Shown: piece by piece, positions 1 through 64,000 of the stretch | Layout of the letters: the number at the start of each line of letters is the position of its first letter | How positions within the stretch are numbered: the stretch's first letter is position 1 | Assembly (NCBI GenBank): GCA_965116155.1 | Contig: OZ220488.1 | Location: 1,496,318-1,560,317 of the forward strand | DNA length: 64,000 nucleotides | Direction: 5' to 3' | DNA from: Bdellovibrionales bacterium | Lineage (GTDB): Bacteria; Bdellovibrionota; Bdellovibrionia; Bdellovibrionales; UBA1609 | Notes under the pieces: model-generated | Databases searched by the model: none | The model's input: only the letters and a program-made list of their open reading frames with translations | What the model was told of the DNA's origin: nothing | Position numbers and translations under genes: made by a program

Positions 1-286
1 TAGGAGGCTTGGTTCTTGTTGTTATGTCGGTAGATTTGCATGCGCCCCAACCAAGAGCCAGAACCAAAAGCATTACCGTAATGCTTAAAAGCTTTAAGGC
101 CTGTGATTTAAGTTTTAACCCCACAAGGCACTAAGCCTCTTTAAAAGAGAAGGGTTGTGTTTCTGGGTGGGTATGCGCGTATGAGCTTGAGGCGGCTTGC
201 TTACAGGTGCTTTAGATTCTAGAGATTTTAAAGAACCCGCAGCATGGAGTTTATTGTAGCAAGCATGACAAGTATGAGTGGAGTTA

Positions 287-311
287 CCCCCCCCCCCCCC
301 CCCCCCCCCCC
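287..311. repeat. 25-nt homopolymeric C tract (G25 on - strand)
   Basis: Read directly: c at every position 287-311, flanked by gagtta and tatctt. Non-coding DNA downstream of the 518..1066 (-) gene. Confidence 0.95.
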
Positions 312-317
312 TATCTT

Positions 318-353
318 AAAATTAGGCCTAAAATTAGGCCTAGGATTAGGCGC
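318..353. repeat. 12-bp direct repeat x3
   Basis: aaaattaggcct (318-329), aaaattaggcct (330-341), aggattaggcgc (342-353), starting 7 nt after the poly-C tract. Confidence 0.9.
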
Positions 354-517
354 AGGTTGAAGACTAAGGTGGGTACGGTGGCGGAGACTAGGCAAAAAAA
401 TAAAAAAACTCACAGCACTTTATATTTAAACAACTAAAGAACGGTGTTGGTATTTTATTGTTGCCTCCGCAGAATATTGCGGCGTTAGTAGGGCTTTGTC
501 CCACACGCACCAAAGGC

Positions 518-1066
518 CTAGTCTAAAATAACTTCTGCGCGCTCAAATGAGGGCTCTTGTGAGCAGTATAGATCTAGGTCTCTAGCAAAGCGGCGCACCA
601 GCTTGCCTTGAAAGCCAAAGGTCAAGCTATACCCACTACTGCCGGCACTATGCGCATCCACCTGGAGGTGGGACCTGTCATTCGAATAAGGCCAAAAAAC
701 AAATTCGTCCTGGTAGCCTTTGCAGTCAAAATGATGCAGCAGCCCGCGGTTTTTGCTGTTGCCATTGCTCTCGCTAGTGTACCGGCAATAGCCTTCGTCT
801 TCATAGGGATTGTGGCGGCTGTTTTTGCTGATCACACGCAGGCCGTCTTCGCCATGCACGGCCTCAAAAGCGATCTTCATATTAGGCTGCCCATAAGGTG
901 TGCCGCAAAAAAACTCTTTATGTATGTCAAAGGGTGCAACATCATAAAATGCCACGGTCTCAAAGGCAGTATCGGCTACTATTTTAGGTATACGCTCTGT
1001 TGCAAATGCAGCTATAGGCCCCCAAATCGCTCCCAAAAACAAAACCCTAAGCACTGTGCGTACCAT
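518..1066 (-). CDS. hypothetical secreted protein (182 aa)
   Basis: ORF 518..1159. I prefer the ATG at 1066 because AGGAGG precedes it (caggaggggttacttgATG on - strand). N-terminus MVRTVLRVLFLGAIWGPIAAFA looks like a signal peptide. No family recognised. Confidence 0.6.
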   Translation of the reverse strand: MVRTVLRVLFLGAIWGPIAAFATERIPKIVADTAFETVAFYDVAPFDIHKEFFCGTPYGQPNMKIAFEAVHGEDGLRVISKNSRHNPYEDEGYCRYTSESNGNSKNRGLLHHFDCKGYQDEFVFWPYSNDRSHLQVDAHSAGSSGYSLTFGFQGKLVRRFARDLDLYCSQEPSFERAEVILD

Positions 1067-1183
1067 CAAGTAACCCCTCCTGTTATTCAAGCGTTCCCAG
1101 TTATCCTTACCAATTGCATTTATTTTAAGGCCCCAATCGCCCCCATGCACAAGCCACAACGCGCGTTGTTAAAGACTTGGCCG

Positions 1184-2116
1184 TCAAAGCACTTGAGCTA
1201 GGTTTGTAAACTTAAACTCAAAGCCGGCCTTAAGGAGCTTATGGGGCACGGGATTGGGAGAGCTTAATACGAGCTCTTGCATATCGCCCAATAAGCTCCT
1301 AACTGCCCATGCGGGAGCAGGTAGCTGCAAAGGCCTTTGCATGCAGCGCGCCATGGTAGTGGCAAATTCCCGCTGCCGTGTGGCTGCGGGAGAGCTAAGG
1401 TTAACCGCACCGACAAGGTTAGGGTTTTGCAAAATAAACTGCACCGCCCGCACCCAGTCCGCAATGTGGACCCAAGGGACAAAGTGCTCCCCATTCCCAA
1501 TGCGCCCCCCTAAGCCCCATTTGGTGAGTTTTTGCATAAGAGGCAAAAAGCCACCACCCGGCGAAAGCACGGCAGCAGTGCGCAAAAGCACCACCCGCCT
1601 TTTGGGGGCGGATAACTTTAAAGCCTCTTGCTCCCACTTGTGGCACACGGAGCGCAAAAACCCTCCATCACTTGCGGCTTGCGGTAGCACGGTGTCTTCG
1701 GCTTGGCCTTGGTTGAAGCTGTCAGGATATATACCCACACCGGATGCACAAAAAAAGTGCTTAAGATTAGGCGAGGCGCCCAGGTGCTCGTGCAGCACTT
1801 GGGTGCTTTTAATGCGCGAGTCTAAAATGCGTTGTTTTTTACTCTTGGTCCAAGGGAAGCTTGCCAAGCTCTCCCCCGCCAGATGCAGGGCGGTGTCAAA
1901 ACTATGCGCCCACTCGGGGCTCTGCCACAGCTGCCGCCACTTAGCGCCCTCTTGCGGCCAAGCTGCGACTTCATGCACCTCCAGTGTACGCAATTTAGTA
2001 TGGCTAGGCTCGCGCCCCACAGCTGTAATAAAAAGGTGTGGCGATTGTTTTTTTAAAGCCTCAACCAGCGCTGTACCCAGCAACCCGCTTGCACCTGTGA
2101 TAAGTGCTTTTTGCAT
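1184..2116 (-). CDS. yfcH: TIGR01777/YfcH-type NAD-dependent epimerase family protein
   Basis: 310 aa. N-terminal Rossmann motif ITGASGLLG; C-terminal ...KLLKAGFEFKF typical of the DUF1731 tail of this family. Confidence 0.7.
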   Translation of the reverse strand: MQKALITGASGLLGTALVEALKKQSPHLFITAVGREPSHTKLRTLEVHEVAAWPQEGAKWRQLWQSPEWAHSFDTALHLAGESLASFPWTKSKKQRILDSRIKSTQVLHEHLGASPNLKHFFCASGVGIYPDSFNQGQAEDTVLPQAASDGGFLRSVCHKWEQEALKLSAPKRRVVLLRTAAVLSPGGGFLPLMQKLTKWGLGGRIGNGEHFVPWVHIADWVRAVQFILQNPNLVGAVNLSSPAATRQREFATTMARCMQRPLQLPAPAWAVRSLLGDMQELVLSSPNPVPHKLLKAGFEFKFTNLAQVL

Positions 2117-2119
2117 AGT

Positions 2120-2785
2120 CTAAACGAGGCCTGCAAACTCTTTTGTTGCAGCACTAATGCCTGAAAACACCTCAAACGCACTTGCCTCGCCATAAAGGTA
2201 AGCGGGCGTGCAAACCAAACGCCGCTCGCGGTCTGTTAAAAAATCCTTCACTCCGCAAGGGCTGTGCGTAGCGCCGGTTTTTTCTAACTCTTGCGATAGC
2301 TCACCTTCGGCGCCCACACTTAAAGTGGGCGCGTGCCGCCCCAATACGCGGCCCAAAAGCACAGGCGCTACACAAATAGCCAAAATAGGCCTTTCGTTTT
2401 GGTGCATAAACTCTATGGCTTTGCGCACCTCAGGCATAATGTCACACGAGGCGCCTTTTTCTGCCCAATCCGACAAATGCAAAGCCGCGCCATAACCTCC
2501 CGGAAACACCAGCCCACTAAACTTAGACGCATCCAACGCCGCTAAGGGCTTCACTTGCCCTCTGGCGATGCGAGCCGACTCGTGCAAAGTGTTGCGCTCT
2601 TGTGGAGTGTGTGCCGGTTGCTCTGCTTCCATATGTGGCACGGGTTTAAAATTTTTGCTAGGCGCAAAGCACTCCATTTGCAAGCCTTGCTGCCCCAAGG
2701 CTATCATTGCACTTACGCTTTCTGTAATTTCAGCCCCATCCAAATAACCACAACCTGAAAGTATAACCGCTACCGGTTTATCCAT
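2120..2785 (-). CDS. elbB: ElbB-like DJ-1/PfpI superfamily protein
   Basis: 221 aa starting KPVAVILSGCGYLDGAEITESV, with GGYGAA and ICVAP blocks as in ElbB. Abuts the aconitase stop, so operonic. Confidence 0.7.
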   Translation of the reverse strand: MDKPVAVILSGCGYLDGAEITESVSAMIALGQQGLQMECFAPSKNFKPVPHMEAEQPAHTPQERNTLHESARIARGQVKPLAALDASKFSGLVFPGGYGAALHLSDWAEKGASCDIMPEVRKAIEFMHQNERPILAICVAPVLLGRVLGRHAPTLSVGAEGELSQELEKTGATHSPCGVKDFLTDRERRLVCTPAYLYGEASAFEVFSGISAATKEFAGLV

Positions 2786-5122
2786 TTATGCCTCCTTATG
2801 AGAGTGCTTGGCTTTTTGTGCATTAAGTGCCGAGCCATGATGGAACCACAGCACCTGCTCGGGGTTAAGGCTGTGCGCACATACCACTCGGTGTACTTGT
2901 TCACAGGGCACTTGTTCGCTGGGTGCTTGTTGCTCTTGAGTAGGGGCCGTGCGTGTTTGCACTATGAGCTCTACATTTTTACCCGGTTCAATGCCTTCGA
3001 CCTCCCGAACACTCACATGGCTTTGGGCTGCAAACAAATCGTAATCCTCTGGTTGAGTAAATACCAGCGGCAGTATGCCTTGTTTTTTTAAGTTGGTCTC
3101 ATGGATGCGTGCAAAGCTTTTGGCCAAAACCATAAGGCAGCCCAAAAAACGGGGCGACATAGCCGCATGCTCGCGGCTAGAGCCCTCGCCGTAGTTGTCT
3201 TCTCCCACAATCATCCACGACACCCTTGCAGCCTGATAAGACCGCGCCACCTGAGCATAGGCCTGATCCGCCTGACCCGTAATAAGGTTCAGCGTCGTAC
3301 CACGCTCTTTGGTCCACGCATTGGTAGCGCCCGAAAGCATATTGTCCGAAATATTATCCAAATGCCCCCTAAACCTCAGCCACGAGCCTGCAGGCGAAAT
3401 GTGATCCGTAGTGCACTTGCCCTCAACTTTAAACACACGCACGTCGCTCCACCGCTCACTCTCTAGGGGTTTAAAGTTTTTTAATTTTTGCAAGCGCCGC
3501 GAGTGGGGGTCGATTTTAACCTCTGGTGCCGCGCTGTCATTTGTGCTTCCATCTTCTTTTGCGCCAGAAGTAAAAAAACTAAAATCCGACAAAAACCCCT
3601 TCTCTGGTAACTCGGGCGCCTCAGGTGGCAATAACTTAAGCCCGGGCTGAAGCTCGTCTGTTAAGGGGTTAAAATCCAAACGCCCAGCAAGGCCAATGGC
3701 CATGGTGATTTCTGGGCTGGCTAAAAAAGACAAAGTCTCAGGGTTGGCGTCATTGCGCCCTCGAAAGTTGCGATTAAAACTGCTTATAATAGTGTTAACC
3801 TGCCCACGCTTAAAATTGTCACGCCTCCATTGACCAATGCAAGGCCCGCAGGCATTGGCTAAAACCGTGGCCCCAACCTGCTCTAAAGTTTGCATATAGC
3901 CATCACGTTGTATGGTTTTTTTAATTTGCATACTGCCAGGCGAAAGCATAAAAACCTGAGGCATTTTAACCCCAGCCTCCAAAGCCTGCTTGGCCACATG
4001 CACGGCCCTCCCGATATCTTCGTACGAGCTATTGGTGCAAGACCCCACCAAAGCTGCCGAAAGCTCCAAAGGCCACTTATGCTTTTGTGCTGCGGCTTTT
4101 AGTTCGCTCACAGGCCGCGCAGCATCAGGAGAGTGCGGCCCCACCACATAAGGCTCCAGAGAGCTAAGGTCGATCTCAATCACTTCGTCATAAAAATTAT
4201 GCGGATCCTGCAAAACCTCAGCATCCGCACAAAGCTGCTCTTGGTGCTCCTGGGCCAAAAGCGCCACATGCTCCCTTTGGGTTGCCTTAAGGTAACGCTG
4301 CATGCTGCTGTCCCAAGGGAACACCGAACAAGTGGCTCCCAGCTCGGCTCCCATATTAGTAATGGTGCCCTTGCCTGTGCAGCTGATGCTCTCACAGCCG
4401 GGTCCGAAGTATTCAATAATTTTGTTAGTACCCCCCTTGACCGTCATAAGGCCGCACAACTTAAGAATAATATCCTTAGGCGCGCTCCAGCCACTAAGGC
4501 TGCCTTTAAGGTGCACTCCTACGATCCAAGGCTGCTTAACCTCCCAAGGCAGCGCCGCCATAACCTCTGCAGCATCAGCTCCTCCCACACCGATAGCAAG
4601 CATGCCCAAGCCTCCCGCATTGGGAGTGTGCGAATCGGTGCCCAGCAATAAGCCTCCGGGGAAGGCGTAGTTCTCCAAAACCACCTGGTGGATAATGCCA
4701 CTGCCAGGCCCCCAAAAATCCAAGCCATACACTTTAGAAGCAGAGCTTAAAAAATTATACACCTCATTGTGCTGCAAACGCGCTTGCACCAGGTCATCGC
4801 TTTCGCCTCGGTAAGCTTGAATCAAATGGTCACAGTGCACCGAGCTGGGTACAGCGGTTTGTTTTTGCCCTGCAAGCATAAACTGTAACAAAGCCATTTG
4901 TGCCGTGGCATCTTGCAAAGCCACTCGGTCAGGCCACAGCTTCAAAAAAGCCTTGCCACGTTCAAAGGGTTGCTGAGGGTCCTGCAGATGCGAAAAAAGT
5001 ATCTTCTCACTCAAGCACAAAGGGCGCCTCAGTCGCGCCCGCACCCCCTGCAGCTGCTCCCTTTTATGGGTGTAGGTTTTTTTTAAAGCGTCTTTATCTA
5101 GCCCTCTAAAAACAAGAGACAT
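2786..5122 (-). CDS. acnA: aconitate hydratase, mitochondrial-type (778 aa)
   Basis: Motifs VHCDHLIQA, GTDSHTPNAGGLG, VGSCTNSSYEDI, NACGPCIGQW, SFNRNFRGRNDANPET. Length and motifs match the ~780-aa mitochondrial-type enzyme rather than the ~890-aa AcnA or AcnB. Confidence 0.9.
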   Translation of the reverse strand: MSLVFRGLDKDALKKTYTHKREQLQGVRARLRRPLCLSEKILFSHLQDPQQPFERGKAFLKLWPDRVALQDATAQMALLQFMLAGQKQTAVPSSVHCDHLIQAYRGESDDLVQARLQHNEVYNFLSSASKVYGLDFWGPGSGIIHQVVLENYAFPGGLLLGTDSHTPNAGGLGMLAIGVGGADAAEVMAALPWEVKQPWIVGVHLKGSLSGWSAPKDIILKLCGLMTVKGGTNKIIEYFGPGCESISCTGKGTITNMGAELGATCSVFPWDSSMQRYLKATQREHVALLAQEHQEQLCADAEVLQDPHNFYDEVIEIDLSSLEPYVVGPHSPDAARPVSELKAAAQKHKWPLELSAALVGSCTNSSYEDIGRAVHVAKQALEAGVKMPQVFMLSPGSMQIKKTIQRDGYMQTLEQVGATVLANACGPCIGQWRRDNFKRGQVNTIISSFNRNFRGRNDANPETLSFLASPEITMAIGLAGRLDFNPLTDELQPGLKLLPPEAPELPEKGFLSDFSFFTSGAKEDGSTNDSAAPEVKIDPHSRRLQKLKNFKPLESERWSDVRVFKVEGKCTTDHISPAGSWLRFRGHLDNISDNMLSGATNAWTKERGTTLNLITGQADQAYAQVARSYQAARVSWMIVGEDNYGEGSSREHAAMSPRFLGCLMVLAKSFARIHETNLKKQGILPLVFTQPEDYDLFAAQSHVSVREVEGIEPGKNVELIVQTRTAPTQEQQAPSEQVPCEQVHRVVCAHSLNPEQVLWFHHGSALNAQKAKHSHKEA

Positions 5123-5277
5123 ACTTTTTCCTCACAAGACCTTCCAGTGGGGAGGCAGACCAAAGGCGCACCTAGCCCATTTTTAGAAGCTTTGCCATTT
5201 TGGTGGTGGCTGTTTTTAAGCCGTCTGTTTGCAGTATAGGCGAGCTTTGTGGGACTTTACAAACGAGCTCTTAAGGC

Positions 5278-5320
5278 AAAAAAAAGGCGACCTGGAGGGG
5301 GTAAGGGGGACCAGGCCGCC
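5278..5320 (-). terminator. intrinsic-terminator-like hairpin plus U8 on the - strand, no annotated upstream gene
   Basis: - strand reads ggcggcctgg-(15 nt loop)-ccaggtcgcc-tttttttt. Stem is 10 bp (9 WC + 1 GU). The loop is large, so this is weak. Confidence 0.3.
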
Positions 5321-5530
5321 AAAAGAGACTAAATTAATCAACGCTCCGTGCGTGGTAACAACAATCAAGAGGCCTACCAGCACGAGAACAAAACATACTT
5401 AAAGGCTTTTTGCCCTGTGTGCCAGGTTTTTCTATTCAATTAAAAAATTTATAGGCTTTTTTAACTCTGTGCAGCATTTGGGGCTTATCAAAGGCGTATT
5501 GAGGGCTTATGGGGTATACGAAAGCTATCT

Positions 5531-6862
5531 ATGTTTACGGGCATTGTAGAGGCTAGGGCTCAAATTAAGCAGGTGCTGTGGGCTGAGCCAGGAGCTGGGG
5601 CGCGTATTGTGGTGGAGCGCCCACGGGCTTTTGGGCATGCGGTGGGGGCTGTGAGCCCGGGAGATTCCATTAGTATCAACGGGGCCTGTTTGACCTTGGA
5701 GAGCTGCACGGTAGAGGATATGCAGTTTTTCATCAGTGGGCACACTTTGGCCGTGACGGGTTGGGAGCCCAAGCTCTTGCAGGTGGTCAATATGGAGCGG
5801 GCTTGTACTGTGTCCCATGCGCGCCTGGGTGGTCACATGGTAACAGGCCATGCCGATGGGGGGTTAAGGCTTATCAAAGTAGAGCCCCAGGGCGAAGCGC
5901 GCGAACTGCATTTTGCGTTACCTACTGCCACGCACTACCGCAGGCTTATTATGCCCCAAGGGAGTGTGTGTTTAAATGGCGTGAGCCTTACGGTGGCGGC
6001 GGTTAAGGAGCGGAGCTTTAGCGTATGTGTGGTGCCGCACACCTTGGCTCATACCAACCTGGGGGGACTAAAAGCGCAAGACTCTGTCGTGGTCGAGTAC
6101 GACAGGGAGGCAAAATTTTGCACCCATCAAGCACGTCCTGCAGTGCCTGCATCTTCCCAGGGACACACTGCTTTGGTTGAGGACCTGGTGCAAGATATGC
6201 AAAAAGGGCAAATGGTGATCTTGGTGGACGATGAAGCCCGCGAAAACGAAGGCGACCTCGTGATAGCGGCACAGTTTGTGAGCGCTGCTGTGGTGAATTT
6301 TATTTTAACCCACGCTCGAGGGATGATGTGTTTGGCTATGGCTCCGGCGCAGGCAAAAAAGCTCAAGCTCCCGCTGATGATTCCAGAGGAGCAAAACCAA
6401 AGCGCGCACAAAACGGCTTTTACTTTGAGCTTTGAGGCAGCTAAGGGGGTGAGTACGGGTATTAGCGCTGCGGATAGGGCAAGGAGCATTTTGGCGGCTT
6501 CTAACCCTAGGGCTGTAGCGGGCGATGTGATTTCTCCCGGGCACATGTTTGGTCTTATAGAGCACTCCGGTGGCGTGCTAGCGAGAGCCGGGCATACGGA
6601 GGCGAGCTTGGCTTTAGCGCGCTTGGCGGGTCTTGAGCCGGCGTGTGTTATTTGTGAGGTGCTTTTGCCTTCGGGCGAAATGGCGCGCTTGCCGGAACTT
6701 ATGCAGTTTGGTGCGCAGCATGGCATCAAGGTGGGTAGAATTGATCAAATAATAGAGCACCTTAATGTTTTTTCTGTCCCCGGGCCTGTTCCCGGTTCTG
6801 CTCCAAGGCTAACAGCCCGCCAAGCGCCTGCGCTTTATACAAAGGCACCTTATGCAGACTAA
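5531..6862 (+). CDS. ribE/ribB: fusion protein: riboflavin synthase (RibE) + 3,4-dihydroxy-2-butanone-4-phosphate synthase (RibB)
   Basis: N-terminal ~195 aa MFTGIVE...INGACLT...LNGVSLTV (two RibE barrels). C-terminal half MVILVDDEARENEGDLVIAAQ...GHTEASLALARLAG is DHBP synthase. No GTP cyclohydrolase II domain follows. Confidence 0.85.
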   Translation: MFTGIVEARAQIKQVLWAEPGAGARIVVERPRAFGHAVGAVSPGDSISINGACLTLESCTVEDMQFFISGHTLAVTGWEPKLLQVVNMERACTVSHARLGGHMVTGHADGGLRLIKVEPQGEARELHFALPTATHYRRLIMPQGSVCLNGVSLTVAAVKERSFSVCVVPHTLAHTNLGGLKAQDSVVVEYDREAKFCTHQARPAVPASSQGHTALVEDLVQDMQKGQMVILVDDEARENEGDLVIAAQFVSAAVVNFILTHARGMMCLAMAPAQAKKLKLPLMIPEEQNQSAHKTAFTLSFEAAKGVSTGISAADRARSILAASNPRAVAGDVISPGHMFGLIEHSGGVLARAGHTEASLALARLAGLEPACVICEVLLPSGEMARLPELMQFGAQHGIKVGRIDQIIEHLNVFSVPGPVPGSAPRLTARQAPALYTKAPYAD

Positions 6863-7343
6863 CACTTGCGCGCTAAAACCTTTGCAGCATGTGCCTCAGC
6901 ACATTTCTCATCTTAAGATGGGCATAGTGTGCGCGGAGTTTAACGCGCCTATTACGAGCAAACTGTTATCGCAAGCGCGTAAGGCCTTGGATGACATCCA
7001 GTGGCCCGCGCAAAATCGTGTGCAGTTAAAAGTGCCCGGTGGCTGCGAGCTGCCTTTGGGCTTGCATTGGTTGTGCACGTATTACAAAGTAGATGCTGCT
7101 GTGGTTTTGGGAGCAGTTATTAAGGGCGAGAGCGCGCATTTTGATTGGGTTTGTAAAACTGTGCAGGAAGGTTGCCTGAAAATTCAGCTACAGAACAATT
7201 GTCCTTTAGGCTTTGGGGTACTTACGGTGTATAGCCAAAGCCAGGCTGAGCAGCGCGTTTATGCGGGCACGCAGGCAGTGCATGCGGCTTTAAGTATGTT
7301 AGATATTAAGCTTGCAGCCCAAAAGGGAGCCTCCAATGCCTAA
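6852..7343 (+). CDS. ribH: 6,7-dimethyl-8-ribityllumazine synthase
   Basis: 163 aa. GIVCAEFNAPITSKLL and GAVIKGESAHFDWVC blocks. Overlaps the upstream gene by 11 nt. Confidence 0.85.
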   Translation: MQTNTCALKPLQHVPQHISHLKMGIVCAEFNAPITSKLLSQARKALDDIQWPAQNRVQLKVPGGCELPLGLHWLCTYYKVDAAVVLGAVIKGESAHFDWVCKTVQEGCLKIQLQNNCPLGFGVLTVYSQSQAEQRVYAGTQAVHAALSMLDIKLAAQKGASNA

Positions 7344-8649
7344 AACTTTACGCTCGGATATTTGTTTTATGTCGCGTGGTTTTTTTAACACCTTGCGCGA
7401 GGCACCACATGATGCAGACCTGGTTAGCCACAAGCTTTTGGTGCGTGGGGGTTATATGCACCGGGTGGGTCAGGGGGTTTTTGTGTATGGTCCATTGCTT
7501 TTAAAAAGCATGCGCAAGCTAGAAGATATTGTGCGAGAAGAGCTAGAAACCCGCGGCGCCCAAGAGGTGCTTATGCCTATGGTGCAGCCTGCGCGCTTGT
7601 GGAAACAGTCGGGGCGTTGGGACCAAATGGACGCTTGCTTGTTAAGATTTAAAAACCGCTTGCGTCAGGATTATTGTTTGGGCCCTACGCATGAAGAGGT
7701 GGTGAGCGATTATATAAAACCAGGCCTAAAAAGTTGGAGGGATTTTCCAAAAACTGTTTACCAAATACAAACCAAGTACCGCGATGAAATCCGTCCGCGT
7801 TTTGGTCTTATGAGGGGTAGAGAGTTTTTAATGAAAGACGCCTACAGCTTTGATGTGTCTAAGGCAGATGCTCTTAAAAGCTACAAGCGGATGTTTGAGG
7901 CTTATGCCGCTATTTTTGGTCGCTTGGGTGTAGAGACGCGCCATGTGGATGCAGACTCTGGCGACATAGGGGGGGATTATTCGCAGGAGTTTCACGTGCT
8001 GGCAGAGCGTGGTGAGAGTGAGCTTTTGGTGAGCACGGAGCCAGGAGGCTTTGCGGCTAATGTTGAGACCTGCCCTAATCTGCGTGCAGGGGATGCAGCG
8101 CCAGGCGGCAAAGGGCACGTGCTTAAAAGTGTGCGAGGCATAGAGGTGGGGCATGTTTTTTATTTAGGCACAAAATACGCGCGCAGCATGGGGGTGCAGT
8201 TTTTAGACCCTAAGGGACAAAAATGTTTCGCTGAAATGGGCTGCTACGGCATTGGTGTGACCCGCACTCTGCAGGCGGTGGTGGAGCAAAGCCACGACGC
8301 TAAGGGTATTGTGTGGCCCAAAGCCTTGGCTCCCTACGATGTGCATGTGTGTTTGCTAGACCCTGAGAGTGGACTTTGCCAAAAAGTGCTAAAAGAGTTT
8401 TTAGCAAAGGCTGAGGCAGAGGGGTGGAGTGTGCTAGTGGACGACCGTGCCGCCAACCCAGGGGTAAAATTTAAAGACGCAGATCTGTTGGGATTGCCAC
8501 TGCGGGTTAATTTAGGTGAGCGAGGCCTTAAAAACTCACAGCAAAATCAGCAGTGTGAAATTATTTTAAGGTCACAGCAAGAGCGTTACCCTTGCTCGGC
8601 AGATGGGCTTTTTGACACGGCGTTAGAGCAGCTTAAGGGCGCTAAATAA
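7336..8649 (+). CDS. proS: proline--tRNA ligase, bacterial type lacking the INS editing domain
   Basis: TLREAPHDADLVSHKLLVRGGY, GPTHEEV, QTKYRDEIRPRFGLMRGREFLMKDAYSF, RGIEVGHVFYLGTKY. Start is uncertain: ATG 7336 has a GGGAG RBS; alternatives are 7312 and 7369. Confidence 0.85.
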   Translation: MPKTLRSDICFMSRGFFNTLREAPHDADLVSHKLLVRGGYMHRVGQGVFVYGPLLLKSMRKLEDIVREELETRGAQEVLMPMVQPARLWKQSGRWDQMDACLLRFKNRLRQDYCLGPTHEEVVSDYIKPGLKSWRDFPKTVYQIQTKYRDEIRPRFGLMRGREFLMKDAYSFDVSKADALKSYKRMFEAYAAIFGRLGVETRHVDADSGDIGGDYSQEFHVLAERGESELLVSTEPGGFAANVETCPNLRAGDAAPGGKGHVLKSVRGIEVGHVFYLGTKYARSMGVQFLDPKGQKCFAEMGCYGIGVTRTLQAVVEQSHDAKGIVWPKALAPYDVHVCLLDPESGLCQKVLKEFLAKAEAEGWSVLVDDRAANPGVKFKDADLLGLPLRVNLGERGLKNSQQNQQCEIILRSQQERYPCSADGLFDTALEQLKGAK

Positions 8650-8831
8650 AAACACTTACATATCTTCAAGCAAAATCGAATATTGCGTGCCTGCGTATTT
8701 GCGAATCGCGCTAAATCGCGTGGGGTGTGTTTTTTTTTCAGGCTTTTTAGCTGCTTAAGTCTCAAGAGGTTACTATTGTGTGCATACGAATACGCATAGA
8801 TAGTACTAAAAAATAGGTAAGGAGTATCAAA

Positions 8832-10097
8832 ATGCGAGCTCTAATAGTTTTGGTTTGTGCTTTAGGTCTTTTTGTGAGTGCAGGGTGTTCGGACAAACCT
8901 ACAAAAAAAGGTAGCACAGGCACGATTGCAGAGCCAAAGGGCTCAACAGAAGACGCGCCAGCAGAAGACAAAGCGGATTCAGCAAAAGAGGATAAGGAGC
9001 CTGAAGGCCCAGCGGAAACCAAACCAGTCCAACAAGAACCATCACAGGCCGAGCAAGAGCCGGCAGTATCGGTAGCTGCAGCAGCGGATGTGAAGGAAGC
9101 GCCTGAAAATGTGGATCAAAAGGCGGTTCAAATTTCCATGCCGGAGATCATGCCGGGCGAAATTGTGGGCGTGACTTCCTGTCGCGGGCTTTATTTTGCA
9201 GTGAGAGATAACAATGTGTCAGAAACAAAAAACTGGCTAAAACGTTGCAAGCCCTATCATGTAGTGCTCAAAAATGGAGCAACGCCTTTAATGGTAGCGG
9301 CGGCTTTGGGCAACCTTGAGATGGTGCAGATTCTATTAGATGAAGGCGCTAAGTTGCATAAGGAACAAAAAGGCTCCGCCGGTAAGGGTACGGCTTTAAC
9401 CTATGCATTAGCTAATGGGCATGTGGAAGTGGCTAAGTATTTGGTGCAAAAGGGAGCCTTAAAGGAAGCTGAGCTTCAGGTGCATGCCTATGATTTTCAA
9501 GATGATCAAGGCGGATGGAGTAATACTGGGTGGCATCAAATTTTGCGCCAAGAGGGTGAGGATAAGCTGGACCAAGAGGTTTTAAAAGCAGCAAAATTGG
9601 CTGGTTTGCCTGTAAGCGAAGGCGAGGGCTACGAGCCGGAATTTTTAAGCTGGCTTTTCCGTACTCGCCTTAGCAAGCGCTTTAGCCCCTTGGGGCATGT
9701 GTTGATTGCGGCATCTCGTGCAGGCCAAGTGGAGTCTGTGAAATTTTTAATGACCCACCACTATGAGCATTTGCGTAGAGTAGAAATGCTAGAGGCCTTT
9801 TATGCGGCACGTGCAGGTGCTAGCGCGTGCGATAGAGTTGCTTATTGGCCGTCTTTAGGTTTTAAAGAGCCGGCTGTGTCGCAAAAAGTGGAGCCATGTA
9901 ATGCGGCTCAAGGTGCTAGTCAGCCCCACAGGCGCGTAGAGGCAATGCTTATAGCTTTTTTATGGCAAAAGGATGAGCCTTTGGGCGCTTTGATAGTTGC
10001 TGTTGATGCGGCTGCGTTCACTTTAGGTATGGATTTTGGAGCTTTTGTTTATGAGTATACGCAATTAAGGAAGCAGCATTACCCTAGGAGCTTTTAA
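8832..10097 (+). CDS. ankyrin-repeat lipoprotein (421 aa)
   Basis: Lipobox LFVSAGC near the N-terminus, an acidic low-complexity linker, then ANK motifs (NGATPLMVAAALGNLEMVQILLDEGAKL; GTALTYALANGHVEVAKYLVQKGA). AAGGAG RBS lies upstream. Confidence 0.75.
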   Translation: MRALIVLVCALGLFVSAGCSDKPTKKGSTGTIAEPKGSTEDAPAEDKADSAKEDKEPEGPAETKPVQQEPSQAEQEPAVSVAAAADVKEAPENVDQKAVQISMPEIMPGEIVGVTSCRGLYFAVRDNNVSETKNWLKRCKPYHVVLKNGATPLMVAAALGNLEMVQILLDEGAKLHKEQKGSAGKGTALTYALANGHVEVAKYLVQKGALKEAELQVHAYDFQDDQGGWSNTGWHQILRQEGEDKLDQEVLKAAKLAGLPVSEGEGYEPEFLSWLFRTRLSKRFSPLGHVLIAASRAGQVESVKFLMTHHYEHLRRVEMLEAFYAARAGASACDRVAYWPSLGFKEPAVSQKVEPCNAAQGASQPHRRVEAMLIAFLWQKDEPLGALIVAVDAAAFTLGMDFGAFVYEYTQLRKQHYPRSF

Positions 10098-10112
10098 AAA
10101 AGGAGGCCACAT

Positions 10113-10790
10113 ATGTTTTTAAGATTTTTTTGTATTTTGTTTGTAAGTAGTGCTTTGGTGGCGGGTGGCCTTTTGGGTTGCTCGGATAAAGACAAATCTA
10201 AAAGACACACGCCCGATACTGTGCCGGCAGAAGAAACTCAACCTGACACTCAGGATCAAGATGATACTGCTTCGGATGAGGATGGTGCGGCTGACACTGC
10301 TGGTGTCGACATAGAGTTCGAAGCCAATTCTGCAGCCGTCGATCAAGGCTTTAAGGCTGCGGATTTTGACAGGCTTAAAAGATCTATTATTGGTGGTGAT
10401 GATGCTTTTGCGGTAGTGGCGGAGTTTTTAAAGCTTGGGGGAGACCCTAATTTGCATGAGCCCACAAGTGGCTATGGGCTTTTGCATATAGCGGCATATT
10501 CTTGCCGCACGGATGTGGCGCAGTTGCTGGTAGAGGCTGGGGCGAATTTAGAGGCTTACACGGCTTGTTGTGGAGGGCATACGCCCCTTATGGAGGCGGT
10601 GAGTAGTGGTTGTGCGCATACAAGTGAGGCGCTAATATCAGCGGGGGCTGATGTGCAGGCTGTAAGTACGGGCGAGGGTGTAGGGCCTGATGCTAAACAT
10701 TCGCGCAATTTGTACGACCTTGCCCGTGGTGCTCCCAGCAACCCTCAAATCTTAGACCTATTAAACATACACATAGGCCCAGCAAATTAA
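10113..10790 (+). CDS. ankyrin-repeat lipoprotein (225 aa)
   Basis: Lipobox GLLGC, an acidic linker, then ANK motifs (GYGLLHIAAYSCRTDVAQLLVEAGANL; HTPLMEAVSSGCAHTSEALISAGADV). Confidence 0.75.
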   Translation: MFLRFFCILFVSSALVAGGLLGCSDKDKSKRHTPDTVPAEETQPDTQDQDDTASDEDGAADTAGVDIEFEANSAAVDQGFKAADFDRLKRSIIGGDDAFAVVAEFLKLGGDPNLHEPTSGYGLLHIAAYSCRTDVAQLLVEAGANLEAYTACCGGHTPLMEAVSSGCAHTSEALISAGADVQAVSTGEGVGPDAKHSRNLYDLARGAPSNPQILDLLNIHIGPAN

Positions 10791-10797
10791 AGCGCTA

Positions 10798-10881
10798 GCC
10801 AAAACACCTCTTGTATGAAGCGCAGCCTGGTACAGCACCTTTGGTACACCAGGCAAGCGAAAAGGCAAGAGGTGTTTTGGC
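10798..10881. repeat. 84-nt three-tier hairpin (family H)
   Basis: Perfect 16-bp outer arms gccaaaacacctcttg / caagaggtgttttggc. Relatives at 37123-37205, 57047-57137 and inside each 239-bp unit at 47071-47787. Confidence 0.85.
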
Positions 10882-10900
10882 GGTCTATGCAGCCTCCGCA

Positions 10901-11039
10901 ACTGGCATATACTCTTGGGCCTCGGGTTAGCGCACAACCTTGGGTTCAATTAGCTGCCAATCCACCCAGTATCCTGCGTCACCAGATCTCATCCAATTAA
11001 GACTGGCGCGCTAAAATCGGCCCAAGAGTATATGCCAGT
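10901..11039. mobile_element. MITE-like 139-bp element with perfect 21-bp terminal inverted repeats
   Basis: actggcatatactcttgggcc (10901-10921) is the exact reverse complement of ggcccaagagtatatgccagt (11019-11039). No coding capacity. Confidence 0.5.
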
Positions 11040-11110
11040 CACAATGGCTGATTAGCAAGATAGTGCCAATTGCATGTTTGGTGCACCAAACAACCTCAAG
11101 GCCCTGCATG

Positions 11111-11440
11111 CGTAAGCATTAGAGTGCTAGTAAAATTCTCTGGGATTAAGCGACGCTATTATCGCAGCCTTCTGGAAGAAGGCGTCCGCGATAATAGCAA
11201 GCGTAGCTGAGAATTTTGCGGCCTATAAGGCTACTATAAGCCCGTACCCGCAAGTACGATTTCAGGTAAACTGAGGCAAACGCCGCCTGCGGCCGGGCTT
11301 TATTGGTCGCAAAAAAACCAGGCGTGACCTAAGCTGCCAGATTGGCTTAACGCCATGAACAACCTCTTGTATGAAGCTACTATGACCCTGTAGCGCAGGC
11401 CCGTAGCGACCACACCTACGTCAAAAAAGCCTTGTGTATA
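11111..11440. repeat. mosaic repeat block: module A + hairpin B + reverse-orientation copy of the 239-bp unit
   Basis: cgtaagcattagagtgctag, then hairpin B (11131-11219). After that, aagcccgtacccgcaagt..ccgggctttattg..caggcgtgacctaagctgccagatt..cttaacgccatg matches the reverse complement of the 47071-47787 unit. Confidence 0.8.
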
Positions 11441-11450
11441 GACAGCTATA

Positions 11451-12008
11451 CTATGAGGAGCCTAGCAGCTCCGTGCACTCTGCTATTCTGCCTGCTGCAG
11501 TATCATTATGCCCGCCGCCCTGGAGAATTAGGTTGCGCCTTATTAAGGCCTGGCTACTCGCGGCTTTGAACAGTGAGTAGCTATGTACAAAGAGGCCGGC
11601 TATCCCCGCCCTAAACGGAGCATGTATATGGTGGGTGAGTGTGCCCACAACCTCTCCGGTGTTTAAATTGATAATGGGAGAACCAATAGCAAAATCATAC
11701 ACAGGCCCTATTTCGGCGATATCCTGTCGCTCCCAAGCGCTCCACTCAAAACTATCACCTTTGATTTTGCGTATTAAAAAATCCTCTGCTGTAATTAGCC
11801 TGCCATCATTATGTAAAACAGCTATGGGTGTTTTTTTAAGCAGGGGCTCTTTTTGCAAGTCAAACCACCCATTTCCCCAGTGAATGCGATCCGGTGAGGG
11901 TTTTTTTGCGCTATCTATACCTGCAGGTGCGCTCTGTGCCACTACTAAAGCACTATTAAGCACCAAAACCAAACATCCACAAAAGGTCTTACGAATTTTT
12001 GAATACAT
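11451..12008 (-). CDS. hypothetical secreted protein (185 aa)
   Basis: ORF 11451..12020. The ATG at 12008 gives MYSKIRKTFCGCLVLVLNSALVVAQSA, which is signal-peptide-like. Divergent from the family-2 gene. No family recognised. Confidence 0.5.
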   Translation of the reverse strand: MYSKIRKTFCGCLVLVLNSALVVAQSAPAGIDSAKKPSPDRIHWGNGWFDLQKEPLLKKTPIAVLHNDGRLITAEDFLIRKIKGDSFEWSAWERQDIAEIGPVYDFAIGSPIINLNTGEVVGTLTHHIHAPFRAGIAGLFVHSYSLFKAASSQALIRRNLILQGGGHNDTAAGRIAECTELLGSS

Positions 12009-12073
12009 CACTCTCCACACTCCTTCTCACAATCTATTGGTCTATTCGTTCTACCTCTTGTATCATAAAAAGA

Positions 12074-14311
12074 ATGCGATTCAAGGCCTTTGTGGTAGTG
12101 GTGGCGATTGGGGTTATGGGCTGCAGCAGCGTGCGCGAGCGCGTGCCCCAACGCGTGCCCTCGTCGCAAGCCCAAGAGCAGCAAAATGCACAAATTCTGT
12201 TAGAGCGCCAATTTTTGCGGCAGCTTGCTAGTAGGGTAGAGATTGCAGTAGATGCGAACCGGTTTTTTTTAGAGCACTTGTACGCTTGTACACTCTACTA
12301 TAAGCAAAAGTCCATGCCGCCTGTTGAGTATTCAGAATATCTTTTAAGAGAGGTTCCAGATGCTATTGCGGCTAGCCGGATAAATTTGCAACTTAAGGAG
12401 TATTCTAAAAAAGAGGAGAATGCTTTAAAAAAACAGTGCCCTGCTTTGTTTTTGCATGTGGTGCAGATGGTGCAGAAAGTGCTGCCGGCAATTAAAGAGA
12501 GCCTAACTGTATATAGTGTGCTTAAAAAGCAAAGCATGGATCAGCTTTTTGACCTTATGCTACGTCAATTGCAGTACGAGTTTTTTAAAAAAACGGGGCA
12601 CAAGCTGCAGTATGCATATGCTAGCACATCGTCACATTATGGAGAGCCGCCACTGCATGCGACTCCATCTATGAAGTGGATGCAAAAAGAGTATAAGGTT
12701 GAAACATTTCAAAATCCTAAAAAGTTAGTTTTAGAGAGTTTAGATTTTTCGTTGCCTTTAAAAGCGGGTTCGCTTTCTGGCGTAGCAGGCCACACGGATG
12801 CATTTGCTCCTTTTGATGCATTTTATGGCATAGGGAGTGGGGAGATCGCGAGTTATGTAAAACATGTGGCTTTTACGGATAACAAACCCACACCACAAAG
12901 CACTGCCATTAGGCTAGGCGATGGCGAAGACGCATTCACACTTGAGGGTGTGCTTTCCGAACACGCATATGCCCCTAAGGCGATTAAAGAGTACTACAAG
13001 CGCTTTAATGATGCATTGTTTAATGGCCAACATAGTGGCGGAAAAAGCGTTTCTTGTGAGAGCTACCATGAAGCACTATTTGATTTCAGTGAGCGCCTCA
13101 CAACATACAAACCCAGAGCCTCTGAGCCTAAAAGAGCAACGGCAGACACAGCGCAAGCAAGAGAAAAATCCCGTAAAGAGGCCCAAGCCCATTGTGTTGG
13201 TGATGAAGAATCTGTTTATGCCGACCTCTACTTGAGCAAAGCAAATAACCAGGTAAAAAAATCCATTGAACTTTGGGATAATCTGGAGCTTCAGTATGAC
13301 AGTAGTGAGGTAGATGCGAGTAAGCACAAATATATTTTTAGGTTTGAGTTTTCAAAATTATCTAAATTATCAAAAGCAGAGCTAAAAAAGCTTTATTTAG
13401 CAGCTGCGGTGTTGAGGCATTTTTCGCGCCAGAGCTTGGACAGCATTATGCAAGCAGGCGAACGCGATGCCTCCCCGACCTCCCTTAAAGGATGGTGGTG
13501 GTATAAGTTTTATCATGCAAAACTTGCTTCTCTTGTACAAGGGGCTCCTTTTTTAGCTATGCTTAAACCCGCAACATTGCAACAGCTAGCAGTTTGGCAA
13601 GATCACTCTAACTGGAAGGGTTTAGATCCAAGTGCTTGGCGCGATATGGAAAGGGTGTTTTTTACTATGAGGTACAAGGGCCAAAAATTCTACAGTCGAG
13701 TTAAAGGTGACATCAAAACGCTTGATAAGAACCTTATGCAGTTTGGTGCGTTAGTTGACAGCGTGGCTGAAAACGGCGGCCCCCGAGATTTTTTACAAGA
13801 TACTGACATAACGCAAGTGGTGGAGGAATTAAAAGCGCAATACGAGAGCAAAATATCTAACAGGGAGATCCGAGCAGGTTTGGTTTTGCTGGGAGCTTGC
13901 TTGGCTCCGTTGGTGTGGGGGGCGGCGGGTAAATTACCTATATTAGGGAAAGTGGTACAAAGGCTTCGCGCTGCACCCAAGCTTATGGCACTTAAGCCTA
14001 AGGGTTTAGTGAAAGACCTGCTGCTTTGTGGTTTATCTTTTGACCTTGCGGTGTTCGTTGGTTGGTCGGCGTTTGTAGCGCATAACAGGGCTATGGTATT
14101 TAGTAGTTTTTTGTCTCAGGGCATAGTTATAAATGACAAGGGCAATGTGGAAAATGCTACTCTTACAAAGTATGCGGATTTTTCTGAAGCCCAAAAAGAG
14201 ATATTTTGGGAAACGGTGTTTGAGCTGGTAGGATTTTTTAGTATAAAGAGCACTAGCAAGGATTTAATGCGACGCCTGGGGGAAAACCTTTCTAAAGGAG
14301 CTACGCCTTGA
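12074..14311 (+). CDS. family-2 paralog a: large lipoprotein with C-terminal transmembrane segments (745 aa)
   Basis: ATG at 12074 gives MRFKAFVVVVAIGVMGCSS (lipobox). Hydrophobic stretches lie near the C-terminus (LVLLGACLAPLVWGAAG; LLLCGLSFDLAVFVGWSAFVA). Paralog of 32968..35094. Confidence 0.7.
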   Translation: MRFKAFVVVVAIGVMGCSSVRERVPQRVPSSQAQEQQNAQILLERQFLRQLASRVEIAVDANRFFLEHLYACTLYYKQKSMPPVEYSEYLLREVPDAIAASRINLQLKEYSKKEENALKKQCPALFLHVVQMVQKVLPAIKESLTVYSVLKKQSMDQLFDLMLRQLQYEFFKKTGHKLQYAYASTSSHYGEPPLHATPSMKWMQKEYKVETFQNPKKLVLESLDFSLPLKAGSLSGVAGHTDAFAPFDAFYGIGSGEIASYVKHVAFTDNKPTPQSTAIRLGDGEDAFTLEGVLSEHAYAPKAIKEYYKRFNDALFNGQHSGGKSVSCESYHEALFDFSERLTTYKPRASEPKRATADTAQAREKSRKEAQAHCVGDEESVYADLYLSKANNQVKKSIELWDNLELQYDSSEVDASKHKYIFRFEFSKLSKLSKAELKKLYLAAAVLRHFSRQSLDSIMQAGERDASPTSLKGWWWYKFYHAKLASLVQGAPFLAMLKPATLQQLAVWQDHSNWKGLDPSAWRDMERVFFTMRYKGQKFYSRVKGDIKTLDKNLMQFGALVDSVAENGGPRDFLQDTDITQVVEELKAQYESKISNREIRAGLVLLGACLAPLVWGAAGKLPILGKVVQRLRAAPKLMALKPKGLVKDLLLCGLSFDLAVFVGWSAFVAHNRAMVFSSFLSQGIVINDKGNVENATLTKYADFSEAQKEIFWETVFELVGFFSIKSTSKDLMRRLGENLSKGATP

Positions 14312-14447
14312 TGCTCAAGCGTGTTTTAGAGCCTCGGATTTTGCAAAGACTGCAAAATGAGAGGTCCTCTTGTTGTGGTTATATTTGCTGTTGATCTGGG
14401 AGGTTAAGCAGTAATATTTGTTGCTGCTGTTTTGTTGTGGGGCTTGT

Positions 14448-15602
14448 ATGGCAAAAGGTTTTAAAAAGATAGAAGTTATTGAAAGTAACAATATTGGCGC
14501 ATTTGTTTACCAGCGTGCAGGCCATGTTTTTCCTTTGCCAGATAAAAAAGATTTACGATCTCTAAAAAAGTTTGTTGAGAGCAAGGGGTTTTTAGCCAAA
14601 AAAGGCAAAGAGCTAAGCCTTATTAGAAACGCCCTTAAGTGGTCGAGCTCTCAATGGAAGCACAATGGCATGAATGAGCCTCCAAAGGGTGCGCGGGCTT
14701 TAGATATACTGAAAAATGTATTTACTAATAAAGCACAATACCGCTGTGTTGAGTACGGAATTGTTTTGGCTGAATTGTTGCAATCCTATGGGTTTATTAC
14801 TAGAACAGTGGGTCTTAAATCAAATGAAGTTGCCTATGGCGGGCCTGGCCAAGGGCATGTTGCAATGGAAGTATGGAGTAACGATTTAAATAAATGGATT
14901 TTTTTAGACCCTCAGTTTGGTACGTACCTTAGCTTTGATGACTCTATTTTAAATGTGCATGAGATATATGAACTAAAAAAAAGAAAAAAATGGCAAAGCA
15001 TAAAAGTGAAATCCCCTAAGAGGCTAAGCAAAAAGGAGCGGCGAGATTATAAAAAATTTTTAGTCAATTATTTTGGACTTATGTATGTATCTGATAATAA
15101 AGGTGCTGTGACTGCTCTTTTTCTTGAAACAAAGCTGCCCGTTTTAACTTTTCAAGGAATGGCTTTTTCAGCAGCAGTGGTTTTTACAGACAATCGAAAC
15201 GAAGTGTACCCTCAAATCAACAAAGTAGCTGTTTTTTTAGATTTTAAAGCAAAAGCTAAAAGTGCCAAAGAACAAGCCAAACTTTTTTGCAATTTAAGGA
15301 AAAAATTAAGCATTAAAACTAACGAGGATTATTTTAATAACAGGCACGCATTTAACGAGGGTTATTTAGATAGCATGCACGCATTTGCTCCAGAGCCGAA
15401 ATTCGCAGTAGAGCTTAAGAATAATATGCCTATGTTCTCTTTTTATGAGTATAGAACTTCAAGAAAAAATAATTGGAAAAAAATTAGTAAAAGCACATTT
15501 AATTGGTCTGCAGAAAATAAAACTAATCTGCTAGAAGTACGCGCAGTAAATGATTTTGACAGGCGGGGTCCTATTGCCTTCATTAAGCTGAGGTACAATT
15601 AG
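14448..15602 (+). CDS. transglutaminase-like (cysteine protease fold) domain protein
   Basis: Cys-His-Asp arrangement: YRCVEYGIVLAELLQSYG ... GHVAMEVW ... WIFLDPQ. A+T-rich by eye. Start is ATG 14448 or TTG 14418. Confidence 0.55.
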   Translation: MAKGFKKIEVIESNNIGAFVYQRAGHVFPLPDKKDLRSLKKFVESKGFLAKKGKELSLIRNALKWSSSQWKHNGMNEPPKGARALDILKNVFTNKAQYRCVEYGIVLAELLQSYGFITRTVGLKSNEVAYGGPGQGHVAMEVWSNDLNKWIFLDPQFGTYLSFDDSILNVHEIYELKKRKKWQSIKVKSPKRLSKKERRDYKKFLVNYFGLMYVSDNKGAVTALFLETKLPVLTFQGMAFSAAVVFTDNRNEVYPQINKVAVFLDFKAKAKSAKEQAKLFCNLRKKLSIKTNEDYFNNRHAFNEGYLDSMHAFAPEPKFAVELKNNMPMFSFYEYRTSRKNNWKKISKSTFNWSAENKTNLLEVRAVNDFDRRGPIAFIKLRYN

Positions 15603-15756
15603 TCGGCGTTAAAAAACTGCTTTTCGTTTAGCGTGGGAGGCACCGCCTTTGCGGTGTGTCCATAGACTGCCAAATGTGACGGCGCTCTAATAAAGCTTGT
15701 GCTGCTAACACTCTAATTGCGCCCTATTCATCTTAACCAAGCACATCCGGCTGCAG

Positions 15757-15820
15757 GCGCCTTTGACGGGAGTGTGGTCGCCTTGGGTCTATCGAACACC
15801 CAAGGCTACAGGCTCATAGA
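15757..15820. repeat. module C in reverse orientation
   Basis: gcgcctttgacgggagtgtggtcgccttgggtctatcgaacacccaaggctacaggctcatag is the reverse complement of the ctatgagcctgtagccttgg...cgtcaaagg consensus. A module-A-like ctaacactctaattgcg lies at ~15705. Confidence 0.8.
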
Positions 15821-15852
15821 TGCCGTATAGCCCAGAAAATTTTATTAGGCCT

Positions 15853-16746
15853 TTAATTTACTATATATTCTGAATGTTGGCCGTATTTAGGGTGGGGCTG
15901 GATGGCGCTTAAAAAATCTTGGCCTTTTTCTAAATCAAGCTGCAACAAGGTTTTAACCCTCTTAGCAGACAAGCTCTCTCTTAACATACGCACCACCGCT
16001 TGCCCATACCTCATATGAAACGAACCCACCACCAAAACCACCACATGCCGCGGGTGCGCCTTAGCAAAATTACCCACAAACCACGCCATAGTAGAGTCCT
16101 TTAAACTCTGCGCTAAAAAATACCTCCGCATCCACTTTTGTGCTTCAGCATCCGCAGTATCCGCATCAAAACCATGCCCAATATCGGACATCATTTTTTT
16201 AAACCGCTCCCAATACTCCTTAGAGCCTGGCTGAAAATTGGGCGGAATGAGCCGCCGCGCCTTAGCAGGCAAACCCTCCAACCCCAAGCGCGCCACCTGC
16301 GCCGCCAAAGGCCGCGGCGTGTTAGGAGCCAAGCTTGCACCCCCCACACTTAAAGGGTATCGCAACTGCACACCCCAACGCTCCAGCGAACGATCGCTCC
16401 AACCCACAGCCTCCTTAAAGGCCTCGTTATCTACCTCGCCACGCACCCACTGCGTTAAAATCTCCTGGTCTAAAAAATCCAAATGCTCTAGTGCAAAGCT
16501 CACCGTGCCCCCCAAGCGCCGTAAAAGTTCCCTTTGCTGCAATTGGTGCATCAAAACACCATGCGACTCACCCACCACCAAAACCGTACCCGGCACAACC
16601 GTGCTGATAAATTCTTCTAACTCTAAAAACCTACTTGCACCTGTATCGTACACACCATTAGCAAAAAACCCCGCCCCATAAGCAGTGCTTCCAAAACTCC
16701 AAAGTACAAACCAAAAAAACAAACGCATAAGGCAAAACCCCCGCAT
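15853..16746 (-). CDS. ChaN/Tiki-superfamily (DUF399) putative haem/iron-related periplasmic protein
   Basis: Signal peptide LFFWFVLWSFGSTAYGA. VLVVGESHG motif near the N-terminus and a late VVLVVGSFH, typical of the ChaN family. Confidence 0.55.
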   Translation of the reverse strand: MRGFCLMRLFFWFVLWSFGSTAYGAGFFANGVYDTGASRFLELEEFISTVVPGTVLVVGESHGVLMHQLQQRELLRRLGGTVSFALEHLDFLDQEILTQWVRGEVDNEAFKEAVGWSDRSLERWGVQLRYPLSVGGASLAPNTPRPLAAQVARLGLEGLPAKARRLIPPNFQPGSKEYWERFKKMMSDIGHGFDADTADAEAQKWMRRYFLAQSLKDSTMAWFVGNFAKAHPRHVVVLVVGSFHMRYGQAVVRMLRESLSAKRVKTLLQLDLEKGQDFLSAIQPHPKYGQHSEYIVN

Positions 16747-16864
16747 ATATTAGATTTATTAACACCACACCCTGCATACGCCCAATTAAATCACTGTTGC
16801 GACCTATACAGCTTACTCAATACGCTTGCACCCTCAACCCATACAAGGCACATTGCAATGCAAC

Positions 16865-18364
16865 ATGACTTTTTCTCCTCACGAACTCACAAAGCTCGCG
16901 CCAGGCCTTAAATGGCACGGGCCCCACTGCCGAGAGCCCATTACGGGACTAAGCATTAACACCCAAAGCATCAAAAAGGGCCATGTGTTTTTTGCCATAA
17001 AGGGCCACCACACCGATGGGCACCTGTATCTAAAACAAGCCATTCAAAAAGGCGCCTTTGCCCTAGTGGTGCAAGACCTTAAGCTCTTGCCCACCCGCAC
17101 CTCCGTACCTTACGCCCTGCACCCTCACCCACAAAAGCTTTGTGCCCAAATGTGCAAAGTGTTTTATAAAAACCCCACTCGAAATATGTTTTTAACCGGC
17201 ATCACAGGCACCAACGGCAAAACCACCACCGCCTATATTACCGAGCACTTACTGCGCGCGCACAAGCTGCGTACGGGAGCCATGGGCACAATTGACCACC
17301 ATTTTGAGCGCCACACTTGGCCCGCGCAAGGCTTAACCACTCCCAACTGCGTAGAGCTCCATAGGCGCATGGATCAAATGCAAAAACTCGGCGCAAAAGG
17401 CCTTGTGCTAGAAGCCTCAAGCCACGCTCTTAGCCAGCACCGCCTAGAAGCCCTGGAGTGGGACTGCTGTGTATTCACCAACCTCAGCCACGACCATTTG
17501 GATTACCACATAACACCCGAGGCCTACCTAAATGCCAAGGCTGAGCTTTTTAAGGGACTAGCATCTAGCGTCAAAGACCACCACCTTGCTGTGCTAAATG
17601 CCGATTGTGCTTTTGCACAAAAACTTTCACGCAGCCCCAATCTTGCTAAAATGCAAAAGCTGTATTTTGGCACCCATCCAAACGCCGACCTAAAGGTGCA
17701 AGTGTTAGCACAAAGCCTTAAAGGGCTGAGTTTTAGCCTCAAGTATCGTGGGGAGGTGTGTATGGTAAAAAACTTCCCCATGCTAGGCACACATAATGCC
17801 GCTAATGCTGCAGCTGCTGTAGCTGTAGGGCTTGCTAGGTTCCCTTTTGTCAGCCTTTGCAAGGAGCTAGAGAGTTTTACCCATGTGCCAGGGCGCATAG
17901 AAAACATCCCCCTACCCCAGCTGCCGTTTAAGGTTTTTATCGACTATGCCCATACCCCTCAGGCCCTTAGCATGGTGCTTAAAACACTGCGCCCCTTTGC
18001 TAAACGTTTGTTGTGTGTTTTTGGTTGCGGAGGGGAGCGCGACCCTTTAAAGCGCCCTCTAATGCTTAAGGCCTGTGCTGAGTACTGTGATACCATATTT
18101 ATAACCTCAGACAACCCCAGGGGTGAAGACCCTGAGCAAATTGTGCGCGGTATTCTAACGGCTAAGCACCACTGCAAAACCGCACCCATACTAGAGCCTG
18201 ACCGTGCCCGCGCCATACACTTGGCCTTGGACCATTGCAAGGCCCAAGACATTTTGCTCATTGCTGGTAAAGGGCACGAGGCGCACCAAATTATCAATAA
18301 CCAAAAAATTCCTTTCAGAGACGAAGATCCAGTGCGAAAATGGGCCCATGGCTTGCGCGCTTAA
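16865..18364 (+). CDS. murE: UDP-N-acetylmuramoyl-L-alanyl-D-glutamate--2,6-diaminopimelate ligase
   Basis: GITGTNGKTTTAY P-loop, LEASSHAL, DYAHTPQAL, and GCGGERDPLKRP...DNPRGEDP (DNPR motif). First ATG in the ORF is at 16865. Confidence 0.9.
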   Translation: MTFSPHELTKLAPGLKWHGPHCREPITGLSINTQSIKKGHVFFAIKGHHTDGHLYLKQAIQKGAFALVVQDLKLLPTRTSVPYALHPHPQKLCAQMCKVFYKNPTRNMFLTGITGTNGKTTTAYITEHLLRAHKLRTGAMGTIDHHFERHTWPAQGLTTPNCVELHRRMDQMQKLGAKGLVLEASSHALSQHRLEALEWDCCVFTNLSHDHLDYHITPEAYLNAKAELFKGLASSVKDHHLAVLNADCAFAQKLSRSPNLAKMQKLYFGTHPNADLKVQVLAQSLKGLSFSLKYRGEVCMVKNFPMLGTHNAANAAAAVAVGLARFPFVSLCKELESFTHVPGRIENIPLPQLPFKVFIDYAHTPQALSMVLKTLRPFAKRLLCVFGCGGERDPLKRPLMLKACAEYCDTIFITSDNPRGEDPEQIVRGILTAKHHCKTAPILEPDRARAIHLALDHCKAQDILLIAGKGHEAHQIINNQKIPFRDEDPVRKWAHGLRA

Positions 18365-19754
18365 CTTTGCAGAGCTCTTACGCGCCCTAGGCGACCACCC
18401 AGTTGTTGCGCGCTCCACACTCCACAATAAACCAACAGCCTTTTGTGGTGTTAGCACCGATACCCGTGCGGAGCTAAGTGGTAAAGTCTTTTTTGCACTT
18501 AAGGGGCCCAACTTTGATGGGCACGATTTTTTGGATACCGCAGTACAAAAAGGCGCACATTATCTCGTGGTAGAAAAAACCCCACGCGTCGCTATCGCGG
18601 CCGCTAAGCTTGCAGGTGCTGCGGTTATTAAAGTGCCCAGCACTTTGCGCGCGTTGCAAAATTTGGCCTCTTTTTGGCGCGAGCGGCTCACGCGTACAAC
18701 AGTGGTCGGCATAACAGGCACTAACGGCAAAACTTCTACCAAGTGCCTTGCCCACTCTATTTGTGCGCCCTTTTTAAAAAGCTACAAAAGCCGCGCCAGT
18801 TTTAACAACCACATTGGCGTGCCTTTGGCCTTGCTCGATACACCTCTTGAAACGCAGGTGGCTTTTTTAGAGCTCGGCATAAGCGCCCCCAACGAAATGC
18901 CCGCGCTTTGCCGCATAGCAAGCCCTCACATAGTGTGCGTTACTAACGTTGGACAGGGGCATTTAGAAAATTTTAAATCCATCGATGCCCTCGCAGAGGC
19001 CAAGGCTCAAATTTATACCCACTCTCCTTTAGCGCGGGTGCGGATTTTTAATCTCGACAACTCCTTTACTCAAACGATGTACCAGCAATACCAACCCCTA
19101 GGGTCAAGTGTGCTTTACTCTGCCCACAAGCCCGAGGCAGATGTATGCTTTAAAGGCACAGCACATGGATTGGGATCTATGCAAATAACAGGGCGCGTGC
19201 AAAATGCCTTGTCTCAATCCCGTGTGCCCTTTAGTGGCGAACACAATGTGCAAAACCTTATGGCGGCAAGCAGCATAGCTTTGGCTTTAAATTTAAAACC
19301 CCAACAGATTTGGCAAGCTTTGTCCGGGGCGAAGCTTCCTTTGCAAAGGGGGCAAATTATGCCCGGGGGGGCGGGATTTGATGTTTTTTTTGACGCTTAC
19401 AATGCCAATCCCAGTAGTATGCAGGCCTTTTTACATCAGCTAGCATACACGCCTCAGCTGGGCCTTATATTGGGCGAAATGCTCGAGCTAGGGCCGGGCC
19501 TCTCTGCCAAGGCTCATTTTGAGCTGGGGGTGGCAGTGGCAAAGCTTAAGCCTGTGGCGGTGGTGTTTGTGGGTGCAAGTTGTGAAAGCTTTTTAAAAGG
19601 CTTGGGAGACAGCACCACGCATTATGTGGCGCCAAATGTTACGGAGGATTTTTTGCGAACCAGCACCACGGCACTAAGGGGTTTGGGGCTTAAAACCCTG
19701 GCTCTTAAAGCCTCGCGCGGCATGCAGCTTGAAAGATTTCTACGGCATCTATGA
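18348..19754 (+). CDS. murF: UDP-N-acetylmuramoyl-tripeptide--D-alanyl-D-alanine ligase
   Basis: GITGTNGKTSTK, ELGISAPNEM, DAYNANPSSM. The ATG at 18348 (MACALNFAELL) overlaps the murE end by 17 nt. The last codons and stop lie inside a module-C repeat. Confidence 0.9.
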   Translation: MACALNFAELLRALGDHPVVARSTLHNKPTAFCGVSTDTRAELSGKVFFALKGPNFDGHDFLDTAVQKGAHYLVVEKTPRVAIAAAKLAGAAVIKVPSTLRALQNLASFWRERLTRTTVVGITGTNGKTSTKCLAHSICAPFLKSYKSRASFNNHIGVPLALLDTPLETQVAFLELGISAPNEMPALCRIASPHIVCVTNVGQGHLENFKSIDALAEAKAQIYTHSPLARVRIFNLDNSFTQTMYQQYQPLGSSVLYSAHKPEADVCFKGTAHGLGSMQITGRVQNALSQSRVPFSGEHNVQNLMAASSIALALNLKPQQIWQALSGAKLPLQRGQIMPGGAGFDVFFDAYNANPSSMQAFLHQLAYTPQLGLILGEMLELGPGLSAKAHFELGVAVAKLKPVAVVFVGASCESFLKGLGDSTTHYVAPNVTEDFLRTSTTALRGLGLKTLALKASRGMQLERFLRHL

Positions 19755-19872
19755 GCCTGTAGCCTTGGACGATTTTTAGGTCCAAGGTGACCACGCTTGC
19801 GTCAAGGCCTCGTGCCTTTAAAGTGATACTGGACGCTTTGGGGCTAGAGGGCCCCCAAAGCTGCTGGCGCTT
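19748..19872. repeat. module C plus family-D right flank
   Basis: ctatgagcctgtagccttggacgatttttaggtccaaggtgaccacg...cgtcaagg, then gctggcgcttttatccttgcg (compare gctggcgcttttatgcttacgc at 37087 and 48998). Confidence 0.8.
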
Positions 19873-21597
19873 TTATCCTTGCGGGCCAAGCTCTTTCAAC
19901 TCCAGCTCAATATCTTGTAGCTTGGTTTTTGCTTCTTCAATCTGGTGGGTGATTGTTTTTATTTCTTCTAGAGGCGTGCTACTCATAAGCTCATTAAAGT
20001 CAATCTTCGCACTGTGCGCATAGTGAGGATAAGGAGCATCTTTATATTCAGTAGTTAAAAACAACCACTGGTTTTGCCCAAAGTGTATTACCTTCTTTGG
20101 CCATTGCACAGCGCTAAGCGTGGAGGACAAGGGCGCCCCGCCCTTAATATCATAAATGTAAAAACCGGCAGCGCCTCTATTAATCTCATCGATCTTATGA
20201 GTAAAATCATCAGAGTAAAAAGGGGGACGCTCAGCTGTAACAATATAGGAGCCTGATGCATCTACTGCAGCATCCACAAATATGTTTCCGCTATTTAAAG
20301 CACTAGGCTCAATTTTCAAAGTGGTTTTAGAAACAGCTCTATTTGGTGTTTTATAGGAAGTAGAAAACTTAAACACGCTCAAAATGTTTTGACCCTTGTT
20401 TAAAGACACTCCATAAATATTGCCGCTGTTATCAACCGATACAAGCCTGTCGAATTTGTTTTTAAAGCCTTTGATATAATGAGCTTGTCTAGATTTAAGA
20501 TCAACAACAAAGGCCGATTTTGATTTTGGGTATATAGAAATTAGCTTTCTGCCCGTAAAAAAAGACCTAGGGGCCTCTTGGGTATCATCTAGGATTTTGT
20601 TAAACATTTCGGATATTGCATTTGTTGTTGTTTTTTTTGAGTAAATTCTAAAATGATTTATATCAAGCGCAGTACGGGTTTTCATAGAAAGGGGCAGCAA
20701 CGTAACCTTTGCAGCATCAAAATCTACAATAACAAACCTGTTTTTATCTAAGTCATCCGCCACCAAGATCTTTGCATCTGCTATATGTGCCATATGTGAA
20801 ATAGACGCACTCTTTGCATTATTTATAGTGAGCGCTCTAGTAGATATATGGCCCTCTGTTTTTGCACAAAATGCTACAATGTCTCCATTATTATCTATAA
20901 CAGTATGCCAATTGCGATAGCGCATCGACTCTTTCACCTCGGTAGAAGATCCACTAAAAAAATTTTTTCCATTAGGGTGCAATAGTGTCTCTTTGTCCCA
21001 TAATGCAATGGAGTCCTTTTTATAATCCATTGCCACGCGAGGCGCGTCTGCCCATTCCCATGGGCCATCAAATTTTGCTTCTACAAAACTAAATCGCTTG
21101 CCAAGTTGTGTTTTGTGGCTTTCATAGGTTTCTATATTTTTAATCAGCGCCTCGCGCTCGTGCTTAAGTTCTGCTAAGGTTTTTTGCTTTTTGTTTTCAG
21201 TCACCTCAAGATTTGCAGCCACTTTTGACACCAAAGCTTCTACTTCAATAAGCGCCGCTTTATGCTGATCTTTAGATAGTTGCTCTTGAAGCTGCTTGTC
21301 TAACACATCATAAGCCGCCCTTAAGCCTATGTCCTCAGCCTTGCGCTGAGATTGCTTGCCTTTATGTAAAAGCTTGTTCTTACTAAGCTCCATTTTGATT
21401 GCAGCCATGCGTTTAATAATTTTGTCGTAAGGTTTTTGATCCAGCAACTTCTCACATGTTGCTGCGCCTTTAGCTGGCGCATGGTTAATTGCAGCATCAT
21501 CCTTAGCGAAGGCTGACGCGCTAACACATAAGGCCAAGCATAATAAGGCCAAGCATTTTAGTGCTTTTATAAAAATGGGACTGTGTTTTTCTGTCAC
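19873..21597 (-). CDS. family-1 paralog a: secreted coiled-coil protein with a non-helical C-terminal body (fold unassigned)
   Basis: The maximal ORF runs to 21708. A GTG at 21597 (GGAG 11 nt upstream) gives MTEKHSPIFIKALKCLALLCLALCVSASAFAKDD and 574 aa, the same length as paralog b. Both ATGs used by paralog c are mutated here. Confidence 0.65.
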   Translation of the reverse strand: MTEKHSPIFIKALKCLALLCLALCVSASAFAKDDAAINHAPAKGAATCEKLLDQKPYDKIIKRMAAIKMELSKNKLLHKGKQSQRKAEDIGLRAAYDVLDKQLQEQLSKDQHKAALIEVEALVSKVAANLEVTENKKQKTLAELKHEREALIKNIETYESHKTQLGKRFSFVEAKFDGPWEWADAPRVAMDYKKDSIALWDKETLLHPNGKNFFSGSSTEVKESMRYRNWHTVIDNNGDIVAFCAKTEGHISTRALTINNAKSASISHMAHIADAKILVADDLDKNRFVIVDFDAAKVTLLPLSMKTRTALDINHFRIYSKKTTTNAISEMFNKILDDTQEAPRSFFTGRKLISIYPKSKSAFVVDLKSRQAHYIKGFKNKFDRLVSVDNSGNIYGVSLNKGQNILSVFKFSTSYKTPNRAVSKTTLKIEPSALNSGNIFVDAAVDASGSYIVTAERPPFYSDDFTHKIDEINRGAAGFYIYDIKGGAPLSSTLSAVQWPKKVIHFGQNQWLFLTTEYKDAPYPHYAHSAKIDFNELMSSTPLEEIKTITHQIEEAKTKLQDIELELKELGPQG

Positions 21598-21787
21598 CTT
21601 TGACTTGGCTCCTATCGCGGGCCTCTGGCTGGGTACTGGGCTCACTTGTACTTTGCGGAGACCTTTTGGGTCAATACGTGTTGCACTGTGCCTTGTCTCG
21701 ATGGCCACGGCCTCGTTATAAAATGGGGGGAGCTCGAAGGGGGCTAGTGCTGCGCGATAAACCGACTGACTTTTAGGGTAATGCCAA

Positions 21788-22867
21788 ATGTTCTATGAAT
21801 GGCTTTATGCGTTTTCAGACAGCCTGCCGAGCCTTAACGTTTTTAAGTACATTACGGTTAGGGCGTTTTTGAGTTTTTTTATGAGCTTTGGGGTGTTTTA
21901 CTTTTTGGCGCCTTTTTTTATAGCAAAGCTCAAACAAAACAAACTGCGCCAAAAAATCCGAGACGACTGGGCCCAAGAGTCCGCCCCCTCTAAAAAACAA
22001 GCCGTCACCATGGGGGGGGTGCTTATTATCCTTAGCAGCCTGGTAGCGGCTTTGTTTTGGGTGGATATTACCAACCCTTTGGTGCTGTGCAGCATTGGCG
22101 TGTGTATAAGTTTTGGCTTGGTCGGTTTTTGGGACGACCGCCTTAAGGTACTGAGCCAGAGCACCCGAGGGCTTAGCATGCGAGCGCGGCTGCTAATAGA
22201 GTTTGGGATTGGCATTTGTGCCTTAGGGGCGCTTTATTACGCTGGGGCTTTGCCAACTGGCATTAGCCTGCCTTTTTTTAAGCACAGCCACATACCCCTT
22301 GGGGGTTTTTATATTTTGTGGGGAGCTTTTGTTATTGTGGCCAGCGCCAATGCGGTTAATATGACCGATGGTTTGGATGGGTTGGCCGTGGTGCCGGTTA
22401 TGGTGTGTATTAGCACCTTGATGGTTTTTGCTTACGTAGCTGGACACTTTAACATAGCCCAGTACCTGTACATACCTTTTGTGGCAGGCGCGGGGGAGCT
22501 TGTACCCTTGGGTGCTGGAGTGGTGGCGGCTTGCATGGGCTTTTTGTGGTTTAACGCTTACCCTGCTACTGTGTTTATGGGCGATGTGGGGAGCTTGAGC
22601 TTGGGGTCTTTTATAGGTATTAGCGCCCTTTTGAGCCGGCAGGAGCTCTTGCTAGTGGTTTTGGGTGGGGTCTTTGTGGTAGAAGCAGGGTCGTCGCTGG
22701 TGCAGATTTTGCATTTTAAACTCACACGGCAGCGCATTTTACCTGTGGCTCCTTTGCACCATTATTTTGAAATGCAAGGGGTGAGTGAGAACAAAATTGT
22801 GGTACGCTTTTGGATTATTTCTGTACTGTTAGCCGTTTTGAGTCTCAGTGCCCTAAAGTTGCGCTAA
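21788..22867 (+). CDS. mraY: phospho-N-acetylmuramoyl-pentapeptide transferase
   Basis: 359 aa polytopic protein. NAVNMTDGLDGLA and FMGDVGSLSLG motifs. Confidence 0.92.
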   Translation: MFYEWLYAFSDSLPSLNVFKYITVRAFLSFFMSFGVFYFLAPFFIAKLKQNKLRQKIRDDWAQESAPSKKQAVTMGGVLIILSSLVAALFWVDITNPLVLCSIGVCISFGLVGFWDDRLKVLSQSTRGLSMRARLLIEFGIGICALGALYYAGALPTGISLPFFKHSHIPLGGFYILWGAFVIVASANAVNMTDGLDGLAVVPVMVCISTLMVFAYVAGHFNIAQYLYIPFVAGAGELVPLGAGVVAACMGFLWFNAYPATVFMGDVGSLSLGSFIGISALLSRQELLLVVLGGVFVVEAGSSLVQILHFKLTRQRILPVAPLHHYFEMQGVSENKIVVRFWIISVLLAVLSLSALKLR

Positions 22868-22908
22868 ACTCCAAAACAGTTAGAAGGCAATAAATAAAAG
22901 GCAAAAAA

Positions 22909-24294
22909 ATGGAAGCATCTGAACTAAAAAACAAACGCATACTCATTGTGGGCCTTGGTCAGACAGGGCTAAGCTTAGCCCACTGGCTTGTAAGGCAAAA
23001 GGCCAAGGTGACTGTGAGTGATCACAAGTCTAAGGCGGAGCTAAGCGAGTCTTTAGAGAAGCTGAACCCTATTATGAAAGAGGTCAACTTGGCCTTGGGG
23101 GGGCACAGCCCGAAAGTGTTTTTAGACCAAGACCTTGTGATTTTAAGCCCTGGGGTATCGCCTCATTTGCGCATTTTTGATTATATCAGCAGCCATGGAG
23201 TGCAAGTAACAGGCGAGCTAGAATTTGCTGCACAATTTGTAAAAGAGCCCATGGTGGCTATTACGGGCACTAACGGAAAAACCACCACCGCATATTTAAC
23301 GGCCCATATGCTAAAGCGTAGCAACAAAAAGGTTTGGCTCGGTGGCAATTATGGGTCACCCTTGTGCAATTACTTGTTACACAGAGAAAAAGCCGACGTG
23401 GCTGTGGTAGAGATGTCTAGCTTTCAGTTAGAAAATGTCCAAAAGCTAGCTCCACAAACGGTGGTGTTTACTAATTTGTCACAGGGGCACCAAGACCGGC
23501 ACCGCAGTATGGAGGACTATATTGCAGCCAAGCGCAAAATTTTTCTTAACACCAGCGCCAATACCACCAGCATACTCAATGCTGACGACGATGCTGTGGT
23601 AGAGCTCGCCCGTGATCCCAAGGTGCAAAAGGGGAAGATTTTTTATTTTTCATGCAAGCCTGCCTTGGAGCCTCAGATTATGAACATTGGGGGGTGCGTA
23701 AAAATTGGCTCTCAGGTGCGTGTGCGCACGGGGCCCGAGATTGAATACTTTGATGTTGAGCATATGCGGGCCAAGGGCTCTTATATGGCAGAGAACCTTA
23801 TGGCTGCAACCTTAGCCGCTAGAGAGTTTGGCGCCACCCACGAAGCCATTGACCATGTGATTAATAATTTTTCTGGCCTCACGCACCGTTTGGAGTATGT
23901 GCGTAAAGTGGGAGGGGTGGAGTTTTACAATGACTCTAAGTCTACTAATCCCAAGGCGGTCGAAAGGGCTTTGGAGTCTTTTGGCGAGAACGTAATTTTA
24001 ATTATGGGCGGTAAAGACTCGCAAATGGACTACTCCTTGTTGCAGAAACAAATTTTACAAAAAGTAAAAACCCTATTCCTGGTAGGCGAGGCCAAAGAGC
24101 GGATCAATCGTGACATAGGCGATTGCTCTGAGACGTTTTTAATTGGCACCTTTGACGAAGCCGTGTTTACCGCGTTTAAAAAAAGCCGCATAGGTGACAC
24201 CGTGCTGCTAAGCCCAGGGTGCTCGTCGTATGATCTTTTTGCCAGCTACATAGAGCGGGGGAACTATTTTAAAAAACTCGTGCGAGATTTTTAG
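22909..24294 (+). CDS. murD: UDP-N-acetylmuramoylalanine--D-glutamate ligase
   Basis: ILIVGLGQTGLSLA Rossmann start, ITGTNGKTTTAYL, NDSKSTNP, SPGCSSYDLF. Confidence 0.9.
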   Translation: MEASELKNKRILIVGLGQTGLSLAHWLVRQKAKVTVSDHKSKAELSESLEKLNPIMKEVNLALGGHSPKVFLDQDLVILSPGVSPHLRIFDYISSHGVQVTGELEFAAQFVKEPMVAITGTNGKTTTAYLTAHMLKRSNKKVWLGGNYGSPLCNYLLHREKADVAVVEMSSFQLENVQKLAPQTVVFTNLSQGHQDRHRSMEDYIAAKRKIFLNTSANTTSILNADDDAVVELARDPKVQKGKIFYFSCKPALEPQIMNIGGCVKIGSQVRVRTGPEIEYFDVEHMRAKGSYMAENLMAATLAAREFGATHEAIDHVINNFSGLTHRLEYVRKVGGVEFYNDSKSTNPKAVERALESFGENVILIMGGKDSQMDYSLLQKQILQKVKTLFLVGEAKERINRDIGDCSETFLIGTFDEAVFTAFKKSRIGDTVLLSPGCSSYDLFASYIERGNYFKKLVRDF

Positions 24295-24302
24295 AACTTT
24301 TT

Positions 24303-24776
24303 TTAGAACTTAAAGTTTAAAATTTCGTACTCTTTTTCGCCCTTAGGGCTCAAAAAAACCACGTTATCCCCTTTGCGTTTGCCAATAATAGCGCGGGCCA
24401 GTGGAGAGAACACCGATATTTTTCCCTTTAGCACATCGGCTTCGTCTTCGCCTACAATTTTGTACACTGCTTTGGTTTCCGTTTCAGCGTCTTCTAGTTC
24501 TACAGTGGCACCAAACATAATGGTGTCGGACTGTATCTGAGAGGTGTCGACCACTTCGGCATTGGCGATCTTGTTTTGTATTTCGCCTATGCGCGACTCA
24601 CAAAAAGCCTGGCGCTCTTTTGCTGCGTCGTAGTCCGCATTTTCACTCAGGTCTCCATGGCCGCGCGCTTCTTCAATAGCCTGTATCACGGCCGGTCGTT
24701 CCACTTTAAGCAGGTGCCGCAGCTCTGCTTCTAGCTGTGCCTTGCCTTCAATAGTCATGGGTTGTTTGTTTAGCAT
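24303..24776 (-). CDS. greA: transcription elongation factor GreA
   Basis: 157 aa. MT..G...L..EL..L....RP.V...I..AR..GDLSENA.Y.AAKE pattern and a C-terminal SP.ARA.IGK block. Confidence 0.92.
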   Translation of the reverse strand: MLNKQPMTIEGKAQLEAELRHLLKVERPAVIQAIEEARGHGDLSENADYDAAKERQAFCESRIGEIQNKIANAEVVDTSQIQSDTIMFGATVELEDAETETKAVYKIVGEDEADVLKGKISVFSPLARAIIGKRKGDNVVFLSPKGEKEYEILNFKF

Positions 24777-25014
24777 AGTCGCTCCTCGTATGTACTAGTC
24801 GTATATAGTATTCCCCCAAACGCCCCCCGCCCCAAACGCACCACCCAAAACGCACCAGAAGACACATCAGCAGATGCGCCCACTTGCGCGCGCCCCGTTT
24901 GCAGGGCGCATTTTAGCCACAATAAAACAAAAAACACAAGCCCCATTAAGTATTAGGCGTATTAAGGACTAATTATTGCGCCATCATCAGGGCGCATTCT
25001 ATAAAAAACACCAT

Positions 25015-26442
25015 ATGCCCCGATTTAAAAACCCTATCTGGCTAAAACAGCTTGCACCAAAAGGATCAAAAGCTAAAGCTGAGCTCAGCGAGGGCGGCCT
25101 GTATCGGCGTTTAAAGCCCTTGTTGGCGTCTTCTGACCCTAAGCCCTTGCAACAACTGCTAGAGAGCCTGACGGCGGCTCAGTTAGCACCCCTGGGGCTT
25201 GCGCTAAGCGCACAGGAGCTTAGGCTGCTATTTTTGCAACTATTAAAAACGCAAAAAGCCTCTCTCGTAATTGACAAAACCCCTGCGCGTTTTAGAGAGG
25301 AGCTTTTTGAAAAGCTCGACCTCGGGGTTTTAAAAAAGGTCATGCAAGAGGCCAGCGTGGAAGATATCGCCTCTTGGTACGACGAGGAAGCCACACTGCA
25401 TACCCAAGCGCCTCAGTGGTTTAAAAATCTTCCCCGCACACGCCAGGCCAAGGTGCGTTTGTTTTTAATGTACCCTGAGTCGAGTGTGGGTCGGCTTATT
25501 CAACCTGAGGTGTTTGCGCTGCCCACGGATATTAGTGTGCGGGAGGCCTTAAGGCTTTATCGCAAAGGTGCGCAAAGCCAGGAGGGGTTTTATTACATTT
25601 ACTGCGTGAACGAGCAAAAGCAGCTACAGGGAGTTTTGTCTTTAAAGGAGCTTGTTACAGCGCCTTATGAACAGAGCATTTTGCAGCAGATTACTAAAAA
25701 TCCCATTACGGTTAATGCTCTTGACAGTGTCGATACTGCGGCGCGCTTAATTGCAGATCACGACTTTATTGCCTTGCCTGTTGTGGATCAAAGGCAGGTG
25801 TTACTGGGTGTGATTAATGTGGATGACATTTTGGATGTCATTCAAGAGCAAGCCACACAGGATGTCTATGCGCAGGTGGGGCTAAAAAAAGACGACCGTG
25901 TTTTTTCTCCTATAAAAAGCAAAATCGCAACCCGTTTGCCTTGGATGTTTTTAAACCTAGGGCTGGCGGCTTTAGCCAGCAGTGTGGTGGGCTTGTTCGA
26001 GGGCACTATGCAGCAGCTCATTGTGCTAGCAACGTTAAAAAATATCGTAGCCGGCGTGAGTGGCAACACAGCAATACAGAGCCTTACGCTTATTACTAGG
26101 GGGATTTCTATGGGTGATTTTGCTTATATTAAGCGCTTTAAAGTGGTGCTTAACGAGCTGGCAGTGGGGGCTGTTTTAGGCGTAGTGTTGGGCCTTGGAG
26201 CCGCGGTGTTGATTTTTTTGTGGCAAAAAAGTTTGTTTGTGTCTACGGTTATTGGGCTGTCGATGTTTTGTAACTCTATTGTGGCGAGTTTATTTGGGTC
26301 TTTGGTGCCTTTGGGCTTAAGGCGCCTTAATTTCGACCCTGCTGTGGGGAGTGGAGTGCTCGTCACCACTGTGACGGATATATTTAGCTTTTTCTCTTTC
26401 TTAGGAATTGCAAATTTAGCTCTTAAAGCTCTAGCTGCGTAA
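25015..26442 (+). CDS. mgtE: magnesium transporter MgtE
   Basis: N-terminal helical domain, CBS pair (ALPVVDQRQVLLGVINVDDILDVI), then five C-terminal TM helices. First ATG at 25015; the ORF opens at TTG 24976. Confidence 0.85.
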   Translation: MPRFKNPIWLKQLAPKGSKAKAELSEGGLYRRLKPLLASSDPKPLQQLLESLTAAQLAPLGLALSAQELRLLFLQLLKTQKASLVIDKTPARFREELFEKLDLGVLKKVMQEASVEDIASWYDEEATLHTQAPQWFKNLPRTRQAKVRLFLMYPESSVGRLIQPEVFALPTDISVREALRLYRKGAQSQEGFYYIYCVNEQKQLQGVLSLKELVTAPYEQSILQQITKNPITVNALDSVDTAARLIADHDFIALPVVDQRQVLLGVINVDDILDVIQEQATQDVYAQVGLKKDDRVFSPIKSKIATRLPWMFLNLGLAALASSVVGLFEGTMQQLIVLATLKNIVAGVSGNTAIQSLTLITRGISMGDFAYIKRFKVVLNELAVGAVLGVVLGLGAAVLIFLWQKSLFVSTVIGLSMFCNSIVASLFGSLVPLGLRRLNFDPAVGSGVLVTTVTDIFSFFSFLGIANLALKALAA

Positions 26443-28147
26443 GCATTATATCTTGTAGCTGAGCTTTTGCCTCTTCAATATGGCGGGTGATTTTTTCTGT
26501 TTTTGCATCATCTATTGCATCATTCAATTTAAGTTTGGCACTGTATATATGAGAAGGCTTAGAGGTGTTGTGCGAAATAACAGGAAAAGGCTTATATCCG
26601 TGGTCTCCAACCGCTAGAAATAGCAACTGGTTCTGGCCATAGTTTATTATTCTATGCGGCCAGGGCTCCTCTTTATCTAAAATAGAGCTATTGGAGACCG
26701 CTTTCCCAGTTGCCATGCTATAAATGTAAAATCCAGCATCTTTGTTAGGCTGAGGACCTGCGGGCCGCTCAGCTGTAATAATAAGTGCACCCGATGAATC
26801 TACCGCTACATCCCAAAACAAGTTTTTTCTTTTAAAGCCACTGTCATCAATTTTTAAAGTTGTTTTAGAGACAGCCTTGGCAAGTGTTTCGGACTCTGGA
26901 GAAAATTTAAAAACCTCCAACACTTTTCTGTCGTCTTTAAAAGCAACCCCATAAATGTTCCCTTTGTTATCAACTGATATCAGCCTTTCTATTTCATCTA
27001 TGAATTGGTTGTCAATGTATTGAGAATCTCCCGATTTAATATCAACTACAAAGGCTGATTTGTCTTCTGGGTATATGGCAATTAACTTGTTGTTTACAAA
27101 AAAGGGCATCACCTCCGATGAGGAATACTCGGGGAGACTTGATAGCTCTTCGCTGAAATACTCCCCACTTGAGTAGGCTTTTTGGCCATTGGGATAAATA
27201 CTAAAACTATTTAGGTCAGTGTGCCATGTGTGGCCTGTTTCGTTATCTATGGTAGTGACTCGCGCCTGGGCAAAGTCTGCTATGATTAACTCTTTTCCAT
27301 CATCGGAATGCGCGGCCAATGACTTAGATTTCGATACTTTTTCTTTAGCAATTATCTTATCTTTATTATCAACGGTCCGCTTGATATTCTTAGTAAGAAG
27401 CACCAGGTCGCCGTCACTATCTACAAAAGCAAGGTGGTTAGAGCGAGCAATACCCCCCTTGGCCTTTCGTGTTTTAATTTTACCAAAGTAACTTTTGCCA
27501 TTAGGAAGAAACAGCACAGGATGGTATACGTCATAGTCACTCCACAACAAAACAGAGTTATTTTTAAAGTTTCTTATCAAACGAGTGCCTGCGCGTTTTG
27601 GCCACCATATTCCTTTGAACTCCATATTTAAATCAAAGTCTTCAATTTTTAAATCTTTGACCTGTTCCTCAATCCACTTGGCCCGTTTGTTTTTTGTTTT
27701 GCGCAAGTTTTTTTCATAGGTTTCTAGCTTTTTAATAAGCTCCTCGCGAAGCGCTATTAAATTTGCTGATTTTTTCTTTGCATCCGACTCAAGCTTTGCA
27801 GTCACTTTTGAAACCAAAGATTCTATTTCGATATGCGCCGCTTTATATTGCTCTTTAGGTAGTTGCCCTTGAAGCTGCTTATCTAAAATATCATAGGCAG
27901 CGCTTAAGCCTATGTCCTCAACCTTGCGCTGAGATTGCTTGCCTTTATGCACAAGCTCGTTCTTACTAAGCTGCAATTGGATCGCAGCCATGCGTTTAAT
28001 AGTTTTGCCGTAAGGTTGTTGGTTAAGCAGCTCCTCACATGCTGTCGCGCCTTTAGGTGCATGGTTAATTGCAGCACCCTCCTTAGCAAAGGCTGACGCG
28101 CTAACACATAAAGCCAAGCATGCGAGCACTTTTAAGCCTGTCTTCAT
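26423..28147 (-). CDS. family-1 paralog b: secreted coiled-coil protein with a non-helical C-terminal body (574 aa)
   Basis: MKTGLKVLACLALCVSASAFAKEG signal peptide. Shares N-terminal, internal (NIYGV, VFKFS, AVSKTTLKI, TAERP, GFYIY, GQNQLLFL) and C-terminal (HIEEAKAQLQDI) blocks with 19873..21597 and 29894..31669. The 3' end overlaps mgtE by 20 nt. Confidence 0.7.
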   Translation of the reverse strand: MKTGLKVLACLALCVSASAFAKEGAAINHAPKGATACEELLNQQPYGKTIKRMAAIQLQLSKNELVHKGKQSQRKVEDIGLSAAYDILDKQLQGQLPKEQYKAAHIEIESLVSKVTAKLESDAKKKSANLIALREELIKKLETYEKNLRKTKNKRAKWIEEQVKDLKIEDFDLNMEFKGIWWPKRAGTRLIRNFKNNSVLLWSDYDVYHPVLFLPNGKSYFGKIKTRKAKGGIARSNHLAFVDSDGDLVLLTKNIKRTVDNKDKIIAKEKVSKSKSLAAHSDDGKELIIADFAQARVTTIDNETGHTWHTDLNSFSIYPNGQKAYSSGEYFSEELSSLPEYSSSEVMPFFVNNKLIAIYPEDKSAFVVDIKSGDSQYIDNQFIDEIERLISVDNKGNIYGVAFKDDRKVLEVFKFSPESETLAKAVSKTTLKIDDSGFKRKNLFWDVAVDSSGALIITAERPAGPQPNKDAGFYIYSMATGKAVSNSSILDKEEPWPHRIINYGQNQLLFLAVGDHGYKPFPVISHNTSKPSHIYSAKLKLNDAIDDAKTEKITRHIEEAKAQLQDIMLTQLEL

Positions 28148-28192
28148 ATTTTTCTTAATTGCCAGAGGTTCATAGTGTGTTTGCCCGATGTA

Positions 28193-28346
28193 CGTGGCTT
28201 TGACGACGATCTGGTCGCCTTGGACTTAGAGATGCATTGGTGCCTCTAACGAAAGTGTGGCAAATAAGGTCACGTTTCATCCACTTGCCTCAAGCAAACC
28301 CTGACACAGGCGACACTATTTGCCTCAATTTAGGCTAGCACTCTAA
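28193..28346. repeat. repeat fragments: reverse module C and reverse module A
   Basis: cgtggctttgacgacgatctggtcgccttgg (28193-28223) and ctagcactctaa (28335-28346), ending 10 nt from the 5S 3' end. Confidence 0.7.
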
Positions 28347-28356
28347 ATTAATTTAC

Positions 28357-28476
28357 GTTGGTATCGTGCTACTCTCGACACAGGCGTGAGCCTGCACTAC
28401 CATCACCGCAGGTGAGCTTAACTGCTGAGTTCGGAATGGGTTCAGGTGTACCCTCACCGCTATAAACACCAACAGG
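28357..28476 (-). rRNA. rrf: 5S ribosomal RNA, not adjacent to a 23S gene
   Basis: - strand reads cctgttggtgtttatagcggtgagggtacacctgaacccattccgaactcagcagttaagctcacctgcggtgatggtagtgcaggctcacgcctgtgtcgagagtagcacgataccaacg. It has CCGAACTCAG, GATGGTAGT and GAGAGTAG blocks, and helix I ttggt/accaa. Ends are +/- 3 nt. Confidence 0.9.
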
Positions 28477-28480
28477 TAGT

Positions 28481-28510
28481 ATTTTTATGCGAGTATTTTT
28501 TATAAGTCAA
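28481..28510 (-). promoter_or_regulatory. sigma70-like promoter for the 5S gene
   Basis: - strand: TTGACT (28510-28505), 17-nt spacer, TAAAAAT (28487-28481). This places the start about 5-7 nt upstream of the mature 5S 5' end. Confidence 0.55.
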
Positions 28511-28556
28511 TATTATTCCATTATTGGTGTATGTTAGGGGTCCACTAGGGGAAGTT

Positions 28557-29882
28557 ATGCGTATGTGCAGCAACAAAACAGCTTTTTTGTCCATAGGGAT
28601 ATGGGTAGCGCCTTTGTGCGTCTGTGCTTTTATGGGGTCCCTTATGGGGCTGAGGGTGGCCCAAGCCGCAGAACCAGCATCAAACCCAGTGGAGCCCGTG
28701 GCGGCCAATTGCTTTAAAATTTTACAAAGCGCCTATGCTCAAGGCACTCAAGAGTCTTTGGGCGAGGCTTTGGGCAGGGTAAATGACAAATATCTCAGCG
28801 AGCAAGATTTGGCCCAGTGGAGGGCTTTAAGCGCCAAAAGGTATAAAGATTTCAGAGCCCATGCTTTGCACAATTTGCGCGACAAAGAAAAAAAACAACA
28901 CCTCCTCATTTTAACTAAAGAGCACCTGGAAAAAACTTTAGCTAGCATTAAAAACAGCAAATCTGAAGCCCTGGGCCGTTTAGAGCAGTTGGACACTGAG
29001 TATGGCACTGAGCACTTGAACCGCTTTCAGCGAGAAGAAGCCAGCGTGCAAGAAGAGCTAATGAAGCTAAAGGACCAGATGCGTAAGAAGAGCTTTCTGC
29101 TGCGTCCTTTTTGGCGCGCAAAAACTTGGCCTACAAAACGAGCTCTAAGAAGCCGGCTGCATAAAATCCATGTTAGCGTTTTCTCAAAAGGAGAGTCTAC
29201 TTCCAGTGCTACGTGGAGTGCTTTTGTCAAAATTGGTTCAGAGGTAGAGCAGTGGAAAAAGCTCTCCCAAGACTCCGAACTGTATGAACAGGTGCTTAAA
29301 ACACAATTGGCATTTTTAGAAGATCAGATCAGAGAGATAGAAATGATTTTGCAGCATAAGCGGCTCTACCAAGAGGGCTTTGAGCAAGAGGAGCTGCAAG
29401 ACGGCCAAGATCACACAGAAACAGAAGGCAATATATATGATTATATGTTTTTGGCAGACAAAGAATACGCCGCCGGAGAGCAGGTGGTTTTAATGCTATT
29501 ACAGTATTCTAGCTTTCAAGAAAGTTCTGGCGAAGATGGCCGGCGACTTTTGGATGATTTGTTTTTGGAGGCTGCTTTGCGCGGCGAAAATCTGGATGAC
29601 TTAAAAGATAACATAAATGCTCTTAGACAAAAGTGGATGCGCGCTGACATTCGCAGCAACACGATCAACCAAGAACGCGTAAGAGCTTTAGAGAAGCAGG
29701 TTTTAGATCTAATAGCATCTAGAGATCAAGTGCAAGCCCAGCACGAGCAGGCTGAGAAAGACTTTGCAAAGCGTTTGCACAAACTCAAAAAAAACCGATT
29801 TAGAAAAAGCTTTCTCTTAGGCACAACGGCCTTTGTGGTATTCGAAATCGGGTATCATACCTTTTTATGGTATTTCACATAG
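28557..29882 (+). CDS. secreted/membrane-anchored coiled-coil protein (441 aa)
   Basis: ATG 28557 preceded by aggggaag. N-terminal hydrophobic LSIGIWVAPLCVCAFMGSLMGLRVAQA, a long charged heptad-rich body, and a C-terminal TM (FLLGTTAFVVFEIGYHTFLWYF). No family recognised. Confidence 0.6.
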   Translation: MRMCSNKTAFLSIGIWVAPLCVCAFMGSLMGLRVAQAAEPASNPVEPVAANCFKILQSAYAQGTQESLGEALGRVNDKYLSEQDLAQWRALSAKRYKDFRAHALHNLRDKEKKQHLLILTKEHLEKTLASIKNSKSEALGRLEQLDTEYGTEHLNRFQREEASVQEELMKLKDQMRKKSFLLRPFWRAKTWPTKRALRSRLHKIHVSVFSKGESTSSATWSAFVKIGSEVEQWKKLSQDSELYEQVLKTQLAFLEDQIREIEMILQHKRLYQEGFEQEELQDGQDHTETEGNIYDYMFLADKEYAAGEQVVLMLLQYSSFQESSGEDGRRLLDDLFLEAALRGENLDDLKDNINALRQKWMRADIRSNTINQERVRALEKQVLDLIASRDQVQAQHEQAEKDFAKRLHKLKKNRFRKSFLLGTTAFVVFEIGYHTFLWYFT

Positions 29883-29893
29883 AGTATTTGCAT

Positions 29894-31669
29894 ATGCCCA
29901 TGTTTATAAAAGCACTAAAATGCTTGTTCGCATGCTTGGCTTTATGTGTTAGCGCGTCAGCCTTCGCTAAGGATGATGTTGCAATTAACCATGCACCAGC
30001 TAAAGGCGCAGCAAAATGTGAGGAGCTGCTTAACCAACAACCTTACGGCCAAAAACCTTACGGCAAAATTATTAAACGCATGGCTGCGATCAAAATGCAG
30101 CTTAGTAAGAATGCGCTTGTGCATAAGGGCAAGCAATCTCAGCGCAAGGCTGAGGACATAGGCTTAAGGGTGGCTTATGATATTTTAGATAAGCAGCTTC
30201 AAGGGCAACTACCTAAAGAGCAATATGAAGCAGCGCTTATTGAAATAGAATCTTTGGTTTCAAAAGTGACTACAAAGCTTGAGGTGGATGAAAACAAAAA
30301 GCAAAAAACCTTAGCAGCGCTTCAGCACGAGCGCGCGGCGCTGATTAAAAATATAGAAACCTATGAAAGCAAAAGAAGGGATCTACTTCAGGGAGCGTTG
30401 GGTGAAGCTGTAAAAATGAAAAAATGGGATTTAAAGGTAAAGTTCGACGGTGCATATTGGAGAGTTCGCAGTGGGGCCATTTTAATATGGGACTATAGTA
30501 ATAGTAGCAACTCTGTTGCCTTAATTGATAACAAGGCAAGATTTCTGGATACAGATTCACCGTCTAAAGAAATCCCACTGTACTATAAGGGGGGCAGTTA
30601 TTTTGGTAATACGTTTAAGTTTTCATCTAGCAGTGACGCAGAAATTGGGGACATGGTCAGTAGTTATTCAATGCATAGGGTTAAACAGGCCTTTTTAAAC
30701 ACGGAAGCAAACCTTGTAATTTTTGATAAGGGTTACGAATACACGATTAATAATACAGGTAAAGTGATTGATAAAAAAAGAGTGTCTCAAACAATGCCCT
30801 TAGTGGGTTTTTCGCAGAGCCAAATAATGGTAGCAGACTTCAATGGCTCAAAACTTACCACAAAAGACACCGGCACAGGCAATGAGGAAAGTGTTGATCT
30901 AACTCGTTTTAGTATTTATGACGGCAGCAAGGAAAGAGAGGCAAGCCCACTTGAGTTTGACAGGGTTTTAAAAAAGATGTCAAAAAATACGGTACCTTTA
31001 TCTGTTGTAACAGACAGCAAGTTGATTGCTCTATATGAAAAGGATGCCTTTATTGTTGATAGCATGTCTGGGCATGCAAGATTAATTAATTTCTTTGAGC
31101 CTGAAAGCGTCCAGTATCGTCATAGAAAACAGTTGGTATCCGTTGATAGAGACGGAAACATTTATGGGACTTTTATAAAAAAAGGCGAAAAAGTTTTGGA
31201 GGTTTTTAAGTTTTCCCCAGAGTCCCAAACGCCTAATACAGCTGTTTATAAAACCACTTTGAAAATTGAACTTAATGCTTTTAATAGCGAAAATATATTT
31301 GATGATACTACTACTGTGGACTCAACAGGTCGTTACGTTATTGCCCTTGAAAGGGGGCCAAGTGCACCAGGGGTTTATCTGTATAGTATGGAGCTGGGTA
31401 TCAAACTAGGTAATACTTCTATATTAGAAGGCCTAACAGACCCGAGTGACGAGGTGATAGATGTGGTCAACCATGGTCAGAACCAGCTGATGTTCGTACT
31501 TGCCTCTGAAGATAATGAAAGCGGGCGTACGGTTTTTTATGTGTCTAGCGCTAAGTTTAATTTTAATGACAATAAACTCGGCGAAGTGGATAAAATCATC
31601 CACCAGATTGAAGAGGCAAAAGCTCAGCTACAAGATGTTGAGTTGAAACTTGCGGAGACAAGCAAGTAA
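29894..31669 (+). CDS. family-1 paralog c: secreted coiled-coil protein with a non-helical C-terminal body (591 aa)
   Basis: MPMFIKALKCLFACLALCVSASAFAKDD signal peptide and the same conserved blocks as paralogs a and b. Contains a 15-nt internal duplication (QQPYGQKPYG). Confidence 0.7.
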   Translation: MPMFIKALKCLFACLALCVSASAFAKDDVAINHAPAKGAAKCEELLNQQPYGQKPYGKIIKRMAAIKMQLSKNALVHKGKQSQRKAEDIGLRVAYDILDKQLQGQLPKEQYEAALIEIESLVSKVTTKLEVDENKKQKTLAALQHERAALIKNIETYESKRRDLLQGALGEAVKMKKWDLKVKFDGAYWRVRSGAILIWDYSNSSNSVALIDNKARFLDTDSPSKEIPLYYKGGSYFGNTFKFSSSSDAEIGDMVSSYSMHRVKQAFLNTEANLVIFDKGYEYTINNTGKVIDKKRVSQTMPLVGFSQSQIMVADFNGSKLTTKDTGTGNEESVDLTRFSIYDGSKEREASPLEFDRVLKKMSKNTVPLSVVTDSKLIALYEKDAFIVDSMSGHARLINFFEPESVQYRHRKQLVSVDRDGNIYGTFIKKGEKVLEVFKFSPESQTPNTAVYKTTLKIELNAFNSENIFDDTTTVDSTGRYVIALERGPSAPGVYLYSMELGIKLGNTSILEGLTDPSDEVIDVVNHGQNQLMFVLASEDNESGRTVFYVSSAKFNFNDNKLGEVDKIIHQIEEAKAQLQDVELKLAETSK

Positions 31670-31689
31670 GCATGAAAAAAGCGTCTAGG

Positions 31690-31987
31690 CTCTCTTTAAA
31701 AGCACGAGGCTTTGACGAGAGTGTCGCGGCCTTGGGCGTTGACGGGAGTGTGGTAAATCGAGTTTGCTCAGTTTGTCTTAGATTAAGCGCACTCGGACAC
31801 AGGCGTGGTTATTTGCCTAGGCCAACATTAGCCCCATTTCAGGTGCGCCGCTTTAACTCGATTTACAGGGCCATAAAAGCCTTATAGGTCGCAAAACAAA
31901 CTCGGGCCTTTCGTTTGTCCCAAGAATAGACGCGCCTGAGCTGCCCTTGGGACGGCACTTACTGGCCAAGTTTGTTTTACTAGCGCT
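31690..31987. repeat. mosaic repeat block (reverse module C, module F, module E, reverse module A)
   Basis: gcacgaggctttgacgagagtgtcgcggccttgg (31703-31737). gtgcgccgctttaactcgatttacagggccataaa (31843-31877) is also at 36947. ttataggtcgcaaaacaaactcgggcctttcgtttgtcccaag...cccttggga is also at 46985-47060. ctagcgctctaa lies at the right end. Confidence 0.8.
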
Positions 31988-32704
31988 CTAATCCTTTAAA
32001 AAAGCGTTCCATTCGGCGCTCCAAGGAGGCGGAAGGCTTTGGCACTGGTAGCTAAAATCTACCTCGTCTACGGGTTTCCAGTAGGATTGGGGACTGTAGA
32101 AGGTGTTAGGCTCATGGAATACGCGCTTTTGGTCCTCTGGGTCTAAGGGCTGCACAGAGACACGGCTTTTTTGGGTGTTTTTAGGGCCAAGCTCCACGCG
32201 GTTAGAGTGGGTTTTTTCTGCAGGGTGCAAATAGTACTCGTATACGCCGAGCCTTAGGGTTTGCTTGTCAAAAACAAAGGTCTTTAAGCCTCTAAAGAGC
32301 GCATAATGCCATACCATATAAGGGTGCTCGCCGACGCCTTTTTTTTCGTCTTCGCGGCTTAGTACGGTGCCATCAGGCAGTTCCCACTTGCCCATGGCGC
32401 TGCCTTGCACGATGGCGTACATGAGATACCGCTCGTCCTCTTGTGCTTGGTGCATATAATGACCGCCTTGCGTAAAGGGTGTAATAGGCTCTTTTTGAGC
32501 ATGCCGAAAATCAAACAAATGCATACCGCGCTTAATAGAGTTGTGCGAATGCAAAAGCAGCTCCCTATGGGGAGGGTTTTGTTGATTTTTGCACAAAAAA
32601 GCATCATCCGACCCCAGTACAGTAAAAAACCACATAAGGGTCGAGGCAATACTCTGCACGATGTTTTCTCCCCAGCCGGCCATATGCATGGCCGTATCGG
32701 TCAC
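31988..32704 (-). CDS. hypothetical protein (238 aa)
   Basis: ORF only, no recognisable motifs. Starts at GTG 32704, or at ATG 32689 or 32683. Divergent from family-2 paralog b. Confidence 0.45.
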   Translation of the reverse strand: MTDTAMHMAGWGENIVQSIASTLMWFFTVLGSDDAFLCKNQQNPPHRELLLHSHNSIKRGMHLFDFRHAQKEPITPFTQGGHYMHQAQEDERYLMYAIVQGSAMGKWELPDGTVLSREDEKKGVGEHPYMVWHYALFRGLKTFVFDKQTLRLGVYEYYLHPAEKTHSNRVELGPKNTQKSRVSVQPLDPEDQKRVFHEPNTFYSPQSYWKPVDEVDFSYQCQSLPPPWSAEWNAFLKD

Positions 32705-32950
32705 TTGAAGTTAGAGCGTTAGTCCAATATCCTGGGATTAAGCGTCGGCGTCCTGATAGCCTCTGGAAGAGGCGGCCATCAGGGCGCCAAGCGTCCCGCA
32801 GAATATTGGGCGGCCTATAAGGGATCTATGGCCCTGCGGCTTTGGGCGATTTTTAGGCCCAAGGCCGCGACGCTTACGTCAAAGCCCCGTGCATTGAGTA
32901 AGCCTAAGTTAGAGCGTTAGTCCAATACTCTGGGATTAAGTGCTGGATGA
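32705..32950. repeat. A-B-C repeat unit plus truncated second unit
   Basis: gttagagcgttag, hairpin B with core ctgatagcctctggaagaggcggccatcag (32753-32782), module C ctatggccctgcggctttggg..cccaaggccgcgac..cgtcaaagc..gtgcattgagtaag, then a second gttagagcgttagtccaatactctgggattaag truncated before the 32968 start. Confidence 0.85.
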
Positions 32951-32967
32951 TTAGGTGAGAGGCTGTT

Positions 32968-35094
32968 GTGGCGCAATTACGCAACATAATACTTGGCAAG
33001 GCCTTTGTGGCAGTGGTGGCAATTGGGGTTGTGGGCTGCAGCAGCGTGCCCCAGCGCGAGCCCCAACGCGTGCCCTTGTCGCAAGCCCAAGAGCAGCAAA
33101 ATGCGCAAATCCTTTTAGAGCGCCAATTTTTGCGTGAGCTGGGTACTAAAGTGCACTCTGTAGTAGAGGCGAACACTTTTTTACTAAGGCGCCTTTATGT
33201 TTGCGTAACCTATGCTCGCTACCATGCGCGCCCGTTGCCGGAGTTTGTAATGAGGGCAAGAGCCTTAGAGGTAGAAGATAATATGCGCCTTAGCGCGAGT
33301 GTGAGGAGCACTAATAGCTGGGGCTCTTTTGATAAAGACGATTTAAAACAGACCTGCCCGCAGTATTTTTATCAAGTACAGCAGATGTCTCAGCAAACCT
33401 ACCCTGCCATTAAAAAACTACTTGCTATGCATGGGGTTTTAAAAAAGCAAACCATGCAGCAGCTGTGGGGGCTGATGTTAAAAGAGCTACAGTACGCGCA
33501 TTTTAAAAAAACGGGCACTAAATTGAGTTATAGTTTAAAGCTTACAGCAGTAGAAACTCCAGCTGGCCCTACTGTTGGGCCTAGGCGCTGGGTGTATAAA
33601 AAAGCCAGCGCCCCAGCCAAGCTCCCTAAAAAGTGGGGCGTAGAGGGTGTGGATTTTTCGCCTCCCGTTAAGAGTAGCCATATAAACAATGTGTTTCATA
33701 ATATCGAAGGCTTAGAGTTTAGCGGGCTTGATATAGAGCGGTATGTGTTTGATAGTAACGCTAAAGAGCATGGCGCCATGCCGGGCAAGGTTGTGCCGGT
33801 GGGTTTTGGGCAAAACACACGCATGCTGCAGCCGCATCAAGCTGTTTATGCGCCTAAGGCTTTTAAAAATTATTGTGATGTATTTAATTTTAGCTTGCAC
33901 TGGGGTGAGGGCTCTAGGGCCCAGTGCCATGCGTACCATAAAACACTTTTAAAAGTAAGCCAGCATTTGGGCATTGCAGAGCACCAAGATCCAGATTACG
34001 CGCAAGCCGAAAGCGCATCTAAAGCGCGCTGCACGCAGGGTGAGGCGGTAGATAGTGTGCTGTTACAAAAAATCCAAAAGGCCGTGGATAAAAGCTGTGC
34101 CTTGTGGTCTGGGTTAAATTTTAACTACGATGTTAAAGCAAAAAAAAGAGTATTTAGTTTTGACTCAAAAAAATCGGCACAAAAATTATCAAAGCTCACT
34201 ACAAAAGAGTTAGAGCAGCTCTATTTGGTGGGGAGTGTGCTAAAGCAATTTTCTAACGAGTGGAGCTTTGATGAAATAAAAAAACACCAAAACCTTACTG
34301 GCCTCTGGGTTAAAGACACGCTAATTAACATGGTGGGGGCGGTGCCTTTTTTGGTTATGCTAAAAACCTTTGCCTTGCAGGATCTAGCGGATTGGCAAGA
34401 TGTATCGGATTTAAGAGGGCTGAGTGATAAAACCTGGCAAGATATGGAGCGTGTGTTTGCTTACAAGCTAAAGCGTGGGCATGCGTTGAGTGCACACACT
34501 CAGCAGCATATAAACGAGGCTCATTTGGATCTTATGCAGTTTGTACCCTTGGTTACAGACATGGTCCAAAATCCTCCACAAAGCTTTCTGGCGCAGGGCT
34601 TGAGTGCGGAGGGTGTTGAGCGTCTGGCTGCAGGTTTAACCAAGCGTTATGAGAGCCTGTGGCACCAGGGCAAAACTGTAGCGGTGCTTTTTATTGCGAC
34701 AATAGGTTTTTGTGCGGCTCCTTTTTCAAAAGCATTAAAGGCTTTCAAATTTGTTAAGGCCGCTGCCAAGGTGGAGAGTTTAAGGGCGTTGCCTGGCATA
34801 GGAGGGGCATTTTTTTCTTGTGGTTGGTCGTTTGATGTTGTGGCTAATGCGGGCTATTTTGTTTGGGCGGCTTATGATGGAGCCAAGGTAGTGGATGGGT
34901 TTTTATCTATGGGTAACAAGCTTGTGCGGTACGAAGATTTAGACCAAGTGCAAAAAGACGTCCTTTTTGAGATGGCATTTATGCCAGTGGGCATAGCTGG
35001 CACAACAAAGGCTGCGCGTGCGCTTCGTCAAAAGCTCCAAAAACAAAAACAAAAAGCCCACAAGGCCTTGCAAAAACTACGTGCGCCCAATTAG
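32968..35094 (+). CDS. family-2 paralog b: large lipoprotein with C-terminal transmembrane segments (708 aa)
   Basis: GTG start. AFVAVVAIGVVGCSS lipobox. Shares SQAQEQQNAQILLERQFLR, YPAIKK..VLKKQTMQQLW, HFKKTG.KL.Y, PFL.MLK...LQ.LA.WQD and WQDMERVF blocks with 12074..14311. Its stop codon lies inside module A. Confidence 0.7.
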   Translation: MAQLRNIILGKAFVAVVAIGVVGCSSVPQREPQRVPLSQAQEQQNAQILLERQFLRELGTKVHSVVEANTFLLRRLYVCVTYARYHARPLPEFVMRARALEVEDNMRLSASVRSTNSWGSFDKDDLKQTCPQYFYQVQQMSQQTYPAIKKLLAMHGVLKKQTMQQLWGLMLKELQYAHFKKTGTKLSYSLKLTAVETPAGPTVGPRRWVYKKASAPAKLPKKWGVEGVDFSPPVKSSHINNVFHNIEGLEFSGLDIERYVFDSNAKEHGAMPGKVVPVGFGQNTRMLQPHQAVYAPKAFKNYCDVFNFSLHWGEGSRAQCHAYHKTLLKVSQHLGIAEHQDPDYAQAESASKARCTQGEAVDSVLLQKIQKAVDKSCALWSGLNFNYDVKAKKRVFSFDSKKSAQKLSKLTTKELEQLYLVGSVLKQFSNEWSFDEIKKHQNLTGLWVKDTLINMVGAVPFLVMLKTFALQDLADWQDVSDLRGLSDKTWQDMERVFAYKLKRGHALSAHTQQHINEAHLDLMQFVPLVTDMVQNPPQSFLAQGLSAEGVERLAAGLTKRYESLWHQGKTVAVLFIATIGFCAAPFSKALKAFKFVKAAAKVESLRALPGIGGAFFSCGWSFDVVANAGYFVWAAYDGAKVVDGFLSMGNKLVRYEDLDQVQKDVLFEMAFMPVGIAGTTKAARALRQKLQKQKQKAHKALQKLRAPN

Positions 35095-35645
35095 AGTGTT
35101 AGCCCAATATTCTGGGATTAAGCGCTCGAGGCAAGAGCAGCACCCTGTAAGGGTGCGACCTATGAAGCTACTATGAGCCTGTAGCCTTGTGCGGTCTTTA
35201 GGCACAAGGTGACCAGATTGTCGCCAAAGCCTCGTGCGTTGAGTAAACACAAAGTTAAAGGACTAATAAAATTCTCTGGGATAAAGCGGCGGCACACTGA
35301 TAGCCCCAACGGGGCGGCCATCAGGGTGCCAAGCGTCCCGCAGAGAATTTTATGGGCTATACGGTATCTATGAGCCTGTAGCCTTGTGCGGTCTTTAGGC
35401 ACAAGGTGACCAGATTGTCGCCAAAGCCTCGTGCGTTGAGTAAACACAAAGTTAAAGGACTAATAAAATTCTCTGGGATAAAGCGGCGGCACACTGATAG
35501 CCCCAACGGGGCGGCCATCAGGGTGCCAAGCGTCCCGCAGAGAATTTTATGGGCTATACGGTATCTATGAGCCTGTAGCCTTGTGCGGTCTTTAGGCACA
35601 AGGTGACCAGATTGTCGCCAAAGCCTCGTGCGTTGAGTAAACCCT
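35092..35645. repeat. tandem array of the 197-bp A-B-C structured repeat (2.4 units)
   Basis: ctatgagcct recurs at 35171, 35368 and 35565, an exact 197-bp period. The units look identical by eye. Confidence 0.95.
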
Positions 35646-35695
35646 ACAAACCCCTTGTCCTTGTATGGTCTGGGTAGTTATATGGTTTAGCGAAA

Positions 35696-36946
35696 ATGAG
35701 AAAACTTTTAATCGCTTTTTTGGCTTTAGTTCTGTGCTCGTACGTTTGGGCTGAGGGGGTAGGGTATGAAGGGATTGGTAAAGGCACGCGCGATGACTAT
35801 TATTGGGGCAAGCCCCAAGCAGCTAGCGATCCAATAAACTTGCCGGATTCTGTTAAAAATATGCTGGATGAGGAGGTTTTGACAGGCGCTATGCTGCCTC
35901 TTTTTTGGGCCATTAAACACAAAGATTACGCTCTTGTAAAAACTTTGTTAAACCACAAAATAGACATCAATGCTCAAGATGCCCAGGGCCGCACGGCTCT
36001 TATGCAGGCGGTGCAAATGCCTAACTATGCAGATATTGAAACTTTGTTGGGCCATGTCGGCGTTGATATTAACCAAACAGACGACTATGGCAAAACGGCT
36101 CTTTTTTGGGCTGCGCAAAGGGGCCGGCTGCACTTTGTGAAAACTTTATTAAATAGTGGCATTGATGTTAACGCCAAAGACAAAGGTGGCGATACAGCGC
36201 TTATTTGGGCTGCGTATTACGGGCATGAAGAGTCTGTGCAAGCTCTTTTGTCTCATGAAGATATTGATGTTAACGCCAAGGACGATGCTGGCGATACAGC
36301 GCTTAGTTGGGCGGCGTATAACGGGCATGAAGAATCTGTGCAGGCCCTTTTGGCTCATGAAGATATTGATGTTAATGCCAAGGACAAAGATGGCAATACA
36401 GCGCTTATTTGGGCTGCGCGCAGAGGGGGTGAAGAATCTGTGCAAGCTCTTTTAGCTCATGAAGATATTGATGTTAATGCTAAGGGCGAATATGGCTATA
36501 CAGCTCTTATTGGGGCTGCGTATTACGGGCATGAAGAATCTGTGCAAGCTCTTTTAGCGCGTAAAGATATTGATGTTAATGCCAAGGACGATGCTGGCGA
36601 TACAGCGCTTATTAGGGCTGCGTATTACGGGTATGAAGAATCTGTGCAGGCGCTTTTAGCGCGTAAAGATACTGATGTTAACGCCAAGGACGATGCTGGC
36701 TATACAGCTCTTATTGGGGCTGCGTATTACGGGCATGAAGAATCTGTGCAAGCTCTTTTAGCCCATGAAGATATTGATATTAATGCCAAGGACAACGATG
36801 GCGAGACAGCTCTTGAGAGGGCGAAAAGCAAAGAAATTTCAGAGGCAATACACCTTGCCCTACAAGCCAGGGGCTTACAAGCTCATGCCGAATCATCGTG
36901 CGTAATCTTATTAAAGAGTATTAAAGAAATATGGTCTTCTCTCTGA
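35696..36946 (+). CDS. secreted ankyrin-repeat protein (416 aa, about 9 ANK repeats)
   Basis: Signal peptide MRKLLIAFLALVLCSYVWA, then repeated G.TAL..AA..GHEESVQALLAHEDIDVNAKD units. Confidence 0.85.
   Translation: MRKLLIAFLALVLCSYVWAEGVGYEGIGKGTRDDYYWGKPQAASDPINLPDSVKNMLDEEVLTGAMLPLFWAIKHKDYALVKTLLNHKIDINAQDAQGRTALMQAVQMPNYADIETLLGHVGVDINQTDDYGKTALFWAAQRGRLHFVKTLLNSGIDVNAKDKGGDTALIWAAYYGHEESVQALLSHEDIDVNAKDDAGDTALSWAAYNGHEESVQALLAHEDIDVNAKDKDGNTALIWAARRGGEESVQALLAHEDIDVNAKGEYGYTALIGAAYYGHEESVQALLARKDIDVNAKDDAGDTALIRAAYYGYEESVQALLARKDTDVNAKDDAGYTALIGAAYYGHEESVQALLAHEDIDINAKDNDGETALERAKSKEISEAIHLALQARGLQAHAESSCVILLKSIKEIWSSL
36188..36799 (+). repeat. intragenic 102-bp (34-aa) tandem repeat x6
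   Basis: aa 165-368 of the ankyrin protein are six consecutive 34-aa units. They differ mainly at a few positions (IW/SW/IG/IR, YY/YN/RR, SHE/AHE/ARK). Confidence 0.9.
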
Positions 36947-37204
36947 GTGCGCCGCTTTAACTCGATTTACAGGGCCATAAATAGCTGTCTAGCGCGCAAT
37001 ATTACCTTGAAGCCTACGTTTGCCATCTTGGCTAATGCCCTATGGGCAGCCAAGATGGCTGCACTCTCAGGTTCAAGGGTAACATTGCTGGCGCTTTTAT
37101 GCTTACGCCAGCTGCATAGACCGCCAAAACACCTTGTTATTCCGCTTGCCTGCAGCACATAAAGGTGCTTAAGCAGGCGGCACTTCATACAAGAGGTGTT
37201 TTGG
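36947..37204. repeat. mosaic repeat block (module F, family-D hairpin element, family-H hairpin)
   Basis: gtgcgccgctttaactcgatttacagggccataaa, then the D element 36983-37108 (agctgtctagcgcgcaa ... gctggcgcttttatgcttacgc), then the H hairpin 37123-37205. Confidence 0.85.
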
Positions 37205-38554
37205 CTAGTCTGTAATTTTCTTCCATGGGGCAACGACACTAAGTAAAAGCATGCCAGGCAAGGCCATAAAAAAGCACAAAATAAAAAACCTCGTCCACCC
37301 GAGCCCACCGAAGTTGCCGATCCAGCTAAAAGCTTGCCAAAAGCTCTCAGGAGCCAGCTTAGACCAGTCCCACCCATCTACCAAAAAGCCCGTAGACATA
37401 CTGGCGGCATTGCGCGGCAAGGCCATAATGCTGGTAAGCAGCGCCATTTGCGTGGCAGTGAAGTTTTTGTTTGTACTGCGCGCCATAAAGGCCAACAGAG
37501 CCGCAGAGCCCAAGCCCGCAGCAAAATACTCCCCCATAACCACAACACCCAAAACCCACAACTGCGGCACGGTGCTCAGCCATGCAAAACCCAAAATGGT
37601 CAGCATTTGCACAAAGCCAAACACCCACAAGGATTTATTAATCCCCAGGCGCAGCATCATAAGCCCCCCCACAAAACCGCCCGAAAGCACACTAGCCACG
37701 CTGACCAGTTTTACAATGCTGCCGATATGGGTCTTAGTAAAACCCATATCCAGAAAAAAAGGCGTCTGCAGGGCCGTTGCCATGTTGTCACCCAGTTTAT
37801 AAAGCATAATAAAAAACAAAACCCCCAATGCCCCCCCAAAAGCTCCGCGGGCCTGGCCGTGCTTGTGCCCAAAAAAATCCCTAAAAGGCTCCACAATAGC
37901 CGCCAAAAGGCTGCCTGGCACCTTTACCCCTTGGGTGATTTCTTTAATCAACAAACTATGCAGCACACCTATGCCCATAAAAAGAGCCATCACCATATGC
38001 GTTTGAGACCAGCTGATGTGGTCTGCTAGCACTAGCCCCAGCCCGCCGGGCACAAAGCCTGCTACTCTATAGGCATTGGCATAAAAGCTGTTCCCCAAGC
38101 CGAGCTCGTTGTCTGGTAGCAGCTCGCGCCTGTAAGCATCGAGGGCAATGTCCTGTATGGCCGACCAGAGGGTCACTAAGGTCACAGCTGCGGCGATAAA
38201 ACGTATATCTCCTGTGGGGTCAAGGCTTGCGCAGCCCAGCATGCCGGCAATGCAGCCCATTTGCGCTATAAGCATCCAGCTGCGTCTGCGCCCTAGAGGC
38301 GAAAGCCTATACCGATCGCATAGGGGCGCAATTAAAAACTTAAAACTCCAAAAAATTCCTAAGCCCGTTACGAGCGAAATCGCCTGCAAACTTGCGCCCT
38401 CATCCCGCATCCAGGCAGGTACAAACTGATAAAAATAATAAAGCGGCAAGCCAGCCGAAAAGCCATTAACAGCACACACCAGCATGCGGCGTAGCGATTG
38501 GGGCTCGAGGTGGAGTTTTTTTAAAAGATTTTGGCCCATTTTTTCCCAATACAA
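37205..38554 (-). CDS. ampG: AmpG-family MFS muropeptide permease
   Basis: 449 aa with about 12-14 hydrophobic segments. N-terminal GFSAGLPLYY..... and LGRRRSWML motifs resemble AmpG/SLC33-type MFS proteins. Confidence 0.65.
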   Translation of the reverse strand: MYWEKMGQNLLKKLHLEPQSLRRMLVCAVNGFSAGLPLYYFYQFVPAWMRDEGASLQAISLVTGLGIFWSFKFLIAPLCDRYRLSPLGRRRSWMLIAQMGCIAGMLGCASLDPTGDIRFIAAAVTLVTLWSAIQDIALDAYRRELLPDNELGLGNSFYANAYRVAGFVPGGLGLVLADHISWSQTHMVMALFMGIGVLHSLLIKEITQGVKVPGSLLAAIVEPFRDFFGHKHGQARGAFGGALGVLFFIMLYKLGDNMATALQTPFFLDMGFTKTHIGSIVKLVSVASVLSGGFVGGLMMLRLGINKSLWVFGFVQMLTILGFAWLSTVPQLWVLGVVVMGEYFAAGLGSAALLAFMARSTNKNFTATQMALLTSIMALPRNAASMSTGFLVDGWDWSKLAPESFWQAFSWIGNFGGLGWTRFFILCFFMALPGMLLLSVVAPWKKITD

Positions 38555-38673
38555 CTGCGCACCCTCCTGGTTGGGCCCTTATGCGGGTAGTGCCTATCTG
38601 TGTTACAAACGGGCACATGCCTTGCCAAGTTATAACCCGAGGAGCTTTTGGCCCAGGGGCTGATTTGTGGATT

Positions 38674-39030
38674 ATGCCTGAAGAGGCGCTGTGTCCGCCC
38701 ATACAGGGTATAGATTGGGAGCTCAACTTTCAACTTCGTGCCGCAGCGTGCCTTGCGGTGCCCGGCGCTCCGGTGCTCGTAAGCAGCTCAGCGGTGTTTG
38801 AGAACCGTTTTTGCTTAAAGCTGCCCTGGCAAAAAAATTGGATCTTGGAGGCTATGAAGCATATGGCGGATTTTTCTAATTACAGTGTGCGTGTGTTTTT
38901 AGCAAAATCCATTGCGGTTGAGGATTTTTGCGCGGCCTGGCATGGAAAATCAAGGGAGCATTTGTTACAAAAGGGTCCTAAGAGGGTGCAGTTGGTGGAG
39001 GCCACGAGTTTAGAGCGCCTCTTGCTGTGA
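38674..39030 (+). CDS. hypothetical protein (118 aa)
   Basis: ORF 38581..39030, internal ATG at 38674. No motifs recognised, so coding status is uncertain. Confidence 0.3.
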   Translation: MPEEALCPPIQGIDWELNFQLRAAACLAVPGAPVLVSSSAVFENRFCLKLPWQKNWILEAMKHMADFSNYSVRVFLAKSIAVEDFCAAWHGKSREHLLQKGPKRVQLVEATSLERLLL

Positions 39031-39061
39031 CAGTGTACTCGTTAAGATACAGTATTAAAAC

Positions 39062-39120
39062 CCTAATGTGGCATGAGTACGCGCCAGCCGGAAGCCGGAG
39101 GACATACTTCAGTCACGACT
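39062..39120. repeat. solo right half of the 51654-51797 MITE-like element
   Basis: taatgtggcatgagtacgcgccagccggaagccggaggacatacttcagtcacga compares with taatatggtatgagagctcgccagccggaagccggagaacatacttcagtcacga at 51748-51802. Confidence 0.75.
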
Positions 39121-39124
39121 AGAT

Positions 39125-40204
39125 ATGCCTATACACTTAAAAATCAAACAAAAAATCCAAGAAACACCCGACACGGTGTCGTTGGTGCTAGGTGTACCTG
39201 CAGAGCACCAAAAGCAGTTCCAGTACCAAGCGGGGCAGTTTGTGACTTTGCATTTGGATGTTCTGCCTGGTGGTGGGGTGCTAAAGAGGTCGTATTCTTT
39301 TTGTTCTGCGCCCTTGGTGGATGCAGACATTAAAATTAGCGTTAAAAAAATCCCCCAAGGTGTGGCGTCTGGGTTTTTAGTGGACCAGTTACAAGAGGGT
39401 GACAATGTGCTTTCGTCGCTTCCTAAGGGGAGGTTTTTGTTGCCCAATACTAGCCGCTCGCAGTGTGTGTTTCTAGCGGCAGGTAGTGGTATTACGCCTA
39501 TAGTGTCGCTTATTAAAGAGGCTTTGCGGCAAGGCAAAAACGCGGCTCTGCTTTATGGCAGCAGGGATGAGGGGAATATTATTTTTAAGCAAGAGCTCGA
39601 TCAGCTTACGCAGCGGCATAAGGGGCGCATTAAAGTGGAGCATTTTTTAAGCGCGCAAAAAGGCCGTTTGCAGCAAAAGGATTTGGAGACTTTTTTTATA
39701 AAACATGCACCTCAACTAACAGAGGCAGAGTATTTTTTTTGTGGCCCCTTGGAACTTATGAAAAATGCGTGTGAGTTTTTAGCACAGCAAGGCGTGCCCA
39801 AGGCGCAGCTGCATAGGGAGTCTTTTGGCAAACCCAACACAAAAAAAGCCCAAGCGGCTCAGGTTGCAAGCTCAGCTCCCAAACTTTGGGTGGGCGCAGA
39901 GGCTTCTGAAGGCCCATCTGTGCATAAAATAAAAGTCACACTGGACGGCAAGGCGCATAGTTTGGAGTGCCATAGAGGTGAGAGCTTGCTGGAGGCCTGT
40001 TTGCGCGAGGGTTTGGAGGCGCCGTTTTCTTGTACTGAGGGTGCATGTATGTCTTGTTTAGCTAAGCTTACAAAAGGCAGCGTGCGCCAAAAGGATTATG
40101 GTATTTTGACTGAAGATAATATTAAGGACTTAGAATTTTTAAGCTGTTCGGCTTTTCCGGAAGAAGGCACAGGTGTGGAGTTTAGTTATGACAGTACAGA
40201 GTAA
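39125..40204 (+). CDS. FNR-family flavin reductase with C-terminal plant-type [2Fe-2S] ferredoxin domain (PaaE-like)
   Basis: RSYS FAD motif, AAGSGITP NAD(P) motif, and C-terminal CTEGACMSCLAKL (C-x4-C-x2-C). Confidence 0.75.
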   Translation: MPIHLKIKQKIQETPDTVSLVLGVPAEHQKQFQYQAGQFVTLHLDVLPGGGVLKRSYSFCSAPLVDADIKISVKKIPQGVASGFLVDQLQEGDNVLSSLPKGRFLLPNTSRSQCVFLAAGSGITPIVSLIKEALRQGKNAALLYGSRDEGNIIFKQELDQLTQRHKGRIKVEHFLSAQKGRLQQKDLETFFIKHAPQLTEAEYFFCGPLELMKNACEFLAQQGVPKAQLHRESFGKPNTKKAQAAQVASSAPKLWVGAEASEGPSVHKIKVTLDGKAHSLECHRGESLLEACLREGLEAPFSCTEGACMSCLAKLTKGSVRQKDYGILTEDNIKDLEFLSCSAFPEEGTGVEFSYDSTE

Positions 40205-40712
40205 GCAGAGTGTGCTTTTTATATGTTTGGGCAATATATGCCGCTCTCCTGCAGCAGAGGCGGTGTTTAGGCAAAAAATTAAACACCAAAACTTGCAAGA
40301 GTATTATGAGGTAGACTCTTGCGGCACATCGGCTCATCACGAAGGGCAGCTGGCAGATAAGCGCATGCGTGCTGAGGGCGAAAGGCGCAAAGTGCCAGTA
40401 ACAAGCATTAGCCGGCCTTTTGTGGAGGAGGATTTTAGTTGGGATCACTTAGTTGTTATGGACACCAGCAATTATCAAGATGTACTAAACTTTGATACTC
40501 AAAAGCTCTACCAAAACAAGGTTCATAAGCTTTTGGATTTTAATCATTTAACTGCGGCCAAGTCTTTGCCTGAAAATCTGGCAGCTATAAAAGAGTCTGT
40601 ACCCGATCCGTATCATCAGGGCCAGGAGGGTTTTGTTTTGGTGTGGGATTTGATCGCGCACTCAGTGGACAATTTGCTTTTGTTTTTAGAACGCATTCGG
40701 CTAAGTAGATGA
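40188..40712 (+). CDS. low-molecular-weight protein-tyrosine phosphatase
   Basis: VLFICLGNICRSPAAEA (C-x5-R-S P-loop) and a VPDPY Asp loop. ATG at 40188. Confidence 0.85.
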   Translation: MTVQSKQSVLFICLGNICRSPAAEAVFRQKIKHQNLQEYYEVDSCGTSAHHEGQLADKRMRAEGERRKVPVTSISRPFVEEDFSWDHLVVMDTSNYQDVLNFDTQKLYQNKVHKLLDFNHLTAAKSLPENLAAIKESVPDPYHQGQEGFVLVWDLIAHSVDNLLLFLERIRLSR

Positions 40713-42076
40713 GCGTGCCTTTGTGCGATTTACTGATTCAAGGGGGCACGATGCTACTGCCGTGCCCAGAGGGCTTGGTAGAAAGCGATGCCTTAATAGC
40801 TGTAGAGGGTTCTAAAATTGTGGGCGTGGGGGAAAGCGCGCGAGAGTTTCGTGCAAGGGAGCAGTTTTGTGCAAAGGGGCTCATGGTTTTGCCGGGGCTT
40901 TTAGATACACAGGTGCATTTTCGTGAGCCGGGTTTAACTCACAAAGAGGACATAGAGCATGGGAGCTTGGGCGCTGTGTTGGGTGGGGTGACGGGATTTT
41001 TTGAAATGCCCAACACCCAGCCGCCTACCACAACGGCTAGGTCTCTAGAGCATAAGCTGCAGGTGGCAAAGGCTAGGTCTTATTGTAATTATGCTTTTTT
41101 TGTGGGGGCTGCGCCTAATAATTTAGAACACTTAAAGCATCTGGAACAATTAGAGGGCGTGTGTGGGGTTAAGATTTTTATGGGTTCTAGTACGGGTAGT
41201 CTTTTGCTAGATCGTACGCAGCTTATAAAGAGAGCCTTTGAGTTGGGGCAAAAGCGGGTAGCGGTGCATGCTGAAAACGAAGCCCGCTTAAAAGAGCGCT
41301 TGGCTGTGTTTGGTAAAAAGGGCGGGGTAGGTTTGCACCCTTTGTGGCGGGACGAAGAGTGTGCCTTGCTGGCTACTAAAGAGGCTTGTGCTTTGGCAAG
41401 GGCTGCGGGTAGGGCTTTGCATGTGTTGCATGTGTCAACGGCTAAGGAGATGGAGTTTTTAAAAAAACAAAAACAACAAGACCCGCTACTTTCGGTAGAG
41501 GTTACACCGCAGCATCTTACTCTTGCGGCGCCTGAGTGTTACGAGCGCGTGCAAGCTTTGGCTCAGTGTAACCCACCCATAAGAGACAAAAGGCACCAAG
41601 AGGCTTTGTGGCAAGCGGTGCAAGAGGGTGTGGTGGATGTTTTGGGCTCTGATCATGCTCCGCATACGCTGGAAGAAAAATCTCTTCCATGGCCTAAGAG
41701 CCCTTCTGGCTTAACGGGTGTGCAGACTATGGTGCCCATTATGTTGACCCATGTGCACAATAAAAAGCTTAGTCTAAAGCGTTTGGTGGAGCTTATGTGT
41801 GTGCGTCCGTGTGCGCTTTTTGGGGTTAAACACAAAGGGCGTATTGAGGTGGGTTATGATGCGGATTTTAGTATTGTGGATTTGGGAGCCAGGCATAGGT
41901 TGAGCAATAAACATATTGTCAGCAAAAGTGGCTGGACGGCCTTTGATGGTTTTGATTGTGTGGGCGCTGTGCACAGCTGCATTGTAGGGGGCCGCGTGGT
42001 TGTGCGCGAAGGCGCCTGCGTGCTGCCCTCTCCCCCTTGGCCTGCGCCCCACACCGCACCCGTCGCCTTTTCATAA
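40709..42076 (+). CDS. pyrC: dihydroorotase (amidohydrolase, long form)
   Basis: DTQVHFREPG, AVHAENE, HVLHVST, LGSDHAPH metal-ligand blocks. ATGA overlap with the upstream gene. Confidence 0.8.
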   Translation: MSVPLCDLLIQGGTMLLPCPEGLVESDALIAVEGSKIVGVGESAREFRAREQFCAKGLMVLPGLLDTQVHFREPGLTHKEDIEHGSLGAVLGGVTGFFEMPNTQPPTTTARSLEHKLQVAKARSYCNYAFFVGAAPNNLEHLKHLEQLEGVCGVKIFMGSSTGSLLLDRTQLIKRAFELGQKRVAVHAENEARLKERLAVFGKKGGVGLHPLWRDEECALLATKEACALARAAGRALHVLHVSTAKEMEFLKKQKQQDPLLSVEVTPQHLTLAAPECYERVQALAQCNPPIRDKRHQEALWQAVQEGVVDVLGSDHAPHTLEEKSLPWPKSPSGLTGVQTMVPIMLTHVHNKKLSLKRLVELMCVRPCALFGVKHKGRIEVGYDADFSIVDLGARHRLSNKHIVSKSGWTAFDGFDCVGAVHSCIVGGRVVVREGACVLPSPPWPAPHTAPVAFS

Positions 42077-42086
42077 CTGATGTGCT

Positions 42087-42851
42087 TTAATCTTTTGAAA
42101 TTTCGCAAAGCCGATCTATTTCAGTAGTATAATGGGGGTAAGCGATTAACCCATAGCCTTTAATGTTGCCTTTTTTGTGCCTAAAGCGTGGCCTCATAAC
42201 TTTAAAATATGTGTCATCTTTTTCTTTTATTGCACAGGCAATGCTGCCCACTACATAATCTGCGATTTGCATTAATGGATTGTCTGCTTCAAAAGAAAAA
42301 CAAAGAGAGTAGTCTAATAATTTAAGCTCAACCATTTTTTCTTGAAGAGAAGCGCGGTTGCTTCGTATTTTATAATATTTTTCACTAAAGCCTCTAGGTT
42401 CTTTGGGGCCAGGATAAGCTAGAACAATACACCCCCTAGCCTTATTTTGGCCAGAAGATTTTTCTTGCAAGAAAAACTGCAGCCTTGTAGATAAGTCATT
42501 TATAAGCTGAAAGCCCATCTTGGTAAAATCCAGATCTTTCGATCTTTCTTTGGCATAATACGCGCCCATTAAGGTCACATCAGAATCTGCAATTAGGCGC
42601 ACCATTTTACTTCGAAAGCTGTTTCCATCTTCTATGTCTCTTTGTGGCTTATATCTGGGATCTTTTGGTGGGCTAAATTTTACAGAGTCGTATGGGCTTA
42701 ATTTAAATTGAGCTTTTAGTTTAAAAAAATTTTGCAGCAAGCTTTCTTCGGTAGATTTTTCAACAATAAATCCACCCCATACCAGGTTTTCTGATGGTCT
42801 TTTTGGCCGCAATGCTCGGCTGTCATCCACATAGAGAGTGTACAGGCGCAT
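42087..42851 (-). CDS. DUF3800 domain protein (254 aa)
   Basis: N-terminal LYVDDS (DUF3800 Y.DES-like acidic motif) and C-terminal LMQIADYVVGSI (Q.AD motif). A+T-rich by eye. Start abuts the stop of the 128-aa gene. Confidence 0.6.
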   Translation of the reverse strand: MRLYTLYVDDSRALRPKRPSENLVWGGFIVEKSTEESLLQNFFKLKAQFKLSPYDSVKFSPPKDPRYKPQRDIEDGNSFRSKMVRLIADSDVTLMGAYYAKERSKDLDFTKMGFQLINDLSTRLQFFLQEKSSGQNKARGCIVLAYPGPKEPRGFSEKYYKIRSNRASLQEKMVELKLLDYSLCFSFEADNPLMQIADYVVGSIACAIKEKDDTYFKVMRPRFRHKKGNIKGYGLIAYPHYTTEIDRLCEISKD

Positions 42852-43238
42852 TTAAGGTATCATTAAGCCCACAGGGTTTTTATCTGCCCATTCTTTTTTG
42901 GGCTCCAGCTCAAAGCCTGTGTCCTCTAGAGACACAGGCTTTAAGGGAGGCTCTGGCAGCGCTGCAAAGTCTTTGGTGGGCTGTTTTGTTTTAGGAAACA
43001 CAGGGTGGCATGTGCCATTGGCGCTCGATAAAAAGCCAACGCACCTCCCGTTTAAATCTCGTAATACCCCGTCACTATCCAACCAACCTCTTTGGTTACC
43101 GTTAAAATCATATGCGCGGCCTTTCTCTATATATCCGGCGTAAAACTTACGCTCACATGGGGCAAGGTATTCATCTCGCACAATCCGCAGAGATGGCTTA
43201 CCATTTTTATCAAAAATTACGTCTTTTAAGTTGTCCAT
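42852..43238 (-). CDS. small hypothetical protein, possibly 4-fold beta-flower-like (128 aa)
   Basis: Repeated short beta motifs: IFDKNGKPSL, AYDFNGNQRGWLDSDGVLRDLNGRCVGFL. The family assignment is from memory of the motif style only. Confidence 0.4.
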   Translation of the reverse strand: MDNLKDVIFDKNGKPSLRIVRDEYLAPCERKFYAGYIEKGRAYDFNGNQRGWLDSDGVLRDLNGRCVGFLSSANGTCHPVFPKTKQPTKDFAALPEPPLKPVSLEDTGFELEPKKEWADKNPVGLMIP

Positions 43239-43307
43239 GGAAAACCATTCTACAGGCGCCTTCGCATATGGTCAAATTAGGTGTTTCATGTTGTGTCAGT
43301 TGTGTGG

Positions 43308-44900
43308 TTATTCCATGGGTAAATAAGCGGCAATAAAAACTTCAAACAAAAAGGCAACAAGGAGCGCCAAGGCGAGCCAGGGCTCATTCATGTAGAGAGT
43401 GCGTGGAGCTTGAGGGGCAAAAGCAATATCATACACCTGGGTCCACGCAGCATCTAAAGGGCTTTTAGACAGCACGCGCCCATTAGCAAGCACTGCCGTG
43501 CTGATGCCTGTATTGGTCGCCCGCACCAAAGGGCGACGCAGCTCTATTGCACGGGTAAGGGTCATATAAAGGTGCTGCTGGGGCTCGAAGTTTTTGTCAT
43601 ACCAAGAGTCGTTGGTAATATTCACTAACACATCTACCGGCTCATCTGCTCCTCCCAGAGCCACATCGCGCACATAGTGTGCAAACAAAGACTCATAACA
43701 AATAAACGCTCCCAAACGCGCAACCATATCCTCGGTGCCAAAAGAAACTTCAAACGGCGCACCTGCGCCAGGGCCCGGAGTAAAGTTCCCGGCTGGCACA
43801 AGCCTGCGCAGTGAGGGCCATATTTTGCTGCCCGGCACGTACTCCCCAAACATCAACAAATGGTGCTTGCTGTACACTTGCGACTGCTGTGCAGGCACCG
43901 TATTTTGCAACAGCACCATCGCCGTTGTGTGCTGCCGGGCTTTCATATCATAAGAGTACGCACCCGTTAAAAGTGGCAGGTTCCACTGTTGTAGTTTTTG
44001 GACGAGGCGTTTTTGCTTGGGCATAAGAGGCACATGGGGCGAAAACACAAACCTTAAGGCGGTTTCGGGCCATAAAATGAGATCGGGTTTTTGCTTGGCC
44101 CTTTGCAAAGCGCTTTGGGTTAAGCTCCAATAGTGCTCGGCCGCAAGAGCTTTGGGAGATAAGTGCGGGTGGTGCGGTAAAAAAGAGATATGCCCAATGT
44201 TACCCTGCACGACTAGGACTTTTAAACTTTGCTCTGGCTGCGGTAAGCGCTGCTTAAGGTATTGCCCCGAAATATGCGCCCCCCCCCACACGCTAACTAA
44301 GCACAAGCTGGGTAAGAGGATTTTTTTTGCCCTTAAGCCCCAGAGCGCAAAAATGTTACTTAGCACAATCAAGCTACCCATGCCTTGTATTCCTACTAGC
44401 TCGGCGTTGTGCACCCAAGCTACATAGGGTTCCAGTGGCATAAGGGTGTAGCCCAAGTGCCACCTAAAAATACCGGGCAAGTGCGCACACAAAGCAATGC
44501 AAGACAAAACCATCGTCGAGTTGGGTAAGGTATAAGGCGAGGTGTTGGGGCGCAAGCGTTGTCCTAGGCGCCTAAGCCCCCACCACAAAGCTCCTGCTGC
44601 CATTAAAAAGTAATTAGCAAAACTACTAAACCCCAAAAGTACTAGCAAGCTAATGGGCCAAGGTAGCCTGCCAAATTTGTGGGCGGTTTCGGCGATCCAC
44701 CAAAAGCCTATTAGGCTGAGTATAAAAGAGCACAACCACCCTCCAAAGAGTATGCGCTTGAGGTCGTGCGCGTGCTTTTGCCAAAAAAGCGCTAGGGGCA
44801 CAAAGCAAAAAAACACCCCCCAGGGCCAAAAGGGCAAATAACTAGTGCCCACCAAGATGCCGGACAACACGGGGGCTAGGCATAGCTTTAAAAAGGCCAT
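43308..44900 (-). CDS. lnt: apolipoprotein N-acyltransferase
   Basis: 530 aa. N-terminal polytopic membrane part, then a C-terminal nitrilase-like domain (ILWPETA, ICYESLF, NITNDSWY). Confidence 0.88.
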   Translation of the reverse strand: MAFLKLCLAPVLSGILVGTSYLPFWPWGVFFCFVPLALFWQKHAHDLKRILFGGWLCSFILSLIGFWWIAETAHKFGRLPWPISLLVLLGFSSFANYFLMAAGALWWGLRRLGQRLRPNTSPYTLPNSTMVLSCIALCAHLPGIFRWHLGYTLMPLEPYVAWVHNAELVGIQGMGSLIVLSNIFALWGLRAKKILLPSLCLVSVWGGAHISGQYLKQRLPQPEQSLKVLVVQGNIGHISFLPHHPHLSPKALAAEHYWSLTQSALQRAKQKPDLILWPETALRFVFSPHVPLMPKQKRLVQKLQQWNLPLLTGAYSYDMKARQHTTAMVLLQNTVPAQQSQVYSKHHLLMFGEYVPGSKIWPSLRRLVPAGNFTPGPGAGAPFEVSFGTEDMVARLGAFICYESLFAHYVRDVALGGADEPVDVLVNITNDSWYDKNFEPQQHLYMTLTRAIELRRPLVRATNTGISTAVLANGRVLSKSPLDAAWTQVYDIAFAPQAPRTLYMNEPWLALALLVAFLFEVFIAAYLPME

Positions 44901-44935
44901 ATGATTTTATGTTGTATACTAGTTAGGGGGGCAGG

Positions 44936-45694
44936 GTGAAGCTTTTAGGTGTGCTGGTTTTTTTGTGTTCTGTGGTGTACGTGGGGTGGGCAAATGTATG
45001 GGGGGCTAAAACGGAGCGCAGCCCATTGGAGTTTTTACCGCCCAATTATGAAAATATCGAAAGATTCAGCTTTGGTTATCAGGACAATATTGCCGACAGC
45101 CTATGGTTGAGGCTTGTGCAGGACTACCATTACTGTGGACAGCAGAATCTGAAAAAACAAGGCATCGAAAAAGGAGTGGATCAGTCTATTTTTGGCCCGG
45201 ACCGTGTTATGAACTGCAATAAGGGCTGGGTGTACCATATGTTAAAAAGCATTTTGCAGCTGTCGCCGCATTTTTTGGGCCCAGCGCGCACGGGGGGCAT
45301 TATGCTTAGCGTGGCGGTGGACGATGTGCATGGGGCGACAGAGGTGTACGACTTGGCTATTAAGGGCTTTCCGCACAATTGGAACATTTTGTATTCCGCG
45401 GCTTATCACAACCTGTTTGAGACTAAGGATAAGGACATGGCTGCGGACCTTTTGGTGCGTGCGGGTAGACTGGGTGCTCCGTGGTGGGTGTTTAGTTTGG
45501 CGTCTGAAATTTACACCGAAGGAGGCAGCATAAGGGTGGCTTACCGCACCTTGCTGGACCTTTATGCGGATGAAAAAGACCGCGATCCCAACAGTGATTT
45601 GCTTAAAAGCCTGGAGGTGGAGTTGGAAGAAGTGCGCAAAGAGGCCAGCCGCAAGGGAGTTGCTTTGCCCAACTTGAGCGCGTATGGGTACTAA
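44936..45694 (+). CDS. hypothetical membrane-anchored/secreted protein (252 aa)
   Basis: GTG start after aggggggcagg. N-terminal hydrophobic LLGVLVFLCSVVYVGWA. No family recognised. Confidence 0.5.
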   Translation: MKLLGVLVFLCSVVYVGWANVWGAKTERSPLEFLPPNYENIERFSFGYQDNIADSLWLRLVQDYHYCGQQNLKKQGIEKGVDQSIFGPDRVMNCNKGWVYHMLKSILQLSPHFLGPARTGGIMLSVAVDDVHGATEVYDLAIKGFPHNWNILYSAAYHNLFETKDKDMAADLLVRAGRLGAPWWVFSLASEIYTEGGSIRVAYRTLLDLYADEKDRDPNSDLLKSLEVELEEVRKEASRKGVALPNLSAYGY

Positions 45695-45714
45695 TCTAAT
45701 GAGGTACTAAGCCA

Positions 45715-46134
45715 GTGGAGCCTATAAAGCTAAACCTGTCGGCATTAGAGAAAACCATTAAATCACTGGAGCGCTCTTTAGAGCTTTGTGATGAGTTTAA
45801 GGGTACAAAGAAGCTGCAAGAGGCTTTGCGAGAGAGTGTTATTCAGTCGTTTGAGGTGTGTTATGAGGTTGCGCGCAGATTAATGTTTCGGTACCTAAAA
45901 CAGGCCACAGATGAGCGCGTGGATGAGATGGCGGTGCATGATGTGTTTAGGCTGGGGCATAGGAGTGGAATTTTGTCTCATGTATCTAGCTGGTTTGAGT
46001 ATAGAAAAAAAAGAAACCTAACCAGCCATATTTATAATGCCGATATAGCGGAAGAGGTTTTTTGTGCAGCGGCGCCTTTTTTAAAGGATGCTAAGTTTTT
46101 GTTAAAAAAATTAGAGGAAAAGATTGAAGCTTGA
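45715..46134 (+). CDS. hepT: HI0074-family nucleotidyltransferase substrate-binding (HEPN) protein, putative type VII toxin
   Basis: 139 aa. LS.LEK.IKSLE..LE start and the helical pattern typical of HI0074-like proteins; R....H-like RNLTSH near the C-terminus. Paired with an MNT gene. Confidence 0.7.
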   Translation: MEPIKLNLSALEKTIKSLERSLELCDEFKGTKKLQEALRESVIQSFEVCYEVARRLMFRYLKQATDERVDEMAVHDVFRLGHRSGILSHVSSWFEYRKKRNLTSHIYNADIAEEVFCAAAPFLKDAKFLLKKLEEKIEA

Positions 46135-46423
46135 TCTAGCGCCGCGCTATGAGGAGGCGGTTAAAAAAATTTTTCTTCGGCACTTGCCCCATGCTAAGGT
46201 GTGGGCTTTTGGCTCTCGGGTGAGTGGGTCTGCTGTAGAGACTTCCGATTTGGACCTTGTAATTGTTGCGGACGAAAAAACAAACTTTAAAGCGCTTAGC
46301 TTGTTGCAGGTGGATTTTGAGGAGTCCGACATCCCCTTTAAGGTGGATGTTTTGGACTGGCAGCGGCTTTCTGCAGACTTTCAAAAAGTCATCAAAAACC
46401 AATACATTGTTTTTATAAGTTAG
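46124..46423 (+). CDS. mntA: minimal nucleotidyltransferase (MNT), putative antitoxin
   Basis: 99 aa. GSRVSGSAVETSDLDLVIV (G-S ... D-x-D polymerase-beta-type motif). TTG start overlaps the HEPN gene by 11 nt. Confidence 0.75.
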   Translation: MKLDLAPRYEEAVKKIFLRHLPHAKVWAFGSRVSGSAVETSDLDLVIVADEKTNFKALSLLQVDFEESDIPFKVDVLDWQRLSADFQKVIKNQYIVFIS

Positions 46424-46835
46424 TGCGTAAGCATTAGAGCGCTAGGAAAATGCCCTGGGATAAAGCGCAGTCTCTAGCGCAACCCCCTTTAGGGGGTGTC
46501 CGCGATAGAGACAAGTGTCCCGCAGGGCATTTTCCGACCTATGAAGCTACTATGGCCCTGCGGCTTTGGATGTCCTAGGTCCAAAGCCGCGACACTTCCG
46601 TCAAAGTTCCGTGCGTTGAGTAAACACAAATTAGAGCGCTAGCCTAATATTCTGGGCAAAGCGCAGTCTCCCTGATAGCGCCTGAAAGGCGCGGCCATCA
46701 GGGAGATAAGCGCCCCACAGAATATTAGGCGGCCTATAAGGGATCTATGGCCCTGCGGCTTTGGATGTCCTAGGTCCAAAGCCGCGACACTTCCGTCAAA
46801 GTTCCGTGCGTTGAGTAAACACAAATTAGAGCGCT
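46424..46835. repeat. two tandem A-B-C repeat units
   Basis: Module C plus A (ctatggccctgcggctttggatgtcctaggtccaaagccgcgacacttccgtcaaagttccgtgcgttgagtaaacacaaattagagcgctag) is identical in both units. Hairpin B differs almost completely (ggaaaatgccctggga... versus cctaatattctgggc...). Confidence 0.9.
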
Positions 46836-46959
46836 AGTAAAATAAAATGGGGCAATAAGAGCCAACCTCAGAACAGCCTCTTTAAGACTGGCATATGTCC
46901 TGTGGACGATTCTGGGGCGCCTTGCTTGAGCTGCAGGGGTGTGGTGATAGCAGGAGCTC

Positions 46960-47810
46960 AGGTAGACGGATGGCTTGTAGTAGCTTTATAGGCCGCAAAA
47001 CAAACTCGGGCCTTTCGTTTGTCCCAAGGATAGACGCGCCTGAGCTGCCCTTGGGACTGCACTTTCTGGCAAGAGGTGTCCATGGCGTTAAGTTAATCTG
47101 GCAGCTTAGGTCACGCCTTGGTTTATCGCGATCAATAAAGCCCGGACGCAGGCGACATTGTTTTTCTCGGCTTATATAAATCGCACTTGCGGGTACGGGC
47201 TTAGACCTAACCTGCAGGGCCATAGACAGCTTCATAGACCGCCAAAACACCTCTTGGCTTTCCGCTTGCCTGGAGCACCCAAGGGTGCTCATCAGGCTGC
47301 GCTTCCAGCAAGAGGTGTCCATGGCGTTAAGTTAATCTGGCAGCTTAGGTCATGCCTTGGTTTATCGCGATCAATAAAGCCCGGACGCAGGCGACATTGT
47401 TTTTCTCGGCTTATATAAATCGCACTTGCGGGTACGGGCTTAGACCTAACCTGCAGGGCCATAGACAGCTTCATAGACCGCCAAAACACCTCTTGGCTTT
47501 CCGCTTGCCTGGAGCACCCAAGGGTGCTCATCAGGCTGCGCTTCCAGCAAGAGGTGTCCATGGCGTTAAGTTAATCTGGCAGCTTAGGTCACGCCTTGGT
47601 TTATCGCGATCAATAAAGCCCGGACGCAGGCGACATTGTTTTTCTCGGCTTATATAAATCGCACTTGCGGGTACGGGCTTAGACCTAACCTGCAGGGCCA
47701 TAGACAGCTTCATAGACCGCCAAAACACCTCTTGGCTTTCCGCTTGCCTGGAGCACCCAAGGGTGCTCATCAGGCTGCGCTTCCAGCAAGAGGTGTTTTG
47801 GCTAGTCTGT
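46960..47810. repeat. module E followed by a 239-bp tandem repeat x3 (47071-47787)
   Basis: aagaggtgtc recurs at 47071, 47310 and 47549, with aagaggtgtt at 47788, giving a 239-bp period. Units are near-identical (for example tcacgcc / tcatgcc / tcacgcc). Each ends in a family-H hairpin. Confidence 0.95.
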
Positions 47811-47821
47811 AACTTTAACTT

Positions 47822-47898
<77 letters not shown>

Positions 47899-47913
47899 CT
47901 TCGTATAATAATT

Positions 47914-48783
47914 CTACTTAAGGCCCACAATATAAGCCACCCAAGAATCCACCTCCTCCTGCGTAGCTTCGCATGCAGCAAAATCTCCACTCCCCTCGCC
48001 CTCTGGCGTAGTACCTTCCCAGTACACCAAGCAGCGTTTGAACCCAACCTCTAAAAGAATATCCTTCAGCTCACGCATTCCCCAAAGGCGCCAATCGTAC
48101 TCGAACACCTTTTCATACTTGCGCCCCTTGAAGGGCCGAAAATGTATCCAAAACTTCCCCTCTTGATTAATGGGGTCATAAAAATCCTGATCCCAATAAT
48201 AGGTGAACTTATTGCCATGGCGCGTAGACTCCTCCACTGCACCCATAACATCTCTACCACCAAAACAGTCTAAAACAAAAATGCCATCCCTCTTTAAGCG
48301 CCGCAAGCTAGAGGCAAAATAAGCCCGCATTTGAGCGCGCTCCTTTAGCACAAAATAAGAAAAATTCTGCGCCACCACAATATCTAAACCCCCAGGTAGG
48401 TCTTGATCTAACACACTTGCTCTGCACAATTGCAGGCGTGATTTTTCGTCCTTGCTTAGCTCGGCTCCATAAACCCGTTGCCCATAATCCAAAGGCTCCT
48501 GGTCCATGTCCACACCCACAGCTCTTCTATGAGCGCCTGCCTTTATCCACTCGCAACTAATTGCAAAAGTCCCGCAAAAATCCTCCCCCAATCGTTGGGC
48601 AGGTTTATTGCGCAGGTCTTTATAAGCCTGATCCAAAAACTCCACATCCCTCTCCGGCGATTGCACAGCTTCACGATAATAAGCGTACTTATCAAAAACT
48701 TTGCCCAAACCCGATGTGCCTTTACGCCGCCGAACCATGGCCTGTTGTATTAACACACTCAGAACCTTAATGCCATGCATCAA
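47914..48783 (-). CDS. class I SAM-dependent methyltransferase
   Basis: 289 aa. LGEDFCGTFAIS (motif I-like) followed by VGVDMD (acidic motif II). Substrate unknown. Confidence 0.6.
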   Translation of the reverse strand: MMHGIKVLSVLIQQAMVRRRKGTSGLGKVFDKYAYYREAVQSPERDVEFLDQAYKDLRNKPAQRLGEDFCGTFAISCEWIKAGAHRRAVGVDMDQEPLDYGQRVYGAELSKDEKSRLQLCRASVLDQDLPGGLDIVVAQNFSYFVLKERAQMRAYFASSLRRLKRDGIFVLDCFGGRDVMGAVEESTRHGNKFTYYWDQDFYDPINQEGKFWIHFRPFKGRKYEKVFEYDWRLWGMRELKDILLEVGFKRCLVYWEGTTPEGEGSGDFAACEATQEEVDSWVAYIVGLK

Positions 48784-49025
48784 ATGGTTTACTCAATGCA
48801 CGGAGCTTTGACGAGAGTATCGCCGCTTTGTCCCATACTATTGGGCTAGCACTCTAATTGCGTTTCAACTTGGCCCGGGTTTTGCATGGGTCAGCTGTCT
48901 AGCGCGCAAAAATGCTTCAGGCAGGACCACTTGTCCATCTGATGGCCCGCGCCTGGCAGCGCTATCAGCTGGACTGCGTAGGGCTGAAGACATTTTTGCT
49001 GGCGCTTTTATGCTTACGCAAGCAA
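48784..49025. repeat. mosaic repeat block (reverse C, reverse A, family-D hairpin element)
   Basis: gtttactcaatgcacggagctttgacgagagtatcgc, then ctagcactctaattgcg, then the D element 48893-49019 with the same flanks as 36983-37108 but a different interior. Confidence 0.85.
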
Positions 49026-49042
49026 GCCATATGGGGGCTTAG

Positions 49043-50326
49043 ATGCATCGCGCAATAGTTTCTCTATTTATTGGGCTCTTGATTTTGGGCTCTTTGTCCC
49101 ATGGGGCGAGGGAGTTTTTTAGCTTAGGGGTGGGGGATGCGCACTATATCAGCGCCGAAGGAGTGCAAAAGGTGCTGGTACAAAAAGAGGGGGTGGTGCG
49201 CGTAGAGCCGGTGGAAGATGGGCGGGTTAAGGTGGTGGCTTTGGCCCCAGGGAGCGTGTTGGTGCGCGCACAGGGAGCCCATGGCGAGAGGGTGTACAGT
49301 GTCAGGGTGCATGCGCAAAGTGCGTTGCAGCACTTTCAAAAAATCAAGCAAGTTGCACAAAAAGCCAAGGGTTTAAGCGCGCACTTGTTGGGTGGTCGTA
49401 CCTACGTGCGGGGGCGGCTTAATAAAATGCAAGACTGGCACGACCTGGCGGCCTTGAGGGTGCCGTATAGTTTTTCGGCTCTAGTGCCTAAGGCTTTGCG
49501 GTTGCAGAGTTTGTTGTTTTTTTCAGAGCTTTCGCAGGCGCATCATTTACCTGTGCCACTGATATATTTTTATCCTGAGACTTATGTGAGCTTGGGTGGT
49601 GCTAAAGACAGCCTAGATCTAAACCGTGTGCGCAGTCTGTTTAAAGCCTATGGTTTAACCGTGCACCACAATCCACAGCAGCTACTGATAGAGCCCACTT
49701 TGCGCATACAGGTTGTGCTAGCGGAGGTGAACCTTAAATCCAGCCGTCTTTATGGTCTTAACTGGGGCAGTGGTTATGAGGCCGAGCTTTTTAAAGCCAG
49801 TCCCAAGTGGCCGAGTTTAAAGGTGGCCTTGAATGCCATGGCCACCAAAGGGCATGGGCAAATACTAGCGGCGCCGACTCTTTTGTGCCGCAACAAAGGT
49901 GAGGCTAAGTTTTTAGCTGGCGGCGAGTTTGCGGTTGTAAGGCAAATCAGCCGCTTTCGTAGCAGTGTCAGCTGGAAAGAGCACGGCATAAAGCTAACAC
50001 TAAAGCCCCAAGTGCGGCGTAATGGGCGGATGAAGCTTGATGTAGATATTGGGATTTCTCTTATAGATGAATCTCAAAAAATACCCGGCGGTATGCCGGC
50101 GCTTAAAACCAACAAAGTGTCTACACAGTTTGATCTTAACTCCAGCCAGAGCGTTTATTTGTCGGGCCTGATTAGGCGTAGCTTGGGCCGGTCTTCTGAT
50201 GGGCTGCCTTTGCTAAAAGATATTCCAATTTTGGGTGCACTTTTTGGTAGTCGTGCTTTTCAGAAAAACAAAACAGATTTAGTAATTTTTATTACACCAG
50301 AGCTGGTGAACCACAAGCCTATTTAA
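49043..50326 (+). CDS. secretin, CpaC/RcpA-like (427 aa)
   Basis: Signal peptide. N-terminal pilus-assembly beta domain (VLVQKEGVVRVEPVEDGRVKVVALAPGSVLV). C-terminal secretin signature GLPLLKDIPILGALFGS....K.DLVIFITPELV. Confidence 0.8.
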   Translation: MHRAIVSLFIGLLILGSLSHGAREFFSLGVGDAHYISAEGVQKVLVQKEGVVRVEPVEDGRVKVVALAPGSVLVRAQGAHGERVYSVRVHAQSALQHFQKIKQVAQKAKGLSAHLLGGRTYVRGRLNKMQDWHDLAALRVPYSFSALVPKALRLQSLLFFSELSQAHHLPVPLIYFYPETYVSLGGAKDSLDLNRVRSLFKAYGLTVHHNPQQLLIEPTLRIQVVLAEVNLKSSRLYGLNWGSGYEAELFKASPKWPSLKVALNAMATKGHGQILAAPTLLCRNKGEAKFLAGGEFAVVRQISRFRSSVSWKEHGIKLTLKPQVRRNGRMKLDVDIGISLIDESQKIPGGMPALKTNKVSTQFDLNSSQSVYLSGLIRRSLGRSSDGLPLLKDIPILGALFGSRAFQKNKTDLVIFITPELVNHKPI

Positions 50327-50341
50327 GTTTAGGAGGCCCCC

Positions 50342-51520
50342 ATGCAGCAAGCTATTTCTCACCCTCTAATAGAGCACAAGCCCTTGCGGGCTGAGGCTGT
50401 GCCTAATAAAAACTTAGACCCAGAGGTAAAGGGTTATTTTGATAAAATTTTTGAAGAAGCGCAGGTATCTTTAGATTTAGACTTAGCGCAAATACACCAA
50501 ATGAAAAGCACATATGACTGCATTTTTCAAAAATGCGAAGCCCTGCCTCAGAATGTTAAAGGCCGTGTACAGTGTGAGTTTTTTGGCTTAGGGCCTCTAG
50601 ATGCTTTGGTTGCTTGTCCAAGAGTGACGGAGGTTATTATTAACTCGTATAACAATATTTGGTTTGAAGAGGGTGGCGGGCTAAAGAGGCTTAAAGATAG
50701 TTTTTTGTCGCACATTACTTATACGAACTTTGTTTTAAGGCTTTGTCAGCAAAGCCAGGTGCAAACCCATTTGAATCAGCCCTTTGTAGACACCATGTGG
50801 CGCGGTTTCAGGGTGCATATTATCCAGCCCCCTTTGGTAAAGGGCCAGGTGCATATGTGCCTAAGGCGTCACCCTGATAGCCCTTGGACTTTGGAGCGTT
50901 TGCAGGAGGCTAATTGGTGTACGGCACAAGAGGCAGATTTTTTGTCACTTCTGGTGCGTGATAAAAAAAGCCTGCTCATTGTGGGTCCTACTAGTACAGG
51001 AAAAACATCTGTAATGAATGCTCTAATACAAAAAATCCCTCATAACGAAAGGCTGCTCATTATAGAAGATACCGATGAGCTTAGTTGCCCCAACGCAGCC
51101 AGTGTCAAGCTGTTAACGCGCACGAGTGGCATGGGGCAGTTGCGAGATTATTTGCAAGACGATCTACTGAAGCAGGCGTTACGGATGCGCCCTGATCGCA
51201 TTGCTGTAGGAGAGGCAAGAGGTTCGGAGGCTAAAGATTTGCTTATGGCTTTTGCTACAGGGCATAGTGGTGGCTTTTGCACTCTGCATGCTCAAACAGC
51301 ACACCAGGCTTTGTACAGGCTGGAGATGATGATCCAAATAGGGGCGCCTCAGTGGAGTGTGCAAACTGTGCGTAAACTTATAGGCTTGTGTGTGCCTTAT
51401 ATATTGGTTTTAGAAAACACCAAAGGCAGCCGCAGAATTAAGTCTATAGAGCGGGTGGCGTCTTTAGAGCCTACGGGCTTTTGTTTAGAGCGTATAAATT
51501 GCCATGAATACATGAACTAA
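50342..51520 (+). CDS. CpaF/TadA/VirB11-class secretion ATPase (392 aa)
   Basis: Walker A VGPTSTGKTS, LIIEDTDEL, LRMRPDRIAVGEARGSEA, TGHSGGFCTLHA. AGGAGG RBS. Confidence 0.85.
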   Translation: MQQAISHPLIEHKPLRAEAVPNKNLDPEVKGYFDKIFEEAQVSLDLDLAQIHQMKSTYDCIFQKCEALPQNVKGRVQCEFFGLGPLDALVACPRVTEVIINSYNNIWFEEGGGLKRLKDSFLSHITYTNFVLRLCQQSQVQTHLNQPFVDTMWRGFRVHIIQPPLVKGQVHMCLRRHPDSPWTLERLQEANWCTAQEADFLSLLVRDKKSLLIVGPTSTGKTSVMNALIQKIPHNERLLIIEDTDELSCPNAASVKLLTRTSGMGQLRDYLQDDLLKQALRMRPDRIAVGEARGSEAKDLLMAFATGHSGGFCTLHAQTAHQALYRLEMMIQIGAPQWSVQTVRKLIGLCVPYILVLENTKGSRRIKSIERVASLEPTGFCLERINCHEYMN

Positions 51521-51552
51521 ATACATGAACTAATTTTTTTGCTGCATCTGCA

Positions 51553-51824
51553 TGGTAGTATAAAAAGCATGCAAAATGAGAGGTTCTCTCTGGGGGGTCC
51601 TATAGTGCACGAAATATGTAACTTGTCGCAGGTTTAAGTATTAGCCCTTGTGCACTGAAGTATGTTCTCCGGCTGACTCTGGCGCAAGTTAGGGCGCTAG
51701 ACAGCTAAAAGGCATCTATGTGCCTGTAAGACATATTGTCAAAGCTCTAATATGGTATGAGAGCTCGCCAGCCGGAAGCCGGAGAACATACTTCAGTCAC
51801 GATGTGGTAGTATAAAAAGCATGC
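51553..51824. repeat. 252-bp insert bounded by 20-bp direct repeats
   Basis: tggtagtataaaaagcatgc occurs at 51553-51572 and 51805-51824. The second copy contains the ATG of the TPR gene. Confidence 0.85.
51654..51797. mobile_element. MITE-like 144-bp element with perfect 20-bp terminal inverted repeats
   Basis: actgaagtatgttctccggc (51654-51673) is the exact reverse complement of gccggagaacatacttcagt (51778-51797). The interior carries reverse family-D flank gcgctagacagct. Confidence 0.55.
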
Positions 51825-53071
51825 GCTGGTACATAGGTTGGGTTAGTGTTGTGCTTTGCTGCGGCATGCCGCATGTGGCGTGGTCTAGCAAAAACACCAA
51901 GTCTCCCCCAGGTCGCTCTAACCAAACTAAAATCGAGGTAGAGCCCGGATTTAGTTTAGAGCGCTCAGGTCCTGTTAGTCAGCAGCCCAATACACAAGCC
52001 AACAAGCACCTCAACAAGCGCCCTGGCCGCGTGCAAAAGCCGCAAAAAACTCCACAGCGGCATATTGCTAGCGTGCAAAAAAGGCGTGCGCTAGAAATAA
52101 AGCTCAAACAAAATCCAGACCATGTGCCCACTCGTGAGGATTTAGCGGACCTCTATTACAAAAGCAAAAACCATAAAAAGGTGGTTGTAGTGTTGGCGCC
52201 TTACTCTAACGAGATTGGTTTTGATAGTGTAATGCTATTGTCGGATTCCTATGCTCAGCTCAAAAAATGGGACGCCAACATTGCACTTTTAGAAAGGCTG
52301 ATTCAAAAAACCACCCCCCCGAGGTTTAGACCGTATTTTTTGTTGGCAAAAGCGCTTTTACAAAAAGGCAATCAGGATGAAGCAGCAAAAAACTTAGAGC
52401 AAGCCACACTTTTGGCGCCGAAGCATTTGCCGAGCTTTAGAATGCTTGTAGAGTTTTACGAGGAGCAAAAAAACTGGTTCGCGCAAAGGAGCCTAATTTT
52501 AAACGCCATGAAGGCCATGGGGCCAAGAGGGGAGTTTTTAAATGCACTATGCTCGGCTCAAACTCAAGCCAAGTTGGTTAAGGAGAGCATTTTAGCCTGT
52601 AAAAGGGCTATTAAAAAAACCCCCTCCTACGAACCCAACTATATAGACTTAGCTTATGGTCTAGCTTATCAGGGCAAAACGGCGCAGGCAGAAAAAGTGC
52701 TAACCCAGGCGGCTAAGAAGTTTAAAGGGTCAGAGTTTATACAGTGGTCGGTGGGGGAGTTTTTTTTCTCTCAAAAAAATTTCATGGTAGCGATAAGGTT
52801 TTTAAAAAACGCCGTACAAAACAAGCCCAACTCGGCGCGTGGGCATTTGGCTTTAGCGATTTCTTTGTTTCAAGGGGCTTTTTACAAAGACGCTCTTAAG
52901 CATTATATGCTGGCCTGCAAATATGAGGACTCTGGGCCTCAAAAAAGCCTAGAAGAGTTTCGTACAGCTTTGGCTAAACTTAGTACCTTGAGCCAGACAG
53001 ACCCCGAGCTGCTTAGCATGCTAAGTGCATACACCAAGCAAGAAGCGCGTTGTGTAAAGGCTCAACCATAG
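51821..53071 (+). CDS. secreted TPR-repeat protein (416 aa)
   Basis: Signal peptide VVLCCGMPHVAWS, a basic Pro/Gln-rich linker, then helical repeat units with the A..Y/L..A TPR pattern. Confidence 0.6.
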   Translation: MRWYIGWVSVVLCCGMPHVAWSSKNTKSPPGRSNQTKIEVEPGFSLERSGPVSQQPNTQANKHLNKRPGRVQKPQKTPQRHIASVQKRRALEIKLKQNPDHVPTREDLADLYYKSKNHKKVVVVLAPYSNEIGFDSVMLLSDSYAQLKKWDANIALLERLIQKTTPPRFRPYFLLAKALLQKGNQDEAAKNLEQATLLAPKHLPSFRMLVEFYEEQKNWFAQRSLILNAMKAMGPRGEFLNALCSAQTQAKLVKESILACKRAIKKTPSYEPNYIDLAYGLAYQGKTAQAEKVLTQAAKKFKGSEFIQWSVGEFFFSQKNFMVAIRFLKNAVQNKPNSARGHLALAISLFQGAFYKDALKHYMLACKYEDSGPQKSLEEFRTALAKLSTLSQTDPELLSMLSAYTKQEARCVKAQP

Positions 53072-53087
53072 GCTAAACTGGCCTTGT

Positions 53088-54680
53088 ATGTTGAGCGTGG
53101 GTGTAGATATTGGCAGCTATAGCATTAAGCTTGTTGCAGCCAAAATGGCGGGCACGCGTTATGAGGTGGTGCGCGCAGAGGAGTTTAGGTTTTCTACCAA
53201 ACCCAATGCCGACATTAGTCTGGAGACTTTAGAGCACTTAAAGCATATTGTGTCGCTTTTTAACACCGGGCAGGCGCGGTTTGTGTTGGCTTTGCCTGAT
53301 CGGCACGTGTGCACGAGGTCGATTTTTTTTCCGTTTAAAGAAAAGCACAAAATTTTAAAAACCCTGGCTTTTGAGCTAGAGGATAAAATTCCGTTTTCTA
53401 TGCATAACTCTGTGTGCGATGTGCAAATGGGTCGCCCCATGTTGGGCGGAGTGCAAACTTTGGGTGTGGCGGCTTTAAAAGACAAAATCGGCGGTTATTT
53501 AGAGACCCTTAAAACTTCAGGCCTGCAGCCTTATGTATTGGGGGTAGAGAGCTTGGCATTTGCGAATGTGTTTTTGTTGTCGCAAAAAAATGCAAAAGCA
53601 GAAAGGTCAAAATACTGTGATGTGTTGTTAGACTTTGGGCACCAAAGCACTAAGGTGGTTTTGGTATCGGGCCAGTATATTTTAGATGTGGGCAGTGTGG
53701 ATTGGGGCATGCACAATGTTATTGAAGCCATCGCGCACAAGTACAGCTTAGGTTATTTAGAGGCCTTAGGGGGAGTGCGCAGCAAGGGGCTTAAGGTTTT
53801 GTTAGATTACAAAGATGCCTCAAGGCGCGATACGGCGTTGTCTCAGGTGGTAAAAAAGGCTTTTGGGCCTTTCTTAAGAGAGTTGATGCTGCTTTTAACA
53901 GAGTGTCAAAGCGAGCATTCTGTGCAGTGTGGTCGTGTGCTGTGTAGTGGTTGGGGTGCGCGCATAGAGAACGTGGCAGGTTTAATAACCCAAGGGATCA
54001 ATATGCCAGTGCATGTTTTTGATGAAACCGGCACAGGAGTGCGGGGTGACTGGTCGTTAAAGGAGCATCCGTCTTATCTTGGGGCCTTGGGTTTAGCGCT
54101 TGAGGGGTTTAAGCGCTCAAGCACTCGGGGGCCGAACTTTTTAAAAGGTGCTTTTAAGCCTTCGGGTCAGGATATAGGGGCGATGTTTAAGCGTTGGCGT
54201 GTGGGTTTGTCATCGGCTGTAGCGCTGTATTGTTTGGCTTGTGTGTGGGGCGTTTGGAGCGCATCACTGGGTCAAAGGCTATCCGATGATACCTATGCAG
54301 CTTTAACAAAGCATGCAGTAAGCATTACGGGCTTGCCACGCAGTCAGGTTAAAGTGCCTACTATTCAAAGTTATATAGACTCTGCAGATGCGCGCAAAAA
54401 ATTCTATGCTTCTTATGAGAGTTGGCAAAAGGCTCCTTCGGCGCTGCATGTGTTAGCACGTTTAAGTGAGCTTATGCCGAAGACATCTTTGGTTGTGCAA
54501 AAGTTTTTATTTGAGCCGTCGGTTTTAAAAATCGCAGGCCAAGGAGAGCCGACGGATGTGCGTGCTTTGCGAGAGGGGCTTAAAAACTTGGGCTTATCTG
54601 TTGAGGTAAACGACTTAGCTGCAGGCGAGCGGCCTGAGGGTGCGGGTTTTGGTTTTGAGGTGCAGATAAAAAGCTTGTAG
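53088..54680 (+). CDS. GspL-like bitopic protein (PilM-type actin-like domain + TM + periplasmic domain, 530 aa)
   Basis: N-terminal VGVDIGSYSIKLV (actin/HSP70-fold phosphate-1 motif), a single TM VGLSSAVALYCLACVWGVWSA at about aa 370, and a C-terminal ~140-aa periplasmic part. Confidence 0.6.
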   Translation: MLSVGVDIGSYSIKLVAAKMAGTRYEVVRAEEFRFSTKPNADISLETLEHLKHIVSLFNTGQARFVLALPDRHVCTRSIFFPFKEKHKILKTLAFELEDKIPFSMHNSVCDVQMGRPMLGGVQTLGVAALKDKIGGYLETLKTSGLQPYVLGVESLAFANVFLLSQKNAKAERSKYCDVLLDFGHQSTKVVLVSGQYILDVGSVDWGMHNVIEAIAHKYSLGYLEALGGVRSKGLKVLLDYKDASRRDTALSQVVKKAFGPFLRELMLLLTECQSEHSVQCGRVLCSGWGARIENVAGLITQGINMPVHVFDETGTGVRGDWSLKEHPSYLGALGLALEGFKRSSTRGPNFLKGAFKPSGQDIGAMFKRWRVGLSSAVALYCLACVWGVWSASLGQRLSDDTYAALTKHAVSITGLPRSQVKVPTIQSYIDSADARKKFYASYESWQKAPSALHVLARLSELMPKTSLVVQKFLFEPSVLKIAGQGEPTDVRALREGLKNLGLSVEVNDLAAGERPEGAGFGFEVQIKSL

Positions 54681-55454
54681 GTGGGTGTGCAGGATATTGT
54701 AGATAGATTAAGGGAGCTTGTTAAGCAGCTACTGTTTAGGTTGCAAGAGAGTGCTTTATACTCTCAGGTGGAGGAGAGATTTTTTGCTCTTTCTCTTAGA
54801 GGGCAACGACTAGTGGTGTGGGGTCTGGCTGTGACACTGCTTTTAGTGGTGGGCAGCGTGCCGTATGCGTTTTACCAGGATGCGCGTGCACGTTTTACAG
54901 TGGTGCAGCAGGATCGGCAGCTTTTGAACCATCTGTTTAAGGCAGCTCAGGTGCCCTCGGCCTTTAGTGTGCCGCAGTTTGGGGCAGGGGAGCTTGTGGA
55001 GCGTATTAGTGCATTGTTGCAAACGGAGCTGCTAGCGCCTCAGCAGGTGCAGGGGGTGGGGGTTGCGCAAGGTCGGTCGCCGCGCTTGCAGGGCGTGTCG
55101 GTTGTGGCGCAAGAGGTAGTAGAGCTAAAGCTGGCGGGGTTAAATGTGTCGCAGGTGGTAAAATTAGCAGAGCAAGTGGAGTCTTTGAGTCCGAGTGTGA
55201 AGCTAGCGGGTTTGCATATGGAGCCTTCGGCTTTAACAGAAGCCCAAGGCAGTGCTGGGTATTTTGATGTGGTGTTTCACTTTGCTGCTGCTAAGTTTCC
55301 TGAGACAAAGCCGCTTGCGCAGGCAGTAGCAGAAGGTGCAACGCAGCCTGCTGCTCCCTCTGGTGCGCCGGGGGGTGATGCAGGTGCGCCGGCCACGCCT
55401 CCTGCTGTTCCTGAAGCTCCTTCGGCTGATGCGCCCGACACAGGAGGCGTCTAA
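54681..55454 (+). CDS. GspM/PilO-like bitopic protein with Pro/Ala-rich tail (257 aa)
   Basis: GTG start directly after the upstream stop. Cytoplasmic helix, TM LVVWGLAVTLLLVVGSVPYAF, periplasmic domain, then tail AAPSGAPGGDAGAPATPPAVPEAPSADAP. Confidence 0.45.
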   Translation: MGVQDIVDRLRELVKQLLFRLQESALYSQVEERFFALSLRGQRLVVWGLAVTLLLVVGSVPYAFYQDARARFTVVQQDRQLLNHLFKAAQVPSAFSVPQFGAGELVERISALLQTELLAPQQVQGVGVAQGRSPRLQGVSVVAQEVVELKLAGLNVSQVVKLAEQVESLSPSVKLAGLHMEPSALTEAQGSAGYFDVVFHFAAAKFPETKPLAQAVAEGATQPAAPSGAPGGDAGAPATPPAVPEAPSADAPDTGGV

Positions 55455-56398
55455 TGGGTCTTATAAGGGGCTTGGCACGGTTTTTAACTTTGATTTTAAA
55501 GTCCCACAAAAGGCATGTGTTTTTGTGGGTGGTGGTGTTTTTTGGTTTTGTGGTGCTGCTTTTCCCGTACCAAGAGGCTTTGGAGTATGGGGCGGGTTTG
55601 GTGTCTCGTGCTACTAATCAAAAGTTACATATGAATTTTGAGCAAGCAGGGCTTAGTTTTTACCCTTTGGGGTTGAAGCTTACTAAGGTGAGTGTAAAAA
55701 GTCCTTTAAGGCCGGGGGCGCTAGAGGCTGAGAGCCTTGTATTGGTGCCGGTGTGGCGCGAGTGGGCTTTGCTTAAAATGGCTCTTGGGCTTAAGCTGAG
55801 CAAAGTGTTTGGTGATGGCGAAATGGACATTATGTTAAGCCTGGGTCGGGGTTTAAGTGGTGAAAAAGGTCTAAAGCTGCGAGCTAAGGATGTAGATGTA
55901 GAGCCTTTGTGCATGCTTTTAGCTTGTCCCGTTGTGTTGAGGGGTAAGTTGGGTGTGGATGTGGGCGCCCAGGTGGATATGGAGGATTGGGCTCAGTCTC
56001 AAATAAGTTTGCGTGCTAAGGCGCAGCCTTTGGGAATGGCGTCTGGTAGCTTGGCAGGTTTTAGGTTGCCAGGCTTGGAGTTTAAGACGGCGCAACTGGG
56101 CGTGGTGTTTAAGGAGAGCAGGTTAGACATGAGCGAATTGGCTTTGGGTGAACCTGCGGATCCTTTGGCTGTAGAGGCGAGGGCGCGGGTGGCTTTGAGC
56201 GACAAGCCTCAGTGGAGCGTGGGTAAGTACACGGTGGACATGAAAATCAAGGCCAAGCACTCTATAAAAGAGGAGCCTTTTATTCAGCTGGTACTGAGTT
56301 TTGTGGATCAGTTTAAGACTCCTCAAAGTGGCCAAGACAGTTACGCCTTCAAAATGACCGGCACCGGCCTGAGTAACCCGCCCCAGCTAGCACCTTAG
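55454..56398 (+). CDS. GspN-like membrane-anchored protein (314 aa)
   Basis: The start overlaps the upstream TAA stop by 1 nt (taATGg). N-terminal TM VFLWVVVFFGFVVLLFP followed by a beta-rich body. Assignment rests on position and architecture only. Confidence 0.4.
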   Translation: MGLIRGLARFLTLILKSHKRHVFLWVVVFFGFVVLLFPYQEALEYGAGLVSRATNQKLHMNFEQAGLSFYPLGLKLTKVSVKSPLRPGALEAESLVLVPVWREWALLKMALGLKLSKVFGDGEMDIMLSLGRGLSGEKGLKLRAKDVDVEPLCMLLACPVVLRGKLGVDVGAQVDMEDWAQSQISLRAKAQPLGMASGSLAGFRLPGLEFKTAQLGVVFKESRLDMSELALGEPADPLAVEARARVALSDKPQWSVGKYTVDMKIKAKHSIKEEPFIQLVLSFVDQFKTPQSGQDSYAFKMTGTGLSNPPQLAP

Positions 56399-57047
56399 CT
56401 GTTCAAATACCGCTCTAGCTTTCTTAATGAGACGTATAGCAGGTTTTTAAAAAACGGCGCGGGTCTTAGTGCAAAAAATCAAGAGCGTTTTCGTGCCATT
56501 TCGGAAAAATTAGGTGCTTTAAGTATTCAGTTTAACGACAACCTTAGGCGAAGTACTGCGGACTTTAAGTTATATTTGAGCGAGGATGAGATATCAGGGT
56601 TGCCTGAGGATTTAAAAGCCGTCGCCTGCAAAAAGGCTCAAGCTGCAGGCGGTAAAAATCAATACGTGATTGGCATAGACTATTCGGATTATCTACAAGC
56701 CATGAAGTACTTAGATAGTTCTGAAGCTCGGCGTAAGCTATGGGACGCCAAGGGCAAGGTGGTGACCTCCCCTTAAAAATCATAGTGTGTCTTTAAGTAT
56801 GGGGCATATATTTTACAGTGGATACGATGCGGTTTTATACAGTTACCTTTGGTCTGAGATGTTGGTGGCGGGTGCTTGGCCGGTGTTTGAGCGGGGTGGT
56901 TTTTTGTCACACAAAATGGGGCGCCGGTTTGAGGAGTGTATTTTATCTAAAGGCAACACTCAGGATGCGGAGGTTTTGTTTGCGGATTTTTGCCCACACC
57001 AACCTACTGCCCAAGACCTAATCCAATTTTGGGGATTTAAAGACTAG
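56399..57047 (+). pseudogene. remnant of an M3-family peptidase (Dcp / oligopeptidase A) lacking start, catalytic core and HExxH
   Basis: Frame 2, 56399-56776, has no start codon until 56576 and reads FLKNGAGLSAKNQERFRAISEKLGALSIQFNDNL...EISGLPEDL...YLDSSEARRKLW (N-terminal third of Dcp/PrlC). Frame 3, 56787-57047, reads GHIFYSGYDAVLYSYLWSEML...RRFEECILSKGNTQDAEVLF (extreme C-terminus). About 400 aa in between are missing. Confidence 0.8.
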
Positions 57048-57137
57048 CCACAACACCTTGAGGCTTTCGCTCGCCTCCTCGATATGCCCTTCGGGCACCA
57101 TCGCAGAGCCAGCGCTCGGAGCTCAAGGTATTTTGGC
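57047..57137. repeat. family-H-like long hairpin
   Basis: Arms gccacaacaccttgag / ctcaaggtattttggc (2 mismatches). Sits between the convergent pseudogene and rpoZ, so it could act as a bidirectional terminator. Confidence 0.65.
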
Positions 57138-57143
57138 CTGCCT

Positions 57144-57386
57144 TTAACGATTTAAATATTTTTCTAGCTGCTGCTGGGGGGTGGGGCCTTGGGGGTCGTG
57201 CTCAAAGCCCACCGTGCCCCCTGCGACCTCTCGCAGGGCGTTTACGACGCTCATGTTGCCGCTTTCTTGCACAGAGGTGAGCGCTGCACCCTTGATCAGC
57301 TGCTTGGCTCGCTTAGAAACCAACACCACCAGCGAGAACCTGTTGGGGACTTTTTCTAGACAATCTTCTACCGTTACCCGTGCCAT
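57144..57386 (-). CDS. rpoZ: DNA-directed RNA polymerase subunit omega
   Basis: [30 protein letters not shown] is the canonical RpoZ N-terminus. Confidence 0.92.
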
Positions 57387-57471
57387 GCTCTACAGCAGCT
57401 CCTTTATAGTACCCCAATCGCAATGCGCAGCAAGCCCAGGGGGCTCCGCAAGCTCCTAGGGGACCCACAGA

Positions 57472-57798
57472 CTATGCCTGAGGCGCACTTTTTGTCAACA
57501 GGCTTTGCAACTCACCGGCTTTATACATCTCCATCATAATATCACACCCCCCTACAAATTCGCCCTTTATGTAGAGCTGGGGTATGGTGGGCCACTGGCT
57601 GAAGTCCTTAATGCCCTGGCGGATTTCGTTGTCCTCCAGCACATCTATGCCCTTAAAGTTGGCCTGGAGCTCTTTTAGCACTTCTACCGCTCGGGCCGAA
57701 AATCCACACTGAGGGAAACTGGGACTCCCTTTCATAAACAGCACCACCGGTTGTGATTGCAGCAAATGCTCTATGCGTTCTTTTATTTGTGTTTGCAT
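57472..57798 (-). CDS. grxD: Grx4-family monothiol glutaredoxin
   Basis: VVLFMKGSPSFPQCGFS active site, WPTIPQLYI.GEFVGGCDI. Confidence 0.9.
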   Translation of the reverse strand: MQTQIKERIEHLLQSQPVVLFMKGSPSFPQCGFSARAVEVLKELQANFKGIDVLEDNEIRQGIKDFSQWPTIPQLYIKGEFVGGCDIMMEMYKAGELQSLLTKSAPQA

Positions 57799-57851
57799 AT
57801 CTTTAGGCTCCTTTGCTCTTTGGCTCCTTAAGGATTGTTTTTCGCTAAAAA

Positions 57852-58601
57852 CTAAAAAAACTCTTTTAACCCTTTTAATACCTTGGGGCTTAGCTCGTGC
57901 CCTCCCTCAAAGGGAACAAACTCCACCGATAGGACTTTTTGTTCTAAAAGGCTCTTAAGTTTAAGGGCGAGCTCAAAATCTAAAACCTCATCCCCTTTGC
58001 CATGCGACAAAAACACTCTAACACCCTTAAGACGGTTCAGGTTCTTTTGCCACAGTGTACGACAGATTAGGGTGCCAGAACAAAGCGCCAAGCCATCTAG
58101 CGGCAAATGCGCAAAATGCATTAGCGCCATATGCACTGACAAAATTGCCCCCTGGCTAAAGCCTCCCAGTACAAAGCGAGGCGGAGCGTCGGCGCGCGCA
58201 AACAAAGCCGCCAAAGCCTCTGACACCTGCTTGCAACTTTGGTCTAAGCCCTCAGGGTGCATGTGCTCTATTTTGCTTAAAAGCTCTGCCCGGGGCATGG
58301 TTTCAAACTCGCGAATACTAAACGGGTACCAGGCTCTGCCATACAAAGCCCCTCCCAAAGGGACCTTATAAGGCCCGTTTAAAAACATCCAGCTGCCGGG
58401 TTTGTTTTCAAAATGCCTCGCAAAAAAACTCAAATCACGGTAGTTGGCTCCATAGCCATGGAAAATCACGCGCACCACCACGGGCCCTGTGCTAGCAGCG
58501 GCCCACTCGTGCAAAGGCAAAGCGGGGTGCAAAAGGCAATCCATCCCACAGAGGGTGTCTTTGTACAAAAAATCACGCACCAAAGTGCTCTTCTTGTTCA
58601 T
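57852..58601 (-). CDS. alpha/beta hydrolase, phospholipase/carboxylesterase family
   Basis: FHGYGAN, nucleophile elbow GGFSQGA, late GKGDEV and GGHE blocks (Ser-Asp-His order). Confidence 0.7.
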   Translation of the reverse strand: MNKKSTLVRDFLYKDTLCGMDCLLHPALPLHEWAAASTGPVVVRVIFHGYGANYRDLSFFARHFENKPGSWMFLNGPYKVPLGGALYGRAWYPFSIREFETMPRAELLSKIEHMHPEGLDQSCKQVSEALAALFARADAPPRFVLGGFSQGAILSVHMALMHFAHLPLDGLALCSGTLICRTLWQKNLNRLKGVRVFLSHGKGDEVLDFELALKLKSLLEQKVLSVEFVPFEGGHELSPKVLKGLKEFF

Positions 58602-59961
58602 GGGCCAACAAACGCGCCCTAGCGTAGTAGCTTTTGTGGGGAGATAGCTGCAGAAAGTGTTTTATCTCTGACATATAAATACAAGCGTAGCGCTCCACCT
58701 GATAGGCCAAGTAGCTGTCTTCGTATTGGGCTTTCATAAGTTCTCCCCAGTAGGGGTTAAAGCATGCATGCAGGGCGTCGGATTTTTCAGTAATTGCAGT
58801 GTCGAGCAGTTGGTGTTTTTTTAACTCTGCACCTAGTAGCTCAGGGTTTGTAGGCTCGGTGCTAGCCAGGCTTTCTAGTTGACTAAGATTATGCTCGCAT
58901 TGCAGCTTTTGCTGGGTGAGGTCATGTATTGCTCTGCGTATCGGTGCGCTTTGGGCGAGTTTTAAAATTTCGTCCTCTAGCTCTTCTACTACAAGAGCCG
59001 TGCGCCAGGCGCACTCTTTTTTTAGCCTTACGACATCGCCATAAATGTGGTCTCCCACATACAAAATGTCATTAGGTAGCAGCTTGAGCTCTTTTGTAAA
59101 AGCCGTGGCGCAGCCTCCATAGTATATGCCGGGGCTGAGCTTGTGCACCTGGGAGCTCAAGTGACCACTTTTAGGATCGATGCGTAAAAATGGCAGCTCG
59201 TCATAAAAAAAGCGCGGCTTCACAGCATCAGTAATGACGTACTCAAAAAGCTCCTGCCAGTCTTTGTGCTCCTTTAAATAGGGGTTCAGGGTATGGTCTA
59301 GCAGGGTGCGCGTGTAAGCATAGTGCGAATTGGTGAGGAGGAAGATTTTTTTTCCCGACCTCTTAAGTCGCTCCAAACCCTCAGCCACACTGGGCTCTGC
59401 TGTGACATAACGGTCTAAATCCAAGGCGACTTTGTCCTTTAAAACTCCGCTCCTATGGGCGAGCTCGAGCGCCTGGTTAACATCGTCGGCAATTTCTTTG
59501 TAAGTGGGCATAGCAGACTTAGAATGAGCGTCTTTAAACTCCACCAAGCGGGCATAGATAGAAGTAAAAGCCAAAGAAAACGCGGTATCTACCGTAAGGT
59601 ACATGGAGTCTTTAAGGTCTATATAACTGCCGCTGTAGATGCTGCTGTGTTCGTCAGGGTGCATGCGCCGGGTGCCATGGTAACTAATGGCAATGGCTCC
59701 ATGGCGGCTAAGCTTGAGCAAGTTGCCGCGTATAGGGTCGATCACCAACCCCCGGATCGCACGTTGAAAATCCATTTTAAACCCCAGCACTTCCTCAGGG
59801 TAAAAGAGCTTTTTAACCAGGTAGTCTATAATGGTGTCATGCGTGAGCTGCTCAAAGCTGCGGGTTTTGTATTTGACCAGCGTGTGGTCCATGTCGAAGC
59901 CTACGCACTTAATGCGGCGCATATTTAGATATCTGTTTACATAAACTTTATTAGAGGACAT
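58573..59961 (-). CDS. HAD-IG family 5'-nucleotidase (cN-II-like)
   Basis: VYVNR.L.M..IKCVGFDMDHTLVKY (DxDxT), LLTNS, YVGDHIYGDV. Length 462 aa. Confidence 0.8.
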   Translation of the reverse strand: MSSNKVYVNRYLNMRRIKCVGFDMDHTLVKYKTRSFEQLTHDTIIDYLVKKLFYPEEVLGFKMDFQRAIRGLVIDPIRGNLLKLSRHGAIAISYHGTRRMHPDEHSSIYSGSYIDLKDSMYLTVDTAFSLAFTSIYARLVEFKDAHSKSAMPTYKEIADDVNQALELAHRSGVLKDKVALDLDRYVTAEPSVAEGLERLKRSGKKIFLLTNSHYAYTRTLLDHTLNPYLKEHKDWQELFEYVITDAVKPRFFYDELPFLRIDPKSGHLSSQVHKLSPGIYYGGCATAFTKELKLLPNDILYVGDHIYGDVVRLKKECAWRTALVVEELEDEILKLAQSAPIRRAIHDLTQQKLQCEHNLSQLESLASTEPTNPELLGAELKKHQLLDTAITEKSDALHACFNPYWGELMKAQYEDSYLAYQVERYACIYMSEIKHFLQLSPHKSYYARARLLAHEQEEHFGA

Positions 59962-60135
59962 TATAGTTTTTGCCTTATCTCCTTGTGCCAGTAGTGCCTC
60001 ATGCCGGGTTTAACCTATGGCCTTTTGCATAGTGTGCCATGTTTTTTGCCCGCCGTTTTTTTGGGCGTTAGGGTTTTTATGCATTATGCTTGGGGGCTTT
60101 GACAAGGGCGGGGCTAGTTTGGGAGGGTTTTAGTT

Positions 60136-61158
60136 TTGTTAAATGGTATACAGTTTATAGAGTATTCTTCTTCAGATCCTGAGGCTTTAGAGGCCTTGTT
60201 TAAGCAGTTGGGTTTTGCGTGTACCCATCGCAGCCGTGTGCAGCAGGTGGATGTATACTCGCAGGGCAGGATGCATTTTTTGCTAAACAAGCGCGAGAGC
60301 TCTTTTGCGGGCAAATTTGCCGCGCAGCATGGGCCTAGCATTGCCTCTGTGGGCTTTTTTGTAGATGACCCTGCGGGTGCTAAGGCTAAGGCTCAAGAGC
60401 GTGGGGCAAGGCCCTTAGAGGACAAGGGCGCGGCGTTTTTGCAACCTCCAGCAGTGTATGGCGTGGGCGATTCGCTTATGTACTTTGTAAAAGGCAGCGA
60501 GGGGGACTTTGCTTTGGATTCTGTGGTGGAGGGCTTGGAGCCTGTGCAGGGCGCGCCTCAGGGAGCAGGGGCGGGCTTGGATCGCATTGATCACCTAACT
60601 AACAATGTGCCGGTTAACCAAATGGACAGGTGGTGCGCGTTTTATAGCAAGGTGTTTGGTTTTAGGCAGGTGCGGGAGTTTAAAATCGAAGGGCAGCAAA
60701 CGGGTTTGGTTTCGAAGGTGATGGTTTCAGAAAACTCCAAGGTGATTATTCCGGTTAATGAGCCTCGGGGGGAGAAGTCACAAATACAAGAGTACATTGA
60801 TACCTACAAGGGTTCTGGGGTGCAGCATGTGGCTTTAAGCAGTAAGGGCATAGTGCAGAGCGTGGAGTGGTTGAGGTCGAAGGATGTGCATTTTTTAAAA
60901 GTTCCCGACACCTATTACGAGGCTTTGCCGCGCAGGTTAAGTGGGATCAAAGAGAATTTGGCAGACTTGCAAAAAAACCGCATCCTGGCAGATGGTGATG
61001 ACGAGGGTTATTTGCTGCAGATATTTACCCAAAATGTGGTGGGGCCGATTTTTTACGAAATCATCGAGCGTCATAGCCATGATGGTTTTGGCGAGGGGAA
61101 TTTTCAGGCCTTGTTTGACAGTATGGAAGAAGACCAGCGCCGTAGGGGGTATTTGTAA
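60136..61158 (+). CDS. hppD: 4-hydroxyphenylpyruvate dioxygenase
   Basis: TTG start. IDHLTNNV, GVQHVAL, and EIIERHSHDGFGEGNFQALFDSMEEDQ.RRG, the characteristic HppD C-terminus. Confidence 0.88.
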   Translation: MLNGIQFIEYSSSDPEALEALFKQLGFACTHRSRVQQVDVYSQGRMHFLLNKRESSFAGKFAAQHGPSIASVGFFVDDPAGAKAKAQERGARPLEDKGAAFLQPPAVYGVGDSLMYFVKGSEGDFALDSVVEGLEPVQGAPQGAGAGLDRIDHLTNNVPVNQMDRWCAFYSKVFGFRQVREFKIEGQQTGLVSKVMVSENSKVIIPVNEPRGEKSQIQEYIDTYKGSGVQHVALSSKGIVQSVEWLRSKDVHFLKVPDTYYEALPRRLSGIKENLADLQKNRILADGDDEGYLLQIFTQNVVGPIFYEIIERHSHDGFGEGNFQALFDSMEEDQRRRGYL

Positions 61159-62307
61159 ATGTTTTGGTATAAGCAAGGCCAGCCTCCTGCGCAGGCTCAC
61201 AAGGGTATACCGGACACTATGGTGGAAGAGGAGCAGGGGCTAGAGGGTTTTTACGGCCGCGTGTCGCATTTGATTAAAAAAAATCCACCCACGGGTTGGA
61301 GCAAAATTGAGTGCGAGGCTTCGATTCGGCCGTATATGTTTGACTTAAATGCCTTTGACAAAGGGGCAAGCGCTTGGGGCGAGGGTTCTTTTGTGCTGCG
61401 CAATGCCGATGTGGAGGTGTTTTTTTGGCGCAAGCCCTCCTTTAAAGAGGGCGATGAGTTGGTGCTGGACCGCCATGCTGATGGCGATGTGCTTTTGTTT
61501 TGTCACAAGGGCCAAGGCCTGGTGCTAACCGAGTACGGGTGCTTAAATTTTAAAAAAGGGGTGTATGTTTTGATCCCCAAGGGCTTGCTGTTTAGTGTGT
61601 GGCACGAGGGTGGGGCTGAGGGCAAGGCGGCGGCGGAGTTTTTGGTTGTTAAAAATCTGGGCGCGCACTTTAAGGTGCCAGATAAGGGCCTGGTGGGTCA
61701 GCAGGCTTTGTACGATGTAGGAGCTTTGGAGGCGCCCGATTTAGAAAAGCAGCACAGCTTTTTAAAGCAAAAAAAGTTGCACTCTAGGAAGATTTTTGTT
61801 CGTAAAGATCAGAACACGGCGGTTTTTACTTTTAGCCACAACCTTCTAGACACCGTAGCCTGGAAAGGGGATTTATACCCCTTGGCTTTAGACACCGCAC
61901 GTATTTGCCCTTTAATGAGCCACCGGGTGCATTTGCCGCCCAGTGCGCATACGACCTTTGATGGTGGGCGCGATTTGGTGGTGTGCACTTTTGTGCCGCG
62001 GCCTTTAGAGGAGGACCCAGACGCGCTCAAGGTGCCCTTTTATCATTTAAACATCGATTACGAAGAGGTGATTTTTTATCACGATGGAGATTTTTTCAGC
62101 CGTGACAATCTGCATGCGGGCATGATGTCTTACCACCCTATGGGCTTTACCCATGGTCCACACCCTAAGGCGCGGCGAGCGGTAAAAAACAAGCAAAAAA
62201 CAAACGAGTGGGCGGTTATGCTCGATACCCGTAGGAGTTTAACGATTGGCTCTTGTGCGCATGGGTGCAGAGTTAAGGATTATGAAAAATCTTGGCAAGA
62301 AACATAA
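61159..62307 (+). CDS. hmgA: homogentisate 1,2-dioxygenase (short form, 382 aa)
   Basis: Directly follows hppD. Cupin-type blocks including YHLNIDYEEVIFYHDGDFFSR....G..SYHP.G..HGPHP. Assignment is by motif style plus context. Confidence 0.7.
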   Translation: MFWYKQGQPPAQAHKGIPDTMVEEEQGLEGFYGRVSHLIKKNPPTGWSKIECEASIRPYMFDLNAFDKGASAWGEGSFVLRNADVEVFFWRKPSFKEGDELVLDRHADGDVLLFCHKGQGLVLTEYGCLNFKKGVYVLIPKGLLFSVWHEGGAEGKAAAEFLVVKNLGAHFKVPDKGLVGQQALYDVGALEAPDLEKQHSFLKQKKLHSRKIFVRKDQNTAVFTFSHNLLDTVAWKGDLYPLALDTARICPLMSHRVHLPPSAHTTFDGGRDLVVCTFVPRPLEEDPDALKVPFYHLNIDYEEVIFYHDGDFFSRDNLHAGMMSYHPMGFTHGPHPKARRAVKNKQKTNEWAVMLDTRRSLTIGSCAHGCRVKDYEKSWQET

Positions 62308-62935
62308 CGCCCCTATTAGCTTAGCGCGTGTTGGGTTGGAGTGGGTGGCGGGTTTAGCATGCGTTGTTGCCATGGTGTTTCCTGCCTGGGGTGGGCCAAG
62401 TGCAGGCGCAGCGGATTTGGGTGCTGGGCCTTTAGATGCTGCAATAGGTTCAGAGCGGACCGTGGCGCTGGCGGCGGAGCAGTTGAGAGAGTGCCAAGCA
62501 AAAGCCTCTGACATCGGGAGGATTTTTTTAATCGGCGCCCCTGTGGCGCTTGTGGGTGGGGCGTTGCTGTTCGTGTCGCCCCAGTTTGTGCTTAAAGCCA
62601 CTACAAAAAAAATGCAAGAGCTCCTGAGTGTTGCGGTGGAAGGTGTGGCGCTGATGGGGCTTTTTTCGGGTGTGGTGACGCTGTCGTCGGCTGCGGCTTA
62701 TTTGCTATGGGGGGCAGGGTGTTATTTAAAGGTAAAAAAAATCATCCTAGAGGATGCTAGTGTGGTGGTGGTTTTTGATGATGCTGATGGGTTTAAGGTG
62801 TCGCCCCTTAGGTGCCTTATGGATGAGAGTGGCAATGGTGGCGGATGGGATTTTGCTCTACAGCCTGAGCACTCTGGTGTGTGGTGGGAGCGCATTGTAC
62901 CAGGCACTTGCACAGGGGGTGTATGGAGCAGCTAA
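62282..62935 (+). CDS. hypothetical membrane protein (217 aa)
   Basis: ATG 62282 after aagga. Hydrophobic segments WVAGLACVVAMVFPAW, IFLIGAPVALVGGALLFV, VALMGLFSGVVTL. No family recognised. Confidence 0.45.
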   Translation: MKNLGKKHNAPISLARVGLEWVAGLACVVAMVFPAWGGPSAGAADLGAGPLDAAIGSERTVALAAEQLRECQAKASDIGRIFLIGAPVALVGGALLFVSPQFVLKATTKKMQELLSVAVEGVALMGLFSGVVTLSSAAAYLLWGAGCYLKVKKIILEDASVVVVFDDADGFKVSPLRCLMDESGNGGGWDFALQPEHSGVWWERIVPGTCTGGVWSS

Positions 62936-64000
62936 GCGCCACGTCTAAGGGGGGGTTGTTTAATCCTACGCCAGAGCATGAGATGCTGCGGCAGATGCTG
63001 CAGGAGTTTGTTAAAAACGAGCTAGAGCCTCAGGCGGAGCAGCATGATGCAAAAGAGGTATTTAACCTAGATCTGTTTTTAAAGCTTGGTGATCTGGGGC
63101 TTTTGGGGTTAACGGTGCCTGATCAGTATGGGGGCGCGGGCATGGATGCTGCGGCTAGTGTGCTGGTGCATGAGGAGCTGTCTTATTCGGACCCGGGTTT
63201 TTGTTTGGCGTATTTGGTGCAGAGTGTGCTGGTTAACAATAATTTGTACTTTAGTGCGGGTGAGGATTTGCGGCGTAGGTTTTTGCCGGATTTGTGTAGT
63301 GGTAAAAAGCTGGGCTGCATGGCTATGTCGGAGCCTGGGGTGGGCACGGATGTGCTTGGTATGCAGACCACGGCTAAGCGGTTAGACAGTGGGGATTACA
63401 GCATTAATGGGCGCAAAATGTGGATCACCAATGGGGTTTTGGACGACAAAGGCACTCCTGCGGATGTGGTGTTTTTGTATGCCCGTGGGGATGGGGGGAG
63501 GATTTCGACATTTGTAATAGAGAGGGGCTTTAAGGGCTACGCTGTGGGGCAAAAAATTCGAGGCAAGTTGGGCATGCGGGCTTCTAATACGGCGGAGTTG
63601 GTTTTTGACAACTGCTTGGTGCCGCGTACTCATTTGGTGGGTGAAGAGGGCGCGAGCTTGAAGCATATGATGCAAAATTTAGAAATCGAGCGCCTGGCTT
63701 TGGCAGGGATGTGTTTGGGAATAGGGCGCAGGTGTTTGGATGTTATGAACCGCTATGCGAGTGAGAGGGAGGCTTTTGGCAAAAAAATCCGTTCCTTTGG
63801 GCAGGTGCAAAAGCATATTGCGCAGAGTTTTGCGCAGTGGAGTGCGGCGCGCGCGTATGTGTACTGGGTGGCCAGCGCCTGGCAGCAAGGCGGCGAGGGA
63901 GGGGGCAGTAACATGGGGCGTCTCCATTCGGATGGGGTGAAGCTAGTGGCGGCGCCTATGGCAAAAAACTTAGCAGACCGTGCCATACAGGTTTTGGGGG
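62923..64000 (+). CDS. acyl-CoA dehydrogenase (isovaleryl-CoA dehydrogenase-like), 3'-truncated by the window edge
   Basis: Not in the ORF track because it has no stop. My translation from ATG 62923 is open to 64000: MEQLSATSKGGLFNPTPEHEMLRQMLQEFV...GLTVPDQYGGAGMD...MSEPGVGTDV...MWITNG...GMRASNTAELVFD...ERLALAG. Confidence 0.8.
   Translation, partial: MEQLSATSKGGLFNPTPEHEMLRQMLQEFVKNELEPQAEQHDAKEVFNLDLFLKLGDLGLLGLTVPDQYGGAGMDAAASVLVHEELSYSDPGFCLAYLVQSVLVNNNLYFSAGEDLRRRFLPDLCSGKKLGCMAMSEPGVGTDVLGMQTTAKRLDSGDYSINGRKMWITNGVLDDKGTPADVVFLYARGDGGRISTFVIERGFKGYAVGQKIRGKLGMRASNTAELVFDNCLVPRTHLVGEEGASLKHMMQNLEIERLALAGMCLGIGRRCLDVMNRYASEREAFGKKIRSFGQVQKHIAQSFAQWSAARAYVYWVASAWQQGGEGGGSNMGRLHSDGVKLVAAPMAKNLADRAIQVLG

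Follow-up and report, generated by a model that had tools for sequence, protein, structure and literature searches.

The sap (S-layer) gene family of Campylobacter fetus reportedly undergoes DNA inversion (Dworkin and Blaser, 1996-97; see also Ray et al. 2000, cited in the reference list of PMC5634654). The babA and babB genes of Helicobacter pylori encode outer-membrane paralogs under concerted evolution, in which the ends are converted and the ligand-specifying middle is divergent.

A third described system is built around MoxR proteins, which act as oligomers with adaptor partners. In the bpMoxR ternary systems, as presented by Kaur, Burroughs, Iyer, and Aravind (2020; PMC7159879), the third component has a variable N terminus, a membrane segment, and TPR and propeller regions, and the propeller is fused either to the vWA protein or to this third TPR component. 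The term "signal peptide" is absent from that article.

Here we describe three paralogous genes, designated a, b, and c, from a 64-kb window (the whole stretch of DNA that was analyzed). We favor, with moderate confidence, the reading that they encode exported stalk-propeller proteins which are ATPase-less derivatives of a fusion of the type of P0004, a protein of the same genome, and that their 5' module is kept alike by gene conversion.

Three paralogs with predicted signal peptides

The three genes are as follows.

19873-21597, minus strand: paralog a; signal peptide, Cys motif CEKLL, helical stalk, beta-propeller, and C-terminal helix (ORF and alignments)
26423-28147, minus strand: paralog b; 574 aa (ORF, alignment, and AF2 model)
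29894-31669, plus strand: paralog c; database start at 29867 (ORF and alignment)

A preliminary description of this DNA had placed three paralogs at these positions, and all three ORFs are indeed intact there. The proteins are pairwise 47 to 49% identical, and a, b, and c are true, lineage-specific paralogs. All three copies lie within 12 kb. Paralog a, which corresponds to database protein P0002, is flanked by murF and mraY and lies on the opposite strand. The MraY encoded here is at most 46% identical to that of any GTDB species, and its top matches are scattered among several groups, including Omnitrophota, Planctomycetia, and Pseudobdellovibrionaceae. Where paralog a starts is uncertain (GTG at 21597, 21645, or 21708) because the ATGs used by c have been lost in a. 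Paralog c carries a 15-nt tandem duplication (QQPYGQKPYG; tandem repeat at 30034-30068).

The N termini of all three proteins are hydrophobic, with K/R ahead, and end in CLALCVSASAFA followed by K (AFA/K). The common signal peptide that had been described is present in the alignment, and a, b, and c are predicted to carry a cleavable Sec signal peptide, all signal-peptide calls in this study being based on sequence features only. A segment with the pattern C-E-x-L-L follows the signal and is conserved in a, b, and c; its Cys column is at least 90% conserved in the wider family. The blocks singled out earlier (NIYG, VFKFS, AV.KTTLKI, ER, G.Y.Y, GQNQ..F, and IEEAK..LQD) proved invariant in the alignment. 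The divergent middle region is present but occupies alignment columns 161 to 400 (approximately 175 to 195 compared codons per pair) rather than the approximately 300 aa claimed, and it is richer in A+T, as had been stated, but only slightly so (GC content of 0.39 to 0.41, versus 0.43 to 0.44 in the 5' part).

Structure prediction, which had been proposed as a check, gave a helical stalk followed by a beta-propeller. The AF2 model of b was obtained from a 49-sequence alignment (pLDDT, 78.3; pTM, 0.74) and superseded a poor model built from three sequences alone (pLDDT, 57). It comprises the signal peptide (residues 1 to 21), three helices (residues 45 to 62, 76 to 95, and 98 to 164), a propeller of approximately seven blades and 26 strands (residues 173 to 538; four-stranded blades), and a C-terminal helix (residues 547 to 573). 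The stalk helices (approximately 120 aa, residues 45 to 164) end in a helix of 67 residues and account for the shared N-terminal helical part of the preliminary description, which is 67 to 81% identical among the paralogs. Foldseek searches with the b model returned generic seven-bladed propellers alone (WD40/YVTN/YncE; probability, 1.00; E of ~1e-8) and no specific functional analogue. The fold predicted for residues ~173 to 538 of b thus matches that of WD40/YVTN/YncE propellers, but TM-scores with the full-length model were just 0.3 to 0.5, identity to the structural matches was 8 to 13%, and no WD40 or other Pfam propeller-repeat HMM matched a, b, or c at an E value of ≤1, besides noise. 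The propeller fold is uninformative about the ligand.

Relationship to MoxR fusion proteins

Searches of a, b, and c against Pfam, NCBIfam, and PDB sequences gave noise only and no family, and a word-indexed search with a full-length profile recovered only a, b, and c themselves. When 1.84 billion representatives were searched exhaustively (hmmsearch) with a C-terminal profile, only the three paralogs and P0004 (E = 1.9e-81) were recovered, and all four are encoded on one contig of 1,611,223 bp. P0004 (984 aa) has every part found in the paralogs: the signal peptide, the Cys motif, the stalk, the propeller, and the C-terminal helix. It also carries a bpMoxR AAA+ ATPase domain of approximately 410 aa, which is inserted after the Cys motif and ahead of the stalk (PF20030; score, 69.8 bits; cutoff, 27). 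In alignment A3, this ATPase corresponds to a single gap (~410 aa) in a, b, and c, located between CEELL and PYGKIIKRMAAIK. Residues 455 to 967 of P0004 matched the paralogs by tblastn with E values of 5e-65 (for a) to 2e-67, and BLASTP matched c to the post-ATPase module (residues 483 to 925) of the metagenomic fusion P0005 (E = 1e-21). No Pfam or NCBIfam match to the MoxR ATPase domain (PF20030) was found in a, b, or c, and no MoxR remnant was found by tblastn anywhere in the 64-kb window.

The earlier statement that these proteins belong to no described family therefore needs to be divided: no library model matches a, b, or c directly, but approximately 500 of their residues are homologous to the post-ATPase part of PF20030 proteins (E of ~1e-65 for P0004 and 1e-21 for P0005). 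Comparison at full length with the P0004/P0005 group found the stalk, propeller, C-terminal helix, signal peptide, and Cys motif to be shared. This group is not a named family. Approximately 50 fusions like P0004, each of roughly 900 aa, were found in metagenomes. Among 53 fusion homologs, 49 have a hydrophobic N terminus, and Walker A and B motifs are intact in 49. In both gene neighborhoods that were read (L081 and L082/L083), a vWA gene with a predicted signal peptide lies directly downstream of the fusion gene; a homolog of this vWA protein carries PF13519 and PF05762. A tblastn search of the window with two such partners (from L081 and L082) gave no match, and a word-limited search for the partner in the source genome gave three matches, none of them on the 1.61-Mb contig. 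Nothing relevant on exported MoxR proteins of Bdellovibrio was found in the literature.

Since P0004 has the same architecture plus an inserted ATPase, we regard a, b, and c as ATPase-less derivatives, and their homology to PF20030 proteins therefore links the family to MoxR-vWA-beta-propeller systems (Kaur et al. 2020; PMC7159879). The bpMoxR ternary systems and the present family have three elements in common: PF20030 itself, in P0004 and in the ~50 metagenomic relatives, with a, b, and c homologous to the whole part downstream of this ATPase; a vWA (CoxE-type) gene, which directly follows the fusion gene in relatives of P0004; and the beta-propeller component, likewise present in a, b, and c (AF2 and Foldseek). 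Unlike the published systems, a, b, and c are without the ATPase, the window holds no vWA gene, and a coiled coil joins the propeller to the MoxR protein. A further difference lies in the signal peptides predicted for the paralogs as well as for the MoxR fusion and the vWA partner. The window does encode a TPR protein (51821-53071) in a pilus/T2SS-like cluster, which is probably unrelated to the third bpMoxR component.

In the reading that we favor, a, b, and c would derive from the larger exported protein P0004 of the same genome, the ATPase being cleanly missing, in frame, and three orphan genes would thereby be traced to a MoxR AAA+ system. It is unlikely, in our estimation, that the paralogs instead serve the P0004 MoxR-vWA machine as accessory ATPase-less subunits, coassembling with it as substrate adaptors or dominant-negative regulators. 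The ancestry and domain order common to a, b, c, and P0004 are in keeping with such a role, as are the oligomeric nature of MoxR proteins and their adaptor partners (PMC7159879) and the post-signal Cys motif, which occurs as well in P0004 and its homologs, in the vWA partners, and in the neighboring ORF cc (see below), but the P0004 gene lies elsewhere in the genome and its vWA partner was not identified for this genome in the word-limited search. Moreover, the paralogs have stalks that are homogenized with one another and not with that of P0004, as described next.

Homogenization of the 5' modules

Local alignment delimited a 5' module in each paralog.

21118-21579, minus strand: 5' module of a (also repeat pairs I1, I4, D1, and D4)
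27712-28128, minus strand: 5' module of b and left arm of an inverted repeat, reaching from the core of the signal peptide to where the long helix ends (motif ETYE) (also repeat pairs I2, I6, and I9)
29925-30368, plus strand: 5' module of c and right arm of the inverted repeat

The modules of a and c match in inverted orientation over 459 nt (90.4%), and those of a and b match in direct orientation over 408 nt (86.5%). Between b and c, identity is 90.6% over 416 aligned nt, with a longest perfect run of 51 nt. The b/c inverted repeat around a 5S gene and a coiled-coil ORF is therefore real and slightly longer than had been claimed; it would follow from the divergent orientation of b and c together with conversion.

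Analysis of codon substitutions gave dS values of 0.16 to 0.30 in alignment columns 17 to 160, compared with 1.1 to 1.8 elsewhere, a 6- to 10-fold reduction across the first ~140 codons. The dN/dS ratio was 0.54 to 0.70 in columns 17 to 160 and 0.27 to 0.49 elsewhere, values in the saturated regions being unreliable. Informative sites in the 5' tract grouped a with c (47 sites), b with c (35 sites), or a with b (9 sites). These patterns run in clusters (59 adjacent same-type pairs, versus 37.6 ± 4.4 expected; P = 5e-5), and the runs alternate along the tract between the first and the second grouping, c having tracts in common with a as well as with b. The low dS could in principle reflect one recent replacement of the 5' module instead of ongoing exchange, but this mosaic argues for at least several events.

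Comparison with P0004 as an outgroup revealed the same partition. In the stalk, P0004 is 32 to 35% identical to a, b, and c, whereas these are 67 to 81% identical among themselves. The corresponding values are 23 to 32% versus 20 to 31% in the first half of the propeller and 42 to 47% versus 46 to 51% in the second half. Because the P0004 stalk agrees with those of the paralogs at only some one-third of positions, coassembly with the ATPase protein is not indicated. Gene conversion of the 5' module among a, b, and c is well supported: the recombination and dN/dS tests suggested in the preliminary description yielded evidence of it, and the pattern noted there, of 5' ends homogenized in DNA and bodies that have diverged, is borne out by dS, by the mosaic of a-c and b-c tracts, and by the outgroup comparison. 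At most weak signs of homogenization were seen in the 3' helix (b and c, 92% over 48 nt). The window holds another pair of paralogs, unrelated to a, b, and c, that is likewise homogenized at the 5' end.

An alternate-frame ORF lies within the conserved tract of each gene.

21327-21527, minus strand: alternate-frame ORF of a, counterpart of that of b
27910-28107, minus strand: alternate-frame ORF of b (MLARQPLLRR...), judged spurious
29946-30161, plus strand: alternate-frame ORF of c, counterpart of that of b

As described previously, this ORF (MLARQP.LR..LQLTM; 65 to 71 codons) is present in all three genes, and it behaves as a by-product of DNA identity, with a pN/pS ratio of 0.45 to 0.83, no lower than that of the main frame. 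It spans approximately 200 of the ~430 nt of the tract, under half, and dual coding was rejected on these two grounds.

That the 5' identity stems from selection on an export/oligomerization module, an overlapping gene, or an mRNA element, and not from recombination, is highly improbable. The region does encode the signal peptide, the conserved Cys, and the stalk, and the alternate-frame ORF is kept in all three copies, but protein-level selection lowers dN and not dS, and here it is dS that falls while dN/dS is higher than elsewhere. The limited span and the pN/pS ratio of the alternate ORF, given above, also speak against this reading, the same module has diverged to the extent noted above in P0004, and the nearest neighbor switches along the tract.

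Under the conversion reading, the module of signal peptide and stalk would have been repeatedly overwritten among three nearby copies, which would keep 408 to 459 nt at 87 to 91% identity while the remainder diverged to synonymous saturation. The four propellers (those of a, b, c, and P0004) would be about equally old. Blades 1 to 3 are the most divergent (20 to 31% amino acid identity), and blades 4 to 7 and the C-terminal helix appear to be under purifying selection. The H. pylori babA/babB pair resembles this arrangement in that ends are kept similar by conversion while the middle diverges; it differs in that only the 5' end is clearly homogenized in a, b, and c, in the fold, and in that the present copies lie so close together. 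The locus would offer a clean bacterial case of module-specific concerted evolution, in which the stalk is homogenized and the putative ligand-binding blades diverge.

The segment between b and c

Three features were found between the arms of the inverted repeat.

28196-28223, minus strand: core of a REP/MITE-like element, with the stem CCTTGG...CCAAGG and then CGTCAAAGCC; between the 5S gene and the start of b
28356-28473, minus strand: lone 5S rRNA gene (Rfam RF00001; 79.8 bits; full length)
28524-29882, plus strand: ORF cc, directly upstream of c; predicted signal peptide, post-signal Cys motif ANCFKIL, long charged helical region, and C-terminal hydrophobic anchor

The 5S gene is upstream of b, in the same orientation, and a promoter-like site (TTGACT-18-AAAAAT; 28510-28481) ends 7 nt before it. 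ORF cc matched no known family in Pfam or NCBIfam, and when it was compared with the vWA partners and with neighbors of the metagenomic fusion genes, no homology was detected beyond the short Cys motif. Paralog c starts 12 nt past the stop codon of cc, which makes cotranscription of the two likely. Further copies of the REP/MITE-like core lie just 3' of a (19782-19809) and of c (31708-31735); the window holds eight copies, versus 0.09 expected.

The 416-nt arms flank a segment with expression signals, the 5S gene and cc being divergently transcribed. Judging from the sequence of its arms, the repeat could support homologous inversion of the 1.8-kb segment 28129-29924 (5S and cc), which would swap the bodies that lie downstream of 5S and downstream of cc. 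We consider it doubtful that this constitutes a programmed switch with the geometry of C. fetus sap, in which the b/c arms flip the segment and the bodies exchange drivers, giving phase or antigenic variation. There are parallels: sap paralogs likewise combine divergent bodies with 5' ends conserved over a few hundred nucleotides, and opposed sap copies bracket a short segment with transcription signals, much as b and c, with their 51-nt perfect run, bracket 5S and its promoter-like site facing b and cc facing c. Homology also ends within the signal-peptide codons, so that the upstream regions differ between copies, and the blades diverge as would be expected of a variable exposed protein. The proteins are, however, unrelated to those of the sap family and are predicted to be exported by a Sec signal and not by type I secretion; inversion and a unique promoter are putative at most here; and a 5S rRNA gene would be odd cargo for a switch. 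A divergence of 9 to 10% between the arms cuts the efficiency of homologous recombination, there is no indication that either side is silent, and those window ORFs that were scanned with Pfam showed no recombinase domain and no site-specific recombinase gene. A single orientation was at hand: scans of genome collections with the family profile and two scans of metagenomes, by exact 22-mer match and by a four-sequence profile, respectively, found no second copy of the a/b/c locus and no related locus.

Possible functions

As stalk-propeller derivatives of a P0004-type fusion, a, b, and c may display target-binding propellers on a shared and probably oligomerizing stalk at an extracytoplasmic site, be it the periplasm, the surface, or a host. 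Because their blades diverge, the paralogs would each bind a different ligand.

A wider reading joins these elements into an undescribed, exported MoxR-vWA machine of Bdellovibrionota-like bacteria, with Sec signals and the Cys motif on an ATPase, a coiled-coil stalk, a propeller, and a vWA protein, together with ATPase-less heads whose stalk is kept alike by conversion and whose expression could be switched by inversion. All of this may hold, but its joint probability is low. Because every part of this putative machine would carry a Sec signal, it would work outside the bacterial cytoplasm, e.g., in prey or a host, where ATP is available. A clade of MoxR ATPases and vWA partners with predicted signal peptides is hard to reconcile with an ATP-dependent periplasmic function. 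Should the MoxR and vWA proteins function inside prey or host cells, the three genes would encode diversified effectors or adhesins; if the paralogs are instead periplasmic housekeeping proteins, they would constitute an ordinary local gene family.

The window also encodes three ankyrin-repeat proteins and a eukaryote-type 5'-nucleotidase, and the organism looks host associated. Its genome is reduced and rich in ankyrin-repeat proteins.

Three paralogous genes encode predicted exported propeller proteins

We found three intact paralogous ORFs, designated a, b, and c, exactly where the preliminary description had placed them:

19873-21597, minus strand: paralog a
26423-28147, minus strand: paralog b
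29894-31669, plus strand: paralog c

The start codon of a is ambiguous, with an upstream limit as far as 21708. Overall the proteins are 47 to 49% identical, and this identity is spread very unevenly along their length: 67 to 81% from the signal-peptide core through the motif ETYE, 20 to 31% in the first half of the beta-rich region that follows, 46 to 51% in its second half, and 43 to 46% in the C-terminal helix. The conserved blocks named earlier all correspond to invariant columns in the alignment. Because each N terminus combines K/R residues, a hydrophobic core of 12 to 14 residues, and an AFA/K site, a Sec signal peptide is predicted for all three proteins.

Searches of Pfam, NCBIfam, and PDB sequences with a, b, and c returned only sub-threshold noise. 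An AlphaFold2 model built from the three sequences was poor (pLDDT 57), whereas modeling b with a 49-sequence alignment gave a pLDDT of 78.3 and a pTM of 0.74. The model of b comprises the following:

residues 1-21: signal peptide
residues 45-62 and 76-95: helices
residues 98-164: 67-residue helix
residues 173-538: propeller of about seven blades (~26 strands in four-stranded blades)
residues 547-573: final helix

Foldseek comparison with the PDB recovered only generic propellers of the WD40, YVTN, YncE, and coronin types, at 8 to 13% identity. We regard the fold class as settled; the propeller fold is uninformative about the ligand. The likeliest function for a, b, and c would be that of exported ligand-binding propellers carried on a shared, probably oligomerizing stalk.

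The paralogs are homologous to bpMoxR fusion proteins but lack the ATPase

When the C-terminal profile A2 was run exhaustively (hmmsearch) against 1.84 billion protein representatives, it matched the three paralogs and one further protein, P0004 (984 aa, E=1.9e-81). All four are encoded on a single 1,611,223-bp contig (NCBI and ENA), the gene for P0004 lying outside the window. P0004 has a predicted signal peptide followed by the Cys motif CQELL (CE[EK]LL in a, b, and c) and a MoxR AAA+ domain that matches Pfam PF20030, "bpMoxR" (69.8 bits; cutoff 27), as well as AAA_5 and, weakly, RavA. After the ATPase come the stalk motifs GKQS...DIGL..Y..LD, a coiled coil, a propeller, and a C-terminal helix, as in a, b, and c. 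In the alignment the entire ATPase corresponds to one gap of ~410 residues in the three paralogs; the gap is bordered by "...CEELLNQQ" and "PYGKIIKRMAAIK" (P0004 counterpart, "IYNKIVKHMSEAK"), so the three proteins are ATPase-less versions of the P0004 architecture. The preliminary description had recognized no described family; this stands as regards Pfam, NCBIfam, and PDB matches, but the proteins are paralogs, without the ATPase, of exported bpMoxR-coiled-coil-propeller fusions.

A search with P0004 retrieved 52 further proteins, mostly of 880 to 1020 aa and all with PF20030, one of which is annotated as originating from a Bdellovibrionales metagenome-assembled genome. Including P0004, 49 of the 53 fusion proteins have a hydrophobic N terminus, and the Walker A and B motifs are likewise intact in 49; conservation of the post-signal Cys column is at least 90%. 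Paralog c aligns with residues 483-925 of P0005, a metagenomic member (E=1e-21), and this match indicates that the homology between the paralogs and the fusions is independent of paralogy within one genome.

In both readable neighborhoods a vWA gene follows the fusion gene

PF20030 was defined from beta-propeller-containing MoxR-vWA ternary systems (Kaur et al. 2020; PMC7159879). There, the vWA protein and a third, TPR component carry the fused propeller, and the term "signal peptide" is absent from the text of that article. The fusion group described here therefore has a variant architecture, of which a, b, and c represent a further, truncated form.

In both readable fusion-gene neighborhoods (metagenome contigs L081 and L082/L083), a gene of ~1200 codons begins 4 to 29 nt after the fusion gene. 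Its product has a signal peptide, a Cys motif of the kind seen in the fusions (EKCTSLF, NVCKLIF), an extended acidic stretch of low complexity, and, at the C terminus, a vWA domain whose MIDAS motif is DxSxS; a homolog of this partner carries PF13519 and PF05762. These conserved two-gene units, each encoding a signal-peptide bpMoxR-coiled-coil-propeller fusion and then a signal-peptide vWA protein with an acidic or (KPGES)n low-complexity region, are as follows:

L081 10001-16414: two-gene unit
L082 10001-16319: two-gene unit

This apparently exported AAA+/vWA pair is unusual, and it is this wider puzzle, of a MoxR-vWA system that appears to be exported, that gives the family most of its interest. 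We also noted a short Cys-x-x-[LI]-[LF] motif a few residues past the point of predicted signal-peptide cleavage in the three paralogs, the coiled-coil membrane ORF upstream of c (cc, 28524-29882), the fusion set (P0004-P0056), the vWA partners, and one upstream neighbor. The motif may serve sorting or disulfide formation in all of these proteins. Loci with the motif on the metagenome contigs are

L081 7513-8721
L081 12818-16414
L082 12684-16319

The 5' modules are homogenized and the bodies are old

At the DNA level, the 5' ends share tracts of 416 nt at 90.6% (b versus c; 27712-28128 and 29925-30368), 459 nt at 90.4% (a versus c), and 408 nt at 86.5% (a versus b). Homology begins within the signal-peptide codons, leaving the upstream regions outside it, and ends exactly where the long helix stops and the propeller starts. 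Nei-Gojobori estimates of dS were 0.16 to 0.30 in alignment columns 17-160 versus 1.1 to 1.8 (saturated) in the remainder, and dN/dS was 0.54 to 0.70 in the conserved tract versus 0.27 to 0.49 elsewhere. Under protein-level purifying selection, the opposite pattern to this low dS with higher dN/dS would be expected. The pattern is explained by recent shared ancestry of the DNA.

The tract contains 91 variable sites, 47 grouping a with c, 35 grouping b with c, and 9 grouping a with b. These site types come in runs, with 59 neighboring pairs of one type versus 37.6 +/- 4.4 in permutations (p=5e-5), so that the tract is a mosaic of several exchanges in which c has tracts in common with both a and b. 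With P0004 as the outgroup, identity to a, b, and c is 23 to 32% in the first propeller half (20 to 31% among the three), 42 to 47% in the second half (46 to 51%), and 32 to 35% in the stalk, versus 67 to 81% among the three. Thus, old bodies that have diverged about equally are joined in the three clustered genes to young 5' modules. That gene conversion homogenizes the 5' ends while the middles diversify, as initially proposed, is therefore well supported by three independent, agreeing lines: dS, the mosaic sites, and the P0004 outgroup.

The alternate-frame ORF beginning MLARQP, reported earlier for all three genes, was present in a, b, and c. It covers ~200 of the ~430 conserved nt, has a pN/pS of 0.45 to 0.83, not below that of the main frame, and is a by-product of DNA identity.

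A second, unrelated paralog pair encodes orphan lipoproteins with the lipobox GV[MV]GC:

11999-14311, plus strand: lipoprotein
32968-35094, plus strand: lipoprotein

They are 35% identical overall, with the first ~55 residues nearly identical and a 207-nt 5' DNA tract at 83%, the same mosaic pattern as in a, b, and c. The a/b/c family is thus not the only one in which exported-protein genes have homogenized 5' ends.

Paralogs b and c form an inverted repeat

Because b and c are divergently oriented, their tracts form the inverted repeat originally described, with 416-nt arms (90.6%) ~1.8 kb apart that enclose two genes:

28356-28473, minus strand: full-length 5S rRNA gene (79.8 bits)
28524-29882, plus strand: cc, 452 codons

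The 5S gene is solitary: the 64-kb window contains neither a 16S nor a 23S gene, and in the source genome the rRNA genes seem not to be linked. The arrangement of the arms would suit inversion, and uninterrupted identity reaches 51 nt for b-c, 43 nt for a-c, and 28 nt for a-b, at or above the usually quoted minimal processing segment for RecA-type recombination. The bracketed segment consists of two divergent units, the 5S gene directed towards b and cc towards c. A promoter-like TTGACT-18-AAAAAT ends 7 nt upstream of the 5S gene, and c starts 12 nt past the cc stop. A crossover between the arms would therefore exchange the bodies behind the 5S side and behind cc.

The geometry resembles the sap arrangement of Campylobacter fetus, and inversion is a possible consequence of the b/c repeat; it can be hypothesized that a, b, and c have a surface or effector role. 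Among the window ORFs scanned with Pfam there was no recombinase gene, and scans of genome collections with the family profile and of metagenomes with an exact 22-mer or a four-sequence profile found no related locus.

Genomic context and repeat elements

Paralog a, encoded on the opposite strand, separates murF from mraY within a dcw cluster (murE-murF-mraY-murD, 16826-24294) that stops after murD, with greA (minus strand) and mgtE in place of ftsW and murG. The best identity of MraY to any GTDB species representative is 46%. Elsewhere the window encodes a secretin, T2SS-E ATPase, and PilM cluster, Lnt, and the following:

8832-10097, 10113-10790, 35696-36946, and 58573-59961: three ankyrin-repeat proteins and a eukaryote-type cytosolic 5'-nucleotidase (PF05761, E=4.5e-140)

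Two of the three ankyrin-repeat proteins are predicted lipoproteins (lipoboxes), and one has six repeat units of ~102 nt. Together with the 1.61-Mb genome, these genes suggest a host- or prey-associated diderm.

An intergenic REP/MITE-like element of ~100 nt (a CCTTGG...CCAAGG stem, then CGTCAAAGCC) occurs in eight copies, where chance would give 0.09. One copy is located immediately 3' of a, another between the 5S gene and b, and a third immediately 3' of c; others flank further orphan genes. Repeats and stretches of lower G+C are

15759-15786, 19782-19809, 28196-28223, 31708-31735, 32859-32886, 35204-35231, 35401-35428, 35598-35625: REP/MITE-like copies
35171-35642: intergenic tandem repeat, 197 nt x 2.4 copies, 100% identity, including the REP-like element
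47069-47796: intergenic tandem repeat, 239 nt x 3.0 copies, 99% identity, adjoining tRNA-Ile(GAT) (47822-47898)
14001-16000, 20001-21000, 26001-28000, 30001-31000: lower G+C

G+C is lower in the orphan and paralog genes (0.38 to 0.42) than in the surrounding housekeeping genes (0.48 to 0.53).

What the first reader, a model, noticed from the sequence alone, without database searches (positions are those of the whole stretch)
35092..35645. 197-bp three-module structured repeat in tandem; its hairpin core covaries between dispersed copies
The period is exactly 197 bp (ctatgagcct at 35171, 35368, 35565). Each unit has three modules. Module A is ttagagYgYtag. Module B is a ~90-nt hairpin with outer arms such as aaaattctctggga / tcccgcagagaatttt. 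Module C is ctatgagcctGTAGccttgtgc-loop-gcacaagg..cgtcaaag..cgtgcgttgagtaaac, a GTAG-plus-palindrome layout reminiscent of REP elements. The same architecture recurs at 11111-11230, 32705-32950 and 46424-46835. Single modules occur in either orientation at 15757-15820, 19748-19830, 28193-28346, 31703-31737 and 48784-48870. The core of module B keeps its shape while its sequence changes. The copies read ctgat-A-gcccc-aac-ggggc-GGCC-atcag (35297-35324 and 35494-35521), ctgat-A-gcctc-tggaa-gaggc-GGCC-atcag (32753-32782), ctgat-A-gcgcc-tgaaa-ggcgc-GGCC-atcag (46672-46701) and tatcgc-A-gccttc-tggaa-gaaggc-GTCC-gcgata (11160-11193). A reverse-strand copy at 48939-48968 reads ctgat-A-gcgc..gcgc-GGGCC-atcag. 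A conserved asymmetric internal loop (A opposite GKCC) sits between helices that are fully compensated. That is the signature of a selected RNA or ssDNA structure, not of decaying duplicates. No transposase, RAYT, integrase, RT or Cas gene lies in the window, so whatever reads this structure is unidentified.
Basis: seen in the sequence. Interest (0 to 1): 0.8.

Follow-up and report, generated by a model that had tools for sequence, protein, structure and literature searches.

The report
Modular hairpin repeats at gene ends
This is a new, lineage-specific family of non-coding, hairpin-forming DNA repeats (like REP/BIME and BOX elements) that fills about half of the space between genes in an uncultured small-genome bacterium, so it is real and well structured but belongs to a kind already known.

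Summary
A 197-bp unit is repeated 2.4 times at 100% identity at 35171-35642. It belongs to a dispersed family with about 24 full or partial copies in the window. These copies make up about 47% of the intergenic DNA. The ~90-nt hairpin B occurs in 16 sense copies. Its helices are 91% paired, against about 40% in shifted controls. Compensated changes occur in 22 of 26 pairs. An AAGCG/CAAGCG internal loop is conserved in every subfamily.

The "GTAG" of module C is not invariant. Truncated and chimeric copies exist alongside intact ones. Nearly every notable property is already documented for REP/BIME-type repeats. These include compensated stem subfamilies, G-T pairs, location at gene 3' ends, donation of TAG stop codons and tandem clusters.

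New details found here:
- Every copy lies sense to the adjacent gene.
- Module A supplies the stop codon of 5-6 upstream genes.
- Other modules (D, E) recombine with A, B and C into mosaics.

No Rfam, plasmid, phage, metagenome or relative's locus matched. No transposase lies in the window.

Verdict: a new member of a known kind, most likely a selfish, co-transcribed modular repeat. Its mobilising or binding factor is unidentified.

The parts
35091..35102 (+). Module A (TTAGAGTGTTAG), head of the array. Its TAG at 35092-35094 is the stop codon of ORF 32968-35094.
35103..35170 (+). Truncated hairpin B. The 5' arm and a small substitute hairpin are present, but the 3' arm is missing. The junction to module C follows.
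   Evidence: 26 bits only
35171..35248 (+). Module C copy 1. It holds a GYRG-headed ~30-nt hairpin, then CGYCAAAG..CGTGCGTTGAGTAAAC. A linker, ACAAAG, follows at 35249-35254.
35255..35266 (+). Module A variant (TTAAAGGACTAA).
35267..35367 (+). Hairpin B copy 1 (35267-35353) plus its 3' flank GGGCTATACGGTAT. It has an outer helix, an AAGCG/CAAGCG internal loop, the CTGAT-A...GGCC-ATCAG core and an apical helix GCCCC/GGGGC.
35368..35445 (+). Module C copy 2, identical to copy 1.
35452..35564 (+). Module A variant plus hairpin B copy 2 and its flank, identical to 35255-35367.
35565..35642 (+). Module C copy 3, the end of the array. It lies 53 nt before the ankyrin gene start at 35696.
32711..32945 (+). 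One full A-B-C unit (32711-32907) plus A and 25 nt of the next B. It sits in the divergent spacer, sense to gene 32968-35094.
46421..46840 (+). A degenerate A carrying the stop codon of the nucleotidyltransferase (MNT-type) gene, then two A-B-C units (46434-46629 and 46631-46824) with different B cores but near-identical C modules, then a terminal A.
10787..11440 (+). A (TAA stop of ankyrin gene 10113-10790) with a B2-type hairpin (10787-10894). Then A+B1 (11119-11232), module D (about 11240-11370) and a C-like module (11370-11440).
31698..31991 (-). A (TAG stop of ORF 31988-32704), a B3-type hairpin, an inserted module E, and the 3' half of C.
36983..37215 (-). Two consecutive A+B units. The second TAG of A (37207-37205) is the stop codon of the MFS transporter gene.
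46976..47812 (-). A+B2 starting 10 nt after tRNA-Ile, then a 239-bp B2+D unit repeated 3 times (47069-47796), then a chimeric B copy (46982-47091).
48787..49010 (-). A-variant plus a B1 hairpin (48893-49010), then an internally deleted A-B-C unit (48787-48857) that ends 3 nt before the gene start at 48783.
57033..57147 (-). A divergent A+B copy. The TAA of A (57146-57144) is the stop codon of rpoZ.
15705..15856 (-). A (TAA stop of the ChaN-like gene), a B whose interior is deleted, C, and a terminal A.
19732..19818 (+). Module C overlapping the 3' end of murF. The stop TGA at 19752-19754 lies inside CTATGAGCC.
28176..28346 (-). A starting 10 nt after the 5S rRNA, then other sequence, then the 3' half of C.

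Best explanation
This is a lineage-specific family of non-coding, modular dispersed repeats of the REP/BIME/BOX kind.

**Unit.** One unit has three parts:
- a 12-nt head (A) rich in stop codons;
- a ~90-nt hairpin (B);
- a ~80-nt module (C) holding a REP-sized, GYRG-headed hairpin.

Further modules (D, E) can replace or interrupt these.

**Shown.**
- Copies sit in intergenic DNA, mostly directly at the 3' end of a gene, and always in the sense orientation of the adjacent gene.
- The head often supplies that gene's stop codon.
- The helices are kept by compensated changes, while an AAGCG/CAAGCG internal loop and the flanks stay constant.
- Modules are shuffled, truncated and locally duplicated.

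**Inferred.**
- The elements are selfish, non-autonomous repeats. They are tolerated where they end up in 3' untranslated transcript.
- They are co-transcribed with the upstream gene.
- The folded sense strand, with its conserved loops and the xTAG tag next to each stem, is recognised by a factor encoded elsewhere in the 1.6-Mb genome. The most economical candidate is a hairpin-specific single-strand enzyme of the RAYT / IS200-IS605 type.
- The 197-bp array is a very recent local amplification by unequal recombination or slippage between identical C modules. It is not a separate kind of element.
- As transcribed hairpins they probably also act as 3'-end barriers or terminators.
For: - **Repeat family and abundance.** The elements cover 3628 of 7708 intergenic bp.
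- **Structure under selection.** The motif is asymmetric: sense copies score 60-111 bits and antisense 24 bits or less.
- **Strand of the fold.** G-U pairs exceed A-C pairs by 22 to 9 in B. Module C shows G-U pairs and no A-C pairs.
- **Position.** Elements occur in 6 of 9 convergent, 3 of 31 co-directional and 2 of 10 divergent spacers.
- **Anchoring.** The 5' end sits at the stop codon of a co-directional gene for rpoZ, the ChaN-like gene, an ankyrin gene, two orphan ORFs, the MFS transporter and the MNT-type nucleotidyltransferase. It sits 10 nt after the 5S rRNA and tRNA-Ile genes.
- **Mobility or conversion.** Copies at 31878-31966 and 46982-47070 are 94% identical although 15 kb apart (D18). 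Chimeric and deleted copies exist.
- **Recent local duplication.** The 197-bp array is 100% identical and the 239-bp array 99% identical.
- **Non-coding.** Periods of 197 and 239 are not multiples of 3. No Pfam hits fall in these arrays.
- **Literature match.** REP families show stem subfamilies with complementary changes, G-T pairs, a preference for convergent and unidirectional spacers, TAG donation to flanking ORFs, and clusters reiterated in tandem with flanking DNA (PMC3733652). BOX is a composite A-B-C repeat, and BOX, RUP and SPRITE elements cluster and insert into one another (PMC3049150; PMC10969869).
Against: - No transposase, RAYT or recombinase lies in the window, and the rest of the genome could not be retrieved.
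- No empty site or target duplication could be defined, so mobility is inferred and not shown.
- Copies lie on both strands although GC skew is uniform. This does not fit the lagging-strand bias of IS200/IS605-type insertion.
- Hairpin B (90 nt) is far longer than a REP. Copies are head-to-tail, whereas head-to-head and tail-to-tail dimers predominate among REPs.
- The AAGCG loops conserved on both arms suggest a host or RNA-level function that a purely selfish model does not need.
- Sense and antisense folding energies are equal. The strand assignment therefore rests on the G-U excess and on orientation.
Confidence: 0.55

Rival explanations
1. Host-selected cis-acting RNA elements. Hairpins B, C and D would be the organism's 3'-end signals, acting as transcription terminators, barriers to 3' exonucleases, or RNase III/E processing sites. 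Repeat-like spread would be secondary.
For: - All loci are sense to the adjacent gene, and the 5' end sits at or within 10 nt of the end of protein, 5S rRNA and tRNA genes.
- All six convergent spacers of at least 100 bp carry them.
- The base of B is an A-tract/U-tract helix (AAAAY...RTTTT), and module D holds a small GC hairpin followed by TTTATTG.
- Canonical intrinsic terminators are not enriched over shuffles anywhere in the window.
- Loops are conserved while helices change.
Against: - Most genes in the window lack them.
- Two loci lie upstream of genes in divergent spacers.
- Tandem arrays of 2-4 units, truncated copies and chimeras are not what a tuned signal looks like.
- A 200-nt three-module unit is far more than termination needs.
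- A 64%-identity relative lacks the family.
Confidence: 0.25
2. A classical cut-and-paste MITE. The arms of hairpin B would be terminal inverted repeats bound as double-stranded DNA by a DDE transposase. Arm-to-arm covariation would then reflect the need for both ends to match the same transposase, not folding.
For: - B is a near-perfect long palindrome with 13-15 bp outer arms that differ between subfamilies.
- A begins and ends with YTAR (TTAG...CTAG), the target type of IS5-group elements. That target type is from my own knowledge and was not checked here.
Against: - Complementarity runs through the whole 90 nt, not only the ends.
- Non-complementary loops are conserved in direct orientation on both arms.
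- The G-U excess over A-C and the strong strand asymmetry of the model score do not fit double-stranded recognition.
- No target-site duplication flanks B, and the conserved flanks (A on the left, GCGGYCTAT on the right) are not inverted copies of each other.
Confidence: 0.08
3. Independent small-RNA genes. Each unit, or each hairpin B, would be transcribed from its own promoter as a multicopy regulatory RNA.
For: - A weak promoter-like match (TAAACA-17-TAAAAT, 9 of 12 positions) lies at the junction of C, A and B in three units.
- The fold is strong and conserved.
Against: - Promoter-like sites are not enriched over shuffles, and the match is absent from the B2 and B3 subfamilies.
- No terminator follows the units.
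- No Rfam family matches.
- Overlap with stop codons and ORF ends argues for co-transcription.
Confidence: 0.05
4. Site-specific recombination sites of an integron-like or Xer-like system. A would be the core site, and B-C units would be inserted as circles, giving A-[B-C]-A arrays.
For: - Arrays begin and end with A (32711/32909; 46434/46631/46826; 15856/15716).
- Folded sites with conserved extrahelical bases and variable helices recall attC sites. This resemblance is from my own knowledge.
Against: - There are no cassette ORFs and no integrase or recombinase in the window.
- No GTTRRRY/RYYYAAC boxes are present; the base of the stem reads AAAAY/RTTTT.
- A terminal A is always followed by the first 6-25 nt of B, which is what a truncated next unit would give.
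Confidence: 0.03

Closest known systems
REP elements and BIME mosaics (GTAG/GYRG-tagged REP superfamily; Di Nocera et al. 2013, PMC3733652)
   Same: - They are high-copy, extragenic, hairpin-forming repeats.
- Subfamilies differ by complementary stem changes, and G-T pairs suggest the fold forms in RNA.
- Copies concentrate in convergent and unidirectional spacers next to ORF 3' ends.
- Element termini donate TAG stop codons.
- Clusters are reiterated in tandem together with flanking DNA.
- The module C hairpin is REP-sized and carries a GYRG head, and mosaic composition with other motifs parallels BIMEs.
   Different: - Hairpin B is about 90 nt with several helices and conserved internal loops, where a REP is 20-40 bp.
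- Copies are head-to-tail and all sense to genes, whereas head-to-head and tail-to-tail dimers predominate among REPs.
- The GYRG head covaries with a 3' partner and so is not a fixed unpaired tag.
- No RAYT is known for this genome.
- The sequence is unrelated to any described family.
BOX elements of streptococci (boxA-boxB(n)-boxC, plus boxD-F in S. suis; Croucher et al. 2011, PMC3049150)
   Same: - It is a composite repeat built from separable modules, with alternative modules and a variable number of tandem copies.
- It is highly base-paired when transcribed.
- It clusters with other repeat families, inserts into them, and modifies ORF ends.
   Different: - In BOX only the inner boxB is reiterated, and boxA pairs with boxC.
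- Here the whole A-B-C unit is reiterated, and each module folds on its own.
- The phylum and the sequence are different.
SPRITE (pneumococcal Rho-independent-terminator-like element) and ERIC/Correia-type transcribed MITEs
   Same: They are dispersed repeats whose hairpins act on the transcripts they are part of, through termination or RNase cleavage. Their effects can depend on orientation (PMC3049150, PMC10969869).
   Different: - Those are single-hairpin or TIR elements, in part with target duplications.
- None is reported with a conserved symmetric internal loop.
- None is reported with the strict sense orientation seen here.
IS200/IS605-derived palindrome-associated elements and REPINs
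   Same: Subterminal hairpins take the place of terminal inverted repeats, a conserved tetranucleotide sits next to the hairpin foot, and recognition is strand-specific (from my own knowledge).
   Different: - There is no replication-strand bias here: both strands are used under uniform GC skew.
- B is not an inverted doublet of REPs, because its conserved loop motifs are direct and not complementary.
- No Y1 transposase was found.

Membership tests
REP (GTAG/CGTC-tagged palindromic repeats) | Small (20-40 bp) imperfect palindrome | tested here: inconclusive
   The module C hairpin is about 30 nt and fits. Hairpin B, the dominant module, is about 90 nt and does not.
REP (GTAG/CGTC-tagged palindromic repeats) | Unpaired terminal GTAG tag (GYRG in degenerate families) at one end of the stem | tested here: inconclusive
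   GYRG precedes the C hairpin in all 8 exact matches. However, GTAG/GCGG alternates together with TGAC/CCGC on the other side, so it behaves as a helix. B is preceded by YTAG.
REP (GTAG/CGTC-tagged palindromic repeats) | Extragenic, mainly in convergent or unidirectional spacers, close to ORF 3' ends, able to donate TAG | tested here: met
REP (GTAG/CGTC-tagged palindromic repeats) | Predominantly inverted dimers (head-to-head or tail-to-tail; REPIN) | tested here: not met
   All adjacent copies are head-to-tail on one strand.
REP (GTAG/CGTC-tagged palindromic repeats) | Cognate RAYT (Y1 HUH transposase) gene in the genome | not testable with these tools
   None was found in the 64-kb window. 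The source contig (1.6 Mb) could not be fetched.
BIME | Mosaic of REPs in alternating orientation, separated by a small set of conserved linker motifs | tested here: not met
   Mosaic composition with conserved linkers is present, but the orientation never alternates.
BOX | boxA and boxC ends that pair with each other, flanking 0-n tandem boxB modules | tested here: not met
   There is no pairing between A and C. Each module folds on its own, and the whole unit is what repeats.
MITE (DDE-mobilised) | Terminal inverted repeats plus a target-site duplication | tested here: inconclusive
   The arms of B could be read as inverted repeats. No duplication flanks any copy, and the conserved flanks are asymmetric. 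No empty site is available.
IS200/IS605-type non-autonomous element | Insertion orientation tied to the replication strand (lagging-strand template) | tested here: not met
   6 loci are on the plus strand and 7 on the minus strand, while cumulative GC skew rises almost monotonically (from about 6 kb onward) across the window.
Integron attC | R''/R' boxes (RYYYAAC/GTTRRRY), cassette ORFs between sites, and an IntI integrase | tested here: not met
   The stem base reads AAAAY/RTTTT. Units abut with no ORF between them. No integrase was found.
Any Rfam 15 RNA family | Score at or near the family gathering threshold | tested here: not met
   Only 5S rRNA and tRNA passed threshold. The best hit on the repeat scored 16 bits against a threshold of 44.

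The most novel reading that the evidence does not exclude
Hairpin B would be the ligand of an undescribed, lineage-specific partner. That partner could be a hairpin-specific single-strand transposase distinct from RAYT, or a dimeric RNA-binding factor. It would read the pseudo-symmetric AAGCG/CAAGCG internal loop. The A-B-C unit would be a stop-codon-anchored 3'-end module that this deep-branching, small-genome bacterium uses in place of canonical terminators. That would make it a new element/partner system and not merely another REP family.
Probability: 0.15. Interest if true: 0.6.

Novelty: new member of a known kind. Interest (0 to 1): 0.35.

Why it matters
- **Annotation.** About half of the intergenic DNA in this window is one repeat system. 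That system sets where several genes end, including rpoZ, murF and an MFS transporter. Annotation pipelines will otherwise call spurious ORFs inside it, for example 35160-35447 and 46882-47322.
- **Biology.** It shows that REP/BIME-like structured repeats can expand in a deep-branching uncultured lineage with a 1.6-Mb genome. The nearest aconitase homologue is only 64% identical.
- **A clean test case.** The loops are conserved, the helices vary and the orientation is strictly sense. This makes it a good system for asking whether such repeats are kept for their own propagation or for RNA 3'-end function.
- **Limit.** It does not open a new category.

Tried and rejected
- **Rfam.** Searches at gathering thresholds and at permissive E-values found nothing.
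- **Public genome scan.** A scan of 185,579 species genomes with the module C head gave only single chance matches. The source genome is not in that collection.
- **Other sequence scans.** Two metagenome scans and one viral scan with long patterns gave 0 hits. blastn against plasmids and phages gave no match.
- **Source contig.** Exact-protein look-ups failed three times, so no genome-wide census or transposase search was possible.
- **Nearest relative.** The closest retrievable locus (L047, aconitase 64% identical) has its own palindromes but no copy of this family.
- **Candidate reader gene.** The orphan ORF 31988-32704 is flanked by inverted repeat units. It has no Pfam, PHROG or PDB hit and no homologue other than itself among 5.8 billion proteins, so it is not a multicopy transposase.
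- **Strand from energies.** Sense and antisense folding energies are equal.
- **Target duplication.** An apparent TTTAAATC duplication around the rpoZ copy turned out to be the element's own 3' flank.
- **Rejected ideas.** A coding repeat is excluded because the periods 197 and 239 are not multiples of 3. CRISPR, attC, dif/Xer sites, retron and type III antitoxin arrays are excluded on anatomy.
Full report
**1. The observation**

The tandem array is real. Tandem Repeats Finder gives 35171-35642, period 197, 2.4 copies, 100% identity and no indels.

The short motifs are far above chance:
- TTAGAGYGYTAG has 14 matches, against 1.3 expected.
- The head of module C has 11 matches, against 0.04 expected.

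A profile built from four units finds about 24 full or partial copies.

A covariance model of module A plus hairpin B finds 16 sense copies at E<1e-5. Sense copies score 60-111 bits. The same loci read on the opposite strand score 24 bits or less. The motif is therefore strand-asymmetric even though it is a hairpin.

**2. Structure and covariation**

Whole units fold far better than shuffles, with z = -4.6 to -4.9. Hairpin B adopts the same fold with RNA or DNA parameters.

On the model-based alignment of 14 distinct copies:
- 91.4% of cells form standard pairs. The figure is 37-42% when the 3' partners are slid by 1-3 columns.
- 22 of 26 pairs carry changes on both sides.
- No shuffle out of 500 reaches the observed values.

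A MAFFT alignment made without any structural model gives 21 of 26 compensated pairs. The module C hairpin also shows compensated pairs.

What stays constant while the helices change is as follows:
- module A;
- the 3' flank GCGGYCTATRARGCT;
- an internal loop carrying AAGCG on the 5' arm and CAAGCG on the 3' arm, which are direct and not complementary.

In four of those, the flanks CTGAT-A...GGCC-ATCAG are identical and only the apical helix differs, with every change compensated.

G-U pairs outnumber A-C mismatches 22 to 9 in B. Module C shows G-U pairs and no A-C mismatches. This points to folding of the sense strand. The folding energies of the two strands are equal, however, so this evidence is moderate.

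**3. Context**

The window comes from a 1.6-Mb contig. Its aconitase has no relative closer than 64% identity, and those relatives are Bdellovibrionales/Oligoflexia MAGs.

The window encodes three ankyrin proteins, several orphan paralogue families, a lone 5S rRNA gene and a lone tRNA-Ile gene. Pfam and NCBIfam scans of about 50 ORFs show no transposase, RAYT, integrase, reverse transcriptase or Cas protein.

The repeats occupy 3628 of 7708 intergenic bases. Their distribution by spacer type is:

| Spacer type | Spacers with repeats |
|---|---|
| Convergent | 6 of 9 (all six that are at least 100 bp) |
| Co-directional | 3 of 31 |
| Divergent | 2 of 10 |

Every locus is in the sense orientation of the gene it abuts.

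The 5' end is anchored to gene ends:
- Positions 2-4 of module A (TAG or TAA) are the stop codon of rpoZ, a ChaN-like gene, an ankyrin gene and two orphan ORFs.
- A degenerate A provides the stop of the MNT-type nucleotidyltransferase gene.
- The second TAG of A ends the MFS transporter gene.
- murF ends inside module C.
- A starts 10 nt after the 5S rRNA gene and 10 nt after the tRNA-Ile gene.

The tail of C together with A carries stop codons in all three frames.

Copies lie on both strands although the cumulative GC skew rises almost monotonically (from about 6 kb onward). Orientation therefore follows transcription and not replication.

**4. Mosaic nature and turnover**

Other modules join A, B and C.
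- Module D holds a small terminator-like hairpin. It follows B at 11240-11370. Together with a B2-type hairpin it forms a 239-bp unit repeated three times at 99% identity at 47069-47796.
- Module E interrupts C at 31740-31860 and near 36950-36980.

In the two adjacent units at 46434 and 46631, the C modules are nearly identical but the B cores differ.

Several copies are damaged or rearranged:
- A copy at 46982-47091 is a chimera of two B types joined at CTTG.
- Copies at 35091-35169, 15821-15856 and 48787-48857 have internal deletions.

Copies 15 kb apart can be 94% identical (D18).

The three C modules of the 197-bp array are identical, whereas its first unit has a different A and a truncated B. 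This fits a recent duplication of one A-B-C unit by unequal recombination between C modules.

**5. What it is**

The features match what is documented for REP-type repeats in PMC3733652:
- palindromic units with a terminal GTAG tag that can degenerate to GYRG;
- subfamilies with complementary stem residues;
- frequent G-T pairing, taken there as a sign of RNA function;
- preference for convergent and unidirectional spacers next to ORF 3' ends;
- termini that provide the TAG stop codon;
- clusters reiterated in tandem together with flanking DNA.

Composite A-B-C repeats with alternative modules, which cluster and insert into one another and modify ORF ends, are documented for BOX, RUP and SPRITE (PMC3049150; PMC10969869).

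I therefore read this as a new, lineage-specific family of that known kind. It differs in four ways:
- a much longer main hairpin;
- a conserved pseudo-symmetric internal loop;
- an exclusively head-to-tail arrangement;
- strictly sense orientation.

**6. Mechanism**

*Shown:* non-coding modular repeats; selection on pairing; conserved unpaired motifs; sense orientation; anchoring at stop codons; local tandem duplication; module shuffling.

*Inferred:* the repeats are co-transcribed with the upstream gene. The folded sense strand is recognised by a factor encoded outside the window. Dispersal is by that factor, or by recombination between copies. As transcribed hairpins they probably also act as 3'-end barriers.

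The main rival is that they are host-selected 3'-end signals. The position data and the lack of enrichment of canonical terminators support this. The arrays, the truncated copies, the two divergent-spacer loci and the absence from most genes weaken it.

Other readings are less likely, for the reasons given under the rival explanations. They are a DDE-type MITE, independent small-RNA genes and attC-like recombination sites.

**7. Limits**

The rest of the source genome could not be obtained.

No other sequence carries the family:
- public species genomes;
- metagenome scans;
- a viral scan;
- plasmids and phages;
- the nearest retrievable relative.

All covariation therefore comes from paralogous copies within 64 kb. 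Element ends, target duplication, transcription and the partner protein remain untested.

The one orphan ORF flanked by inverted repeat units (31988-32704) has no homologue anywhere and is not a multicopy gene.

**8. Verdict**

This is a new member of a known kind and of moderate interest.

The most novel reading still open is a new hairpin/partner system that marks gene 3' ends. I put its probability at about 0.15.

Noticed in passing
47069-47796 (minus sense): A second perfect tandem array: a 239-bp unit repeated 3 times at 99% identity. Each unit is a B2-type hairpin plus module D, which holds the terminator-like hairpin GCCTGCGTCCGGGC followed by TTTATTG. The array lies directly downstream of tRNA-Ile.
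   Followed up: partly
28356-28473 (-) and 47822-47898 (-): The 5S rRNA gene stands alone with no 23S or 16S gene nearby. tRNA-Ile(GAT), normally found in the rRNA spacer, is also isolated. The rRNA operon appears to be fragmented.
   Followed up: no
8832-10097, 10113-10790, 35696-36946: Three ankyrin-repeat proteins. The last contains a 102-bp coding tandem repeat (6.4 copies, 36161-36814). Together with the small genome and the many orphan ORFs, this suggests a host-associated lifestyle.
   Followed up: partly
11999-14311 vs 32968-35094; 19873-21708 vs 26423-28147: Two families of large paralogous orphan proteins (35% and 43% identity) with lipoprotein-like or signal-like N-termini and no Pfam domain. 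They may be effectors or surface proteins.
   Followed up: partly
39043-39118 and 51727-51802; 51654-51674 / 51777-51797: A 76-nt element, 83% identical between its two copies, lies just upstream of two unrelated genes. It has a GC hairpin core, CGCCAGCCGGAAGCCGGAG. The second copy forms the 3' arm of a perfect 21-bp inverted repeat. This may be a separate regulatory or repeat family.
   Followed up: no
287-311: A homopolymer run of 25 C, followed by a 12-bp repeat in 2.9 copies.
   Followed up: no
10902-10921 / 11019-11038: A perfect 20-bp inverted repeat with 97 bp between the arms, inside the repeat-rich spacer. It occurs only once in the window and looks like a different, TIR-type element.
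   Followed up: partly
31988-32704 (-): An orphan ORF (238 aa) flanked by repeat units in inverted orientation. It has no homologue other than itself among 5.8 billion proteins, and no Pfam, PHROG or PDB hit.
   Followed up: yes
45715-46423: A toxin-antitoxin-like gene pair: a nucleotidyltransferase substrate-binding (HEPN-type) protein and a minimal nucleotidyltransferase (MNT-type). It lies immediately upstream of a repeat array. A similar pair occurs in the distant relative's locus L047 (144-783).
   Followed up: no
whole window: Sigma-70-type promoter matches and canonical hairpin-plus-U-tract terminators are no more frequent than in shuffled sequence. The only excess comes from the module D repeats.
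   Followed up: partly
19855-19873; stops at 26440-26442, 31667-31669, 40202-40204; 51689-51735: Further degenerate remnants of the repeat heads sit at gene ends. An A-variant, TAAAAGCGCCAGCA, lies at the stop of 19873-21708. A TAAGCA motif lies at three other stops. A B-flank/C remnant follows gene 50342-51520. The family is therefore more pervasive than the clear copies suggest.
   Followed up: partly
L047:16138-16518 and 16627-16751: The distant relative's locus has its own nested long palindromes (arms of 32-47 nt) and an 8-bp microsatellite (ACGTCGCT, 11 copies). Neither is related in sequence to the family studied here.
   Followed up: no

Follow-up and report, generated by a model that had tools for sequence, protein, structure and literature searches.

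The window, which is the whole stretch of 64 kb of DNA that was analysed, holds at about 46.4 kb a gene for a minimal nucleotidyltransferase (MNT), preceded by a HEPN-like gene and followed by a pair of repeat units. Both units, U1 (46434–46642) and U2 (46631–46837), lie head to tail on the + strand, in agreement with an earlier note on this DNA, which had described a tandem pair at this place. Each unit is built from a short module A, a hairpin module B, a linker L and a module C. In the following list, folding z-scores refer to dinucleotide shuffles, and R1 is a covariance model built on A-B-L.

45715–46134, + strand: HEPN-like gene (NTase_sub_bind; Pfam PF08780, E 2.3e-28), upstream context
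46124–46423, + strand: MNT gene (Pfam PF18765/PF01909)
46420–46433, + strand: degenerate A (TTAGTGCGTAAG, 9/12 matches to A) followed by CA, from the sequence
46421–46423, + strand: stop codon TAG of the MNT gene, inside the degenerate A, from the sequence
46434–46445, + strand: module A, copy 1 (TTAGAGCGCTAG), from the alignment
46445–46535, + strand: B of U1, three-helix hairpin of subtype B1b (−51.2 kcal/mol, z −7.0; R1 121 bits)
46536–46549, + strand: linker L1 (GACCTATGAAGCTA), the same as the linker of the first unit at 35 kb
46550–46625, + strand: module C, copy 1, 76 nt, from the alignment
46626–46642, + strand: spacer ACAAA and A copy 2, closing the first 93-nt block, from the alignment
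46643–46729, + strand: B of U2, three-helix hairpin of subtype B1a (−50.6 kcal/mol, z −8.4; R1 126 bits)
46730–46744, + strand: linker L2 (C GGCCTATAAGGGAT), the same as the linker of the 32.7 kb element
46745–46820, + strand: module C, copy 2, without any mismatch to copy 1 in the alignment (100% identity)
46821–46837, + strand: spacer ACAAA and A copy 3, closing the second 93-nt block, from the alignment
46838–46863, + strand: stub left from a third B, 5' arm only (TAAAATAAAATGGGGCAATAAGAGCC); the 32.7 kb element ends in the same way

Pairwise alignment of U1 and U2 gives 93 consecutive identical columns (46550–46642 = 46745–46837), comprising C (76 nt), ACAAA and A (12 nt). The letter identity of this block had been recognised in the earlier note, whereas the length of about 88 nt given there has to be extended to 93 nt. 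The A preceding each of the two B hairpins is also identical, and the third identical A (46826–46837) is followed only by the stub of a B 5' arm. The B sequences quoted in the note are exact at 46445–46535 and 46643–46729, and both modules do form long hairpins, with the energies and z-scores listed above.

The prefix TGCGTAAGCA before the A of U1 is common to the 11.1 kb unit, and the first G of the U1 hairpin doubles as the last letter of A (46445). The inner motif of the B1b hairpin in U1 is GCGCA...GTCCGCGAT, and that of the B1a hairpin in U2 is CTGATAGC...GGCCATCAG. Copy 1 of C has a hairpin of its own (46560–46590), preceded by GCGG, a place taken by GTAG in other copies, and carries the conserved CGTCAAAG...CGTGCGTTGAGTAAAC.

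A family of composite repeats at gene ends

The A-B-L-C units appear to represent a composite structured intergenic repeat family that is new and confined to this genome. Their grammar runs from A (TTARAGNGCTAG) to B, then to a linker with a junction box (GRCCTATRARG NNN CTATGRSCCTG), and finally to C. The R1 model finds 18 sense-strand matches in the 64 kb, on the + strand at 10787, 11119, 32711, 35091, 35255, 35452, 46434, and 46631, and on the − strand at 15813, 31870, 36974, 37102, 46974, 47219, 47458, 47697, 48883, and 57026. Altogether, the family covers about 4.2 kb of the 64 kb (~6.5%), distributed over about a dozen intergenic regions. The members that bear on the pair are the following.

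10787–11460, + strand: array of A-B2-L, a further long hairpin, prefix-A-B1b-L with a C2-type module, and then a diverged C1
32711–32947, + strand: single element A-B1a-L2-C-A-B5', collinear with U2 and its remnant
35091–35648, + strand: sister array that opens with [A-B'-L1] and then repeats a 197-nt unit [C-A'-B1a-L3] 2.4 times
46974–47816, − strand: convergent array of the same superfamily, with an A variant (TTACAGACTAG), three units, and a B3-type hairpin last
47822–47898, − strand: tRNA-Ile(GAT)
57026–57147, − strand: single A-B copy after an rpoZ-like ORF, with TAA at A positions 2–4

The B modules are 82–94 nt in length, form three helices, and fall into the subtypes B1a, B1b, B2, B3, and others, all of which share the same layout, with an AAGYG/AAGYG internal region between an outer and an inner stem; the outer stems conserve AAT...ATT. 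C modules come in at least three types. Among them, C1 holds a short hairpin and a GTAG/GYRG tag, and C2 forms the body of the 239-nt repeat found 3' of tRNA-Ile on the minus strand. An exact pattern for C1 has 8 matches in the window versus 0 in 100 shuffles, to which 3 partial copies have to be added. The C1 hairpin consists of a 12-column stem and a loop of 7–9 nt, with 95% of the cells paired among five distinct copies, and it covaries, since 5 of its 12 pairs are changed on both sides. Its tag reads GTAG in front of the stem at 35, 19, 15, and 11 kb and GCGG at 46 and 32 kb; both forms fit GYRG, and the tag is mostly base-paired with a 3' TGAC/CCGC. All hairpins of one array share the same orientation, head to tail, and many copies are truncated or internally deleted. 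The arrays occur on both strands of a single replichore (~6 regions on + and ~7 on −), with the cumulative GC skew rising throughout the window.

Every array with its A end facing a gene begins at the very end of that gene. For the genes ending at 10790, 15853 (−), 31988 (−), 35094, and 57144 (−), the stop codon occupies positions 2–4 of A (T-TAG/T-TAA), and a sixth case is the gene ending at 46423, where it falls at positions 2–4 of the degenerate A. Similarly, in the A variant TTACAGACTAG, the final TAG serves as stop codon for a gene with its end at 37205 (−), and a MurF-like gene (ending at 19754) has its TGA within CTATGAGCC of a C module. Arrays also start 9–10 nt after tRNA-Ile (47822; 9 nt) and after 5S rRNA (28356). 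Different loci carry unrelated sequences ahead of TTAR, which identifies TTAR as the left boundary of the arrays. Between convergent genes, an array necessarily points the same way as the gene that adjoins its A end, which makes orientation poorly informative there; the informative cases are the regions with genes in the same direction (10.8, 28.3, and 35.1 kb) only, together with the zero distance to the stop codon. Two further arrays, at 32.7 and 48.9 kb, are located in divergent promoter regions.

Canonical short terminators are no commoner in the window than in shuffled sequences (29 vs. 29.6 and 28 vs. 26.1). By our own count, the 3' arm ends in TTTT or TTTTT, paired with a 5' A tract, in 7 of the 12 distinct B hairpins. 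The hairpin is three to four times larger than a usual intrinsic terminator, in which a short GC-rich stem-loop is directly followed by a U tract; a terminator scanner called none in 46424–46850, and promoter and terminator signals flanking the units are absent. Strand asymmetry is also absent: the minimum-free-energy folds of the two strands contain 20 and 22 G-U pairs, and both B modules fold equally well as the reverse complement. As judged from the sequence, A-B is likely to act as a portable gene end, in which a stop codon would be followed by a large hairpin serving as the transcript 3' end, terminator, or stabiliser. Such a role is consistent with the stop codon in A, the stable B hairpin with its T runs, the position of the arrays after genes, and the lack of a terminator excess. 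Possibly, the B hairpin may also be read by a hairpin-recognising transposase. Against these roles stand the equal G-U counts and folding of both strands in the case of an RNA, the absence of transposase, integrase, and RAYT genes from the window in the case of a transposase substrate, and, for any likeness to terminators or REPs, the size of B, which far exceeds that of the known ones. The family could show whether repeats of this kind are gene-end signals in a genome without an excess of canonical terminators.

Kinship of the B hairpins and exchange of modules

The two B modules had been described as unrelated in the earlier note, a view that does not hold, as a single covariance model matches both at 121–126 bits and an exact 13-mer (AAAGCGCAGTCTC) is common to them. 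Together with their linkers, they are identical at 60 of 104 columns (58%), a global identity barely above that of shuffled sequences (mean 50%, maximum 58%). The blocks CTGGG-(A)YAAAGCGCAGTCTC and GAGAYAAGYGYCCCRCAG are found in both. On the common structure of 35 pairs, 16 pairs are the same in U1 and U2, 5 are changed on one side, and 14 are changed on both sides, with pairing kept in 14/14. Identity reaches 19/27 in unpaired columns and 33/64 in paired ones. The RNAalifold consensus of seven B copies likewise contains 35 pairs, 27 of which show compensatory double changes; in this consensus 94.2% of the cells pair, compared to 71.9% after column shuffling, and pairing falls to ~40% once the partner is slid by 1–3 columns. 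The shared blocks, the same three-helix architecture, and the covariation indicate that the two B hairpins are of common ancestry. From these sequence comparisons, their differences are best read as the outcome of a constraint on hairpin shape and of an old divergence of subtypes, rather than of rewriting in place.

The closest relative of each B hairpin lies elsewhere in the window: the B at 11.1 kb for U1 (67%), and those at 32.7 kb (74%) and 35 kb (72%) for U2. Each B is closer to another locus than to its neighbour, a point against targeted diversification. Simple duplication followed by drift is ruled out as an explanation of the pair, as the note had argued. Its first proposal, modular shuffling, is supported as well. 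The linker tracks B and not C: U2 shares an identical L2 with the 32.7 kb element, and U1 shares an identical L1 with the first unit at 35 kb, although the C modules of U1 and of that unit are 68% identical. U2, together with the terminal A-B stub, is collinear with the entire 32.7 kb element, about 80% of the columns being identical. In U1, collinearity with the 11.1 kb unit runs from the prefix (TGCGTAAGCA) through A-B1b-L to ...GCTACTAT (...CTACTAT); beyond the L-C border, a C2-type module follows at 11.1 kb and C1 in U1. Other combinations are found for B2-L, which is followed by C2 at 47 kb, by another long hairpin at 10.9 kb, and by a further A-B unit at 37.1 kb. These swaps at the L-C border and the collinearities of U1 and U2 support module shuffling together with local duplication or conversion.

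Amplification and deletion have left their traces too. The array at 35 kb contains an exact tandem amplification of 2.4 × 197 nt with both ends at C borders, and the array at 46974–47816 contains three 239-nt units [B2 hairpin - linker - C2] with 99% identity. Deletion derivatives are joined at short motifs, TGGG at 15.8 kb and TATGAAGC, which is common to B2 and L1, at 11.37 kb.

The second proposal of the note, a targeted diversification of B beside a conserved C, finds no support in a comparison between arrays. In the window there is no general rule of a conserved C and a hypervariable B: C1 modules of different arrays are 61–82% identical, and B modules of different arrays are 72–76% identical within B1a, 80–86% within B2, and about 51–67% between subtypes. 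C thus diverges between arrays as much as B does within its subtypes (72–86%), the same divergence that the note itself had named as evidence against a special treatment of B. Within an array the picture changes, as C1 is 100% identical in both arrays holding more than one copy (46 and 35 kb). At 46 kb, C is 100% identical versus 58% for B and linker, and the closest other C to this variant in the window reaches 82%. At 35 kb, identity extends over all three C copies, but two kinds of B occur: the gene-proximal one is different and truncated (42% identical), and the two distal units are identical throughout. This recurrence of identical C and differing B in a second array, which the note had missed, points to local duplication or conversion.

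Taken together, local copying with module mixing explains the pair better than directed rewriting does, and we consider it on balance probable that the family consists of mosaic intergenic repeats shaped by these two processes, with a role at gene ends suggested by their position. In this model, arrays start at the 3' ends of genes and change by tandem amplification, by deletion at microhomologies, and by an exchange of modules at conserved borders, all three of which can be read off the sequence itself. U2 would be an ordinary element of the 32.7 kb type, and the A-B-L of U1 would be of the type found at 11.1 kb. The block of 93 nt common to both (C-A) may stem from a recent local duplication, or it may have been homogenised by gene conversion between neighbours, with a conversion tract that would stop where the divergence of B-L removes homology. 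B would continue to fold under a constraint on the shape of the hairpin and conservation of its internal loops. This model is drawn from 64 kb of a 1.61-Mb genome with only two arrays that hold more than one C1. As for local conversion, the same pattern would be given by the joining of two elements already sharing C, and conversion driven by RecA would be poorly served by C copies of 76 nt that are ~80% identical.

Resemblance to known repeats

Database searches place the family apart from described elements. In Rfam, only 5S rRNA and tRNA pass in the window as a whole, and nothing meaningful appears at E ≤ 10 in 46300–48000 or at E ≤ 1 in 31600–37300 and 10700–11600. A scan with the exact pattern of the C motif over one genome per GTDB species returned 2 matches, both by chance and in coding sequence. 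JGI metagenomes gave 0 matches with the C motif and 0 with the B motif, IMG/VR gave 0 with the B motif, blastn against plasmids and phages returned no match, and nhmmer with five units against 55 kb of loci from the closest protein relatives returned 0 matches. The best database matches of MurE and of the secretin are 41–43% identical, and the few named matches come from phyla of the PVC group (Chlamydiota, Planctomycetes, and Omnitrophota) and from Bdellovibrionota. A paralogue search with a 611-aa protein found only the three copies within the window. Among the ~40 window ORFs scanned, none matches Y1_Tnp/RAYT, transposase, integrase, or reverse transcriptase.

In kind, the family most resembles REP/BIME-type repeats and could be regarded, by analogy, as a variant of structured mosaic intergenic repeats. 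GTAG-tagged REPs have a tag degeneracy of GYAG/GYRG, an imperfect palindrome of 20–40 bp, and a stem of 6–13 bp (Di Nocera et al. 2013, PMC3733652); their subfamilies differ by complementary stem changes and their clusters are tandemly reiterated (PMC3733652). REPs, which reach high copy numbers in a genome, are associated with RAYT, a Y1 transposase whose gene they flank (PMC2817692, PMC3333891). Likeness to REPs and BIMEs extends to species specificity, an extragenic position mostly downstream of genes, hairpin subfamilies with complementary stem changes, clusters tandemly reiterated with their flanking DNA, mosaics of hairpins and linker motifs (here L1, L2, and L3), and the C1 hairpin (8–12 bp stem), preceded by GTAG or GCGG, a putative tag compatible with GYRG. 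However, the dominant module here is the three-helix B of 82–94 nt and not a palindrome of 20–40 bp, and the hairpins keep a single head-to-tail orientation, unlike the alternating REPs of a BIME. Furthermore, the arrays start at a stop codon, the tag is partly base-paired, whereas it is unpaired in the definition of REPs, and no RAYT gene lies within the window, which covers 4% of the genome.

The BOX elements of Streptococcus pneumoniae consist of the modules boxA, boxB, and boxC. They share with the present family the composite intergenic structure with three kinds of modules, a variable middle module, and a stable predicted fold. There is no sequence relation between them; the middle module of BOX varies in copy number, whereas the one described here varies in sequence subtype with compensated stems, and its arrays are anchored on stop codons.

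The MIRUs of Mycobacterium tuberculosis are reportedly units of 40–100 bp with short ORFs that couple translation in operons. Like them, the units described here are intergenic tandem repeats oriented with the flanking genes, with ends overlapping the upstream stop codon. MIRUs are devoid of large hairpins, unlike these units of ~200 nt, which consist largely of hairpins and mostly occupy the space between convergent genes.

Finally, the hairpins of attC sites and of IS200/IS605 or PATE ends are recognised by shape, with a free sequence and conserved unpaired bases, and IS200/IS605 elements show a lagging-strand bias. A left boundary at a short motif is common to these systems (TTAR here; TTAC and similar for IS608). 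However, the B hairpins have no AAC/GTT R boxes, the window has no integrase or TnpA, and copies are found on both strands. In an integron, moreover, the hairpin should travel with its cassette, which is not the case here.

Several candidates were rejected on these and related grounds. A CRISPR array is defined by repeats of 23–55 nt, unique unstructured spacers, and cas genes, whereas here the repeat would measure 93 nt and the "spacers" are homologous structured hairpins recurring at other loci; cas domains are absent from the window and a CRISPR family is absent from the Rfam output. Integron attC sites do not fit the AAT...ATT of the outer B stems, which is not the AAC...GTT of the R'' (RYYYAAC) and R' (GTTRRRY) boxes, nor the absence of an integrase from the window, and integron cassettes do not fit units without a Pfam-matching ORF, in arrays dispersed on both strands among housekeeping genes. 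A DGR, with its template/variable repeat pair, adenine-specific substitutions, and neighbouring reverse transcriptase, is at odds with pair-compensated substitutions from all four bases and with a window without reverse transcriptase. A ribozyme or satellite reading was also discarded, and so was the idea that the units encode a small protein, since no ORF in the arrays has a Pfam match. The case of MITEs, which are defined by terminal inverted repeats inside a target-site duplication of constant length and by the existence of empty sites, is mixed: the arms of the hairpin could serve as inverted repeats, and the copies without B are all deletion derivatives with a B-arm stub; no consistent target-site duplication surrounds B or the units, a single TTAA...TTAA being found at 57 kb.

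Competing explanations of the pair

A recombinase that reads structure, either an integrase or an HUH/Y1 transposase such as RAYT or that of IS200/IS605, might move A-B-L and C-A as units by cutting at TTAR on the left and at CTAT/CTATG in the L-C junction, with the pair as its product. Conserved asymmetric internal loops beside freely covarying stems, a pattern also known from attC sites and from IS200/IS605 or REP hairpins, would suit such an enzyme, as would the sharp left boundary at TTAR, with unrelated upstream sequence at every independent locus, the module swaps exactly at the L-C border, and the GTAG/GYRG-tagged hairpin of C1 (tag definition in PMC3733652). This explanation is nevertheless unlikely, as 0 of the ~40 window ORFs scanned encode such an enzyme, a clean empty site was not found (all copies lacking B keep a B-arm remnant), the replication-strand bias of IS200/IS605 is missing (~6 regions on +, ~7 on −), as are the R boxes (AAC/GTT) of attC, and the junction boxes are of a length that already suffices for ordinary recombination between short homologies. 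In a broader form, to which only a low probability can be assigned, A-B-L would be what is recognised by a mobile or recombination system not described before, in a bacterial lineage that is deep-branching and host-associated. In this system, a portable gene end, i.e., a stop codon with a large hairpin, would be placed precisely at TTAR stop codons; modules would be swapped at fixed junctions; and the three-helix hairpin would be read by its shape, by analogy with attC and the ends of IS200/IS605.

Alternatively, two independent young elements with the same C-A and different B-L might have landed or fused head to tail, in which case the identity of C would reflect the young age of the master copies and not a local duplication or conversion. 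Each unit is collinear with a complete element elsewhere, the ends formed by A and a B 5'-arm stub would allow a tail-to-head fusion through A, and other recent copies are 99–100% identical. Yet the C variant of the 46 kb array has no other copy in the window, the closest being 82% identical, and identical C with different B recurs at 35 kb with an array-specific C, which is a better fit to a local process; independent arrival is unlikely.

It is distinctly improbable that the units form an array of functional ncRNA genes or of RNAs derived from 3'-UTRs, in which C would supply the constant functional part and a variable B hairpin the specificity, under selection for differences between units. 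Such an array would account for the strong structural covariation in B and C, for the conserved loops and variable stems of B, and for units that are co-oriented and directly 3' of protein genes, a tRNA gene, and a 5S rRNA gene. It is difficult to reconcile with 0 Rfam matches even at E ≤ 1, with the lack of promoter or terminator signals around the units and of strand asymmetry in pairing, with the variation of C between arrays (61–82%), and with the many truncated or internally deleted copies, which are expected of decaying repeats.

The in-place targeted diversification of B (of DGR type or otherwise programmed) with a protected C is highly improbable, for it is favoured only by the local contrast between C (100%) and B with linker (58%), but the differences between the two B modules involve every base (G 12, C 11, T 11, and A 7), 14/14 double changes keep pairing, the two B modules are different subtypes present at other loci, C diverges like B between arrays, the two distal B modules at 35 kb are 100% identical, and the window has neither a reverse transcriptase nor a template/variable repeat pair. 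Directed rewriting of B would have been remarkable, and it is not supported.

Mosaic repeats shaped by local copying and module mixing, the reading preferred here, offer a natural system for the study of repeat assembly and of the upkeep of a fold, combining stop-codon anchoring, large freely covarying hairpins, and module exchange with amplification and microhomology deletion. Regarding annotation, the family accounts for gene ends inside repeats and for the spurious ORFs at 46639–46824, 46882–47322, 47292–47561, and 47531–47866.

Isolated RNA genes and their repeat arrays

The 5S rRNA and tRNA-Ile(GAT) genes stand alone, with neither 16S nor 23S rRNA found in the 64-kb window, and the rRNA operon therefore appears to be fragmented. 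Arrays of the modular intergenic repeat family come after both genes, and tandem units composed of a B2 hairpin, a linker and a C2 module begin 9 nt past the tRNA:

28356-28473, minus strand: stand-alone 5S rRNA gene
47822-47898, minus strand: isolated tRNA-Ile(GAT) gene
47064-47796, minus strand: three tandem 239-nt units, 99% identical

These units produce the spurious ORFs 46882-47322, 47292-47561, and 47531-47866. Another long inverted repeat (AACTGGCATATACTCTTGGGCC ... GGCCCAAGAGTATATGCCAGT) is found at 10895-11040 on the plus strand, inside the 10.8-11.5 kb array, and a related fragment (GACTGGCATATGTCC) is located at ~46905, at the junction of the plus-strand array with the minus-strand one. 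A 35-nt block belonging to a C3-type module (GTGCGCCGCTTTAACTCGATTTACAGGGCCATAAA) is 100% identical between 31843-31877 and 36947-36981, and the latter copy directly adjoins the stop codon with which the convergent ankyrin gene (35696-36946) ends.

A leader common to two unrelated genes

Two unrelated genes are immediately preceded by copies of a conserved leader of ~76 nt, 83% identical to each other:

39043-39118, plus strand: leader copy upstream of a FAD/NAD oxidoreductase gene at 39125
51727-51802, plus strand: leader copy upstream of a TPR protein gene at 51821

Both copies share 32 consecutive identical columns, one mismatch excepted (CGCCAGCCGGAAGCCGGAG.ACATACTTCAGTCACGA). The leader carries TGGCAT/TGGTAT and has no match in Rfam; it might represent a sigma-54-type promoter or a regulatory leader common to both genes. 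Within positions 1-40000 of the window, neither the sigma-70 promoter consensus nor the intrinsic terminator pattern is matched more often than in shuffled sequence. Promoters and terminators in this organism may rely on other signals.

Large paralogous proteins and gene content

Five loci encode large paralogous proteins, none of which holds a Pfam domain:

19873-21708, minus strand: first family
26423-28147, minus strand: first family
29867-31669, plus strand: first family
11999-14311, plus strand: further large paralogous protein
32968-35094, plus strand: further large paralogous protein

Members of the first family show 43% mutual identity, and no homologue beyond their own genome was found in a collection of 5.8 billion proteins. 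All these paralogues are likely to be lineage-specific surface or effector proteins.

Several ankyrin-repeat proteins, a cytosolic 5'-nucleotidase of eukaryote type (PF05761), and HPPD are encoded at 8832-10790, 35696-36946, 58573-59961, and 60136-61158, a gene content that suggests a host-associated lifestyle. One of the ankyrin-repeat proteins holds a 102-nt tandem repeat in six copies (36059-36868).
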